Assembly (NCBI RefSeq): GCF_006345805.1
Contig: NC_043023.1
Coordinates: 10,726,001-10,790,000, forward strand
Length of the DNA: 64,000 nucleotides
Source of the DNA: Octopus sinensis
Lineage: Eukaryota
Reading direction: 5' to 3'
Shown one piece after another: positions 1 to 64,000 of the stretch. Position numbers and translations under genes: made by a program. The notes beneath the pieces are model-generated. The model saw nothing but the letters and a program-made list of their open reading frames with translations, was not told the DNA's origin and made no database searches. Numbering within the stretch: position 1 is the stretch's first letter; each line of letters begins with the position of its first letter.

Positions 1-225
1 TGTATATATTTGTGTTTGTCTTTGTGTCTGTGTTTGTACTCCCCAGCATCGCTTGACAACCGATCTTGATGTATTTCTCTTTCCGTAACCTAGGGGTTCG
101 GCAAAAGAGACTGATATAATAAGTACTAGGTTTACAAAGAATAAGTCCTGGGGTCGATTTGTTCGACTAAAGGCGGTGCTCCATTATGGCCGCAGTCAAA
201 TGACAGAAATAAATAAAAAAGAAAA
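1..225 (+). mobile_element. 3' tail of tRNA-derived SINE family A
   Basis: Matches the tail seen at 3430-3610, 5750-5950 and 55545-55745 (gcttgacaaccgat...cggcaaaagagac...ggcggtgctcca...ggccgcagtcaaatgac). Confidence 0.8.
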
Positions 226-241
226 GAATATATATATTGTA

Positions 242-278
<37 letters not shown>

Positions 279-320
279 CATATATATATATATATTATAT
301 ATTTATACATTTATTATGTA

Positions 321-516
321 TATTCAAAGGGCAAAGCCACTAGGTGTCGGCCGTATGCTAGAAGTAGATCACCTACGATCAAACTACAAAGAAAAGAAGG
401 TTCTCTTCGTGTATTAGAATTTTCTCTGATTTTCAGATTTTTGTATGCTAGGAGGCTACTGGTTTTAAATTGATGTTAATTAAATTAATATTCAATTTAT
501 CTCCCTCATTATTTAA
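321..516. mobile_element. (TA)n-embedded fragment of fold-back (Penelope-like?) element family
   Basis: Near-identical to parts of 58870-59188; flanked by (TA)n on both sides; ends in atctccctcattatttaa like that copy. Confidence 0.6.
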
Positions 517-517
517 T

Positions 518-610
<93 letters not shown>

Positions 611-701
611 ATATATATATATTTATGTATATATATATATGTATGTATGTATATATATATATATGTATGTATATATATATATATGTATATATATATATAA
701 T

Positions 702-774
<73 letters not shown>

Positions 775-775
775 G
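517..775. repeat. (TA)n/(TATG)n microsatellite
   Basis: Directly visible dinucleotide/tetranucleotide run. Confidence 0.95.
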
Positions 776-1349
776 TGGGGGGGGGTGTATTCGCACATTG
801 TTTATGGGCTGCCTCGTTGTATTTTTATTCAATGAATTGAAAACCACTTTCTCATAATAATTTCCAAACGAATTTCACATCTGAGTAAACATATTCATTT
901 TTAAAATGTCTGCATTTGAAAAAGAAGTGAGTAAAACAAGAACGTGAATAACGAATTGGTGTGGTGGAGTGTTTAAGCCAGAGTGAAAGGTGGAGGCCAA
1001 ATCCGAAAACTTTATTGGCTGAAAAGAAAATCTTATATCCCGATTGACATGGGTATATAGTTTAAGTAAACGAAAACAACATATTTCATTCCTGTGGGAG
1101 AAAGTGAAAACACAAAGTCTGACAATCCTAAAAGATATCGCCATCTTAATATTTCCTAGTTTTAAGGTAAGGTGAAAACGATCTTCTCTAAAATCTTGTA
1201 GTGGGACACAATTTAAATGGGGCGCTGAAAATAGAGTTGCTTTATTATGATATATATGTACGTATCGTTGAATGTGTGTGTGTGTGCGTATGTGTCTGTG
1301 TGTGTGTGTGTACGTATATGTGTATCTATATGTGTTTCGTGTTTATATA

Positions 1350-2725
1350 GATGTAATGGTTTTATTGACGTCAGAGATTGTTCCAAAGCTCTTGTTTGGG
1401 AGATGATAGCCTTGAAAATTAACCAAGGGGGAGATCACAATCTGTTATTCGGCATGGTGGATTAAATGTTCTGGTTGAACAAAATCCGAGAACGAAGGTT
1501 CAAAACCCTTCATCAGAACTCCAAACATCCCACACAACTGTTTTTTGGGCACTGTAAAAAAAGAAATTGGAAAATTCCATAAAACGCATAGGTTTGTTCC
1601 ATGTCAACTGAACGAGATTTCAAACAACAGACGCGCCTCGAAATGTGCTCTTTATTGCTTTCTCGACTGGAAAAGACCATTTTTGTATCAAATCATTATT
1701 TGTGATGAGAAAAGGATATTCTTTGACAACGGCAGGAGAACAGGACAGTGATTAGATGCAGGAGAATCATCTAAACACTACCCAAACCCACCATGTTGGT
1801 GGTCACTGTATGGAGGTCTGCGAAGGGAGTTATTCATTATTCACCTTTGCAATAAGGAAAAACGGTAACAGCAGCATCGTATGGTCAGGAAATTGATTAT
1901 ATGCATGAGAATTTGAAAAAGAAAAAACCCAGCCCAGTGAATAGAGATGGCCCAATTTTGCACGTCCTCACACTCCATAACCTACAGTCCAGTGGAGGCG
2001 CAATGGCCCAGTGGTTAGGGCAGCGGACTCGCGGTCATAGGATCGCGGTTTCGATTCCCAGACCGGGCGTTGTGAGTGTTTATTGAGCGAAAACACCTAA
2101 AAGCTCCACGAGGCTCTGGCAGGGGATGGTGGTGATCCCTGCTGTACTCTTTCACCACAACTTTCTCTCACTCTTACTTCCTGTTTCTGTTGTACCTGTA
2201 TTTCAAGGGGCCGGCCTTGTCACTCTCTGTGTCACGCTGAATCCCCCGAGAACTACGTTAAGGGCACGTGTCTGTGGAGTGCTCAGCCACTTACACGTTA
2301 ATTTCACGAGCAGGCTGTTCCGTTGATCGGATCAACCGGAACCCTCGTCGTCGTAACCGACGGAGTGCTTCTTCTAACCTACAGTCGAAAAGTTTAATTT
2401 AAAAGCCTGTATTAAATGGGATTGCAAGATCCTCCCCCATTCCCCTGATATCTCTCCAACCGATCAGCATTTATTTAGCATTCGAGCTCTACATAAGCAA
2501 TAAAACATTCTTAAATAGAGAAGAGGTAATTGAAGCAGTCGTCGAACAGTTTTATCACAGCAAAAGATGATTATTTTTAACGATGGAATGTATGACATAA
2601 TGAAACTTTGGTTAAACGTCATAAATGAGCATGGATCATATTTGATTTAAATAAATCAGTTCTCTAACATTCTGAAACATTTTATGTTATTTCAAATTCA
2701 ACCATTTCATGTGAAGCAACCTAAA
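1350..2725 (+). pseudogene. Decayed mariner (Mos1/SETMAR-type) transposase, interrupted by a SINE
   Basis: Broken frames give LNVLVEQNPRT, FVPCQL (WVPHEL-like), IICDEKRIFFDN, VNRDGPILH and PHSPDISPTDQHLF (YSPDL-like); ends in gcaacctaa|ta. Confidence 0.8.
1990..2374 (+). mobile_element. tRNA-derived SINE (head 1, tail X) with 12-bp TSD
   Basis: A box tggcccagtgg and B box ggtttcgattccc; TSD taacctacagtc at 1978-1989 and 2375-2386. Confidence 0.9.
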
Positions 2726-2743
2726 TATATATATCTATAATAT

Positions 2744-2817
<74 letters not shown>

Positions 2818-2820
<3 letters not shown>

Positions 2821-2995
2821 GGTTACGAAAAAACCAAAGAAGAAGAAAAGGTGTTGTACAAAACAAGCAGATGTATTGTTTAACGCTCAGGAATAGAAAA
2901 ATTCTTTTACGTTCGGGCCTATCTCTCGACAGGAAGGGACACAGAAAAAAACAAGGAGAGAAAAAAAAGTGTGTAGTGGCTAACGATCTAAAATG
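2818..2995 (-). mobile_element. (TA)n-adjacent repeat remnant with degenerate hammerhead-like motif
   Basis: Minus strand reads cccttc-ctgtcga-gagataggccc-gaac-gta-aaag next to (TA)n; the core is degenerate. Confidence 0.3.
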
Positions 2996-3244
2996 AATGG
3001 CTTTATTTGTTGAGAATATTTACGTCATGATTGACATAGATAAATAGTTACGTAAACAAAGACCAGACATTTCAATCTTATAGAAGAAAGCAAAATTGCA
3101 TGTGACAAGTCTAAAAGATATAGCCTGCTGATTAGTCCCTAGTTTTAAGGTAAGGCGGAAACAGTTTGTTCTTAATTCTTGTACTGGGAACCGATTTAAA
3201 TGTAGCTCTGGGAATAGAGTAGTTTTACTATGTTAAACGCACAC

Positions 3245-3610
3245 ACAGGCTGTGGCTGTGTGGTAAGTAGCTTGCTAACCAACCACATGGTTCCGGGTTC
3301 AGTCCCACTGCGTGGCATCTTGGGCAGGTGTCTTCTGCTATAGTCCCGGGCCGACCAATGCCTTGTGAATGGATTTGGTAGACGGAAACTGAAAGAAGCC
3401 TGTCGTATATGTGTGTGTGTGTGTCTGTGTTTGTCCCCCTAGCATTGCTTGACAACCGATGCTGGTGTGTTTACGTCCCCGTCACTTAGCGGTTCGGCAA
3501 AAGAGACCGATAGAATAAGTACTGGGCTTACAAAGAATAAGTCCCGGGGTCGATTTGCTCCAGCATGGCCGCAGTCAAATGATTGAAACAAGTAAAAGAG
3601 AGTAAAGAGT
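3245..3610 (+). mobile_element. tRNA-derived SINE family A
   Basis: Head gtggctgtgtggtaag...gggttcagtccc, body ttgggcaggtgtcttc, internal microsatellite, tail ending aagtaaaagag. Confidence 0.9.
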
Positions 3611-3769
3611 ATACACACACACACACGCATATATATATTATTTGTGTGTGCGTGCGTATCTGTGTATTTTGTGTGTGTGTGTTGATATAAATATGCATGT
3701 ATATTCGTACATATATATATATATGCATATATGCATAAGCATATATACGTTATACACACACATACTCAT

Positions 3770-3821
3770 ATCTATGTGTGCCTCTGTGTGTGTGTCTGTG
3801 TGTGCGAGTGTATGTGAGTTT

Positions 3822-3855
<34 letters not shown>

Positions 3856-3857
3856 CG

Positions 3858-3893
<36 letters not shown>

Positions 3894-3927
3894 AGTTTTG
3901 TGTGTGTGTGCGAGTGTGTGTGTGCGA

Positions 3928-3966
<39 letters not shown>

Positions 3967-4020
3967 TGAGTTTTGTGTGTGTGTGTGCGTGAGTGTGTGT
4001 GTGCGAGTTGTGTGTGTGTG

Positions 4021-4063
<43 letters not shown>

Positions 4064-4080
4064 TTTGTGTGTGTGTGCGA

Positions 4081-4153
<73 letters not shown>

Positions 4154-4160
4154 TGTGCGA

Positions 4161-4192
<32 letters not shown>

Positions 4193-4206
4193 ATGTGTGT
4201 GTGCGA

Positions 4207-4243
<37 letters not shown>

Positions 4244-4252
4244 AGTGTGGTG

Positions 4253-4285
<33 letters not shown>

Positions 4286-4290
4286 CGTGC
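3770..4290. repeat. (TG)n microsatellite with gcga interruptions
   Basis: Directly visible. Confidence 0.95.
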
Positions 4291-4504
4291 TTCTTTTATG
4301 TTCAGTTATAACAAAACCAATTTTCCATTTATCCGAAGACTTACTCCAGTTACTTTCATAGAGTACAAATTTATGATTAACAATAACTGAATTTTCAGTG
4401 AATTCGAAGCTTCGATCACACACAGACAGTCATACACACATATTTACTTGCATTATATATCTATATGTATGTATTATGCATATACATGTATATATATACA
4501 TACA

Positions 4505-4605
4505 TATTAAATACATACATACATACATACATACATACATACATACATACATACATTCATACACATACATACATACATACATACATTCATACATACATAC
4601 ATACA

Positions 4606-4637
<32 letters not shown>

Positions 4638-4783
4638 CATACACATACACACATACATACATGCATACATACATACATACATACATACATACATACATAC
4701 ATACATACATACATTCATACACATACATACATACATACATACATTCATACATACATACATACATACATACATACATACATACA

Positions 4784-4817
<34 letters not shown>

Positions 4818-4952
4818 CATAAATACATACATACACACACATACATACATACATACATACATACATACATACATACATACACACATACACACATACATAC
4901 ATGCATACATACATGCACACATACATACATACATACATACATACATTCATAC

Positions 4953-4985
<33 letters not shown>
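4505..4985. repeat. (TACA)n microsatellite
   Basis: Directly visible. Confidence 0.95.
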
Positions 4986-4987
<2 letters not shown>

Positions 4988-5012
4988 GATATATATATAT
5001 ATATAATAACAA

Positions 5013-5170
5013 TAATGCCCCAGTGGTTAGGGCTGCGGACTTGCGGTCGGAGGATCGCGGTTTCGATTCCCAGACCGGGCGTTGTGTGTGTTTATTGAGC
5101 GAAAACACCTAAAAGCTCCACGAGGCTCCGACAGGGGATGGTGGTGATCCCTGCTGTACTCTTTCACCAC
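5013..5170 (+). mobile_element. Truncated SINE (head 1)
   Basis: Matches the first ~160 bp of the SINE at 1990-2374. Confidence 0.8.
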
Positions 5171-5279
5171 TCTAAAGGTGGTGCTCCAGCATGGCCGCAG
5201 TCAAATGACTGAAACAAGTAAAAAAAAAAAAAAATTACAAAAAAAATATGCATACATACATACATACATATATGTACGT

Positions 5280-5490
5280 ACCTACATCTATATGTATATA
5301 TACATGCATATATATATGAGTACAGGACAGCACAAATAAACGTAGAACACAACGAGAAACGAAAACATAAAACCAAACAAGAAAACGGACTTTTTTTAAC
5401 AACGAAAAAACAGAGTACAAGACAAACAATACTAGGAATATTCCCCTTCATCAGCTGCTCCTGTTTCGACTCAATGCGTGTTTCGAAACA
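5280..5490 (-). repeat. Dispersed microsatellite-associated repeat (other copies at 31628-31800 + and 37076-37300 +)
   Basis: Shared motifs ctga(t/a)gaaggggaa, ttttcgtttctc and gtcctgtac in three places; family not assigned. Confidence 0.6.
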
Positions 5491-5495
5491 TATAT

Positions 5496-5664
5496 GCGCA
5501 GGAGTGGCTGTGTGGTAAGTAGCTTGCTAACCAACCACATGGTTCCGGGTTCAGTCCCACTGCGTGGAACTTTGGGCAAGTGTCTTCTACTATAGCCTCG
5601 GGCCGACCCAAGCCTGTGAGTGGATTGGCAGACGGAAACTGAAAGAAGCCCGTCGTAATATGTG

Positions 5665-5721
<57 letters not shown>

Positions 5722-5950
5722 GTGCGTTGTGTGTGTTTGTATGTATGTGTTGTCCCCTAGCATTGCTTGACAACCGATGCTGATGTGTTTATGTCCCGTT
5801 ACTTAGCGGTTCGGCAAAAGAGACCGATAGAATAAGTACTGGGCTTACAAAAGAATAAGTCCCGGGTTCGAGTTGCTCGATTAAAGGCGCGTGTGCTCCA
5901 GCATGGCCGCAGTCAATGACTGAAACAAGTAAAAGAGTAAAGAGTAAAAG
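5496..5950 (+). mobile_element. tRNA-derived SINE family A
   Basis: Complete head, body, (TA)n and tail; several 1-bp indels relative to other copies. Confidence 0.9.
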
Positions 5951-6086
5951 ATTATATATATATATATATATATATATATGACCGTGACCGACCAGGCTAT
6001 CAGATGTTGCTACACATCGCTGGTAACAATGCGCTTCGCATTGTTTTAGCCTTCAAATGACGCCACCCGCTGGCTCAGCGAGCATG

Positions 6087-6125
<39 letters not shown>

Positions 6126-6127
<2 letters not shown>

Positions 6128-9100
6128 CTAAGCAATAAGGGTTCAGCAACGAATTGCCTTACCACATACCGAATTTAGAAATAGCAGTCAAAGGGTATAG
6201 CTATTTCTTCTACTAAAGGGAGATCTCAGTAAAAACAGCAATTGGAAGGCTGACACAAACAGGTAAGAGAGAATGAATTAACCGCAATCTATCAAACATT
6301 TTTAAAAGTTATCCACGGACGTACGTTTCGAAATCAAGTTTTAGGAAGCATAAGAATTAAAATATTAAATATTAAATAATTCTATCTTACCGAAACTTCT
6401 TTTCTCTTCAGCGTGGAATACTATAATCATAAATGATTATATAGTGAATTTTGAGATACTAGGAGGTACCAACTCAACTCAGTATCAGAGCGAGCTAGAA
6501 TCCTCAACTAGTATCACCGAATTCAAATTTGTGAATGAAACGATTGTGTCAACAGCCCCTTCCACCCGCGTGTAGCCAAAACAAGATGCTGTGGTCATCT
6601 ACTGAGATAAATATGGTTATCCGTAATAATGAAGGGTGAAATTAATTAATTTGGAATAATTATCAATTACACCAAGTAGTCTCGGCATGTAAAAGCCTCA
6701 TATGAGGAAAATTTAAGTAATACTAAGCAATAAGGGTTCAGCAACGAATTGCCTTACCACATACCGATTTAGAAATAGCAGTCAAAGGGTTATAGCTATT
6801 TCTTCTACTAAAAAGGGAGATCTCAGTAAAAAACAGCAATTGGAAGGCTGACACAAACAGGTAAGAGAGAATGAATTAACCGCAATCTATCAAACATTTT
6901 TAAAAGTTATCCACGGACGTACGTTTCGAAATCAAGTTTTAGAAAGCATAAGAATTAAAATATTAAATATTAAATAATTCTATCTTACCGAAACTTCTTT
7001 CTCTTCAGCGTGGAATACTATATAATCATAAATGATTATATATTGAATTTTGAGAATACTAGGAGGTACCAACTCAACTCAGTATCAGAGCGAGCTAGAA
7101 TCCTCAACTAGTATCACCGAATTCAATTTGTGAATGAAACGATTGTGTCAACAGCCCCTTCCCACCGCGTGTAGCCAAAACAAGATGCTGTGGTCATCTA
7201 CTGAGATAAAATATGGTTATCCGTAATAATGAAGGGTGAAATTAATTAATTTGGAATAATTATCAATTACACCAAGTAGTAGTCTTCGGCATGTAAAAGC
7301 CTCATTTGAGGAAAATTTAAGTAATACTAAGCAATAAGGGTTCAGCAACGAATGCCTTACCACATACCGAATTTAGAAATAGCAGTCAAAGGGTTATAGC
7401 TATTTTTCTACTAAAAAGGGAGATCTCAGTAAAACACAGCAATTGGAAGGCTGACACAAACAGGTAAGAGAGAATGAATTAACCGCAATCTATCAAACAT
7501 TTTAAAAGTTATCCACGGACGTACGTTTTCGAAATCAAGTTTTAGGAAAGCAAAGAATTAAAATATTAAATATTAAATAATTCTATCTTACCGAAACTTC
7601 TTTTCTCTTCAGCGTGGAATACTATAATCATAAATGATTATATATGAATTTTGAGATACTAGGAGGGTACCAACTCAACTCAGTATCAGAGCGAGCTAGA
7701 ATCCTCAACTAGTATCACCGAATTCAAATTTGTGAATGAAACGATTGTGTCAACAGCCCCTTCCCACCCGCGTGTAGCCAAAACAAGATGCTGTGGTCAT
7801 CTACTGAGATAAATATGGTTATCCGTAATAATGAAGGGTGAAATTAATTAATTGGAATAATTATCAATTACACCAAGTAGTCTTCGGCATGTAAAAGCCT
7901 CATTTGAGGAAAATTTAAGTAATACTAAGCAATAAGGGTTCAGCAACGAATTGCCTTACCACATACCGAATTTAGAAATAGCAGTCAAAGGGTTATAGCT
8001 ATTTCTTCTACTAAAAAGGGAGATCTCAGTAAAAACAGCAATTGGAGGCTGACACAAACAGGTAAGAGAGAATGAATTAACCGCAATCTATCAAACATTT
8101 TTAAAAGTTATCCACGGACGTACGTTTCGAAATCAAGTTTTAGGAAAGCATAAGAATTAAAAATATTAAATATTAAATATTCTATCTTACCGAAACTTCT
8201 TTTCTCTTCAGCGTGGAATACTATAATCATAAATGATTATATATTGAATTTTGAGATACTAGGAGGTACCAACTCAACTCAGTATCAGAGCGAGCTAGAA
8301 TCCTCAACTAGTATCACCGAATTCAAATTTGTGAATGAAACGATTGTGTCAACAGCCCTTCCCACCCGCGTGTAGCCAAACAAGATGCTGTGGTCATCTA
8401 CTGAGATAAAATATGGTTATCCGTAATAATGAAGGGTGAAATTAATTAATTTGGAATAATTATCAATTACACCAAGTAGTCTTCGGCATGTAAAAGCCTC
8501 ATTTGAGGAAAATTTAAGTAATACTAAGCAATAAGGGTTCAGCAACGAATTGCCTTACCACATACCGAATTTAGAAATAGCAGTCAAGGGTTATAGCTAT
8601 TTCTTCTACTAAAAAGGGAATCTCAGTAACAACAGCAATTGGAAGGCTGACACAAACAGGTAAGAGAGAATGAATATTAACCGCAATCTATCAAACATTT
8701 TAAAAGTTATCCACGGACGTACGTTTCGAAATCAAGTTTTAGGAAAGCATAAGAATTAAAATATTAAATATTAAATAATTCTATCTTACCGAAACTTCTT
8801 TTCTCTTCCTCTTCAGGGGAATACTATAATCATAAATGATTATATATTGAATTTTGAGATACTAGGAGGTACCAACTCAACTCAGTATCAGAGCGAGCTA
8901 GAATCCTCAACTAGTATCACCGAATTCAATTTGTGAATGAAACGATTGTGTCAACAGCCCCTTCCACCCGCGTGTAGCAAAACAAGATGCTGTGGTCATC
9001 TACTGAGATAAATATGGTTATCCGTAATAATGAGGGTGAAATTAATTAATTGGAATAATTATCAATTACCACCAAGTAGTCTTCGGCATGTAAAAGCCTC

Positions 9101-10639
9101 ATTGAGGAAAATTTAAGTAATACTAAGCAATAGGGTTCAGCAACGAATTGCCTTACCACATACCGAATTTAGAATAGCAGCAGTCAAAGGGTTATAGCTA
9201 TTTCTTCTACTAAAAAGGGAGATCTCAGTAAAAACAGCAATTGGAAGGCTGACACAAACAGGTAAGAGAGAATGAATTAACCGCAATCTATCAAACATTT
9301 TTAAAAGTTATCCCGGACGTACGTTTCGAAATCAAGTTTAGGAAAGCATAAGAATTAAAATATTAAATATTAAATAATTCTATCTTACCGAAACTTTTTT
9401 CTCTTCAGCGTGGATACTATAATCATAAATGATTATATATTGAATTTTGAGATACTAGGAGGTACCAACTCAACTCAGTATCAGAGCGAGCTAGAATCCT
9501 CAACTAGTATCCCGAATTCAAATTTGTGATGAAACGATTGTGTCAACAGCCCTCCCACCCGCGTGTAGCCAAAACAAGATGCTGTGGTCATCTACTGAGA
9601 TAAAATATGGTTATCCGTAATAATGAAGGGTGAAATTATTAATTTGAATAATTATCAATTACACAAGTAGTCTTCGGCATGTAAAAGCCTCATTTGAGGA
9701 AAATTTAAGTATACTAAGCAATAAGGGTTCAGCAACGATTGCCTTACCACAGACCGAATTTAGAAATAGCAGTCAAGGGGGTTATAGCTATTTCTTCTAC
9801 TAAAAAGGGAGATCTCAGTAAAAACAGCAATTGGAAGGTGACACAAACAGTAAGAGAGAATGAATTAACCGCAATCTATCAAACATTTTTAAAAGTTATC
9901 ACGGACGTACGTTTCGAATCAAGTTTTAGGAAAGCATAAGAATTAAAATATTAAATATTAAATAATTCTATCTTACCGAAACTTCTTTTCTCTTCAGCGT
10001 GGATACTATAATCATAAATGATATATTGAATTTGAGATACTAGGAGGTACCAACTCCACTCAGTATCAGAGCGAGCTAGAATCCTCAACTAGTATCACCG
10101 AATTCAAATTTGTGAATGAAACGATTGTGTCAACAGCCCTTCACACCGCGTGTAGCCAAAACAAGATGCTGTGGTCATCTACTGAGATAAATATGGTTAT
10201 CCGTAATAATGAAGGGGTGAAATTAATAATTTGAATAATTTACAATTACACCAAGTAGTCTTCGGCATGTAAAAGCCTCATTTGGAAAATTTAAGTAATA
10301 CTAAGCAATAAGGGTTTCAGCAACGAATTGCCTTACCACATACCGAATTTAGAAATAGCAGTCAAAGGGTTATAGCTATTTCTTCTACTAAAAAGGAGAT
10401 CTCAGTAAAAACAGCAATTGAAGGCTGACACAAACAGGTAGAGAGAATGAATTAACCGCAATCTATCAAACATTTTTAAAAGTTATCCACGGACGTACGT
10501 TTCGAAATCAAGTTTTAGGAAAGCATAAGAATTAAATATTAAATATTAAATAATTCTATCTTACCGAAACTTTTTCTCTTCAGCGTGGAATACTATAATC
10601 ATAAATGATTATATATTGAATTTTGAGATACTAGGAGGT
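6126..10639 (-). repeat. ~600-bp tandem array (7 full + 1 partial unit), Penelope-pLTR/retrozyme-like
   Basis: Unit starts (tactaagcaata) at 6126, 6721, 7325, 7923, 8522, 9121, 9712, 10299; units differ almost only by small indels; array begins directly after (TA)n. Confidence 0.95.
6312..6417 (-). ncRNA. Type I hammerhead ribozyme, unit 1 (further copies at 6910-7014, 7512-7618, 8111-8217, 8710-8821, 9311-9414, 9899-10003, 10486-10589)
   Basis: Minus strand: UCCACG-CUGAAGA-G[~75-nt stem II]C-GAAAC-GUAC-GUC|CGUGGA. All core nucleotides present, G10.1-C11.1 pair, stem I closes exactly, palindromic GUAC stem III loop. Predicted cleavage between 6318 and 6317. Stem I is damaged in units 5-7. 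Confidence 0.85.
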
Positions 10640-10877
10640 ACCTCCTAGTATCTCAAAATCAATATATAATCATTATGATTATAGTATTCCAGCTGAAGAG
10701 AAAGAAGTTTCGGTAAGATAGAATTATTTAATATTTAATATTTTAATTCTTATGCTTTCCTAAAACTTGATTTCGAAACGTACGTCCGTGGATAATTTAA
10801 AAATGTTTGATAGATTGCGGTTAATTCATTCTCTCTTACCTGTTTTGTGTCAGCCTTCCAATTGCTGTTTTTACTGA
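10402..10877. repeat. Zero-spacer fold-back palindrome (238-bp arms) ending the array
   Basis: gagatactaggaggtacctcctagtatctc is centred between 10639 and 10640; the right arm is the reverse complement of 10402-10639 apart from small indels. Confidence 0.9.
10688..10792 (+). ncRNA. Plus-strand hammerhead copy in the inverted arm
   Basis: CTGAAGA at 10693-10699 and GAAAC-GTAC-GTC at 10775-10786 followed by cgtgga; the 5' stem I arm lacks one C. Confidence 0.7.
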
Positions 10878-11399
10878 TTGTTGTATGGGTATCTGTATAT
10901 TCTCTTGATTGGCTAAATGAACTATACTAGTTAGTGTAAATGAGCATGCGCAGAACAGTGCGCGAAGAGTGCCATATGCACAGTCATACAGTGTAGAGGT
11001 CGTATGAATAACTGAATAGAGATATCGTGGAGTCCTTGTTGAAGTTACACAGTTGGAGAGTATAAGAGCTCATCCGGAACGCTTAATTTATAACAGTGAC
11101 GACGAGAAGTCGTACGTCATATATCAGATATGTATATATATGTATATATATATATATAGTATATCTATATATATATATATATATATTATATGGCGGTGCC
11201 CCAGCATGGCCACAGCTCAATGAGCTGAAACTAAAATCAATCAATCAATCAATCAATATATATAATATATATATATATACAGTAAAGAAAATAAGGTGGC
11301 TAGCAGCAGGCTGTTTCGCCTCATATATATATATATATATAATATATTATATATATATACATATATATAATATACATATATATATATATACATATATAT

Positions 11400-11472
<73 letters not shown>

Positions 11473-11537
11473 CATATATATAATATACATATATATATAT
11501 ATACATTATAATATATAATATAACAATATTATATATC

Positions 11538-11571
<34 letters not shown>

Positions 11572-11593
11572 CATATATATATATATATATATC

Positions 11594-11639
<46 letters not shown>

Positions 11640-11649
<10 letters not shown>

Positions 11650-11812
11650 GACGGACTTTTTCAGTGTCCGTCTACCAAATCCACTCACAAGGCTTTGGTC
11701 GGACCCGAGGCTATAGTAGAAGACACTTGCCCAAGATGCCACGCAGTGGGACTGAACCCGGAACCATGTGGTTGGTAAACAAGCTACTTACCACACAGTC
11801 ATTCCTGCGCCT
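11640..11812 (-). mobile_element. SINE family A head/body
   Basis: Reverse complement of the family A head. Confidence 0.85.
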
Positions 11813-12040
11813 ATATATATATTGCTGTTGCATATATTTCCTTTATCTCTTGTCTTTCACTTATTTCAGTCATTGGAATTTGGACACATTCGGCCACCGC
11901 CTTAGATGGCGTGGATTAAGAAATTGAGCCTAATATGTATTTCATAGGTTTGTTTCTTCCGTTACGTTAAGTTACTGAGATGGAAACTAACGAATCCTGT
12001 TTTGCCACGCGGTGGAAGGACAAACACAAACACAAAGCCA

Positions 12041-12081
<41 letters not shown>

Positions 12082-12504
12082 CACGTTGCTTCATGTTCAA
12101 TTTTAGTATACATTATAACAAACTATAAATATGCTGAGAGAAAAATTGTGCATAAGAGCAATCAGATGTAATGTGCAAAAGAGAAGACTTCATTTGTATG
12201 GTTATGTGATGAGATTGATGAGGACAGCTTTATAAAGAATTGTCTCTCACCAAATGTGGGTGTTGGAACCTGTGGAACTTATAGGTCCAAGACCGTGGTC
12301 GATGTGGTGCAGATGGTTCTCAGGGTTTTTGGTTTAGCCACATTGAGCATATTACAAAGGATCACGGTGATTAGTGATTCAACATCCTCGAGAAAAGCTG
12401 TCCATCTCAGCATATGAGATTAATAAAGAGTATTTTTTTTAATTCCAAGCCCATGCAACTAGTTTATACATTCCAAACCTCCTCCCCTATAACTCATACT
12501 TTCT

Positions 12505-12872
12505 CTTTTACTCTTTTACTTGTTTCAGTCATTTGACTGCGGCCATGCTGGAGCACCACCTTTAGTACTTATTCTATCGGTCTCTTTTGCCGAACCGGCT
12601 AAGTGACGGGGATGTAAACACACCAGCATCGGTTGTCAAGCAATGCTAGGGGGACAAACACAGACGCAAAACATATACAACACACTTTATATATATATAT
12701 ACACATATACGACAGGCTTCTTTCAGTTTCCGTCTACCAAATCCACTCACAAGGCATTGGTCGGCCCGGGGCTATAGCAGAAAACACTTGCCCAAGATGC
12801 CACGCAGTGGGACTGAACCCGGAACCATGTGGTTGGTTAGCAAGCTACTTACCACACAGTCACTCCTGCGCC
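12505..12872 (-). mobile_element. SINE family A
   Basis: Tail-to-head reverse complement of family A. Confidence 0.9.
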
Positions 12873-13421
12873 TTCATCCACGCCCAACCTTCATCCACCC
12901 ATCTAACTATAGCAATCTTTCTCTCCCTCTTCTCAGATGATGCGGTCATACGAAGCAGAACGTCACATATTTCATTTCCACACTTGAGTCCTGCCAGTTT
13001 TTCCTCTTCTTAGATTCATTACCCTTGTTACCCATCCTGACCTACCAGCATCATCATCCCTTGACGCTATATTTCCACTGATCACCCCTTTCTCCTGAAA
13101 ATCCTTTCGCATCTAACATCGAAGTCCAACCTTTTTTGTATCTCTGACCTCTGTGTCTGTCACTGTGCATGGTTGATTCCCAACCATGTTACTCTTGGAT
13201 TTAGTCTCAGTTTAGCTTCCTTTACCAGATCAATATCCTGTATTATCTGTCTTCTGTTCTTTCTATATGTCTATCATGTCAGCAGTGTTCCATAAAACGG
13301 TTGAGCTTCAGAGCAATATTATTTTTATTATTTTCTTCCAATCTTCCCGTCTTCATATTACTTTAAATCTTGTGTCTAAAGTTAACTTCTTGGAGTAAGT
13401 ATTTTTTTTTTTTTTTTGGTG

Positions 13422-13740
13422 AGGGCGCGTGGCTTAGTGGTTAGGGCATTCGGCTCATGATCGTAAGGTTGTGAGTTCGATTCCCGGCGACGCGTTGTGT
13501 CCTTGAGCAAGACACTTTATTTCACGTTGCTCCAGTCCACTCAGCTGGCAAAAATGAGTTGTACTTGTATTTCAAAGGGTCAGCCTTGTCACTCTCTGTG
13601 TCACGCTGATTATCCCCGAGAACTACGTTAAGGGTACACGTGTCTGTGGAATGCTCAGCCATTTGCACGTTAATTTCACAAGCAAGCTGTTCCGTTGATC
13701 GTATCAGCTGGGACCCTCGTCGTCGTAACCGGCGGAGTCT
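13422..13740 (+). mobile_element. tRNA-derived SINE (head 2, gtgtccttgagcaagacact body, tail X)
   Basis: A box tggcttagtgg and B box gagttcgattccc; 3' half matches the tail of 1990-2374; taagtatttt on both flanks. Confidence 0.85.
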
Positions 13741-14099
13741 TTTTTTTTAAGTATTTTGTATCTTAATGTGGTGTATAGATAGATAAATTATATCCCATAC
13801 TCTGTAATGGACTCTTCATTATAAAATATGTCTTAATAATACCTGATAATCATTTATAAGATTTATTAATCTCATCTTCTGATGTGTTGAGCAAATTTCT
13901 TTTATAGGTGAGTCTTCCTTAAACTAACGTCAAGAATAATCAAATATGTGTGTCTTTTGAAACTATTGAAACATAGTGATGATCACAGAATTGGAAATGA
14001 TATATAAATTCATAAAGAATGTAGTTACTTATAACTATTTCCATCAGCTTTGAGGTGTTGGAATTTGTTGTTGTGTAGTTCTAGGCAAGACCTGATCAA

Positions 14100-14740
14100 G
14101 AACACGATAATGAAGAGATTGAAGTGGTTGATGATTTCATTTTCCTTGGCTCCAAAATAAATCGAGATGGTGACTCCACTCCAGAAATAAAACGGCGGAT
14201 AGTACTAGGCAGAGAGGCAATGGTCAGCATGAGCAGGGTCTGGAAGTGTAGAGACATCAGACTCGCTACCAGATGCAGATTGGTGAATGCAATTGTCTTC
14301 CCAATAGCAACATATGGATGCGAGACCTGGACACTAAAGAAAGCTGACCAGAAGAGAATTAATGCATTCGAGCTTTGGTGTTGGAGAAGACTTTTACGGA
14401 TTCCATGGACAGCGAGGCTCACCAATGGAGAAGTTCTTAAGCAGATCAGGCCGAAAATGTCGCTAGAAGCTAGGATCACCAAGGCGTAGATTGGCATATT
14501 TCGGTCACATAATCGGAGAAAATCCCTGGAGAAGGACATCATGCTCGGAATGGTCAGTGGCAGAGCAAGAGAGGAAGAGGCCGACCAAGAACCCGCTGGC
14601 TTGACACCATCAAGAGTGATACCAGAATGGACATAGCCAATCTGAAAGAAGCGGCCCAGGATAGAACTGACTGGAGGACACTGATCCAACGAGTGGCCGA
14701 GAGCCGACTTTGACTGAGCGGATAGAGAGAGAGAGAGTGA
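14100..14740 (+). mobile_element. RTE (BovB-like) LINE 3' fragment, RT C-terminus
   Basis: VDDFIFLGSKI...EIKRRI...IATYGCETWTL...RINAFELWCWRRLLRIPWTAR and RTRWLDTIK...AAQDRTDW; stop and frameshift present. Confidence 0.9.
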
Positions 14741-15024
14741 GTTGAATGACTAAGTATGATCCATAGATCCGTAACACAAGGTATATAATATCTCTACCTG
14801 GTTGAGCTGTTCCATAAATCAATAAATTCATGGCTCTAGATGTAGTGTTCCCGCCTAACTGATGTATGATCCACGGATCCATAGATCAAGATATGTCTGC
14901 ATCTTGCCAAGATCCATAGATAATTGCTGAAATATATATGTCTCAACTTAGCTAATCAGCAGGCTGCACATTCCAATATGCAGGATTTCTTTGTAACCTA
15001 TTTGAGTATAATAAGCGGAGTAAC

Positions 15025-15310
15025 ACTTTTACTCTTTACTCTTTTACTCTTTTACTTGTTTCAGTCATTTGACTGCGGCCATGCTGCAGCACCGCCTTTA
15101 GTCGAGCAAATCGACCCCGGGACTTATTCTATGTAAGCCCAGTACTTATTCTATCGGTCTCTTTTGCCGAACCGCTAAGTGACGGGGACGTAAACACACC
15201 AGCATCGGTTGTCAAGCAATGCTAGAGGGACAAACACAGACACACAAACATATACACACACATACATACACACATACATACATACATACATACATACATA
15301 CATACATACA

Positions 15311-15358
<48 letters not shown>

Positions 15359-15522
15359 CGACAGGCTTCTTTCAGTTTCCGTCTACCAAACACACTCACA
15401 AGGTTTTGGTCGGCCCGAAGCTATAGCAGAAGACACTTGCCCAGGATGCCACGCAGTGGGACTGAACCCGGAACCATGCACTTGGTAAACAAGCTACTTA
15501 CCACACACCCACTCCTGCGCCT
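15025..15522 (-). mobile_element. SINE family A with internal (TACA)n
   Basis: Reverse complement of family A. Confidence 0.9.
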
Positions 15523-15581
15523 ATGTAGCATCTAATCTAGAGAAAGAACGACTGCTCGGTTTATTAGCATCAGGAAAAACA

Positions 15582-15952
15582 TCTCTCTATATATAACGGC
15601 AGTTTGTCTGTGTGCGTGTCTGTGTGTCTGTTAGGTTGTACCCTCACCCTGACACGGCTTTCAACCGATTCTGATGAAACTTGACACACCATAGCCCAAT
15701 GTCATAATTCAAAACTAACGCAGCGAAAATTTTGAAAAGTTCCCCCAGTTCTGAAAAAAATCGATAAATTCGACATGGGGTCGAGAATCAAAACAACGAA
15801 CCACAAACTGTCTAGGGGACGCAACTCCACCTTTTTTAAATCTCAAAAAAAAATTTACCATCATTTTTTCCCATTTTTTGGCTATAACTCTCTAAAAATG
15901 CTTTATAGTTATTTCCCTTACAAACCTGAGCAACGCCGGGCGATACTGCTAG
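15582..15952 (+). mobile_element. Non-autonomous Helitron
   Basis: A|TC start, subterminal hairpin cctgagcaacgccggg, CTAG|T end, no TSD. Confidence 0.85.
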
Positions 15953-16014
15953 TTCAGCTATAAATAATACTTAGAAAAACTGAACTTTTCATTGTTTATT
16001 TAATGTGAGGTCTT

Positions 16015-16157
16015 TGAATCATTGTCTTCACCTGAGCCCTATATGAATCATTGTCTTCACCTGAGCCCTATATGAATCATTGTCTTCACCTGAGCCCTAT
16101 ATGAATCATTGTCTTCACCTGAGCCCTATATGAATCATTGTCTTCACCTGAGCCCTA
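16015..16157. repeat. 29-bp minisatellite (~4.9 copies)
   Basis: gaatcattgtcttcacctgagccctatat at 16016, 16045, 16074, 16103, 16132. Confidence 0.95.
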
Positions 16158-16209
16158 AATGCAAATTATGTTTCCTTCATTCCTTTTCAGCACCTTTCAA
16201 TAAAACAGG

Positions 16210-16293
16210 ATGGCAACTGATTTGATTACGCAGAAAATTATGCAAATGAATACTGACTATGTTAGCGAATTTTTAAAAAAGAATCCAAATAAA
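16210..16293 (+). CDS. Putative first coding exon of the ankyrin-repeat gene (MATDLITQKIMQMNTDYVSEFLKKNPNK)
   Basis: Acceptor ccttttcag at 16190, ATG at 16210, donor aaa|gtaagc at 16294; phase 0 matches the acceptor at 19632 and gives ...LKKNPNK-ITVPDKYGNTPLHVAC. Confidence 0.6.
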
Positions 16294-16678
16294 GTAAGCT
16301 ACTCTCCATATCGTGTTTTCAAGCTTTATTATCAGTTATTTTATTTTTATCCTCAGTATTCAGGACTCCTGACTAATCACATAAATTTGTCCTTGACATT
16401 TCATTTCTTCCTTCACCTCCTCCCTTATCTTCATCATCATTACATTTTATAGATACTAAATTAAACCGCAAGGCGCGCCAGAGTTGATGGAATGTGAGTG
16501 TGAGAGAATCCTGGAATACTGGAATGCAGTATTGTGACAGGAAATATTCGATCCAAGAGATGAGAAACGGAAGGAGTCAATAGATGGGTGATAAATTTGT
16601 CAAGACGTTCTCAAGTTGAAGAGATTTACAGATGGCATGGTCTACACTGTGTCTTCTACAAAAGCTATCAAACATGAA

Positions 16679-17345
16679 GGCGTCGAGCTGGCAGAATCGT
16701 TAGCAGCTCGGGCGAAATGCTGAGAGCGATTCCGTCAGCCGTTACGTTCTGAGTTCAAATTCCGGCGAGGGCGACTTTGCCTTTCATCCTTTCGGGGTCG
16801 ATTAAATAAGTACCAGTTACGCACTGGAGTCGATATAATCGACTTAATCCGTTTGTCTGTCCTTGTTTGTCCCCTCTGTGTGTAGCCCCTTGTGGGTGGT
16901 AAAGAAATAGGTATTTCGCCCGCCGCTACGTTGTGAATTCAAATTCCGCCGAGGTCGACTTTGCCTTTCATCATTTCGGGGTCGATTAAGTAAGTACCAG
17001 TTACGCGCTGGGGTCGACATAATCGACTTAATCTCTTTGTCTGTCCTTGTTTGTCCCCTCTGTGTGTAGCCCCTTGTGGGTGGTAAAGAAATAGGTATTT
17101 CGCCCGCCGCTACGTTGTGAATTCAAATTCCGCCGAGGTCGACTTTGCCTTTCATCATTTCGGGGTCGATTAAGTAAGTACCAGTTACGTGCTGGGGTCG
17201 ACATAATCGACTTAATCTCTTTGTCTGTCCTTGTTTGTCCCCTCTGTGTTTAGCCCCTTGTGGGTAGTAAAGAAATAGGTATTTTGTCTGCCACCACGTT
17301 CTGAATTCAAATTCCGCCGAGGTCGACTTTGCCTTTCATCCTTTG
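16679..17345 (+). mobile_element. SINE family C with ~3.5 tandem copies of its ~182-bp 3' part
   Basis: Head ggcgtcgagctggcagaatcgttagc, then repeated gaattcaaattccgccgaggtcgactttgcc...agaaataggtat units. Confidence 0.85.
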
Positions 17346-17574
17346 AGCGTCGATAAGATATGCGTGGCACCTTGGGCAAAATATGCGTGGCAACTTGGGC
17401 AAGTGTCTTCTACTATAGCCTCGAGCCGACCAAAGCCTTGCGAGTGGATTTGGTAGACGGGAATTGAAAGAAGCCTGTCGTATACATGCATATATATATG
17501 TGTGTGTGTGTGAGTGTGTGTGTGTGTGTGTAATTATTGTCGCTGAAATAGCAACATCAAAACGTGACAATCGA

Positions 17575-18140
17575 CGTCTCTCAACAGGCTAACGTCCGTT
17601 AACGAACACTTGACAGGAATTACAGCCGTGTTTCGTGGTCTGCTACCACAACAGCTGCTTTATAGGATCCAGTTAGCTCAAGACATCATCAGGAGGAACC
17701 ATCTCCGGTTTCAGCCCCTACTCCTCTACCGTTTTGACGTGGCGGGTCCCTCCTCTTTTGGATGTGTCTTCAGCTCTGGTGTTGGGTGCATGTCTTCTTT
17801 CTTCTTCTTTCTTCTGTTCCCTGGCCTCTTCGATGTATCGTCAGCGAGTGTCAGTCGGTGACTGACTGTCTTGTCAAATTTCTCCCTTTAAATACCTGCC
17901 GCATAGGCTCCAGCAGGGCAGCCCCAGCAAGTTGTCACGTGACACTGTCTCACCTTAACTGACTAGTGAGGGCGCGTAGTTTTAGCCCGCGCTTTTTCTA
18001 AACGACCGTCACCTGTCAGAAGCTAATTCAGTCAGCTTGTCTCACCTAATGATGTTATTTCCCGTCGGCGTGTTTATGACTGAAGTTCCTATGACTGAAG
18101 ATTAACCACACGCTTGAAACACAAAGTACTAAGGAGTTTG
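17575..18140. other. Unassigned GC-richer repeat-like segment, possibly a retroelement remnant
   Basis: Higher GC and CpG than the flanks, stop-interrupted frames, degenerate hammerhead-like motif at 18086-18136. Confidence 0.3.
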
Positions 18141-18412
18141 AATCAAACTGTTTTGATCCATACATGTAACTTCCTTTAAATCTGTACAGTGCACATCTTT
18201 CTTTTGTCTTCTATCTCAAACATACTCACACACACACATCTATAAATATGAATCTATATTTAACTAAATTCTATATTTTTATGCAGCTGAAGATTGCTCC
18301 ACATTTTAAAAGTGATGTAATATTTGCACTGTTCAATTAAATGGAGTCGCATGAAACGATCGTACTGCATAGGTACCATATTCAACTGAATCTAAATTTT
18401 ACTGAACTTATA

Positions 18413-18481
<69 letters not shown>

Positions 18482-18487
18482 ATATAA

Positions 18488-18529
<42 letters not shown>

Positions 18530-18606
18530 TGTTATATATATATATATATTGTTATATATTGTTATATATATATAACAATGAACTTATATATATATATATA
18601 TATATA

Positions 18607-18954
18607 AATGAGGGTCTTTGCAACGTTGCTAGACCACATAGCGAAAGTATTAGAAATAGCAGCCAGAGGACTGTTATTTCGTTTTATTTCATTATTTTTC
18701 CTCGTTTGTTTTTTTTTTGCCATATAATGAGTTACAAATACTGTTGTCTGTGGCGACATATTTTTGTAGTAAAAGAAATAACAGTCCTCTGGCTGCTATT
18801 TCTAATACTTTCGGTATGTGGTCTAGCAACCTGATGCAAAGACACTCATTGTTATAATTATATAAACTTTTACCGAATATGGTCCTTTTCCATACCGAAA
18901 TACTACTTGGTGAAATTTGTTGATTTTATTAAATTAATTATATCTCACCCTTTA

Positions 18955-18955
<1 letters not shown>
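18607..18955. mobile_element. (TA)n-embedded fold-back insertion related to the 600-bp unit
   Basis: Inverted arms 18607-18680 and 18775-18850; shares ccacatac..gaa...tagaaatagcag and tacttggtgaaatt...caccc motifs with the satellite unit. Confidence 0.75.
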
Positions 18956-18998
<43 letters not shown>

Positions 18999-19134
18999 GA
19001 TATGAGTGTTTGCATCTACATATATTTGTAGATATATATGCATATATATGTAGGTGCCCCTTTTTAAGCGTAATTACAATATAAGCCTCACCTTTTTACC
19101 ATTTCTCCCGCACCATCATTACTCCTGTTCACTT

Positions 19135-19535
19135 TTTCTCTTTTACTCTTTTACTTGTTTCAGTCGTTTGACAGCGGCCATGCTGGAGCACCGCCTTTAA
19201 TCGAGCAACTCGACCCCGGGACTTATTCTTTGTAAGCCCAGTACTTATTCTATCGGTCTCTTTTGCCGAACCGCTAAGTAACGGGGACATAAACACACCA
19301 GCATCGGTTGTCAAGCAATGCTAGGGGGACAAACACAGACACACAAACACACACACACATATATATATATACATATATACGAAGGGCTTCTTTCAGTTTC
19401 CGTCTACCAAATCCACTCACAAGGCTTTGGTCGGGTCAAGGCTATAGTAGAAGACACTTGCCCAAGGTGCCACGCAGTGGGACTGAACCCGGAACCATGT
19501 GGTTGGTAAACAAGCTACTTACCACACAGCCACAC
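19135..19535 (-). mobile_element. SINE family A
   Basis: Reverse complement of family A. Confidence 0.9.
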
Positions 19536-19632
19536 TTTTTCTTTTCGCTTTGATTCACTTTTTCTCTTTCTGTTTTGTTTTTCTATTCTTGTACTGAGGC
19601 ATTATTTGTAATATGTCTTCTTTCTTTTTCAG

Positions 19633-21809
19633 ATCACTGTACCTGACAAATACGGTAACACACCCCTGCATGTGGCCTGTAGTGTTGGGCACACAAGCCT
19701 GGTGAAGAAGATGTTAATGCTTACACCCGACATTAATGTGGCGGATAAAGATCGTAACACTCCTCTCCATGTGGCCTGTCGGTGGGGACGCATCGGTGTT
19801 ATTGAGCATCTCCTGGTAACTAAACCTGATGTCACTGCAGTGAATAGTTACGGGAACACACCTCTACATCTGGCCTGTATCAATGACCACAAAGACGCTG
19901 CTAAAATACTACTACAGTCCAATCCTAGAGTTCGTGTGGTGAAAAATAAACGGAAAAGAACTTTAAATTTGCTGAATGGTGACGAAAGCATAGACATTGA
20001 TGAAAAACAATTACAATCCAAATCTAAAGATCCCGAGTTGAAAGAAAGTTGGAAAATATCTCGGAATCTGTTCTACAGGGATAAAAATACTGGAGATGAT
20101 GAAGAGCCAACAGAGCCTCATGTCGACTTGGTGAATAAATACAAACACACACCTCTACATTTGGCGTGTGTTAATGGAAGTACAGGCCTAATTAAACAGC
20201 TACTACTTTTTAAACCTGATATAAATATGGAGGATAAATATGGCTACACACCCCTGCACTGGCTTTGCTCTGGTGGACACACGGGTGTTGAAGTACTATT
20301 AATGTCTAAACCTGATGTAAATGTGGCAGATAAAGATGGTAATATACCTCTCCACCTGGCCTGTCGTGGTGGTGGGTACAGACTGACTGTGATGAAACAC
20401 TACTTGCACTGGTTCTGATATAATACCTAGTGAATAATGATGGTAACTCACCTTTGCATCTGGCGTGTGGTCGAGGACACACAGACACGGTGAAGCAGCT
20501 ACTGTTATCTAAACCCAATATAAACCTAATGAATAATGAAAGTAATACAGCTCTACATTTGGCCTGTGTTCGGGGACACACAGACATGGTGAAGCAGTTA
20601 CTGTTATCTAAACCTAATATAAATTTAGGGAATAGTGATGGTAACACGCCTCTACATCTGGCCTGTGTTCGTGGACACACAGACATGGTGAAGCAGCTCC
20701 TACTGCTTGAGCCTGATGTAAATGTACTGAATAATGATGATAACACACCGCTACACCTGGCTTGTCCTGATGGACACACAGACATACTGAAACAGCTATT
20801 ACTGTTTGAACTTGATGTGAATGTGGTGAATAAAGATGGTAACACACCGCTGCATCTGGCCTGTGGTCATGGACACACAAACATGGCTAAGCTCCTACTG
20901 TTCTCTAAGTCTGATGTTAATGTGGAAGATAAAGACGGCAACACGCCTCTACATCTGGCTTGTCGTGGTGGACACACAGACATGCTGAAACACCTACTAC
21001 TGTTTGATCCTGATATGAATGTAGTGAATAAAGATGGTGACACGCCCCTACTTCTGCTCTGTGTTCACGGACAAATAGACATGGTAAAACAGTTTCTGCT
21101 GTTTAAACCAGATGTAAATGTAGCGAATAAAAATGGCAACACAACTCTACATCTGGCTTGTGGTCATGGACACACAGATATCATGAAGCAGCTCCTACAA
21201 TCCAAAGCTACTGTCAATGTGAAGAATAACGATGGTAACACACCACTTCTTCTAGCGTGCCGTGGGGGACATATAGACATGGTGAAACAGCTATTCTTGT
21301 TTGAATCTGATGTAAATATCGCGAATAAAGATGGTAACACACCGCCACATCTTGCATGTGATCGTGGACACACGGATATCTTGAAGGAGCTCCTACTAAA
21401 TAAAGCTGCTGTCAATATGGCGAATAAAGCTGGTAACACACCACTTCACTTGGCATGTGTTCATGGACTCACAGACATGGTGAAGCAACTACTAACCTCT
21501 AAAGCTGATGTAAGTGTTGTGGATAAAGAAGGTAACACACCTTTACATCTGGCCTGCCTTGGTGGACACATAGACATGGTGAAGCAGTTAATGCTCTCTG
21601 AATCTGATGTAAGTGCAAGGGATAAAGATGGTAACACGCCCTTACATCTAGCCTGTGCTCAGGGACACACGGACATGGTGAAGCAGCTACTGCACTCTAA
21701 CGCTGATACAGATGCGGTGAATAAAGATGGTAAGACACCGCTATACCTGGCTAATAGTAACGGAGACATAGATGTGGTGAAGCAGCTCCTGCTATACAAA
21801 CTGAAGTAA
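19633..21809 (+). CDS. Ankyrin-repeat protein, large intronless exon (~20 repeats; frameshifts near 20400 and 21800)
   Basis: Acceptor ttctttttcag at 19632. ORF 19633-20418 has 6 GNTPLHxAC-type repeats and ORF 20430-21809 has 14; 33-aa period. Degenerate repeats continue to ~22380. Confidence 0.9.
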
Positions 21810-21928
21810 ACGTGGCGAATAAAGATTGTGTCGCACAAATATATATATCCGGCATGAGTTGAGAAGGCACAGACGGTGTGAAAGTGCTCTTGTTGTCTAA
21901 AGCTGGAGTCAATGTCGTGGATAACAAT

Positions 21929-22346
21929 ATTTGTTTCTTTCTTTACTACCCACAAGGGGCTAAACACAGAGGGGACAAACAAGGACAGACAAACGGATTA
22001 AGCCGATTACATCGACCCCAGTGCGTAACTGGTACTTAATTTATCGACCCTGAAAGGATGAAAGGCAAAGTCGACCTCGGTGGAATTTGAACTCAGAACG
22101 TAACGGCATACGAAATACCTATTTCTTTACTACCCACAAGGGGCTAAACACAGAGGGGACAAACAAGGACAGACAAACGGATTAAGCCGATTACATCGAC
22201 CCCAGTGCGTAACTGGTACTTAATTTATCGACCCCGAAAGGATGAAAGGCAAAGTCGACCTCGGCGGAATTTGAACTCAGAACGTAACGGTAGACGAAAT
22301 ACGGCTACGCATTTCGCCCGTCGTGCTAACGATTCTGCCAGCTCGC
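21929..22346 (-). mobile_element. SINE family C (duplicated 3' part) with 13-bp TSD
   Basis: TSD cgtggataacaat at 21916-21928 and 22347-22359. Confidence 0.9.
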
Positions 22347-22452
22347 CGTGGATAACAATGTTACCACATCTCTGCATTTCCTATTCTTCTGTAATTCAGC
22401 AATAATCTAAAATATCCAAATCATTTTCATTCATCTTTTCAATGGGGTTTTA

Positions 22453-22703
22453 TTGAGCCTGATGTAAATGTACTGAATAATGATGATAACACACCGCTAC
22501 ACCTCGCTTGTCCTGATGGACACACAGACATACTGAAACAGCTATTACTGTTTGAACTTGATGTGAATGTGGTGAATAAAGATGGTAACACACCGCTGCA
22601 TCTGGCCTGTGGTCATGGACACACAAACATGGCTAAGCACCTACTGTTCTCTAAGTCTGATGTTAATGTGGAAGATAAAGACGGCAACACGCCTCTACAT
22701 CTG
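22453..22703 (+). repeat. 251-bp near-identical copy of ankyrin exon segment 20707-20957
   Basis: Only two substitutions seen by eye (ctgg>ctcg, gctcc>gcacc); the flanks are unrelated. Confidence 0.9.
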
Positions 22704-22804
22704 CACAATCCCACCATGGGTTGTTGTGAGACTTTCTTTTACAGCATGTTGTTGTCATTTGAGTAGATTTTTTACTTCATCTCACCCATTACCTCAATAC
22801 TATG

Positions 22805-23105
22805 TGGAGGCACATGGCCTAGTGGTTAGAGCAGCGGACTCGCGGTCGAGGGTTCGCGGATTCGAATCTCAAACCGGGCGATGTGTGTGTTTATGAGCGA
22901 AACACCTAAGCTCCACGCGGCTCTGGCAGAAGGTAATGGAGAACTTCTGCTGACTCTTTCGCCACAACTTTCTCTCACTCTTTCCTCCTGCATCTTGCAG
23001 CTCACCTGCGACGGACCGGCATCTCGTCCAGGTGGGGAACCTATACGCCAAGGAAACCGGCCCTTATGAGCCAGGCATGGCTCGAGAAGGAACAAACAAA
23101 AACAA
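22805..23105 (+). mobile_element. tRNA-derived SINE (head 1, tail Y)
   Basis: A and B boxes; attacctcaata at 22788-22799 and 23106-23117 is a probable TSD. Confidence 0.85.
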
Positions 23106-23529
23106 ATTACCTCAATATTACGGGTTCGAATTCTTTCCCTTCATTCAGTTCATGTAAAACACTACATTTCGCGTAAAATACCCCTTTCTTTGATCCTTGT
23201 AGTAAATACAGAATGATTACGATACGATTTTTAGTTTTGTCTCTTTATGTTGCAAGTTCAAATCCTACCAGAATCTATTGTTACTCTGGGATCAGTAAGA
23301 TGTGCGCCAGTAATGCCCCAGGACCAATGTTGTCTGTCATAGCCTCGGATTAACCCAAAACATTTAAAGTGAAATTGTGGAGAAGCATATTAGACGGAAT
23401 GCATGTGGTTGGTAAGCAAGCTACTTACCACACAGCCACTCCTGCGCCTACCACACAAACCAAAAAACCACATCTGAATTGGAACTTCATCATGTTTCAT
23501 AAGATCTTATTTTTATCAAATTTTATCGA

Positions 23530-24510
23530 TCAAATCGAATCAAGTCAAACCAAATCAAAATAGATGAACATCAATGGAATTTGTATCCCTGTGGTACCAG
23601 TGCCGGTGGCACATAAGAAAACCATCCGAACGGGACCGTAGCCAGTACTGCATCGACTGGCCTCCGTGCCGTGGGCACGTAACAAACACCATCCGATCGT
23701 AGCCGTTCGCCAGCCTCGTCTGGCACTTGTGTCGGTGGCACATAAGAAAAACACCGAAAACACCATATCCAAGCGTGGCCGTCAGCCAGCCTCGTCTGGC
23801 ACCTGTGTTGGTGACACATAAGAAAACACCATCCGAGCGTGGCCGTCAGCCAGCCTCGTCTGGCACCTGTGTTGGTGACACATAAGAAAACACCATCCGA
23901 GCGTGGCCGTCAGCCAGCCTCGTCTGGCACCTGTGTTGGTGACACATAAGAAAACACCATCCGAGCGTGGCCGTCAGCCAGCCTCGTCTGGCACCTGTGT
24001 TGGTGACACATAAGAAAACACCATCCGAGCGTGGCCGTCAGCCAGCCTCGTCTGGCACCTGTGTTGGTGACACATAAGAAAACACCATCCGAGCGTGGCC
24101 GTCAGCCAGCCTCGTCTGGCACCTGTGTCGATGGCACATAAAAAACACCATCCGAGCGTGGCCGTCAGCCAGCCTCGTCTGGCACCTGTGTCGGTGACAC
24201 ATAAGAAAACACCATCCGAGCGTGGCCGTCAGCCAGCCTCGTCTGGCACCTGTGTCGGTGGCACATAAAAAACACCATCCGAGCGTGGCCATCTGCCAGC
24301 CTCATCTGGCACCTGTGTCGGTGGCACATAAAATCACCCACTACACTCTCGGAGTGGTTGGCATTAGGAAGGGCATCCAGCTGTAGAAACACTGCCAGAT
24401 CTGACTGGCCTGGTGTAGCCTTCGGGCTTGCCAGACCCCAGTTGAACCGTCCAACCCATGCTAGCATGGAAAGCGGACGTTAAACGATGATGATGATGAT
24501 GATGATGAGA
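23530..24510 (+). mobile_element. Retroelement 3' end with (GAT)n tail containing a 64-bp tandem array (~10 copies, ~23690-24335)
   Basis: agaaaacaccatccgagcgtggccgtcagccagcctcgtctggcacctgtg at 64-bp spacing (23821, 23885, 23949, 24013...); ends gcggacgttaaacgatgatgatg. Confidence 0.8.
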
Positions 24511-24667
24511 AATATTTAAACTGTAACATTTACGACAATAAAAAATGTCCTCATTTGTATTCTATTCCACTTTATGTTTAACACACATGCAAATATATAT
24601 GTGTGAGAGAGAGTGAGTGAGTTTCTGTGTGTCAAAATCACATAAGAGCAGAAGTTAGGCAAGTGTG

Positions 24668-24857
24668 TTAGGTGCAGGAGTGGCTGTGTGGTAAGTAGCT
24701 TGCTAACCAACCACATGGCTCCGGGTTCAGTCCCACTGCGTGGCATCTTGGGCAAGTGTCTTCTGCTATAGCTTCGGGCCGACCAAAGCCTTGTGAGTGG
24801 ATTTGGTAGACGGAAACTGAAAGAAGTGTGTCGTATGTATAAATGTGTGTGTGTGTG

Positions 24858-24895
<38 letters not shown>

Positions 24896-25069
24896 TAAAA
24901 TATAGGCGTAGGAGTGGCTGTGTGGTAAGTAGCTTGCTAACCAACCACACGGCTCCGGGTTCAGTCCCACTACATGGCACCTTGGGCAAGTGTCTTCTAC
25001 TATAGCCCCGGGCATACCAAAGCATTGTGAGTGGATTTGGTAGACGGAAACTGAAAGAAGCCTGTCGTA

Positions 25070-25146
<77 letters not shown>

Positions 25147-25352
25147 TTGTGTGTGTGTCCCCTAGCATTGCTTGACAACCGATGCTGGTGTGTTTACGTC
25201 CCCGTCACTTAGCGGTTCGGCAAAAGAGACCGATAGAATAAGTACTGGGCTTACAAAAGAATAAGTCCCGGGGTCGATTTTCTCGACTAAAGGCGGTGCT
25301 CCGGCATGGCCGCAGTCAAATGACTGAAATAAGTAAAAGAGTAAAAGAGTTC
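24668..25352 (+). mobile_element. SINE family A with duplicated head
   Basis: Two head/body copies (~24670 and ~24905) followed by one tail. Confidence 0.85.
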
Positions 25353-25559
25353 TTTAACTACTGTGACCTCACAATTAAAATAATCCGGGTGCATTCAAAA
25401 CACTGGTTTTCAGAAGAAAGAGGTAAAGGTTCAACTAAACAAATCTCATCTGGGTAGCAATGATAGTCAACTAAATCAAGTACAGGGTGGCAATATCTGC
25501 AGACATGTTCCGCAAATATGTGACATGTATTAAAAATAGTGTAAGTCACACAGATTTAC

Positions 25560-25975
25560 TCTTACTCTTTACTCTTTCTTTTACTTGTTTCAGTCATTTG
25601 ACTGTGGCCATGCTGGAGCACCGCCTTTAGTCAAGCAAATCGACCCCGGGACTTATTCTTTGTAAGCCCAGTACTTATCCTATCGCCCTCTTTTGCCGAA
25701 CCGCTAGGTGACGGGGACGTAAACACACCAGCATCGGTTGTCAAGCGATGTTGCGGGGACAAACACAGACACACAAACACACACACGCACACATATATAT
25801 ATATACATATATACGACGGGCTTCTTTCAGTTTCCATCTACCAAATCCACTCACAAGGCATTGGTCGGCCCGGGGCTATAGTAGAAGACACTTACCCAAG
25901 GTGCCACGCAGTGAGACTGAACCCGGAACCATGTGGTTGGTAAACAAGCTACTTACCACACAGCCACTCCTACAC
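25560..25975 (-). mobile_element. SINE family A
   Basis: Reverse complement of family A. Confidence 0.9.
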
Positions 25976-26499
25976 CTGATTTGATGACATTCTTTCCACT
26001 TTTGTAATTGCATTTACTTAAAATGTTATTTAAAACTGTTTTCAAAGTTATACAAAGCTCCTTACACGGAGCTTGATATAGGTACCTGATTCCAGGTCCA
26101 GGGTCACATCAAGGAAATCTACCATTTTCAGGCCTTCTCTTTCTTTAATCTTCCTACTTTCCCTCCTCGTTTATCTCCTTATACCTTGTCTATGTTCTTT
26201 TGATTTCCTCTTTCTTCCCCTAATTCTTTTATCCCTCCACCCCTTATCTCTCTCCTCTCCTTTCACTTAACCAGTGTTTGTCCAAGCATGAACTTTCTTA
26301 CATTTACTTTTGTGGCTGTGGGACCACTGGTCACTCTATGACTGGACATTAACCTAATGTTGGGAGGCCCCTGGGAGCCCCACTATGTTGATTGCCTTCT
26401 TGTTTTAGCTGAATAAATAATGGCATGAGAAAAGAAATTTCAGGTATGGAAGCAAGAACTGCAATTTGTGGAACTTATATTTCATGGAACAAAGACTAT

Positions 26500-26760
26500 A
26501 GTGTTAATAAGTTTGAAAGCAAACAAATCCTTTCAGGGAAATGGCCCTGCTTGACATGTGGAAAAGGCAAAAGTAGAAACTCCATCAGGTGTACCTCATG
26601 CAAGCTATGTACACATAAGAGGTGCTGCAATGTTAGAGGAATGTCAACATGGAAAATAGTCTTTGTGTGTGGTAGATGTACACGTGCAATAAACACAAGA
26701 AATGTACAGAAAATAGATGAGGTCAAATGCATTTTACTTAGAAGAAGGTGATGAGAACAG
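26500..26760 (+). mobile_element. LINE fragment (Cys-rich region downstream of RT)
   Basis: GKWPCLTCGKG...NSIRCTSCKLCTHKRC...FVCGRC; homologous to ~29965-30170. Confidence 0.7.
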
Positions 26761-27256
26761 AATTCAGGAATCTGGGGCACACAGACTCAAGATTCAGTAA
26801 ATTTTGGGCAATCCTTTTAGACAAATATTTCACAAGAATATCATTTCTCTGCTGCGTGAATGTATCTATGAGAGGTCAAACTGCCTTGAGAAAAAAATGA
26901 TTTACAGATATATCACAGGGATATGGATTGTCTCTTGTATGAGTGGCTTCATGCTGAGATAATTTCCTTTTACGAGAGAATGCCATACCACAGATATTAC
27001 ATTGATATTGCTTCTCTCTTGTATGAATGGATTTGTGTCTAGTAAGGTTAGATTTTTTAGAGAATGACTTACCACAAATACCACACTGATATGGCTTCTC
27101 ATTAATATGTGTAAATTCATGAGAAGTTAAATATCTTTTTATTACAAAGGATTTACCACAGATATTACATTGATATGGTTGCTCTCCTGTGTGAATGGAT
27201 TTATGAGAAATTAAGGTGCTAATCTGAGAGAATGATTTACCACAAATACCACACTG

Positions 27257-28812
27257 TTATGGCTTCTCATTAATATGTGTAAGTTCATGAGTAGTTAAAT
27301 AACTTCTTATTACAAAAGATTTACCACAAATATCACAATGATATGGTTTCTCTCCTGTATGAATGGATTTGTGTCTAGTAAGGTTAGATTTTTTAGAGAA
27401 TGATTTACCACAAATATCACACTGATATGGCCTCTCATTAGTATGGGTAACTTCATGAGAAGTTAAGTCACTTCTTCCTACAAAGGATTTATCACAGATA
27501 TTACAGTGATATGGCTTATCTCCTGTATGAATTGATTTGTGATAAGTAAGAATACTCTTACGAGAGAATGATTTACCACAAATATCACAAGAATATGGTT
27601 TCTCTCCTGTATGAGTGTATTTGTGAGTGGTAAGGTTACCTTTTAGAGAGAATGATTTACCACATATATCGCACTGATATGGCCTCTTGTTAGTATGTGT
27701 AAGTTTATGAGCAGTTAAATTACTTCTTACTACGAAGGATTTATCACAGATATCACATTGATATGGTTTCTCTCCTGTATGAATGGATTGTGTCTAGTAA
27801 GGTTAGATTTTTTAGAGAATGATTTACCACAAATATCACACTGATATGGCCTCTCATTAGTATGGGTAACTTCATGAGAAGTTAAGTCACTTCTTCCTAC
27901 AAAGGATTTATCACAGATATTACAGTGATATGGTTTCTCTCCTGTATGAGTGTATTTATGGTCAGTAAGGCTACTCCTATGAGAGAATGATTTACCACAA
28001 ATATCACAAGAATATGGTTTCTCTCCTGTATGAGTGTATTTGTGAGTGGTAAGGTTACCTTTTAGAGAGAATGATTTACCACATATATCGCACTGATATG
28101 GCCTCTCATTAGTATGTGTAAGTTTATGAGCAGTTAAATTACTTCTTACTACGAAGGATTTATCACAGATATCACACTGATATGGTTTCTCTCCTGTATG
28201 AATGGATTTGTGATGAGTAAGGTGACTTTTTTGAGAGAATGATTTACCACAAATATCACAAGAATATGGTTTATCTCCTGTATGAATGGATTTGTGATAA
28301 GTAAGGCCACGCCTCTGAGAGAATGATTTACCACAAATATCACACTGATATGGCCTCTCATTAGTATGTGTAAGTTTATGAGAAGTTAAGTCACTTCTTC
28401 CTACAAAGGATTTATCACAGATATTACAGTGATATGGTTTATCTCCTGTATGAATTGATTTGTGATAAGTAAGGCTATTCTTATGAGAGAATGATTTACC
28501 ACAAATATCACAAGAATATGGTTTCTCTCCAGTATGAATGTATTTGTGATAACTTAAGCCACTCCTATGAGAGAATGATTTACCACAGATATCACAATGA
28601 TATGGTTTCTCTCCTGTATGAGTGTATTTGTGAGAAGTAAGACTACTTTTCTGCATAAAAGACTTTCCACATATCTCACAGCGATGTTTCTTTCCTCCTG
28701 CATGGATACGTTTGTGAGCAGCGAGATTTCCCTTACTAGATAAAGACTTTTTACAGATATCACATTGGTGTGATAATTTTTCTCTTTCTTTTGGCATCTC
28801 TTCAGGATTCAT
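27257..28812 (-). CDS. C2H2 zinc-finger protein ZNF-1 (18 fingers, 518 aa if the 1-bp deletion at 27788 is corrected)
   Basis: ATG at 28812; CxxC-12-HxxxH repeats with TGEKP/TGDKP/TNERP linkers; a missing T at 27788-27789 (compare 27361 copy) shifts the frame; TAA at 27259-27257; four more intact fingers follow to ~26930. Confidence 0.85.
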
Positions 28813-29192
28813 TATTGTTCTCCAGTACACAAGCACAAAATGTATTTTTTTGTTTCTTCTTTATATATTTCTCGGTTGATTCAAAAAGTTCTACAGCTAT
28901 AATTACAGCTGATCTGATCTTTGTGAATATCTGAAGCTAATACAAACACATTTGCAGATTTTTCCAAGTTCAAGCAGAAGGTCCGATACTTTTGTAAATA
29001 TTCCTGGCAATGGAATAAAGCAAATGTTGCTATTAATTCAGAAGAAATATTTTCAGTTATTTACCAGAGATTTGTTATAGAAACAGGGTGATATATATTA
29101 TTTATAATATCTTCCATTAGTCTTCAAGTGATGATCAATATTCATGATGGATCTGATGTAAAAACTCCTTTATACCACAAACATTTCATATT
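28813..29192 (-). other. Non-coding leader of ZNF-1 exon 2
   Basis: Acceptor tcatttcag|aatatg (AG at 29194-29193); homologous to the leaders at 43972 and 56188. Confidence 0.6.
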
Positions 29193-29779
29193 CTGAAATG
29201 ACACAGAAACAGTAGAAGATATAGGAAAGACTTAAAAAGCAGAGATTCAACAATAGAAAATATAACTACATTTTCATAATGATAAACTGTGGATATAAAC
29301 TTTTACCCCAATAATTAGTCTTTAAAATTCATTTTGTTATTAAAATTATATGATACAACCTTGTGTAATGTCCACATATGCACAGCCTTCAGCTCGTCCA
29401 CCTTCAAGTATTATGTAAAATGCTAAACTACAAAATACTGGACAATAACATTCTACTGTCTTAGGAAACATGATAAGTCACTGTTGTTTAGCCCTAGGTC
29501 ACCCCTCACTGAGTAGATCCATTCAGGAAATTAGTGTTCATGAGTGTCATGACCTTTAGAACAGATCAAACATAAACATCACTATAATTTAGTCACTAAC
29601 TCACCACACACACACACATCTTATATACACACGCTGACATAGAACCAACATTGAACCATTTATTCGCAATATTACCGAATCTGGAACTTAAATATGGTCT
29701 GTCTATAACACTTATTCAGCATTACCTGACACCTTTCGGTCTCAATAACAACATTATCTTTTATAACATCAACTTCTCG

Positions 29780-29819
<40 letters not shown>

Positions 29820-30190
29820 TGGGCTGCCCCTGTGACACCCTCTCTGCTGATCATCTTACAGCTGAATCAATACCAGCAAGAGAAAAGAAATTTCAGGTGT
29901 GTAAACAGGGTCTGCAATTAGTGGGCCTTAGAGTTAATTTAGCAGAGACCAAAGTCTTAATAACTTAGTAAGCAGACAAATCCTACAGGGAAATGGCTCT
30001 GATTGAAATATGGAAAAGGAATATGAAGAAACTCGATAAGGTGTAGCCAGTGCAAGTTATGGATACATAAGATGTGCAGCAATATTAGAGGAACGTCAAC
30101 ACGAAAAATAGTAGATGTACATGTGCAATAAATACAAGAAAATAGATGCTGTCAAATGTGGAGTGGAGAGCGAGTGCTAACTTAGAAATA
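29820..30190 (+). mobile_element. LINE fragment (RT C-terminus and Cys-rich region)
   Basis: GLQLVGLRVNLAETKVLI followed by a decayed copy of the 26500-26760 motif. Confidence 0.7.
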
Positions 30191-30789
30191 GTTGGTAGAA
30201 TGTAACAAGTTAGGGAGCAAAAGACTTGCTTAAGTGGGGTTTTGTCTCTGAAGACCTTCTGCTGTTTAGTTCTGTTGAGAAATTCCTACCATTGTTATAT
30301 TTTAACATTTTATCAGTGACTAGGAAATATATTTTCCACACATTCACTCTCACATGGCTACCATCTACTCAATGGCTCCATCACATATTCACTAGATAAC
30401 CACCATCATTAGCAATTAATGAACAAACTTATCCCTTCGTTTATCTCTCATCACTGTATCTTAGCATCTAACACCAAGTATTTTGTATATTAAATAATAT
30501 CAACAAATTATATAACTTCAAAACAAACATTTATTGTAGATCAGTTTGGAGAAATGTGTAACTTTTATCATACATTGATCAAGTGTGAATTCTATGCTGT
30601 ATCAGCAATTGTATAGGCTCATAAGGGACATGTTTGGATAGGGTTGCCAGATTAGAAAACCATATATACGGGACACTTTTAAAATATATATAAATATAAA
30701 TTTATAAATGCCTACACACCCAATATATTATATAAAAGCAGAGAGATAAGTTAAAAACATAAAGCAAGTATTTTAATGGGTTCTGAGGT

Positions 30790-31150
30790 CAAAATTATTT
30801 AATACAAGCTAAAAAAAATTGGTGTAGCATCATTCATTTTTCTCAAGCAGAGATAAATAAATACCTGGCCAGGTATGGGTGTAGATAGTCTGAACGAATA
30901 CCCGGCTATTAAAAATCGCCTTAAATGTTCCATGTTTTTTGTGTGTATGTGTGCATGTATGCTGTCAACAAAGTTTTCTTTGTGGTTTATCATGTAATGC
31001 CGAGAACCCAATGTTTGTATATCTTTCTAAGCCGTCCAAGAATCACTGTACATAACTGAGCCAGGTTTGATGTATTTTTCAATTGGTGGAAGCAACAAAG
31101 CAACGTTTTCTAATCCACTCAATTCCAGCGAACAACCAAACATATGGGAC
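30790..31150 (-). pseudogene. Merlin (ISXO2/IS1016-like) transposase fragment
   Basis: Minus frame LLPPIEKYIKPGSVMYSDSWTA*KDIQTLGSRHYMINHKENFVDSIHAHIHTKNME resembles the SD-W...VNH...FVD...HTQNIE motif. Confidence 0.7.
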
Positions 31151-31266
31151 ACTTTAATTAGAATATACAATCTATAAATGGAATTAATTGATTATATGTA
31201 TGAGAGCAATCAAGACGATTGCAACGGGAAAAAAAGAAAGAAAAACGCGGGAAACGAGATGGAGAA

Positions 31267-31314
<48 letters not shown>

Positions 31315-31316
31315 TA

Positions 31317-31585
31317 GCAACGATTTGCCTCACCACACACCGAATTTAGAAATAGCAGTCAAAAGAGTTTTGCTGTGGTTTTACTGGGATCTCCCTTTTA
31401 AGTAGAAAGAATAGCCAAAACTCTTTTGACTGCTATTTCTAAATTCGGTGTGTGGTGAGGCAAATCGTTGCTAAACCCTTAATTACTTAGTATTACTTAA
31501 ACCTTCCTTGAATGGGGCTTTTACATGCCGAAATCTACTTGGTGAAATTAATGATTATTTCAAATTAATTAATTTCACCCTATAT

Positions 31586-31587
<2 letters not shown>
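31317..31587. mobile_element. (TA)n-embedded fold-back insertion closely related to the 600-bp unit
   Basis: Perfect 56-bp inverted arms 31317-31372 and 31416-31471 with a 43-nt spacer; the minus copy continues to aatttcaccc|(TA)n. Confidence 0.85.
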
Positions 31588-31633
<46 letters not shown>

Positions 31634-31907
31634 CAGGGACCACTAAAGAAGGGGAATATTCTTTATGTTGTATGTCCCGTTTCTATGTTTTTGTTTTCGT
31701 TTTTCATTGTGTTCAACGTTTTTTTTTATGTCCTGTACCAATGTATGCATTTGTATATATACATATATATGTAGGTATGTATATATAGGTATGTATATAT
31801 CCATATATTTATATTATAATATATATATATATCATATCATATACCATACCATATATCATATCATATACCATATCATATACCATATCATATATCATATCAT
31901 ATCTTAC

Positions 31908-32230
31908 CTGTTATTGCAATTATAAGGAATCTTTTCAATTAAAAATCATTAATTGCGCCAAATTCATTTCCCGACAACGGAAACGGAAGCAAAACCTGAA
32001 TTTCCCTCTCCAACAAATAAAACCACAAAACTCAGTAGCGGTTGCTATGGTGATCGTGGTCGCGGTGGATGAAAATCTTAAACCCGTTTAACAACTTAAA
32101 AGAAAATTCCTCAATAAATGACGTCAAATGTATTTACTTATTCGTTTCGCTTCCAAGGGACACCCGTGCCTAGTTTTGTATCTTCCCCGGATTGTTTTGG
32201 TTTCGTCAGAAATCCAGCTCGATTTTCTCC
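31908..32230 (-). promoter_or_regulatory. Putative promoter/first exon of ZNF-1
   Basis: Donor cag|gtaaga (exon ends 31908); CpG-richer island; perfect CRE TGACGTCA at 32119-32126; cggaa ETS-like motifs near 31980. Confidence 0.5.
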
Positions 32231-32289
32231 CTCTTACGGTTTCATTCATTCGTTACAGAACTGCGATCTACTGGCATTCCGTCGGTTAT

Positions 32290-32445
32290 AATAATGATAA
32301 TGATAATGAAATTATTGTATACAGTGCTCAGGTGCACCACAACTTGTCAAAAAGTGCTTATAAAGCATATGCAGTAATGTACAAGTGTCTGGGAAGCGAA
32401 CAATGTATGAGTCAGATACATGCTTACGTGTGTGTATGGAGGGGA
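32290..32445 (-). repeat. Inverted copy of the CR1 3' UTR and tail at the left edge of the satellite
   Basis: Reverse complement of 32697-32847, including the (ATT)n-like tail. Confidence 0.85.
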
Positions 32446-32489
32446 TGAAATTATTAGCCATCTTACTAACAATAACTCTGAGCACCTTT

Positions 32490-35400
32490 TCAAACTCCAC
32501 CCGTCTAACACCCGCGGACAGGTTTACAAAGTCAGAAAACAGCACAGCTCCCATGACTTTCGGAAACATTTTTTTCACGCTGAGAGTTGCTGAAGCAAGG
32601 AACAAACTGCAGGCATCAGTTGTTAGTTGTCGGAGCACTGCATCCTTCAAAACTTCCATGCTTCCTGAGATTCGCCAACACTACACCTGATCTTTCTCCC
32701 CTCCATACACACAAGCAAGCATGTATCTGACTCATACATTGTTCGCTTCCCAGACATTTGTACATTACTGTATATGCTTTATACGCACTTTTGACAAATT
32801 GTGGTGCATCTGAGCACTGTATACAATAATTTCATTATTATTATTATTTGAAAACTCCACCTGTTTAACACTCGTGGACATATTTACAAAGTCAGAAAAC
32901 AGCACAGCTCCTTCCATGACTTCAGGAAACATTTTTTCACGCTGAGAATTGCTGAAGCATGGAACAAACTGCCAGTATCAGTTGTTAGTTGTCGGAGCAC
33001 TGCATCCTTCAAAACTTCCATGCTTCCTGAGATTCGCCAACACTACACCTGATCTTTCTCCCCTCCATACACACAAGCAAGCATGTATCTGACTCATACA
33101 TTGTTCGCTTCCCAGACATTTGTACATTACTGTATATGCTTTATACGCACTTTTGACAAATTGTGGTGCATCTGAGCACTGTATACAATAATTTCATTAT
33201 TATTATTATTTGAAAACTCCACCTGTTTAACACTCGTGGACATATTTACAAAGTCAGAAAACAGCACAGCTCCTTCCATGACTTCAGGAAACATTTTTTC
33301 ACGCTGAGAATTGCTGAAGCATGGAACAAACTGCCAGCATCAGTTGTTAGTTGTCGGAGCACTGCATCCTTCAAAACTTCCATGCTTCCTGAGATTCGCC
33401 AACACTACACCTGATCTTTCTCCCCTCCATACACACAAGCAAGCATGTATCTAACTCATACATTGTTCGCTTCCCAGACATTTGTACATTACTGTATATG
33501 CTTTATACGCACTTTTGACAAATTGTGGTGCATCTGAGCACTGTATACAATAATTTCATTATTATTATTATTTGAAAACTCCACCTGTTTAACACTCGTG
33601 GACATATTTACAAAGTCAGAAAACAGCACAGCTCCCATGACTTCAGGAAACATTTTTTCACGCTGAGAATTGCTGAAGCATGGAACAAACTGCCAGCATC
33701 AGTTGTTAGTTGTCGGAGCACTGCATCCTTCAAAACTTCCATGCTTCCTGAGATTCGCCAACACTACACCTGATCTTTCTCCCCTCCATACACACACAAG
33801 CATGTATCTAACTCATACATTGTTCGCTTCCCAGACATTTGTACATTACTGTATATGCTTTATACGCACTTTTGACAAATTGTGGTGCATCTGAGCACTG
33901 TATACAATAATTTCATTATTATTATTATTTGAAAACTCCACCTGTTTAACACTCGTGGACATATTTACAAAGTCAGAAAACATCACAGCTCCTTCCATGA
34001 CTTTCGGAAACATTTTTTCACGCTGAGAATTGCTGAAGCATGGAACAAACTGCCAGCATCAGTTGTTAGTTATCGGAGCACTGCATCCTTCAAAACTTCC
34101 ATGCTTCCTGAGATTCGCCAACACTACACCTGATCTTTCTCCCCTCCATACACACACAAGCATGTATCCAACTCATACATTGTTCGCTTCCCAGACATTT
34201 GTACATTACTGTATATGCTTTATACGCACTTTTGACAAATTGTGGTGCATCTGAGCACTGTATACAATAATTTCATTATTATTATTATTTGAAAACTCCA
34301 CCTGTTTAACACTCGTGGACATATTTACAAAGTCAGAAGACAGCACAGCTCCCATGACTTTCGGAAATATTTTTTTCACGCTGAGAGTTGCTGAAGCATG
34401 GAACAAACTGCCAGCATCAGTTGTTAGTTGTCGGAGCACTGCATCCTTCAAAACTTCCATGCTCCCTGAGATTCGTCAACACTACACCTGATCTTTCTCC
34501 CCTCCATACACACACAAGCATGTATCTGACTCATACATTGTTCGCTTCCCAGACATTTGTACATTACTGTATATGCTTTATACACACTTTTGACAAATTG
34601 TGGTGCATCTGAGCACTGTATACAATAATTTCATTATTATTATTATTTGAAAACTCCACCTGTTTAACACTCGTGGACATATTTACAAAGTCAGAAAACA
34701 GCACAGCTCCTTCCATGACTTTCGGAAACATTTTTTCACGCTGAGAATTGCTGAAGCATGGAACAAACTGCCAGCATCAGTTGTTAGTTATCGGAGCACT
34801 GCATCCTTCAAAACTTCCATGCTTCCTGAGATTCGCCAACACTACACCTGATCTTTCTCCCCTCCATACACACACAAGCATGTATCGAACTCATACATTG
34901 TTCGCTTCCCAGACATTTGTATATTACTGTATATGCTTTATACGCACTTTTGACAAATTGTGGTGCATCTGAGCACTGTATACAATAATTTCATTATTAT
35001 TATTATTTGAAAACTCCACCTGTTTAACACTCGTGGACATATTTACAAAGTCAGAAAACAGCGCAGCTCCCATGACTTTCGGAAACATTTTTTTCACGCT
35101 GAGAGTTGCTGAAGCATGGAACAAACTGCCGGCATCAGTTGTTAGTTGTCGGAGCACTGCATCCTTCAAAACTTCCATGCTTCCTGAGATTCGCCAACAC
35201 TACACCTGATCTGTCTCCCCTCCATACACACACAAGCATGTATCTGACTCATACATTGTTCGCTTTCCAGACATTGGTACATTACTGTATATGCTTTATA
35301 CGCACTTTTGACAAATTGTGGTGCATCTGAGCACTGTATACAATAATTTCATTATTATTATTATTTGAAAACTCCACCTGTTTAACACTCGTGGTCATAT

Positions 35401-35990
35401 TTACAAAGTCAGAAAACAGCACAGCTCCTTCCATGACTTTCGGAAACATTTTTTTCACGCTGAGAATTGCTGAAGCATGGAACAAACTGCCGGCATCAGT
35501 TGTTAGTTGTCGGAGCAGTGCACCCTTCAAAACTTCCATGCTTCCTGAGATTCGCCAACACTACACCTGATCTTTCTCCCCTCCATACACACAAGCAAGC
35601 ATCTATCTGACTCATACATTGTTCGCTTTCCAGACATTTGTACATTACTGTATATGCTTTATATGCACTTTTGACAAATTGTGGTGCATCTGAGCACTGT
35701 ATACAATAATTTCATTATTATTATTATTTGAAAACTCCACCCGTCTAACACTCGTGGACATATTTACAAAGTCAGAAAACAGCACAGCTCCCATGACTTC
35801 AGGAAACATTTTTTCACGCTAAGAGTTGCTGAAGCATGGAACAAACTGCCAGCATCAGTTGTTAGTTGTCGGAGCACTGCATCCTTCAAAACTTCCATGC
35901 TTCCTGAGATTCGCCAACACTACACCTGATCTTTCTCCCCTCCATACACACAAGCAAGCATGTATCTGACTCATACACTGTTCGCTTCCC
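32490..35990 (+). repeat. ~359-bp satellite (10 units) derived from a CR1-type LINE 3' end
   Basis: Unit encodes TRGHIYKVRKQHSSHDFRKHFFTLRIAEAWNKLPASVVSCRSTASFK (CR1/L2 ORF2 C-terminal motif) plus 3' UTR and (ATT)n tail; spacings 362, 362, 357, 360, 358, 360, 358, 363. Confidence 0.9.
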
Positions 35991-36328
35991 GTATGTTCTG
36001 GTGCATGACTTTTGGCCCACCCTGTAATATCAGTAGTACCTTTTCTTATAAATGGTAAGATCTGAGATGGAAATAATATTCTGAAGGAATGGCTTTTTTT
36101 TTTTTTTTTCATTAAAAAAAAAAACCAGAATAGTAAGCAATGTCGCCAAAGTATTGGGTTGGCAACTAAATTCCCACCATTTTTTACATTTTGGAATTGA
36201 TTGTGTTTTTAAATTCTGGAATCTATTTTTTGGAAGAATTCTATTTTTGAATCATTTTGGAATCTATTTTGTTTTCTTTTCCAGATGAATCTTAGTTAAT
36301 TTTTGTTTATTTTCAAATCATTAAAATG

Positions 36329-36931
36329 AAATTCAAATCGGACCATGTTAACACCAAAAATTATTTACATCAAAAAGGTGCTTTTTTTCTATGAAAATCC
36401 CTATTTTTTATGATTTTTTTAATGCTGTGTCGCCACTTTTCGGTGTATTTCAACCAGAAAAATGTTCACTTAAAGAGAATAACAAGCTACATAATGCAAA
36501 ATTTTTACTTTTCTTAAATTCCAGTTCTAAAGGGTCAAAACAAACCCGGGCACTACTGCTAGTAATCTCTCTCTATATAAAGCTGAAGTTGTCTGTGTGT
36601 GGCAGGTTTGGTAGCCTTCAACTAACACAATCTCCTCCGAGACCCTGCGGCGCAAGTTGACCAAAATTGAGAGTATGATAGAAGGCTTGCTCTTCCTTCC
36701 ATAGAAGAAAAAATTCAAATCGGACCATGTTAACAGCAAAAATTATTTACATCAAAAAGGTGCTTTTTTTCTATGAAAATCCCTGTTTTTTACGATTTTT
36801 TGACTGCTTTGTCGCCATTTTTCGGTGTATTTCGACCAGAAAACTGTTCACTTAAAGAGAATAACAAGCTACATAATGCAAAATTTTTACTTTTCAAAAA
36901 TTCCAATTCTAAAGGGTCGAAACAAACCCGA
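36329..36931 (+). mobile_element. Two head-to-tail non-autonomous Helitron copies (36329-36562 and 36566-36931)
   Basis: First ends cccgggcactactgCTAG|T; second starts TCtctctctatataaagc; same family as 51483-51856. Confidence 0.75.
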
Positions 36932-37309
36932 TGATCTAGCTGTATCTGAGACCGTGGGGAGCTTGTCCTCCTTGTCAACTCGTTAAGATAGTGCTTTTGT
37001 TGGCTATTGAGTTGTTTTGACTCTTATTTCTAGCAATACTGGTACTGATTAGTGCCTTATATATATACATATATACTTCGAAACGGAGTAGATGAAACAA
37101 AGGCGACTGAAGAAGGGGAATTTTCCTTGTTTTCTACTCTGTTTTTTCGTTGTTTAAGAAAAATGTCCATTTCCTTGATTTTATGTTTATGTTTTCGTTT
37201 CTCATCGTGTTCGACGTTTTTTTGGTGTCCTGTACCCATATATACATGTAGAGTTAGGTACGTACATATATGTATGTATATATGCATATGTTTTATTTAT
37301 TTATCAATT

Positions 37310-37378
<69 letters not shown>

Positions 37379-37429
37379 TACATATATATACATATATATA
37401 TACATATATATACATATATATATACATAC

Positions 37430-37462
<33 letters not shown>

Positions 37463-37463
37463 C

Positions 37464-37548
<85 letters not shown>

Positions 37549-37602
37549 CATATATATATACATATATATATATACATATATATATACATATACATATATA
37601 TA
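37310..37602. repeat. (TA)n/(TACATA)n microsatellite
   Basis: Directly visible. Confidence 0.95.
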
Positions 37603-38004
37603 TCTTTATATATAAAACTGAAGTTGTGTGTCTGTCTGTCTCCTACGATTTAGATTCCTAACTACTCCCACATTTTGCGGTGCAGTTTAACCAAAACCGG
37701 GTATCTTATAGTCGTGATTCATATCGAGCCCTTCTGGGTGTTAGCGCGCGTCTACGATGAGTCTACAATTTTAAAAATAATTTACCATCATTTCTTTCCA
37801 TTTTAAAGCATTTTTTCGCTATTATATAAGGGAAGTAACTCTCTAAAAATGTCTTCGATGAGTCAGCGATTTATAAAAAAAATTTACCATCATTTTTTTT
37901 CCATTTTTAATGCATTTTTTTGCTATATTTTGGCTATAACTCTCTAAAAATGCTTTATAGTTATTTCCCTTACAAACCCGAGCAACGCCGGGCGATACTG
38001 CTAG
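37603..38004 (+). mobile_element. Non-autonomous Helitron
   Basis: A|TC start, hairpin cccgagcaacgccggg, CTAG|T end. Confidence 0.9.
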
Positions 38005-38234
38005 TATATATATAATATACATTGTGCAAGCGATGTTATTATTGAACTAAGAAAGACAACTCTTGTTATGCCCTTCGCGTTGCGTTGAATTAATTATCTC
38101 GATAATTAAAGTCTGCATTGCTAATTAGACTGCTCTTGCTTTAAAATATAATATAATGTAATGTAAATTATTCAGCAATTTCGTCAAAGTAGTTATTTGA
38201 TAATAGACGTCTGGAGATTAATGGTTTTACAAGA

Positions 38235-38432
38235 TGCCATTGGAAGCGGAAGTGACGTCAGAGGATAGTGAAAGTCTGTGGATCAAGAAATTGTCTTTTT
38301 GGCCGTTGGAGACGCGAGTTCGATCCTCCTCCCCGGTGGCCACCGCAACCTGAGTTTCTCTGCTTGTTTGAGTTGAGAACTACTGCTATACCCTTTCTTC
38401 GTCTCCTTTGTGATCGCTCCAACACAACCCGG
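38235..38432 (+). promoter_or_regulatory. Putative promoter/first exon of ZNF-2
   Basis: Overlapping ETS-CRE motif GCGGAAGTGACGTCA at 38246-38260; CpG-richer; donor ccgg|gtaagt at 38433; candidate acceptor at 43970-43971. Confidence 0.55.
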
Positions 38433-38839
38433 GTAAGTCTGATATTTACGTAAAACAACGGCTAATTTCCTATTTGACGTTGTTTTTGGTTTCACTTTCA
38501 TTTCGTTTCGATCAGCTTCTCTCGTAGACGCCCTTCTACTCCTTTTATTCTGAGTCTCAACGAAATACCTACAGATCAGCAGATAATCGATGACAGCCAT
38601 TCAATCACGACGATAGTTCGATCTTTCTCAGTTTCGGCGCCGTGGATTGTTGAAGAATTCTCAAATGTGCCCAGGGCGAAACTCAATTCAAAATAAGTCG
38701 AACATTTCCCCTCACTTCTTCTTACTCGCTGTTCGTATTGTGTTCCACTTATAATTATGAAATGTTTTATTGAAATATACTTCTTGGATCGATATGATTT
38801 TACGAACGTCAAATAAGAAATTACCAAACAACGACCTCA

Positions 38840-39245
38840 TCTCTTATTATAAAAGGCAGATTTTATCTGCCTCCCTTTGGGAGTTATACAAATCTACAAT
38901 ATAGGATTTCTTCAATTACAATTTACCTAGCATTTTTAAGAGTACAATGCATCGCGTCATGCCAGGTCCAGTTTTTAAAATTTAAACTCCAATTAAGCAA
39001 AATTTACAGAAAACTCACATTCTGGTGTGTGTGTTAAATGCTTTTCTTAGTCTGGTTTACACCACACGCAAACGCACACAACAGTGTGCGACGAATAAAA
39101 TAAAGTAAAGTAAATGTAATATTTGTTTCTGTCTATCACGCTGATAGATACATGAGTAAAATGTATGGGAAGCTAACAGATAACAGTGAGTGAAAATGTT
39201 CTTGGAAGAAGAGTAAATTAGCGACAGAGTGATTTGAGGAAGACT
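38840..39245 (+). mobile_element. Helitron-like family 2, 5' part (other copies 41649-42170 + and ~53180-53422 -)
   Basis: All three begin A|TCtcttattataaaaggcagat; no 3' CTAG terminus found. Confidence 0.55.
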
Positions 39246-39602
39246 AAACTGAAAGTATGAAACAGTGTTTATGTATAAACAGACGACACTTATATAAACC
39301 CTTTCGTTACCAAACCGCCCGAATTTACCTATTCATATTTAAATGAGAATATCAGAGTAAATCTCTTTAGTACATTCGTGAAAACACGTATTATACTTCG
39401 TAAACACTTCAAATACAGTTTTGTACAAAAATCGAAGTGTAATTTTAATTCCGTGAATTATGGGACATTTTTTTCCGAAATTTGTTTTTGTGTGTTTCTT
39501 AAATGGCTTATAAACACCTTCAACGCTGCAACTGTTTTCGTTCCAGCACACGATCTCAGATCAAGTCACTTGCTATGCAAGTACATCTCTGTAACTATAT
39601 AA

Positions 39603-39660
<58 letters not shown>

Positions 39661-39722
39661 GGTAAAAACAGTAAGATAACAAAAGAAAGAAAGAGACCTC
39701 AATATTATGTAAATAGAGGAAA

Positions 39723-39996
39723 TCTTTATATATAAAAGTGAGGTTGTGTGTCTGTCTCCTACGATTTAGATTCCTAACTACTCCCACATTTTGCGGTGCA
39801 GTTTAACCAAAACCGGGTATCTTATAGTCGTGATTCATATCGAGACCGTCTGGGTATTAGCGCGCGTCTACGATGAGTCTACGATTTAAAAAAAAATTTA
39901 CCATCAATTTTTCCCATTTTTAATCCATTTTTGACATATATAAGGCGAGACAGAGTGATTTGAGGAAGACTTTACATTAAATAACCGTAGTGGCTT
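39723..39996 (+). mobile_element. Truncated Helitron 5' end fused to a family-2 internal segment
   Basis: 39723-39945 matches the start of 37603; 39946-39996 matches ~42070-42120. Confidence 0.7.
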
Positions 39997-40014
39997 CTGT
40001 TAGTAATAAAGTAA

Positions 40015-40182
40015 ACATACACTCATACATACATACATACATACATACATACATACATACATACATACATACATACACACACACACATACACACACACAT
40101 ACATACATACACACACACATACATACATACACACATACATACATACACACATACATACATACATACATATACATACATACAT

Positions 40183-40213
<31 letters not shown>

Positions 40214-40315
40214 TACATACACACACACATACATACATATATACATACATACATACATACATACATATACATACATACATATACATACATACATACACAC
40301 ATACACACACACACA
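40015..40315. repeat. (TACA)n/(CA)n microsatellite
   Basis: Directly visible. Confidence 0.95.
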
Positions 40316-40689
40316 GTATTGAAGCTTGAGAACAATCAGATACATTTGCAACACATCTGTTGAAAATATTATTGTTCACACTCATACATATACATATATA
40401 CATACAGACAGACAGACAGATAGACACACACACACACACACACATGATCCAGCATGGCCACAACCTCAAGGCTGAAACATATAAAAGAATAACAGAATAT
40501 AAATGTGTGCATGTGTGTGAGAGAGAGAGTGTGTGTGATATGTATGTATGTATGTATATATATATAATAATGCGGTTTTTTCAACAGCTTGAACTAAAAG
40601 TCAGAGGGAATGGGATATAAACTACTATATTAACTTGCTATAAAAGCAGGTAGTAATTTTATCTTGTCCTTATTCATAGTGCAAGTTTT

Positions 40690-41010
40690 GAAGAGTGCAT
40701 TTCGATTTTAACAGCTATTTTTTTCAAAGCTATATTGGAACAGCCTAGAAGACGAGCCTCATCCTGAAAGATCTGTAGAACTCGACAAGGACATCCTGAA
40801 AACCCTGGTGGAACAAAATCTCATCGTAACTGTTGAGGAACTAGCAGAGAAGCTTGGATTTTGGTCATTCAACCATTCATTGAGACCTGTGCTATCGGAA
40901 AAGTCAGCAAATTGGGTCAATGGGTTCCTCACGAACTTTCCGAGTCTAATTGCATGTAGAGAGTGAATGTATGCTTTTCTTTGCTGTCACATCTCACCAC
41001 TACTGCGCTA
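40690..41010 (+). pseudogene. Mariner transposase fragment
   Basis: LEDEPHPERSVELDKDILKTLVEQN...VEELAEKLG and, after a shift, GKVSKLGQWVPHELSE (WVPHEL motif). Confidence 0.8.
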
Positions 41011-41016
41011 TGTATA

Positions 41017-41551
41017 TCTATATATATAAAACTGTAGTTGTGTGAGTGTCTGTCCCCTTCGATTTAGATTCCTAACTACTCCCACATTTTGCGGTGCAGT
41101 TTAACCAAATTCGGGTAGCTTATAGTCGTGATTCATATCGAGCCCGTCTGAGTATTAGCGCGCGTCTACGATGAGTCTACGATTTTAAAAATAATTTAAC
41201 ATCATTTTTTATTCCATTTTAATGCATAATTTTTCGTGTGTCGATGGCGGCGGAGTTGGCGTCCACGCTCACACCTGCACCTGTGGGGAAGGGAGTGTAA
41301 GGAAATCAACGTCGTAATGCGTTGTCAAGGAGACCAGCGTTCTTTTAGAACAACGACTTCATGGCTTGAAGACACCAAAACAGAAATGGCTAAGAAAGCG
41401 TCTACATGAGTCTACGATTTAAAAAAAAATTTACCATCGTTTTTTTTCCATTTTAATGCATTTTTTCGCTATTTTTTGGCTATAACTCTCTAAAAATGCT
41501 TATATAGTTATTTCCCTTACAAACCCGAGCAACGCCGGGCGATACTGCTAG
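41017..41551 (+). mobile_element. Non-autonomous Helitron with a ~160-bp internal insert
   Basis: A|TC...hairpin...CTAG|T; 41236-41398 is absent from the copy at 37603. Confidence 0.85.
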
Positions 41552-42445
41552 TCACATATAAAACAGAAGTGACCACATACAAACGATGTGCTGGACTCAC
41601 AGAATATCGGCAAAATTCCTCAGTTATGATGTTTTCTTGTTTATAAAATCTCTTATTATAAAAGGCAGATTTTATCTGCCTTCCTTTGTCTCTTATAGAA
41701 ATCTACAATATAGGATTTCTTCAATTACAATTTACCTAGCATTTTTAAGAGTAGAATGCATCGGGTTTTGCCAGGTCCGGTTTTTAAAATTTCAACCCCA
41801 ATTAAGCAAAATTTAGAGAAAACTCACATTGTGGTGTATATGTCAAATGCTTTTCCTAGTTTGGGTTACAGCACATGCAAACGCACACACACAGTGTGCA
41901 ACGAATAAAGTGAAAGTAATTCACTGTGTGTTGACAGGTAGACAATAGAATGCGATGGCGATGGCGATGTAATATTTGTTTCTGTCTATGACGCTGATAG
42001 ATACATGAGTAAAATGTATGGGAAGCTAAGAGATAAGAGTGAGTGAAAATGTTCTTGGAAGAGAGTAAATAGCGAGAGAGTGATTTGATGAAGACTTTAC
42101 ATTAAATAACCGTAGTGGCATTGTCACATGAAGAGGAGTGAGAGGGTACTGGAGGAAATAGAGTGAGTGAGGAAAATGGCCCCTAGCAACCACACCTTTT
42201 AAGATAGGGATTTCTAAGGTAGCCCACGAGCATCGTCACCTCATTCTACATGTCCCTGTAAATTTTGGAGCGAATCGGACAGGATAAAGTTATCTCTAAG
42301 AAACAGAAAGATCGCCCAAAAGTGTATATAGATATTTAAATGTATTTATATATTCATCTATACACACATGTATGTATAATGTGCGTGTATATATTTCCAT
42401 AGAGGTAACCATTCAATCCATACAAAGTTTTTTAGGACGAAAATA

Positions 42446-43290
42446 TTTATATATAAAAGAAAGGTTGTGTGTCTGTCTACTCCGATTTAGATTCCTAACT
42501 ACTCCCACATTTTGCGATGCAGTTTAACCAAAACCGGGTATCTTATAGTCGTGATTCATATCGAGCCCTTCTGGGTATTAGCGCGCGTCTACGATGAGCC
42601 TATGATTTTACAAATAATTTACCATCATTTTTTTCCATTTTAATGCATATTTTTTTTAATAAAGGGAAGTAACTCTCAAACTTCACACCAATATGCGTGC
42701 TCATATGCGACGTAATATCACATCAGCAGCATTTCCTCACACCCTCCTTGCACTTGGCGAAGGCAAAATACCAGGGGATGAAAATGGTAATATTGCCATT
42801 GATTCCATTTGTAACGTTGTTAAGACGCCTTCTGATCTCAGAGATGCAGTGTTCCCAGATCTACAAGCTAATTATCAGAATATGGATTGGATTGGCAAAA
42901 ATGCTATACTGGCCCCGAGGAATAAAACTGTTCACCATATTAATGATGAAATGCTAAAACTCATTCCTGGGGAAGTCTATGTATATCAGTCTATCGATAC
43001 AACTCCTGACCCAGAGGACGTCATCAACTATCCAATAGAGGTACTCAATTCCTTTGAGCACCCCGGACTACCACCACACTTTCTCAAACTTAAAGTTGCT
43101 GCCCCTATAATGCTCATCAGAAATTTGGTTCCCCCAAAACAATGCAATGGCACACGTTTGATCGTTAAGTCCTTATCTCCCACCGTAAACTTATATCAAT
43201 ATTTGCCTGAATAATCATCATAATTCAGTGCAATCATTAACAGTACTTTCAAGCAATTCAGCCCCGAGCAACGCCGGGCAATTCTGCTAG
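42446..43290 (+). mobile_element. Internally deleted Helitron carrying a Pif1-like helicase fragment (ORF 42693-43214)
   Basis: AILAPRN..VHHIN, YPIEVLNS...GLPPHFLKLKVAAPIMLIRNL.P..QCNGTRLIV are typical RepHel helicase motifs; 3' hairpin plus CTAG|T at 43287-43290. Confidence 0.9.
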
Positions 43291-44034
43291 TATAATATAA
43301 AACGGTCATTCAGTCAATTTAATTAGTTTGCTTTGTAATCGCACTGACACAACCGAGAAGAGTAAGTCAAGAAATGTTGTCTGATGTTTACGTAAAACGA
43401 CCTCAGATACAAAACAGAAACATGCTGGGTGATCCTTCGGTATATGTCCCGTAAGTAGCGGAAGTAGCTTTGTTTACATTTCTGAAGATAACAGAAACCC
43501 TTTTCTCCTAACCCTAACCCCCCATATATATATATAAAAAAAAAACAACACTTTCTTGAAATGTATCCGGTACTTCCGTGTCGTATACCGAAGATACACC
43601 ACATGCTGGACTTCGTATTCCCAAGATCCTTCAAACATTCCTCATGTACATCGCACCTATTACTCCCTTTCATCATCAGAGATGCCCATATTGTCAGCCA
43701 CTAACAATATTTCTGCTTCAGCAGCTCAGCAATGAATCTGGGGTCAAGGGTCAAGATAGAGGGGGCGAGGCTTCTATGATAAAATGTGTTGGATGGAGGG
43801 TAGGAGAGAAACTATGATGACTAAAAATTGTGAAGGGTACAGGGGTGAATGCAGTGCATGGAATGAAAGTAAGGAAGAAGAGCAGAAAAGATGATGACTA
43901 GATGTTTTACAGCTACTTTCCATACATCCCTCATGTCTTACAATGTTTTGTTTTTTCTTCTCTAATTTCAGGTTATTGGTAACATTGGCACCGAAGAATG
44001 TTTTTTACATCACCAATATTTAATCATCTTTTAA

Positions 44035-44253
44035 CCCTTTAGCGTTCAGATTATTCTATCAAACATAATACCTATTGATTCCCATTGATTTGAATTAATC
44101 GTGCATTATCTCATATCTTCAAGATCTTGATGGTGTAATTACTTAATGTAGAATAGCATTGTAGGGTAGGTGTGAGAGCCTGGATCTGGTCAGTTTGAAC
44201 ATAAAACAGATTAACTATTTTGGCCGGATATGGTCGGTTTAAATACTAAAGGG
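44035..44253. mobile_element. piggyBac-type MITE
   Basis: TTAA|ccctttag...ctaaaggg|TTAA. Confidence 0.85.
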
Positions 44254-44278
44254 TTAAAGACTAAAAGAATATATACAC

Positions 44279-44841
44279 CAGTGGTTTTCAACCCTTTTTT
44301 TTTTCTTCTTATGGGTGCCTTTGATGACTATTCTTTTCTGGTGAACCAATATAGCCATTTGATGTTTAGAAACCACTTTTGTAGTTCCTTCCTTCAAAAT
44401 CCCTATTTTGTTCCTCACCCATTAACTTGTGGAGGTTGAACCATGTAAAACGTTAGAGAAAGAAACTTAACTGTTTCTTGCCATAAATACATTTAAGAAA
44501 TTTTTTTTTTTCATGAATCCTTAAAATACTACCATAGATCCCCAATTTACTGTTTTGCTTGTGTAGGCCCCCTTTGATTTCTATTCTATTCTGGTGGACC
44601 CCTATAGCCATTTATTGTTTAAAAACTTGTTTTCTAGAAAACTTCTTTCAAAATTCCTGTTTTGTTTCCCACACACGAACTTGTGTAGATTGAACTCTGT
44701 AAAACTTTTTTTCTTACAATAAATACATCTGAAGAAATATTTTTTCACGGACCCTTAAGTTACCACTGTGGATCCCTAATTTACTATATTGCTTGCGTGG
44801 ATCCCTAAAAGTCTTACAAGAACCCCTGTTGAGAACCACCA
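44279..44841. mobile_element. hAT-type MITE with internal ~245-bp subrepeat
   Basis: Imperfect TIRs cagtggttttcaac / gttgagaaccacca; 8-bp TSD atatacac at 44271-44278 and 44842-44849. Confidence 0.8.
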
Positions 44842-44986
44842 ATATACACAGAACATATATAACACTGTTTTGAGATTATTAGCAACGTTTCTCTACTTCA
44901 CTGCTTGGAAAGATCACAAGATGATTTTTTTGCCTTCGCATTAAATTTGCATTATAAAGGAGTTTGCCAAATGTTCAGATAGAATA

Positions 44987-45165
44987 TCATCATCATCATC
45001 ATCATCGTTTAACGTCCGCTTTCCGTGCTAGCATGGGTTGGACGATTTGACTGAGGGCTGGTGAACCAGATAGCTGCACCAGGCTTCAATCTTGATCTGG
45101 CAGAGTTTCTACAGCTGGATGCCCTTCCTAACGCCAACCACTGTGAGAGTGTAGTGGGTGCTTTT
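44987..45165 (-). mobile_element. Retroelement 3' tail with (ATC)n
   Basis: Reverse complement of 24335-24510. Confidence 0.8.
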
Positions 45166-45268
45166 GTGATGAAGGTATAGTAACAGAAATATATTTATTC
45201 ATTGGCTGTCAACTATAAAATAAGGAGAGAAATAAGCATTTGTAAATTGTGGTCAAGAAATAATAGTT

Positions 45269-46117
45269 ATGGAAAATGAATTGTGTGAGAAGAAAGGTGA
45301 ATTTGATACACAATCTAAAAAGATCGACTCTCCTGGTGGTATAAGGAAAGGAAGAAGTCAAATATACCAGTGTGATATCTGTGAGAAGATATTTTCTCAA
45401 AAGTGTAACCTCACGATACACAGACGTACTCATACAGGAGACAAACCATATCACTGTGAGATGTGTGGTAACTCGTTCTCTCACAAGGGTAACTTAACAT
45501 CTCACAAACGTATTCATACTGGAGAAAAGCCATATCAGTGTGATATCTGTGGTAAATCCTTCTCTCAAAAAGGTCACCTAATCACTCACCAGCTCATTCA
45601 TACAGACGAAAAACCATATCACTGTGATATCTGTGGTAAATCATATTCTCGTGAAATTACCTTAATAAGACACAACCGTATTCACACAGGAGAGAAACCA
45701 TATCATTGTGATGTCTGTGGTAAATCATTCTCACAAAAAGGCCACCTACTTACTCACCAACGGATTCACACAGAAGGAAAACCATTTCACTGTGACATCT
45801 GTGGTAAATCATTCTCTCGTGAAATTAACTTGACTCGGCACAAACGTATTCATACAGGTGAGAGGCCATTTCAGTGTGATGTCTGTGGTAAATCCTTCTC
45901 TGAATGTGGTGTGTTAACTTTACATGTACGTAGTCATACGGGAGAGAAACCATATCGCTGTGATACCTGTGGAAAGTCATTCTCTGGAGCAAGTACCTTA
46001 ACAAAACACAAACTCACTCACACAGGAGAGAAACCGTTTCTCTGTTACACCTGTGGTAAATCCTTCTCTCAAAAGATTCCCTTAACAACACATGAAGGTG
46101 TTCATTCAGAAAAGTAA
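45269..46117 (+). CDS. C2H2 zinc-finger protein ZNF-2 (282 aa, 9 fingers)
   Basis: Intact ORF starting MENELC, nine CxxC-12-HxxxH fingers with TGEKP-type linkers. Confidence 0.92.
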
Positions 46118-46184
46118 CTGTATCAATGTTAAGAATAAATTCGTATTAAATAAAGTCTTCCATGTTTGTCATTCAAACTCTCTC

Positions 46185-46560
46185 TTTCTCTCTTTTACTT
46201 GTTTCAGTCATTTGACTGCGGCCATGCTGGAGCACCGCCTTTGGTCGAGCAACTCGACCCCGGGACTTATTCTTATATAAGCCCAGTACTTATTCTATCG
46301 GTCTCTTTTGCCGAACCGCTAAGTGACGGGGACGTAAACACACCAGCATCGATTGTCAAGCAATGCTAAGGGGACAAACACATACATATATATATACACA
46401 TATAAACGACAGGCTTCTTTCAGTTTCCGTCTACCAAATCCACTCACAAGGCATTGGCGGCCCGGGGCTATAGCAGAAGACACTTGCCCAAGATGCCACA
46501 CAGTGGGACTGAACCCGGAGCCATGTGGTTGGTTAGCAAGCTACTTACCACACAGCCACT
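46185..46560 (-). mobile_element. SINE family A
   Basis: Reverse complement of family A. Confidence 0.9.
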
Positions 46561-46917
46561 TATATTCCATTTTTGCTGGTGTTTACAATGTACTTAATTT
46601 TATGATAAAATGTATTAAAACCTTTTCCTGTGCCTAATGCTGCCATATTAAGGATAAGTGGCAGAGTGTGGTTGGTGGAGGAGCTGGATGAATGTCTGTC
46701 TGTTTGTCACAGTAATCAGTACTAAAAATAAAATATTGGTTTCAAATTTGGCACAAGGCCAACAATTTCGACCCCAGTACTTAATTGGTACATATTTTAT
46801 TGACCCCAAAACGATGAAAGGAAAAGTCAACCTCAACAGAATTTGAACTCAGAACATAAAGGACGGAGAGATGGACAAAGTGCTGCTAAGTATTTAGCCT
46901 AGCGTGCTAACAATTGA

Positions 46918-47722
46918 GAAGTTTTAAGCAGATCAGGATGAAAATGTCACTAGAAGCTGGGATCACCAAGCATAGATTGGCATATTTCGGTCATATTATG
47001 TGGAGAAAATCCCTGGAGAAGGACATCATGCTTAGAATGGTCAGAGAGGAAGAGGCCAACCAAGAACCGGTTGGCTTGACACCATCAAGAGGGATACCGG
47101 AATGGACATAGCCATTCTGAAAGAAGCAGTCTAGGATAGAACTGACTGGAGGACACTGATCCAACAAGTGACTGAGAGTCGACTTCGACTGAGCATATAC
47201 GGAATGGTCAGTGGCAAGAGAGGAAGAGGCCAACCAAGAACCGGTTGGCTTGACACTATCAAGAGTGATACCAGAATGGACATGGCCAATCTGGAGGAAG
47301 CGGCCCAGGATAGAACTGACTGGAGGACACTGATCCAACAAGTGACTGAGAGTCGACTTCGACTGAGCATATACGGAATGGTCAGTGGCAAGAGAGGAAG
47401 AGGCCAACCAAGAACCGGCTGGCTTGACACCATCAAGAGTGATACCAGAATGGACATGGCCAATCTGAAGGAAGCGGCCCAGGATAGAACTGACTGGAGG
47501 ACACTGATCCAACAAGTGACTGAGAGTCGACTTCGACTGAGCATATACGGAATGGTCAGTGGCAAGAGAGGAAGAGGCCAACCAAGAACCGGCTGGCTTG
47601 ACACTATCAAGAGTGATACCAGAATGGACATGGCCAATCTGGAGGAAGCGGCCCAGGATAGAACTGACTGGAGGACACTGATCCATCGAGTGACCGAGAG
47701 ACGACTTCGACTGAGCGGATAG
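46918..47722 (+). mobile_element. RTE (BovB-like) 3' fragment with its terminal segment tandemly repeated (174-bp period)
   Basis: Homologous to 14440-14720; gtgactgagagtcg at 47168, 47342, 47516. Confidence 0.9.
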
Positions 47723-47734
47723 ATAGATAGCTAA

Positions 47735-48370
47735 AAATTGGTTTCAATTTTGAGCACAAGGCCAGCAATTTTGGGGGCGGGAGTAAGTCGATTACATAGA
47801 CACCAGTGTTTAATAGGTACTTATTTTATCGACCCCAAAAGGATGAAAAGCAAAGTCACCCCTGACTGCATTTGAACTCAGAATGTAACGACATGAAATA
47901 CCGGCAAGCATTTTGCTCAGCACACTAACAATTCTGCCACTTCACCATCTTTACTAATAATAACATATTTGTTTCAAATTTTGGCACAAGGCCAGCAATT
48001 TTGGGTTGAGGGTGCTAGTTGATTGCTTTGATCACAGCACTCAACTGGTAATTTTTTATTGACCCCAAAAGGATGAAAAGCAAAGTCACCCCTGACTGCA
48101 TTTGAACTCAGAATGTAACGACATGAAATACCGGCAAGCATTTTGCTCAGCACACTAACAATTCTGCCACTTCACCATCTTTACTAATAATAACATATTT
48201 GTTTCAAATTTTGGCACAAGGCCAGCAATTTTGGGTTGAGGGTGCTAGTTGATTGCTTTGATCACAGCACTCAACTGGTAATTTTTTATTGACCCCAAAA
48301 GGATGAAAGGCAAAGCCGAACTCAGTGGGATTTGAACTCAGAACATAAAAATGGACAAAATGCCGCTAAG
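47735..48370. repeat. 230-bp tandem repeat (~2.7 copies) of a decayed SINE-C-like segment
   Basis: gtttcaa(a)tttt(g)gcacaaggccagcaatttt near 47741, 47971, 48201. Confidence 0.8.
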
Positions 48371-48649
48371 AAACGGTTTTACCTCTTTAACCCTTTCATT
48401 GCCAACCCAGCTGAACAGTACACGTATCTGTGGAATACTCAGCCAATTGCACGTTAATTCATGGGCAATTAAATCATTTGACCAAAAAAACTAAATCCTC
48501 GCTGCCAGACGGTGGAGATCCATCAGCATTATAAGCGTATAAACCGATCAAAACCTTTTTTTTTCCACCGAAATTAGGCTCATGTACTTGCTTATCTCCC
48601 TTTACTCGCATACTTATCGTCTTTCACTGAGTAATATAGCAACACAAAA

Positions 48650-49580
48650 GGCGGCGAGCTGGCAGAAACGTTAGCACGCCGGGCGAAATGCGTAGCCGTA
48701 TTTCGTCTGCCGTTACGTTCTGAGTTCAAATTCCGCCGAGGTCGACTTTGCCTTTCATCCTTTCGGGGTCAATAAATTAAGTACCAGTTACGCACTGGGG
48801 TTAATATAATCGATGGATTTAATCCGTTTGTCTGTCCTTGTTTGTCCCCTGTGTTTAGCCCCTTAAGAGTAGTAGAGAAATAGGTATTTCGTCTGCCGCT
48901 ACATTCTGAGTTCAAATTCCGCCGAGGTCGACTTTGCCTTTCATCCTTGCGGGGTCGATAAATTAAGTACCAGTTACGCACTGGGGTCAATATAATCGAC
49001 TTAATCCGTTTGTCTGTCCTTGTTTAGCCCCTTAAGGGTAGTAAAGAAATAGGTATTTCGTCTGCCGTTACATTCTGAGTTCAAATTCCGCCGAGGTCAA
49101 CTTTGCCTTTCATCCTTTCGTGGTCGATAAATTAAGTACCAGTTACGCACTGGGGTCAATATAATCGACTTAATCCGCGTGTCTGTCCTTGTTTGTCCCC
49201 TCTGTGTTTAGCCCCTTAAGGGTAGTAAAGAAATAGGTATTTCGTCTGCTGCTATGTTCTGAGTTCAAATTCCGCCGAGGTCGACTTTGACTTTCATCCT
49301 TTCGGGGTCGATAAATTAAGTACCAGTTACGCACTGGGGTCGATGTAATCGACTTACTCCGTTTGTCCCCTCTGTGTTTAGCCCCTTGTGGGTAGTAAAG
49401 AAATAGGTATTTCGTCTGCCGCTACATTCTGAGTTCAAATTCCGCCGAGGTCGACTTTGCCTTTCATCCTTTCGGGGTCGATAAATTAAGTACCAGTTGC
49501 GCACTGGGGTCGATGTAATAGACTTAATCCGTTTGTTTGTCCTCTCTGTATTTAGCCCCTTGTGGGTAGTAAAGAAATAG
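48650..49580 (+). mobile_element. SINE family C with ~5 tandem 3' parts
   Basis: One head, then repeated ctgagttcaaattccgccgaggtc...aaataggtat units. Confidence 0.85.
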
Positions 49581-49604
49581 AAATAGGTATTTGGTCAGTT
49601 TTTC

Positions 49605-50370
49605 TCCTTGATATAATTGCCTCTTCAGTTATCCGCTAGGAGCAAAGTTGTTATTAATAAACCTAATAATGGTGATTAGGGTAGATTAGTATCTACCATC
49701 GACTTATGTTTTTGGCTGGATCTTTATTTTATTGATTCCGAAGCAATGAAAGATAAAATTGACATCGGCAGAATTTGAGCTCAGAACGAAAGAGGCACTG
49801 CTTGGCCTAAATAATTACTATTAATTTTGGTACACGACTACAATTTCGTTTCGGTATAGTATTTCCCTTTTTATAAGTTTTTGTCAGGGATACCTGTAGT
49901 AGTAGTTATTCTTTGACCTTTTCTCCGAAATTAGTGACTTTTCTGGGTGAATTTCTACATTTGTGTCAAAGCTGCAGAGGAAAGGATTATACGGAAGATA
50001 AGAAGTCAGATTAGATTGTGAGTAAAGCAATAATTTCATCTCATTTTTATATTTTAGTTCGTTTTCTCATTCTACAAACCTCCCACAAGAACTGTAAAAG
50101 AATTTCCAGTCTGAAATCTTAAGATATTCAAGTTTTGTTTACATTTTACCCATCATAAATACTATACTAAATCTGCTAAAATTATGAAAATTAAGTTATC
50201 ACTCTGTATTATAATTAACGATAACTTCAGACAATAACTGGTCGGAGGTAAAGAATACGTACACCACTCGTTTTTGGCGTAACGAAAACCCTAACCATCG
50301 GGTGTATGTATTTTTTACTTTCGCCCAATTAATCTTCCTTTTGTTGCCGTAAGTAACAACGACTGTTGCA
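49605..50370 (+). promoter_or_regulatory. Upstream module/first exon of ZNF-3; diverged paralogous copy at 61735-62560
   Basis: Colinear similarity between the two blocks; conserved donor ttgttgcc|gtaagt (50349) and ttgttgca|gtaagt (62544). Confidence 0.6.
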
Positions 50371-50518
50371 AAAGTTGCAAGATGCAACAAAAATTTTAGG
50401 AAAAATGAATACCTAAATGAGTGGAAATCGAACCAGTGTGTGTGTTAAATAATAAGGCATTAAAAGAGAATGACCCTCCCCAGACACGATAACAATATAC
50501 AGTAATATCGTTATAACG

Positions 50519-50617
<99 letters not shown>

Positions 50618-50667
50618 ATATATATATACATATATATATACATATATATATATATATATGTGTGTGT

Positions 50668-51130
50668 GTGGAAGCGCAATGGTCCAGTGGTTAGGGCAGC
50701 GGACTCGCGGTTTCGATTCCCAGACCGGGCATTGTGAGTGTTTATTGAGCGAAAACACCTAAAGCTCCACGAGGCTCCATCAGGGGGTAGTGGTGAACTC
50801 TGCTGTTCTCTTTCACCATAACTTCCTCTCACTCTTTCGTTCAGTTGTACCTGTATTTCAAAGGGCCAGCCTTGTCACACTCTGTGTCACGCTGAATCTC
50901 CCCGTGTCTGTGGAGTGCTCAGTCACTTGTACGTTAATAAATGAGCTGCGACGTCACTGGTGCCAAGCTGTATCGGACTTTGCCTTTCCCTTGGATAACA
51001 TTGGTGGTGTGGAGAGGAGAGGCTGGTATGCATGGGCGACTGCTGGACTTCCATAAACAACCTTGCCCAGACTTGTGCCACGGAGGGTAACTTTCTAGGT
51101 GCAATGGTCATTCATGACCGAAGGGGGTCA
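50668..51130 (+). mobile_element. Composite SINE (head 1, partial tail X, tail Z)
   Basis: Segments match 1990-2374 and 59215-59485. Confidence 0.7.
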
Positions 51131-51482
51131 CAATATATATATACAGGGTGCTCCACAAAAAAAACCCCAGGAAATTCGATACAGTTTTTTTTTTATTGTT
51201 GGAAATAGAAAATAGAGTGGTTGTATACTGTCAACTTAACGTGACAGTCCTGTAAGGGAATTACACCACCGATGTTTAGCCCTAGGAAGCATTGACGCTT
51301 CCTGTCGGCCTTGACACATTTCCTGTGTCCTTATATATTTACGAAGGGGAGACAAATACCACCAACAGTTAGGCCTGCATCTAGAGACATGCATCTTTCA
51401 GGGTCTTTGCCCATCATCGGTCTAGAGTAGCAGAGGCCTGCTAGCTGAAGATATCTGTCTAGACTTCGTAAATATATATATA

Positions 51483-51856
51483 CTAGCAGTATCACCCGGC
51501 GTTGCTCGGGTTTGTTTCGACCCTATAGAATTGGAATTTTTGAAAAGTAAAAATTTTGCATTATGTAGCTTGTTATTCTCTTTAAGTGAACATTTTTCTG
51601 GTTGAAATACACCGAAAAATGGTGACAAAGCAGTAAAAAAATCGTAAAAAATAGGGCTTTTCATAGAAAAAAAACACATTTTTGATGTTAACATGGTCTG
51701 ATTTGAATTTTTTCTTGTATGGAAGGAAGAGCAAGCCTTCTTCTATCATACTCTCAATTTTGATCAACTTGCGCTGCTGGGTCTCGGAGGAGATAGTGTT
51801 AGTTGAAGGCTACCAAACCTGCCATACACAGACAACTTCAGCTTTATATATAGAGA
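51483..51856 (-). mobile_element. Non-autonomous Helitron
   Basis: Minus strand TCtctatatataaagc...cccgagcaacgccggg...CTAG|T. Confidence 0.85.
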
Positions 51857-53489
51857 GGTTTCACTCAACTTTCACTGTTACCTTCCTCTGTCAATAAATA
51901 TCCAGTTATTCTTAAACTTACTTCAAAATGATGATGAACATCACCACTGCTATCATCATCATTTTAACATCCACTTTCCCATGCCTGCATGGGTCAGGTG
52001 GAATATGTTGAAGGGCAATTTCCACAGTTGGATGCTCTTCCTGTCCCCAAGCTTTATCTGTTTCTAAATAAGGTAATATCTCCACCCTGGCTGGACTGGT
52101 TTCCATGAAGATTGGAATCCAATCACACCATTTGCATTGCAGTGACACCCTTAACAGACAACATATCATTTCCTGTACCCTGTAATAAGGTATGGGGTCA
52201 TTTAATAATTGTTGCTAAACCAACACTGCGACCCACCACCCTCTACTTTGGTAAATGCTGTCTCTCAGCACTTTTGCGTCGATACTTACTGACCAGTGAT
52301 ACATTGATGACTGTTTCATCTCAGTATGACCCTCACTCCTCCATGGGTTGGCTTGGTGTTGAGTCAAATATTTATTGTTGCCGTGGTGGTCATAAAATCC
52401 AATTATTTTCTATGTTGCATGTAGTGTAGATATCTCATATGTAATATCTTTATTGTTCAGCCGCACGTGATGTTTGATGTGGTCCTGCACAGAATCACTA
52501 CGGTTTGTAGGATGGAGTCATACATACATATATGCATTCCTACATACATACATGCATGCATGCATACATACATACATGCATATATACATATGTATGTATG
52601 TATACAATGTTAGAGGTATGGGTATAGGAGCACATGCATAATATACTTGCATGTATGCATGTATATATATATATATATATATACATATATATATAATATA
52701 TATGTATATATATATACGTATGTATATATATATATAAACACACATGTGTATGTACATATATATAAATTTGAAATTACAATCAAGAGAACAGAGTACATAA
52801 TAATGTAAATTGTAACTATATATGCATGAATATATACATACATACATACATACATACATACATACATTTATACCTAAACATATGTATACATATCCATAAG
52901 TCTACTACAGAAAATGAAACTTAGCGCGCGAAGTTCTTTGAAGTTCGCGCTCCGCTTGTGTGTGTGTGTGCGTGCTTTAGGTGTACGTAGGTATGTGTTT
53001 TTGTGTGTGTGTCACTGAAGCCATACATACATATATACATACATAACCTCTCTCTCTCTCTTTTCTGTCTCAGTCACTCACTACGAAAAGTGAATTACTT
53101 TCACTTTAATTGTTGCAGACTTGCAAAGAGAAAGGAGTAGAAATTAGAGTGATAGCATGAGTGAATCAGATCACTCCGTTTTTGTGTGTGTGTGCGTGTG
53201 CTGTAGCCCACACTAAGAAAAGCACTTGACTTAGACACCACAATGTGAGTTTTCTCTAAATTTTGCTTAATTGGGGTTGAAATTTTAAAAACCGGACCTG
53301 GCACGACCCGATTTATTCTACTCTTAAAAATGCTAGTAAATTGTAATTGAAGAAATCCTATATTGTAGATTTCTATAAGAGACAAAGGGAGGCAGATAAA
53401 ATCTGCCTTTTATAATAAGAGATATATTTTCAGTGAAGTTTATTCAGTGAAGAATAAACTAAACAGAAAATAGTTATTGTTAAAATAGA

Positions 53490-54700
53490 ACAAAAACACA
53501 AATGTTGGATGTGTTCAAAATGCTTTCCATGGGCAACTGCACAACAACATAGACAGTTTAGCCAACATCCAGTTGCCCTTTGGATGATTTCAAGTGGGAT
53601 ATTGTTCCAAGCTTCCACAATCTAAGGATTGTATGTCTCTGACCGCTCTCTCCTCTGTAATTGAAGTTGATGTTACAGTAAACCCCACATGGTAAAATCC
53701 ATTACGTTGAGATCTGGACTTTTTGAGGACCATTCATTAGGTTCAGTGAAATGAGAAGAATTGGCTCTGAGCCAGGCAACACTGCCCTTGGCTGTATGAG
53801 CCTTTGCTCCATCCTGTTGCCATGTCCATCTATCTCCTTTCGTTACTTCGTTTATGTTGTGGAATATTTGGGTGCACATTTCATCTCGATGTGGAGGTGC
53901 GTGGCTTAGTGGTTAGGGTGTCAGCATCATGATCGCAAGATTGTGGTTTCGATTCCTGGACCGGGCAACGCATTGTGTTCTTGAGCAAGACACTTCATTT
54001 CACATTGCTCCAGTCCACTCAGCTGGCAAAAATGAGTAACGCTGCGATGGACTGGCGTCCCGTCCAGCTGGAGTACACACATATGCCATAGAAATTGGGA
54101 AACTGGGCCCATGAGCCTGGCTAGGCTTTAAAAGGACGCAAGTGGAGGCACGTGGCTTAGTGGTTAGGGTGTCAGCATCATGATCGTAAAATTGTGGTTT
54201 TGATTCATGGACCGGGCGACGCGTTGTGTTCTTGAGCAAAACACTTCATTTCACATTGCTCCAGTCCACTCAGCTGGCAAAAATGAGTAACACTGCGATG
54301 GACCAGCATCCTGTCCAGCTGGGGAACACATTCGCCATAGAAACTGGGCCCATGAGCCTGGGTAGGCTTTAAAAGGGCGTGTTTATTTTTATTATTATTT
54401 CATCTTGATACACGAGCTGGTTTACAGTTTTTCTTTCTTTCTTCTGTACGATGGAAGATGTTCTTGCCCAACAGCATCTCCTTCAATAAACTGCAATTCC
54501 GTTTTTACCATACCAGGAGACTGCACTATAACATATGAGTGATGGCTGTTGTTTATCAGTTTCCACCAGTAGATCATTCTCAGAAATGTTTGTTTTAACC
54601 TGGACAGCACGATACATGCAATCATTTTGGGAGTTCAAAGGTGAATGAAAACTGAAATTTAATTCATTGGAAAGCTACATTTGTTTCCACTTATTGTGTC
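53490..54700 (-). pseudogene. Tc1/mariner-superfamily transposase remnant split by two SINEs
   Basis: WTWQQDGAKAHTAK...EWSSKSPDLNVMDFTMWGLL and AWNNIPLEIIQRA...HGKHFEH; upstream KTELQFIEG is less certain. Confidence 0.75.
53894..54380 (+). mobile_element. Two tandem SINEs (head 2, tail Y)
   Basis: Copies at 53894-54135 and 54144-54380 with A and B boxes and the ttgagcaa(g/a)acactt body. Confidence 0.85.
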
Positions 54701-54792
54701 CTTTGAAACGATTTATCGGTGCCGGACATTTTTGTTCTCATGCTTTTTCATGTGCTTCGTTAAGAAAATTGCATTTAATTCTCCTACAGCAG

Positions 54793-55745
54793 GCACAGGA
54801 GTGGCTGTGTGGTAAGTAGCTTGTTTACCAACCACATGGTTCCGGGTTCAGTCCCACTGCGTGGCATCTTGGGCAAGTGTCTTCTACTATAGCCTCGGGC
54901 TGACCAAAGCCTTGTGAGTGGATTTGGTAGACAGAAACTGAAAGAAGCCTGTCGTATATAGGTACAGGAGTGGCTGTGTGGTAAGTAGCTTGCTAACCAA
55001 CCACATGGTTCCAGGTTCAGTACCACTGCATGGCACCTTGGGCAAGTGTCTTCTACTATAGCCTCGGGCCGACCAAAGCCTTGTGAGTGGATTTGGTAGA
55101 CAGAAACTGAAAGAAGCCCATTGTATATATATATACATAGAGAGAGAGAGAGAGAGATGCAGGAGTGGCTGTGTGGTAAGTAGCTTGCTTACCAACCACA
55201 TGGTTCCGGGTTCAGTCCCACTGCGTGTCACCTTGGGCAAGTGTCTTCTACTATAGCCTCGGGCCGACCAAAGCCTTGTGAGTGGATTTGGTAGACAGAA
55301 ACTGAAAGAAGCCCATTGTATATATATATACATAGAGAGAGAGAGAGAGAGATGCAGGAGTGGCTGTGTGGTAAGTAGCTTGCTTACCAACCACATGGTT
55401 CCGGGTTCAGTCCCACTGCGTGGCACCTTGGGCAAGTGTCTTCTACTATAGCCTCGGGCTGACCAAAGCCTTGTGAGTGGATTTGGTAGACAGAAACTGA
55501 AAGAAGCCTGTCGTATATATGTATATATATATATATATGTGTGTGTGTCTGTGTTCGTCCCCCTAGCATTGCTTGACAACCGATGCTGGTGTGTTTATGT
55601 CCCCGTCACTTAGCGGTTCGGCAAAAGAGACCGATAGAATAAGTTCTGGGCTTACAAAAGAATAAGTACCGGGGTTGAGTTGCTCGATTAAAGGCGGTGC
55701 TCCAGCATGGCCGCAGTCAAATGACTGAAACAAGTAAAAGAGAAA
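54793..55745 (+). mobile_element. SINE family A with four tandem head/body units and one tail
   Basis: caggagtggctgtgtggtaag near 54795, 54965, 55159, 55354; tail at 55545-55745. Confidence 0.9.
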
Positions 55746-56414
55746 GAGAGCACTTTAATTTGGATTGTTGAAAAATGTGAAGGACTGTAGTTCTCAGCAG
55801 ACTTCACATTGACTGGAATGTTTTCTTTTGTGTGTTGGTGGTGTGACAGCAAGGTCCAACACAGCCCATTTGGTAGGCAAATGAATTTTCTTGATTGTGC
55901 CTGATCCACACTTAAGGACTTTAGCAGCAGGTGACCCATCCCTTTTTAAGTACAGCTACAACATTGGTAAATTGATTTTTAGTTATCAAACTAAAGAATT
56001 CTCACAAAATTTCTTGGCATTTTTTTCAGTGCAAAGTCCTGTTGAGGCAAGTGAAATCAAAATCAAACCATCCCTGCACCTCTACGACCATGTCTATATA
56101 AAAATGTAGTAAAACTTTCACTGTTTTAATCTCTCTAATTCCTAATTATCTTGTATGTTTTACACTGTTGTTTCTCTTTCCTTTCAGATTATCAGATGAC
56201 ATCTGCTTCACAGGATTTTTACATAAGCAACGTCATTAGAATGGAAAGTCTTTTGAAGACTGAGCAAAGATGTTATACAAAACACGTATAACCCTGTTTC
56301 TATGAATATTTACTGAATTACTGCAAAATATATCTTCTGAACTCTGACATATATGTAGCAAAATTTCTCTTCTTTATTGTCTGGAATACACAGAAAATTA
56401 TATTTGCATATTAA

Positions 56415-56737
56415 TTAATCATTTAGCATTTCAACTAGCACAATAATTCTGACCTCTCACACTCACCCTGCAGTGTCAATTTAAACAGAAACAATCAAAT
56501 CACTGAAGTCTCAAAGCTATGAGATAATCCATGATTAATTCAAAACAATATGAATAAATAAGCATTACATTTCACAAAGGAATCTCAATGCTAAACGGTT
56601 AAACTGGCCATATTTTTGTGTGTTTTATATTCATACTAGCCAGATCCCACCCCTCACACCCACCCTACAAGGCCATTCTAAAAATAAACAATCACAACAT
56701 TGAAATCTGAACATGATAACATAATGAATGATTAATT
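56415..56737 (-). mobile_element. Rearranged piggyBac-type MITE (same family as 44035-44253) in the ZNF-3 leader
   Basis: The reverse complement ttaaccgtttagcattgagatt...gaattaatcatggattatctcat matches the 44035 element. Confidence 0.65.
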
Positions 56738-56939
56738 CAGAAGAATTTCAATAAACATTCTATTTGACAGAGTAATCTGAATGTTAATGAGTTAAAGCAA
56801 TTAAGAAGGCAATTTGCAGCATCTTCAGATATTAACAAAGAACACTTTTGATGGAGATATATCAGTAGAAATATTTGTTCAGAGCAATATACGAGAAGAA
56901 GGAAAACCTTTGTGACCTGTGACAAGAGAAAGGAACATT

Positions 56940-58055
56940 ATGGAAAATGAATTATTTAGGAGTGAAGTTGAATGTAAAAGAGAGTCTGAAGAAATTGATT
57001 TTTCTGATGAGGAAAAGAATGAAAAGGGCAAAACATCATATGATTGTGATATCTGTGGCAAGTTGTTCTCTCGGAAAGCTAAGTTAGTCATTCACGAACG
57101 TACTCATACAGGAGAAAAACCATATCACTGTGATATCTGTGGTAAATCTTGGACTCAGAAAGGTAACTTGACTACTCACCAACGTATTCATACAGGAGAG
57201 AAGCCATATCGCTCTGATATCTGTGGTAAGTCATTGTCACAAGATAGTGATTTAACAAGACACAAGCAGATTCACTCAAGAGGAAAATATTTGTACTGTG
57301 ACATCTGTGGTAAATCATTCTCGCGGAAAGATAACTTAGTCATCCACCAACGTATTCATACAGGTGAGAAGCCATATCATTGTGTTATCTGTGGTAAATC
57401 GTTCGCTTGGAAAGGTAACTTGACTGCTCACCGACGTTTTCATACAGGAGAGAAGCCATATCACTGTGATATCTGTGGTAAACTATTGTCAAATCGTAGT
57501 ACGTTAACAAGACACAAACAGATTCACACAAAAGGAAAATATTTACAGTGTGATGTCTGTGGTAAATCATTTTTTGATACTCATCATTTAACCACTCACA
57601 AACGCATTCATACAAGCGAAAAACCATATCGCTGTGATATCTGTGGTAAATCATTCTATGAAAATAGTTACCTAACTACTCACTTGCGCATTCATACAGG
57701 AGAAAAGCCATATCATTGCGATATCTGTGGTAAATCATTTTCTCATGGTCCCAGCTTAACTGTTCACAAAAACATTCATTCAGGTGAGAAGCCATTTCAC
57801 TGTGGAATCTGTGGTAAATCCTTCTCTCGAAATTATCACTTGACTACTCACAAGCACATTCATACTGGAGAGAAACCATATCATTGTGAAATCTGTGGTA
57901 AATCCTTCATTCGAAATGATTACTTATCTAGTCACATACGTACTCACACAGGTGAGAAGGCATATCATTGTGATATCTGTGGTAAATCGTTTGCTCAGAG
58001 AAGCAGCTTGACTACTCACAAGAGCATTCATATGAGAAACAAACCACACCAATGA
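56940..58055 (+). CDS. C2H2 zinc-finger protein ZNF-3 (371 aa, 12 fingers, finger 3 lacks its first Cys)
   Basis: ATG at 56940 (MENELF, as in ZNF-2); leader acceptor ctttcag at 56186-56187. Confidence 0.92.
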
Positions 58056-58260
58056 TCCATCATCATTGTTTTCACGTCCACGGTTGTCATGCTCTCATGG
58101 GTCAGATGGAATTTGGTGAGGTGGATTTTCTCTGTCCAGATGGCCATCTTGTTACCAACTTTCACCTGTTTCAAACTAAGATATTTCCCCATGATCAGAC
58201 ATGTTTTTATGTCAGATTGGAGATGGACACTGCTTGTATGGTAGTGACACTCGTTTACAA
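58055..58260 (-). mobile_element. Decayed retroelement 3' tail abutting the ZNF-3 stop codon
   Basis: atccatcatcattgttttcacgtccac...catgggtcagatgg resembles the (ATC)n-tailed element at 44987 and ~51950. Confidence 0.55.
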
Positions 58261-58869
58261 CTATCACACAGTCTCAAGGCAAGGATATAATAACACACAC
58301 ACACACATACACACATTCATAAGCCCCTCACACGTCTATGAAACATCCCCCTCTATCCTCTGTACCACTAATATTCCCCCACCACCAATACCTTTTGTGT
58401 ATGTCCTCATACATCTCCAACATCATCCATTTCTCTATATATATCTGAAAACAATTATAATAATAATATTTTATCTATTCTAAATGATCTTGACATTGTT
58501 TTTGACTTTACATAAAATATTCTTTACATTCTACTGTTGTTTTATTGTCATTTATTTACAAGTATTATTAATTTTATTGGTAAAATATTTTTCTAGGAAT
58601 GAATTACAATTTATAACATTGCTTCTATGGGAAATTATTGCTTTGCTTTATGAGTTTTCACTTTAGGAGCAATCTCCAGAAGAAATTAACTCATATATCA
58701 AGGCATTATTGTATCTGACATTATTTTGGCACAAGGGCAGCAATTTCAGGGGAAGGAGTAAGTTGAATAACCACATGGATCAGCATGTGTGCTTTTTATG
58801 TGAACTAGCGTGAGTGCTTCTTACAGGAACCCACACAATATATATATATATATTTATATATGTATATTT

Positions 58870-59188
58870 AAAGGGCTAAAGAGCCACTAGGTGGTCAGCC
58901 GTATGCTAGAAGTAGATCACCTACGATCAAACTACAAAGAAAAGAATGTTCTCTAGAGGAAAATTCAGCAGACACCAGAACAATTTTCCTGTAGAGAACA
59001 TTCTTTTCTTTGTAGTTTGATCGTTGGTGATCTATTTCTAGCATACGGCCGACTACCTAGTGGTCTTGCCCTTTGAATATACACGTATTAGAATTTTCTC
59101 TGATTTTTCAGATTTTTGTATGCTAGGCTACTGGTTTTAAATTGATGTTAATTAAATTAATATTCAATTTATCTCCCTCATTATTTAA
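58870..59188. mobile_element. (TA)n-embedded fold-back insertion
   Basis: Inverted arms 58870-58965 and 58982-59074 with a 16-nt spacer, then a unique segment ending ctccctcattatttaa|(TA). Confidence 0.8.
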
Positions 59189-59214
59189 ATATATATTTAT
59201 ATAAATATTGGTGA

Positions 59215-59485
59215 AGTCAAATGGATTAGTGATTAGAGCGTCGGGCGCAGAATTGTTCTTCACATTGCTCCAGTTCACTCAGCTGTAGAAATGAGTTGCG
59301 ATGTCACTGGTGCCAAGCTGTATCAGCCTTTATCTTTCCCTTGGACAACTTTGGTGGTGTGGAGAGGGGAAAGCCGGTATGCATGGGTGATTGCTGGTCT
59401 TCTATAAACAACCGTTGCCAGACTTGCCCCTCAGAGGGGAACTTTCTAGGTGTAATCTCATAGTCATGAATGAATGAAGTGGGGT
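59215..59485 (+). mobile_element. Decayed SINE (head 2-like, tail Z)
   Basis: cacattgctccagttcactcagctg body plus gtcactggtgccaagctgtatc tail as at ~50950. Confidence 0.65.
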
Positions 59486-59929
59486 CTTTTCTTTTTTCTT
59501 ATATTGTTTGTTCCTTCTTGAGCCATGCCTGGCTCATAGGGCCGGTTTCATTGGCATATAGGTTCCCCACCTGGACAGGAATATATGGGGTCAGTGTAAC
59601 ATCCTTCTGGAAACCAAACAAGCTTGTGTATTCAGTTCTGGCAACAAACTGAGGGGGTTCTATCTTGTTCTTTCTGAAAGGGCCAACAAATGTTAATCTA
59701 TAATTCTCCAAGAGATTAACTCTAAATCCATAACTTGTAAACCATTGTAATATTTCTTCCAGACCCTTTTATATGAGACACCAACCATTTTACCACTGCT
59801 GCTGTTGCTGTTGAGTGTAGCGATCTTCGTCCTAGTGGGAGAAGTCCGAAGCATGGTCCTTTGCTATTTGTAAGACCCGCAGAAGAGAAAGCAGGTCAAC
59901 CCCCGACACCGAGAGCATCGATGGATGGA

Positions 59930-60170
59930 TGAATGCACATCCAGGCTCAGCGGTTGTGTAGGAAGTCAGGTACAAGAAACAGGAAGAAAGAGTGAGAGAA
60001 AGTTGGAGTGAAAGAGTACAACAGGGGTCACCACCACCCCCTGCTGGAGCCTCATGGAGCTTTAGGTGTTTTCACTCAATAAACACACACAACGCCCGGT
60101 CTGGGAATCAAAACTGTGGTCCACCGACCACGAGTCCGCTGCCCTAACCACTGGGCCATTGCGCCTCCAC
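59930..60170 (-). mobile_element. SINE head 1 family fragment
   Basis: Reverse complement of gtggaggcgcaatggcccagtggttagggcagcggactcg... Confidence 0.8.
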
Positions 60171-60254
60171 TACCACTGCTGCTCCTGAATTACCTATAGA
60201 AGGGCCTTCTGCTTGTTTCCCCAAATAGACCTCCATACATGATGCATAGAACGT

Positions 60255-60420
60255 TTTAGTATCGGCCAAAATAAATATTTTTATGCCATATTTTGCTGGT
60301 TTAATTGGCTTGTAGAACTTGAATGGACATCATAATTGGAGATACAATTATCCATAAATTTCTCAAAGAACTTTCTAAAAGGTGCAATCTTATCTTCTAC
60401 ATTGTACATTAACTTAGTGG
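60255..60420 (-). pseudogene. piggyBac-like transposase fragment
   Basis: DKIAPFRKFFEKFMDNCISNY followed, after a deletion and shift, by KPIKPAKYGIKI (KPxKYGIK motif). Confidence 0.6.
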
Positions 60421-61494
60421 AGTGTGCTGAGAAATTGTATGGATGGATAACACTATCACTGTTGCCAGATATAAGATACACTCATACAAATATCACCTGG
60501 GGTATGAGATACCTCACAACAATAAAGCCAAGAGAAAAAGATGTTTTATAAACACATTCTACCAGAATACGAAGTTTAAAATTTTTTAGTTACCTAGAAA
60601 TTATGTTACAAACTGCCGTTCAAAAGGAAAAGATGCATGTTTTTTTACCTCAATAGACGTCAGTGATTGGTTGAAATTGCCGAAATGCAAGAAATTAAAG
60701 ACCAAATATCTTACAAACTATAGAATTTTCTTAATAAAGCCAAGAGAAAAAGATATGTTTTATAAACACATTCTACCAGTATACGAAGTTTAAAAGTATT
60801 TAGTTATGTGGAAATTATTTTTTAAAAACTGCCGTTCAAACCGATAAGATCCCAGATATGTAATCCTATCATATGGTTGTTCTCTTGTTTTCAATTTGTA
60901 GTGGTTCAATAAATCCACCACAATTATCGATTTTTATTTTCTCTACCGAAATTAAGCTCATGTACTTGCTTATCTCCCTTTACTCGCATATTTCACAAAT
61001 TTCTGCCAGATCTCTTTACTTCTTTTCATTAATGTTGTAGTTTTTGTGGTATCAACGTTCCTTCGAATATCACATGGAATTATTAGCATCAAAATTAAAG
61101 AGATATGTGAAAAAATTCCCTGTAGCTCGGTGGAAGATGTCAGGAACATTGCTTCTTTTGCCAAAAGACTATCGTAAGCTTTAATAAGTGTGTATTCTGA
61201 AGGCATCCAAGCTGTTCTCTGTGCAGACCAACAAGGCGTACAAAGCTGAAAATATGTGAGGGTTGAAATGCAAAGTAGGGGGAAGATCAGAATACAAAAT
61301 GCTTCAAAATCTGAAATGATTTAAGAAAATAAATAAATAAAATAATAACGAGAATAATAGTCCTTTCTACTAAAGACACAAGGCTTGGAATTTTGAGGGA
61401 GGGGGCTTGTCGATTCTGCCGCCTCGCTGCCTCATGTGATGATCCTTTCAACTATAAGCACTAGGCCTGAAATTTCGTGGGGCAAGACTAGTTG

Positions 61495-61735
61495 ATTACA
61501 TCGACCCCAGTGCGTAACTGGTACTTAATTTATCGACCCCGAAAGGATGAAAGGCAAAGTCGACCTCAGCGGAATTTGAACTCAGAGCGTAGCGAAGGGC
61601 GAAATACCTATTTCTTTACTACCCACAAGGGGCTAAACACAGAGAGGACAGACAAACGGATTAAGTCGATTATATCGACCCCAGTCCGCAACTGGTACTT
61701 AATTTATCGACCGTGAAAGGATGAAAGGCAAAGTC
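61495..61735 (-). mobile_element. SINE family C 3' parts
   Basis: Matches 21929-22346. Confidence 0.8.
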
Positions 61736-62581
61736 TTTGATATAATTGTTTCTTTAATTCTCTCAGCTGGGGTCAAAGTTGTTATAAATCCCATTTTAAC
61801 TCCGGTTAATCCATGCCGAAGTTTTGAAGATAGTTATATAAATAGAGATAACAAACATACGGAAGCATCCCGTAAGCCTTTATTACAGTAAATAAAGCAA
61901 ATAGGATTGTCCTGCAAACGAGGAAAGTGGATTGCTATGGGCTTTAAAGGCCTAATAGTGATGGTGAGTGGATATTAGTATCTACCAATCGACCTCTGGT
62001 TTTGCTGGATCTCTATTTTATTGATTCTGAAGCAGTGAAAGGTAAAATTGAGATCGGCGGAATTTGAGCTCAGAACATAAAAGACCAGAAGAAATACTGC
62101 ATGGCCTAAATAATTGCTATTAATTTTAGTACGATGCTATAATTTCGTTTCGGTACTTAAAGCAAACCAATGCATGTTTTATACATTCCCCATTACAGGT
62201 TATCGACAAGGGAACCTGTTTTCATGGATGTTTGTGGGGACAGATATTCTCTTGTTTGAAATTATTGACTTTTCTTGGTGAATTTCTACTTGTGTATCAA
62301 AACTGATGAAGAAAGGACTATATGGAAGATAACGAGTGAGAGTAAATCGTGAGTGAAGTAATAATTCCATCTTATTTTTATATTTAAGTTCGTTTTCTCT
62401 TTGTAGAAACCTGTTATAATCGGAGATCTTAAGATATTCAAGATTTGTTTTCATTTTACCGATCATAAATACTATTCTAAACCTGCTGAAATTATGAAAT
62501 TAATTGATCACATCTTCAAACAATAACTCTCCCTTTTGTTGCAGTAAGTAACAATATCGTTAAAGCTATATATAGAGAGAG

Positions 62582-62940
62582 ATAATAACAAAGGGTAAAA
62601 TTAATTAATTAAGAAGTAATCAGTAATTTCACCAAGTAGAATTCGGCATGAAAAAGACCATTTCATGGTAAGCTTAAGTAATATTTTATAATTAGGGTTC
62701 AGCAAAGATTTGCTTTACCACATACCGGAGTTTAGAAATAGCAGTCAAAAAAACCTTAGCTATTTCTTCTACTTTAAAAAGGGACTCCCAGAAAACCCAA
62801 ATACTTGAAAACAATCTACGCAGGCAGAGAGGAAAAATAACGAAAATCAATCTATATCTGGTTACCCATGTACGCGCCTTTTCGGAATTAGATCGGTATA
62901 AAGAATATAGAATTATACTTTACCCAACCATACAGAGAGT
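62582..62940. mobile_element. Diverged dispersed relative of the 600-bp hammerhead unit
   Basis: aagggtaaaattaattaatt...caccaagtagaattcggcatg...agggttcagcaa...ccacatacc...tagaaatagcagtcaaa...gctatttcttctact are colinear with the unit; follows a (TA)/(GA) run. Confidence 0.8.
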
Positions 62941-63243
62941 CAGTTAGACAGACCGAGTAGCAACCACCCCGAATTTGTTTCTTTATAACTTACAGGAAAA
63001 TGGATATTTTTTAATGAAATTTTCGACATATACGCTTCAGATAATGTAGATTCTGAATATATCGCAATTTGTTTTGATAAAGATTTTCCGAGGTTAGGGG
63101 GGAAGAGTTTCGGAAATTCACACGGATCGGTTTTGCTCCCTCATAACTCATAGAAAAATCGATATTTTTTAATGAAATTTTCTACAGAATACCGTTCAGA
63201 GTGTATCCATCACAATTTTATCGAAATTTAATACAAAAATAAA

Positions 63244-63790
63244 AACAGCGATTGGACAAAATAATGGAAACACCTTAAAATTTCAAACAAATTATTTTAA
63301 TATGGAGTAATACCGCCTCTGACAGTAATTACAGCTTGAATTCTACGAGCTATAGACTCGTACATAGTTTGAATTGTTTCCAAAGGAATTTTTATCCTTT
63401 CTTCAGCTAAAACAGTCTCCAGTTCTTGTAGTGATTATGGTGGAGGATATCGACTCCTTACTAGTTTTTCTAAAATGTACCATAAATGTTGACTGGTGGC
63501 CAGATAAGATGTTCAACTTCACTAGAATCTTCTTCATGCCATTCAGTTACGACTTTAGCTGTGTAAATTGGTGCATTATCAGGCTGAAAGATTGTGTTTC
63601 CCTCCGGATTAGTTATGGTTCAGTTCAGCCCATTATCACAGAAGATTCGGGTATGAGATGCATGTCCATCACAATTTTATCAGAATTTAATACAAAAATA
63701 AATACATGGGTTGGACAAAATAATGGAAACACCTTAAAATTTCAAACAAATTATTTTAATATGGAGTATTTATTGATTCCAAATCATTGA
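63244..63790 (-). pseudogene. Tc1 transposase C-terminal remnant with terminal repeat; TIR plus flank repeated at ~460-bp spacing
   Basis: Minus: IFQPDNAPIYTAKVVTEW...EHLIWPP and IPLETIQTMYESIARRIQAVITVRGGITPY*; ttggacaaaataatggaaacacc near 63250 and 63710. Confidence 0.75.
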
Positions 63791-64000
63791 AAATTATTTT
63801 GATTAGAATTCATTTGGATAGAAACATATATGTCAAGCTTCTCTGAGTTTCCATCTACCACATCCTCTCCCAAGGCTTTGATTGGCCACTCTAGGACTGA
63901 ACCCAGGACCATGTTGTTAGAAAGCCAACTTCTTACCACACAACCATCCCTGCACCTCTATGGTCATGTTTTTATAAAAATTAGTAAAACTCTCACTGTT

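What the first reader, a model, noticed from the sequence alone, without database searches (positions are those of the whole stretch)
6126..10877. Tandem array of ~600-bp units each carrying a hammerhead ribozyme core: candidate octopus retrozyme / Penelope-like circRNA locus
Seen: 7.6 head-to-tail units. On the minus strand each reads CUGAAGA-stem II-GAAAC-GUAC-GUC, framed by UCCACG/CGUGGA where intact. Predicted cleavage sites (6318, 6916, 7518, 8117, 8716, 9316, 9904, 10492) are 588-602 nt apart. I found no long ORF in the unit. Established: type I hammerheads with a 2-bp stem III and palindromic tetraloop are typical of Penelope-like element pLTRs and animal non-LTR retrozymes. They work best as dimers in tandem transcripts and yield monomeric linear and circular RNAs, usually a few hundred nt. 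Inference: minus-strand transcription would be cut into ~600-nt monomers that could circularise and be reinserted by a Penelope-type RT, giving a long and possibly undescribed cephalopod retrozyme.
Basis: partly seen in the sequence, partly recalled or inferred. Interest (0 to 1): 0.92.

Follow-up and report, generated by a model that had tools for sequence, protein, structure and literature searches.

The report
Octopus hammerhead-ribozyme tandem repeat (retrozyme)
A young, non-coding tandem array of about 600-bp units in an octopus chromosome carries a canonical self-cleaving hammerhead ribozyme motif in each unit, so it is a new cephalopod example of the known animal "retrozyme" repeats rather than a new kind of element.

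Summary
No reading frame exceeds 68 aa, and chance expectation for the motif is 0.

Corrections:
- The last 238 nt (10640-10877) is an inverted partial unit with a ninth hammerhead on the plus strand.
- Only 4 of 9 ribozymes are lesion-free as assembled. The lesions are mostly 1-nt homopolymer indels, typical of long-read assembly noise.
- Rfam's type I model aligns end to end but scores 21-24 bits against a threshold of 34, because helix II holds 71-75 nt.

The locus meets the sequence definition of a non-LTR retrozyme. It is tandem and non-coding, with 34 % GC, a type I hammerhead per unit and a strongly structured RNA (z about -6 to -7). Helix III is palindromic and predicted to form the double hammerhead.

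New evidence suggests Penelope-like insertion. The array and two of three dispersed partial copies sit in (TA)n tracts and carry inverted 5' arms with copy-specific junctions. No Penelope RT is in the window.

Transcription, cleavage, circular RNA and other genomic copies could not be tested. Verdict: a new member of a known kind, of moderate interest.

The parts
6125..10639 (-). Direct tandem array of 7.5 units. The consensus unit is 599 nt, 34 % GC and non-coding. The 3' end of the array lies at unit position ~198.
10640..10877 (+). Inverted partial unit (unit positions 449 to 92) forming a zero-spacer palindrome with 10403-10639. The symmetry axis lies within GGTACC at 10639/10640.
6312..6417 (-). 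Hammerhead copy, cleavage after C at 6318. Core, 6-bp stem I, 75-nt helix II and 2-bp helix III with GUAC loop are all intact.
6910..7014 (-). Hammerhead copy, cleavage site 6916. Intact.
7512..7618 (-). Hammerhead copy, cleavage site 7518. It reads GAAAA instead of GAAA, a 1-nt homopolymer insertion in the core.
8111..8217 (-). Hammerhead copy, cleavage site 8117. Intact.
8710..8822 (-). Hammerhead copy, cleavage site 8716. The 5' strand of stem I and the CUGAAGAG region are rearranged (CCCCUGAAGAGGAAGAG). Defective as assembled.
9310..9415 (-). Hammerhead copy, cleavage site 9316. The core is intact, but the 3' strand of stem I lacks 1 nt (CGGGA). This is the best Rfam hit, at 24.1 bits.
9898..10003 (-). 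Hammerhead copy, cleavage site 9904. The core is intact. There are 1-nt deletions at the base of helix II and in the 3' strand of stem I.
10486..10589 (-). Hammerhead copy, cleavage site 10492. Core and stem I are intact, and helix II is 2 nt shorter.
10687..10793 (+). Ninth hammerhead copy, on the plus strand inside the inverted arm (cleavage after 10786). The 5' strand of stem I lacks 1 nt (UCCAG).
6090..6127 (.). (AT)n tract directly abutting the 3' end of the array. Presumed AT-rich insertion target.
31316..31607 (+). Dispersed partial copy A. The direct part covers unit positions 77 to ~292 (84-86 % identity). It is preceded by an inverted piece (unit ~106-189) identical to its own direct part. 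(TA)n lies on both sides.
18592..18979 (+). Dispersed partial copy C. The direct part covers unit positions ~30 to ~292 (67-72 % identity). It is preceded by an inverted piece (unit ~113-205) that is 88 % identical to its own direct part in the local alignment. (TA)n lies on both sides.
62564..62852 (-). Dispersed partial copy B. It covers unit positions ~1/25 to ~292 (73-80 % identity). No inverted piece and no ribozyme half.

Best explanation
This is a genomic copy of a non-LTR retrozyme. That is a non-autonomous, non-coding retroelement made of tandem ~599-nt units, each encoding a canonical type I hammerhead ribozyme on the minus strand.

Proposed mechanism:
1. Shown: the array exists and each unit carries the complete catalytic core (CUGAAGA ... 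GAAA ... GUC). Stem I is 6 bp. Proximal helix II is 4 bp and continues past an internal loop into a long imperfect hairpin. Helix III is 2 bp, capped by the palindrome GUAC.
2. Inferred: a multimeric minus-strand transcript is made. It is probably a Pol II product, because each unit holds seven T4+ runs that would stop Pol III.
3. Predicted by folding: two hammerheads pair through the 8-nt palindrome ACGUACGU into a double hammerhead. They cut after GUC and release 599-nt monomers.
4. Inferred from the family: host RNA ligase circularises the monomers into stable, highly base-paired circRNA. A single hammerhead with its weak helix III stays mostly uncut in that form.
5. Inferred from insertion footprints in this window: a Penelope-like RT/GIY-YIG protein encoded elsewhere nicks AT-rich (TA)n DNA on both strands and primes reverse transcription at internal RNA sites. 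On circular or multimeric template it runs round repeatedly and gives a tandem array with an inverted 5' arm. On a cleaved linear monomer it runs off near unit position 1 and gives ribozyme-less solo copies.
For: Ribozyme:
- Motif counts are 7-9 against a chance expectation of 0-0.09.
- Rfam RF00163 aligns over model positions 1-45 of 45 with all core nucleotides matched.
- The unconstrained MFE of the 125-nt domain gives stem I and helix II. The hammerhead-constrained fold costs only 1.1 kcal/mol more.
- The cofold of two domains is -57.0 against 2 x -22.3 kcal/mol, with an 8-bp intermolecular helix III and swapped stem I. This is the classical double hammerhead.
- The anatomy matches the 'canonical metazoan type I' description: helix I 6 bp, helix II 4 bp, helix III 1-2 bp with a palindromic loop (PMC4209133).

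Retrozyme features:
- 7.5 tandem units, no ORF and 34 % GC.
- The monomer RNA is far more stable than dinucleotide shuffles. The hammerhead strand gives z = -7.4 linear and -6.3 circular, against -4.5 and -3.4 for the antisense. Stem I and helix II are retained in the circular MFE.
- Two consecutive complete hammerheads (6318, 6916) meet the operational 'active' criterion of the 2026 preprint.
- The unit length lies inside the reported 51-972 bp range.

Youth:
- There are 0-6 substitutions per unit in six of seven units, and 59 of 77 indels are of homopolymer type.

PLE-type insertion:
- The array's 3' end abuts (AT)n.
- The array, copy A and copy C each have an inverted 5' arm derived from their own direct copy, with different junctions.
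- Copies A and C lie inside (TA)n.
- (TA)n covers about 3.3 % of the window (summed). Three of four insertions falling in it is therefore unlikely by chance.
- PLEs are described as forming partial tandems with an adjacent inverted 5'-truncated copy (PMC8557442). That paper reports the (TA)n insertion bias for the Naiad PLE clade.
- A purified PLE nicks AT-rich DNA on both strands and initiates reverse transcription internally (PMC11167929).
- The sister species O. vulgaris has 329 recently active Penelope insertions (PMC13282606).
Against: - There is no evidence here of transcription, cleavage or circular RNA.
- Five of nine ribozymes carry a lesion as assembled.
- All Rfam scores are below the gathering threshold.
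- The 75-nt helix II removes the usual terminal loop 2. The loop-loop tertiary contact needed for fast cleavage at physiological Mg would have to be supplied by internal loops, which is unproven.
- No PLE ORF lies in the window, and no target-site duplication is visible.
- 241 nt of unique sequence separates the inverted arm from the next (TA)n.
- The array's 3' end (unit ~198) differs from that of the solo copies (~292).
- No independent copies could be retrieved, so covariation in the helices is untested.
- The dispersed copies lack the ribozyme half. They may belong to a separate SINE-like family that the unit merely shares a module with.
Confidence: 0.7

Rival explanations
1. Inert satellite or minisatellite. 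A fossil hammerhead-bearing repeat, originally from a retroelement, was expanded at this locus purely at the DNA level by unequal crossing-over or replication slippage. It has no present RNA life cycle.
For: - Adjacent units u6 and u7 share three variants, and u4, u6 and u7 share two more. This is some neighbour structure, as expected from unequal exchange.
- More than half of the ribozyme copies carry a lesion as assembled.
- No RT gene is nearby.
- The window holds several other tandem arrays derived from retroelement tails.
- Classical hammerhead satellites (newt, Schistosoma, cave cricket) were long read this way.
Against: - The lesions are mostly 1-nt homopolymer indels of the kind made by long-read assembly, and substitutions are at most 1 %.
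- The core is exact in 7 of 9 copies.
- RNA-level structure is strongly non-random and strand-asymmetric.
- The inverted arm and the (TA)n context recur in independent dispersed copies, which DNA-level slippage does not explain.
- All hammerhead satellites that were tested in other animals turned out to be expressed as circRNAs (PMC7229834).
Confidence: 0.2
2. Chimeric unit. The array unit is a fusion of an abundant SINE-like short element (unit positions ~1-292, with a defined 3' end and (TA)n targeting) with an unrelated hammerhead-bearing segment. The insertion hallmarks then belong to the SINE-like family's mobiliser and say nothing about how the array arose.
For: - Three dispersed copies in 64 kb all stop at unit position ~292. 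None has the ribozyme half.
- They are 14-33 % diverged from the array unit, so they are older or belong to another subfamily.
- The array's own 3' end (unit ~198) differs from theirs.
Against: - The array itself shows the same two hallmarks as the solo copies: a (TA)n-abutting 3' end and an inverted 5' arm.
- Solo homology begins close to the ribozyme cleavage site. This is what run-off reverse transcription on a cleaved monomer would give.
- Monomeric derivatives of retrozymes are described in vertebrates.
Confidence: 0.2
3. Assembly artefact. The zero-spacer palindrome, and possibly the copy number of the array, was created by a chimeric or foldback long read or by mis-assembly of a repeat.
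For: - The assembly shows dense 1-nt homopolymer indels. It also shows frameshifted ZNF arrays.
- The two units next to the palindrome are the most error-laden, at 12-13 deletions each.
- Perfect zero-spacer palindromes are a known long-read artefact (my knowledge).
Against: - Two independent dispersed copies (A, C) have analogous inverted 5' pieces, one of them already diverged from its partner. The architecture is therefore biological for this family.
- The eight spaced sites and the unique flanks are not what a collapse or chimera produces.
- The ribozyme motif itself cannot be an artefact.
Confidence: 0.1
4. Part of an autonomous Penelope-like element. The repeats would be tandem pseudo-LTRs (pLTRs) of a PLE whose ORF lies within or next to the array.
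For: PLE pLTRs carry hammerheads and occur in partial tandems with inverted copies.
Against: - Units are 599 nt with no frame above 68 aa.
- No RVT or GIY-YIG Pfam match was found in the ten largest non-repetitive stop-free stretches of the flanks or in the window's large ORFs.
- The hammerhead is of the canonical type I kind, not the minimal PLE kind.
Confidence: 0.03

Closest known systems
Mussel (Mytilus galloprovincialis) non-LTR retrozymes (Cervera & de la Pena 2020, PMC7229834)
   Same: - Both are from molluscs.
- Both are tandem non-coding repeats with one type I hammerhead per unit and low GC.
- In both, the archetypal loop 1-loop 2 nucleotides are not evident.
- Both are predicted to fold into highly self-paired RNA.
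   Different: - The mussel units are 350-390 bp and have a short helix II.
- The mussel elements are shown to be expressed as abundant circRNA. Here the unit is 599 nt, helix II is 73-76 nt and expression is unknown.
Newt satellite 2 and axolotl retrozymes (Rtz_331, Rtz_353)
   Same: - Both have a type I hammerhead with a 1-2 bp helix III capped by a palindromic tetraloop.
- In the amphibians the ribozyme cleaves efficiently only as a dimer in tandem transcripts, and the same is predicted here.
- Both are organised as tandem arrays.
   Different: - The amphibian units are 330-350 bp.
- The amphibian motifs have canonical loop 1-loop 2 contacts and copy numbers of 10^4-10^5.
- They are from vertebrates.
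Penelope-like element pLTR hammerheads (Cervera & de la Pena 2014; Frangieh et al. 2024)
   Same: - Both hammerheads are expected to work as dimers.
- Both are associated with partial tandems, inverted 5'-truncated copies and AT-rich or (TA)n targets.
- Internal initiation of reverse transcription would explain ends that do not coincide with the cleavage site.
   Different: - PLEs encode RT plus GIY-YIG. Their hammerheads are usually 'minimal', with no helix III, a 6-8 bp helix II and a short helix I.
- This locus has no ORF, and its hammerhead has canonical helices I and III.
Plant LTR retrozymes
   Same: - Both are non-autonomous, hammerhead-processed and non-coding.
- Monomer size is comparable (600-1000 nt).
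   Different: - The plant elements have type III hammerheads located in LTRs.
- They have PBS and PPT motifs, 4-bp TSDs and Ty3/Gypsy mobilisation.
- They are dimeric rather than multimeric arrays.
Discontinuous Clec2 hammerhead (Martick et al. 2008)
   Same: It is a precedent for a very large insertion in a peripheral helix of a natural hammerhead.
   Different: - The insertion is in helix I, and the motif is type III.
- It is a single-copy 3'-UTR motif in mammals, not a mobile repeat.

Membership tests
Hammerhead ribozyme, type I (Rfam RF00163) | Conserved catalytic core: C3 U4 G5 A6 N7 G8 A9, G12 A13 A14, the A15.1-U16.1 pair, and cleavage after H17 (here GUC) | tested here: met
   The core is exact in 7 of 9 copies. 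One copy has an extra A in GAAA, and one has its 5' side rearranged.
Hammerhead ribozyme, type I (Rfam RF00163) | Three helices around the core, with helix I open-ended (type I topology) | tested here: met
   Stem I is UCCACG/CGUGGA (6 bp), helix II is a closed hairpin, and helix III is 2 bp plus GUAC. The Rfam alignment covers model positions 1-45 of 45.
Hammerhead ribozyme, type I (Rfam RF00163) | Score at or above Rfam's curated gathering threshold (34 bits) | tested here: not met
   Scores are 20.8-24.1 bits, and there are no gathering-level hits. The deficit is explained by a 71-nt insertion where the model has 10 positions. No core mismatch is involved.
Hammerhead ribozyme, type I (Rfam RF00163) | Site-specific self-cleavage in Mg2+ | not testable with these tools
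   This needs in vitro transcription of monomer and dimer constructs.
Hammerhead ribozyme, type I (Rfam RF00163) | Helices supported by compensatory changes among homologues | tested here: inconclusive
   The only copies available are the near-identical ones in this array. No relatives turned up in metagenome or viral collections or through the protein handle.
Non-LTR retrozyme (Cervera & de la Pena 2020; Li et al. 2026) | Tandem repeats, each unit with a type I hammerhead, and at least two consecutive complete motifs | tested here: met
   There are 7.5 direct units. The complete motifs at 6318 and 6916 are consecutive. The criterion is quoted.
Non-LTR retrozyme (Cervera & de la Pena 2020; Li et al. 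2026) | No coding capacity, and no LTR, PBS or PPT | tested here: met
   The longest frame is 68 aa and is not conserved. Units are simple head-to-tail repeats.
Non-LTR retrozyme (Cervera & de la Pena 2020; Li et al. 2026) | Low GC content (below 45-50 %) | tested here: met
   GC is 34 %.
Non-LTR retrozyme (Cervera & de la Pena 2020; Li et al. 2026) | Monomer size within the described range | tested here: met
   At 599 nt the unit is outside the ~170-400 nt given for invertebrates in 2020. It is inside the 51-972 bp reported in 2026.
Non-LTR retrozyme (Cervera & de la Pena 2020; Li et al. 2026) | Highly self-paired monomer RNA | tested here: met
   Fold energy gives z = -7.4 (linear) and -6.3 (circular) against dinucleotide shuffles, with 63-64 % of bases paired.
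Non-LTR retrozyme (Cervera & de la Pena 2020; Li et al. 2026) | Expressed as linear and circular monomeric RNA | not testable with these tools
   No transcriptome data could be reached.
Non-LTR retrozyme (Cervera & de la Pena 2020; Li et al. 2026) | Multiple dispersed genomic loci, showing mobility | tested here: inconclusive
   Within the window only ribozyme-less partial copies exist.
Penelope-like element (autonomous) | ORF with a telomerase-like RT and a GIY-YIG endonuclease | tested here: not met
   There is no ORF in the unit. No RVT or GIY-YIG Pfam hit was found in the flanking stretches tested or in the window's large ORFs.
Penelope-like element (insertion signature only) | Partial tandem plus an adjacent inverted 5'-truncated copy, with an AT-rich or (TA)n target | tested here: met
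   The array has an inverted arm at 10640-10877 and (AT)n at 6090-6127. Copies A and C have their own inverted pieces inside (TA)n. The signature is described.

The most novel reading that the evidence does not exclude
The family preserves genomic footprints of how animal retrozymes are mobilised. Ribozyme-less solo copies would be run-off cDNAs of hammerhead-cleaved linear monomers, starting near unit position 1 and ending at a fixed internal reverse-transcription start at ~292. The tandem array would be rolling-circle cDNA of the circular form. In all three cases the inverted arm ends ~92-106 nt 'upstream' of the direct copy's 3' end, which would reflect two-strand priming by a Penelope-type enzyme. 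The hammerhead would also represent a subclass in which internal loops of extended helices I and II replace terminal loops as tertiary partners. Such a subclass escapes Rfam and standard descriptors, so retrozymes would be under-counted in cephalopods.
Probability: 0.25. Interest if true: 0.6.

Novelty: new member of a known kind. Interest (0 to 1): 0.4.

Why it matters
Self-cleaving hammerhead repeats (retrozymes) are abundant sources of small circular RNAs in many animals, and how they are mobilised is still only inferred.

I found no report of a hammerhead or retrozyme in cephalopods in the searchable literature. This locus would therefore extend the family to a lineage known for unusual RNA biology and a repeat-rich genome.

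Three practical points follow:
1. The ribozyme is missed by Rfam at curated thresholds and by descriptors that limit helix II length. Cephalopod and mollusc surveys may therefore under-count such elements.
2. A 599-nt unit with a clean palindromic helix III is a convenient substrate for testing the dimer-cleavage and monomer-protection logic.
3. An array and solo copies with inverted arms at (TA)n sites lie in one 64-kb window. This gives a concrete, genome-wide testable prediction about Penelope-type, internally primed, two-strand reverse transcription.

If the element is merely a dead satellite, it remains an ordinary repeat annotation.

Tried and rejected
1. Relatives in public DNA collections. 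The pattern CTGAAGAG-N55-85-CGAAACGTACGTC gave 6 metagenome hits and 0 viral hits. All six lack a stem I complement and any similarity to the unit, so they are chance matches.
2. A pseudo-ORF as a handle. The 68-aa consensus frame was used to look for other assemblies or transcriptomes carrying the repeat. No candidate was found.
3. A route to a paralogous array. The ZNF region has a 98.8 % paralogue about 730 kb away. The ankyrin ORF search meant to supply a nearer handle was swamped by repeat words and returned only 30-33 % hits. The array's paralogue, if any, was not reached.
4. The unit as an old dimer of two ~300-nt subunits. This was suggested by GGATAAC following both unit position 1 and position 292. 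The halves are no more similar than shuffles (local score 19 against 19.5 +/- 2.1), so the idea is rejected.
5. A diverged second ribozyme upstream of solo copies B and C. Alignment there decays to noise, and Rfam in permissive mode finds no other hammerhead in 11-64 kb.
I scanned stop-free stretches instead and found no RT or EN.
7. An octopus repeat library or species lists in paper supplements. Nothing usable is held.
8. Other Rfam hits in the region (mir-2985, MIR1512, mir-297 and similar). These are sub-threshold matches to the palindrome and to microsatellites, not genes.

Full report
**Observation**

- The repeat finder shows eight in-register copies between 6231 and 10576, spaced 587-603 nt apart. 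TRF missed the array only because its longest period is 500.
- On the minus strand, GAAACGTACGTC occurs at 6318, 6916, 8117, 8716, 9316, 9904 and 10492, and with one mismatch at 7518. Chance expectation is 0.09.
- The full pattern CTGAAGA-(50-80 nt)-GAAACGTACGTC matches seven times against 0.00 expected.
- Cleavage-to-cleavage monomers are 598, 602, 599, 599, 600, 588 and 588 nt long and 93-98 % identical.
- No ORF exceeds 66 aa in the array or 68 aa in a consensus dimer, and none is conserved between units.

**Corrections to the observation**

1. One of the seven full-pattern matches is on the plus strand (10693-10786). The array ends in a zero-spacer palindrome whose axis lies in GGTACC at 10639/10640.
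   - 10640-10877 is an inverted partial unit (unit positions 449 to 92). It mirrors 10403-10639 apart from 1-nt indels.
   - The locus is therefore 7.5 direct units plus a 0.4-unit inverted arm, not 7.6 head-to-tail units.
2. As assembled, only four ribozymes (6318, 6916, 8117, 10492) have a flawless core and stem I. The other five are damaged:
   - 7518 reads GAAAA.
   - 8716 has a rearranged 5' side.
   - 9316 and 9904 each lack one nucleotide in the 3' strand of stem I.
   - The plus-strand copy lacks one nucleotide in the 5' strand.
3. Differences between units are dominated by single-base indels. There are 77 events, of which 59 are of homopolymer type.
   - Substitutions per unit against the consensus number 2, 3, 0, 3, 5, 6 and 14.
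   - The two units next to the palindrome carry 12-13 deletions each.
   - This looks like long-read assembly noise on a very young or homogenised array, so the lesions should not be taken at face value.

**Host**

- An exact look-up of a window ZNF ORF places the window on CM016885.1 of GCA_006345805.1.
- The fetched locus L008 matches window 43269-48117 at 100 %, so the window is CM016885.1:10,726,001-10,790,000.
- From memory this accession is the Octopus sinensis chromosome-level assembly. The tools confirmed only that this species name is a valid octopod taxon.
- A 98.8 % paralogue of the ZNF region lies about 730 kb away.

**The ribozyme**

- Rfam at gathering thresholds reports nothing in the window.
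- In permissive mode Hammerhead_1 (RF00163) hits three copies at 20.8-24.1 bits, against a gathering score of 34.
- A focused scan aligns the 6318 copy to model positions 1-45 of 45: UCCACG CUGAAGAG A[71]U CGAAAC GUAC GUC CGUGGA. Every core position matches, and the only departure is 71 nt where the model has 10.
- Folding gives the following:
  - Stem I is 6 bp, then a 2x2 internal loop, then 3 more pairs.
  - Helix II starts with 4 bp (G10.1-C11.1 plus three A-U pairs). A 2x2 internal loop follows, then a long imperfect AT-rich hairpin, for 73-76 nt in the undamaged copies.
  - Helix III is 2 bp capped by GUAC.
  - The unconstrained MFE is -22.3 kcal/mol and already contains stems I and II. 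The hammerhead-constrained fold is -21.2.
- The 6-bp helix I, 4-bp helix II and 1-2-bp helix III with a palindromic loop are exactly the 'canonical metazoan type I' anatomy described by Cervera and de la Pena (PMC4209133). The difference here is that both 'loops' are internal loops of continuing helices.
- Two domains cofold at -57.0 against 2 x -22.3 kcal/mol. They form an 8-bp intermolecular ACGUACGU helix III with swapped stem I strands, which is the classical double hammerhead.
- A large insertion in a peripheral helix has precedent in the discontinuous Clec2 hammerhead. A 75-nt helix II is nonetheless atypical for retrozyme motifs.

**The monomer**

- The 599-nt consensus is 34 % GC.
- Its RNA is much more stable than dinucleotide shuffles. 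The hammerhead strand gives z = -7.4 (linear) and -6.3 (circular). The antisense strand gives -4.5 and -3.4.
- Stem I and helix II survive in the whole-circle MFE.
- The sense strand has seven T4+ runs per unit (read from the consensus). Multimeric transcripts would therefore need Pol II rather than Pol III. This is an inference.

**Context**

- The window holds ankyrin and C2H2-ZNF genes, a Pif1/Helitron fragment and LINE-tail fragments.
- Neither the window's large ORFs nor the ten largest non-repetitive stop-free stretches within about 6 kb of the array match RVT or GIY-YIG families.
- The low flank is a SINE with at least ten copies in the window, followed by (AT)n at 6090-6127, which abuts the array's 3' end (unit position ~198).
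- The high flank is 241 nt of sequence unique in the window, followed by (TA)n at 11119.

**Dispersed relatives: a new finding**

- BLAST and nhmmer with the consensus find three partial copies elsewhere in the window:
  - A, 31316-31607, plus strand
  - B, 62564-62852, minus strand
  - C, 18592-18979, plus strand
- All three correspond to the first ~290 nt after the cleavage site and end at unit position ~292. None has the ribozyme half.
- A and C lie inside (TA)n tracts on both sides.
- Each begins with a short inverted piece derived from its own direct part. In A the piece is identical over about 70 nt, including A-specific variants. In C it is 88 % identical in the local alignment.
- The junctions differ between A and C, so the inversions arose per insertion.
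- The array has the same two hallmarks.
- (TA)n covers about 3.3 % of the window (summed). Three of four insertions falling in it is unlikely by chance.
- In all three cases the inverted arm's outer end lies 92-106 nt upstream, in unit coordinates, of the direct copy's 3' end. With n = 3 this remains unexplained.

**Comparison with the known**

- Non-LTR retrozymes are tandem, non-coding, low-GC repeats with a type I hammerhead per unit. They are expressed as self-paired circRNAs in corals, mussels (350-390 bp units) and salamanders (PMC7229834).
- A 2026 preprint finds consensus lengths of 51-972 bp. It counts arrays with at least two consecutive complete hammerheads as active, and it derives these elements from PLE pLTRs.
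- PLE insertions form partial tandems with an adjacent inverted 5'-truncated copy. A (TA)n target bias is reported for the Naiad clade (PMC8557442).
- A purified PLE nicks AT-rich DNA on both strands and starts reverse transcription at internal RNA sites (PMC11167929).
- O. vulgaris has 30 Penelope families with 329 recently active insertions (PMC13282606).
- I found no paper reporting a hammerhead or retrozyme in cephalopods.

**Mechanism proposed**

1. A multimeric minus-strand transcript is made.
2. Double-hammerhead cleavage after GUC releases 599-nt monomers.
3. The monomers are ligated into circles.
4. A PLE protein encoded elsewhere reverse-transcribes them at (TA)n sites.
   - Rolling-circle copying gives arrays.
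   - Run-off on cleaved linear monomers gives ribozyme-less solo copies.

Shown here are the anatomy, the array, the fold statistics and the insertion footprints. Transcription, cleavage, circularisation and the PLE partner are all inferred.

**Rivals**

- An inert satellite expanded at the DNA level.
- A chimeric unit that merely shares a module with a SINE-like family.
- An assembly artefact for the palindrome.
- A fragment of an autonomous PLE, which is effectively excluded.

**Dead ends**

- Metagenome and viral pattern scans gave only chance matches.
- A pseudo-ORF handle found nothing.
- An ankyrin handle to reach a possible paralogous array failed.
- The 'old dimer' idea failed a shuffle test.
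- No second hammerhead lies upstream of the solo copies or anywhere in 11-64 kb.

**Verdict**

This is a real and well-formed feature. It is best filed as a new, cephalopod member of the known non-LTR retrozyme kind. It has an unusually long helix II and useful insertion footprints. Interest is moderate, and activity is unproven.

Noticed in passing
window 10403-10877: A zero-spacer palindrome of ~237-nt arms closes the array. Any transcript through it could fold into a long perfect hairpin (dsRNA). Rfam miRNA models (mir-2985, MIR1512) give sub-threshold hits to it.
   Followed up: partly
window 10878-11118: 241 nt of sequence unique within the window sits between the inverted arm and the next (TA)n tract. 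It has no Pfam hit in its 77-aa open frame, and its origin is unknown. It could be a co-inserted 'tail' or original target DNA.
   Followed up: partly
window 18592-18979, 31316-31607, 62564-62852: Three dispersed copies are homologous only to unit positions ~1/77-292. Three copies in 64 kb suggests an abundant SINE-like family. In the three insertions with an inverted arm (array, A, C), the arm ends ~92-106 nt upstream, in unit coordinates, of the direct 3' end.
   Followed up: partly
window 32492-35990: A second large tandem array has a 360-bp period, 9.7 copies and 96 % identity. Its unit encodes a short ...FFTLRIAEAWNKL... frame that from memory resembles a retroelement RT C-terminal tail. 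No ribozyme hit was found there. It lies ~900 bp from dispersed copy A.
   Followed up: no
window 47043-47716 and 14085-14730: A tandem repeat (174 bp x 3.9) carries an open frame (...RGRGQPRTGWLDTIKSD...DRTDWR...) that from memory resembles a LINE protein tail. A related single fragment lies at 14.1-14.7 kb. This is a further tandem array apparently built from a retroelement 3' end.
   Followed up: no
window 43269-48117 vs L007 (CM016885.1:10,039,366-10,044,214): This is a segmental duplication. The ZNF region has a 98.8 % paralogue about 730 kb away encoding an identical 282-aa ZNF ORF. In the paralogue, homology jumps from window 41649 to 43291, so the Pif1/Helitron fragment at 42663-43211 is absent there.
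   Followed up: partly
window 26879-28860 (minus strand): A C2H2 zinc-finger array is split over three reading frames (26879-27256, 27260-27793, 27733-28860). It is either a pseudogene or further evidence of 1-nt indel errors in the assembly.
   Followed up: no
window 5730-5950 and at least 10 other sites (e.g. 19132-19353, 25136-25350, 55538-55748): A ~220-nt SINE-type repeat occurs at 80-93 % identity, often followed by microsatellites. Tandem variants with periods of 169-234 nt occur at 24669-25103 and 54791-55529.
   Followed up: no
window 58917-59030: A near-perfect hairpin is hit by the mir-515 model on both strands (57 and 54 bits against a gathering score of 68). It is probably a palindromic repeat rather than a miRNA gene.
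   Followed up: no
window 23756-24331: A 64-bp minisatellite, 9 copies, 97 % identical.
   Followed up: no
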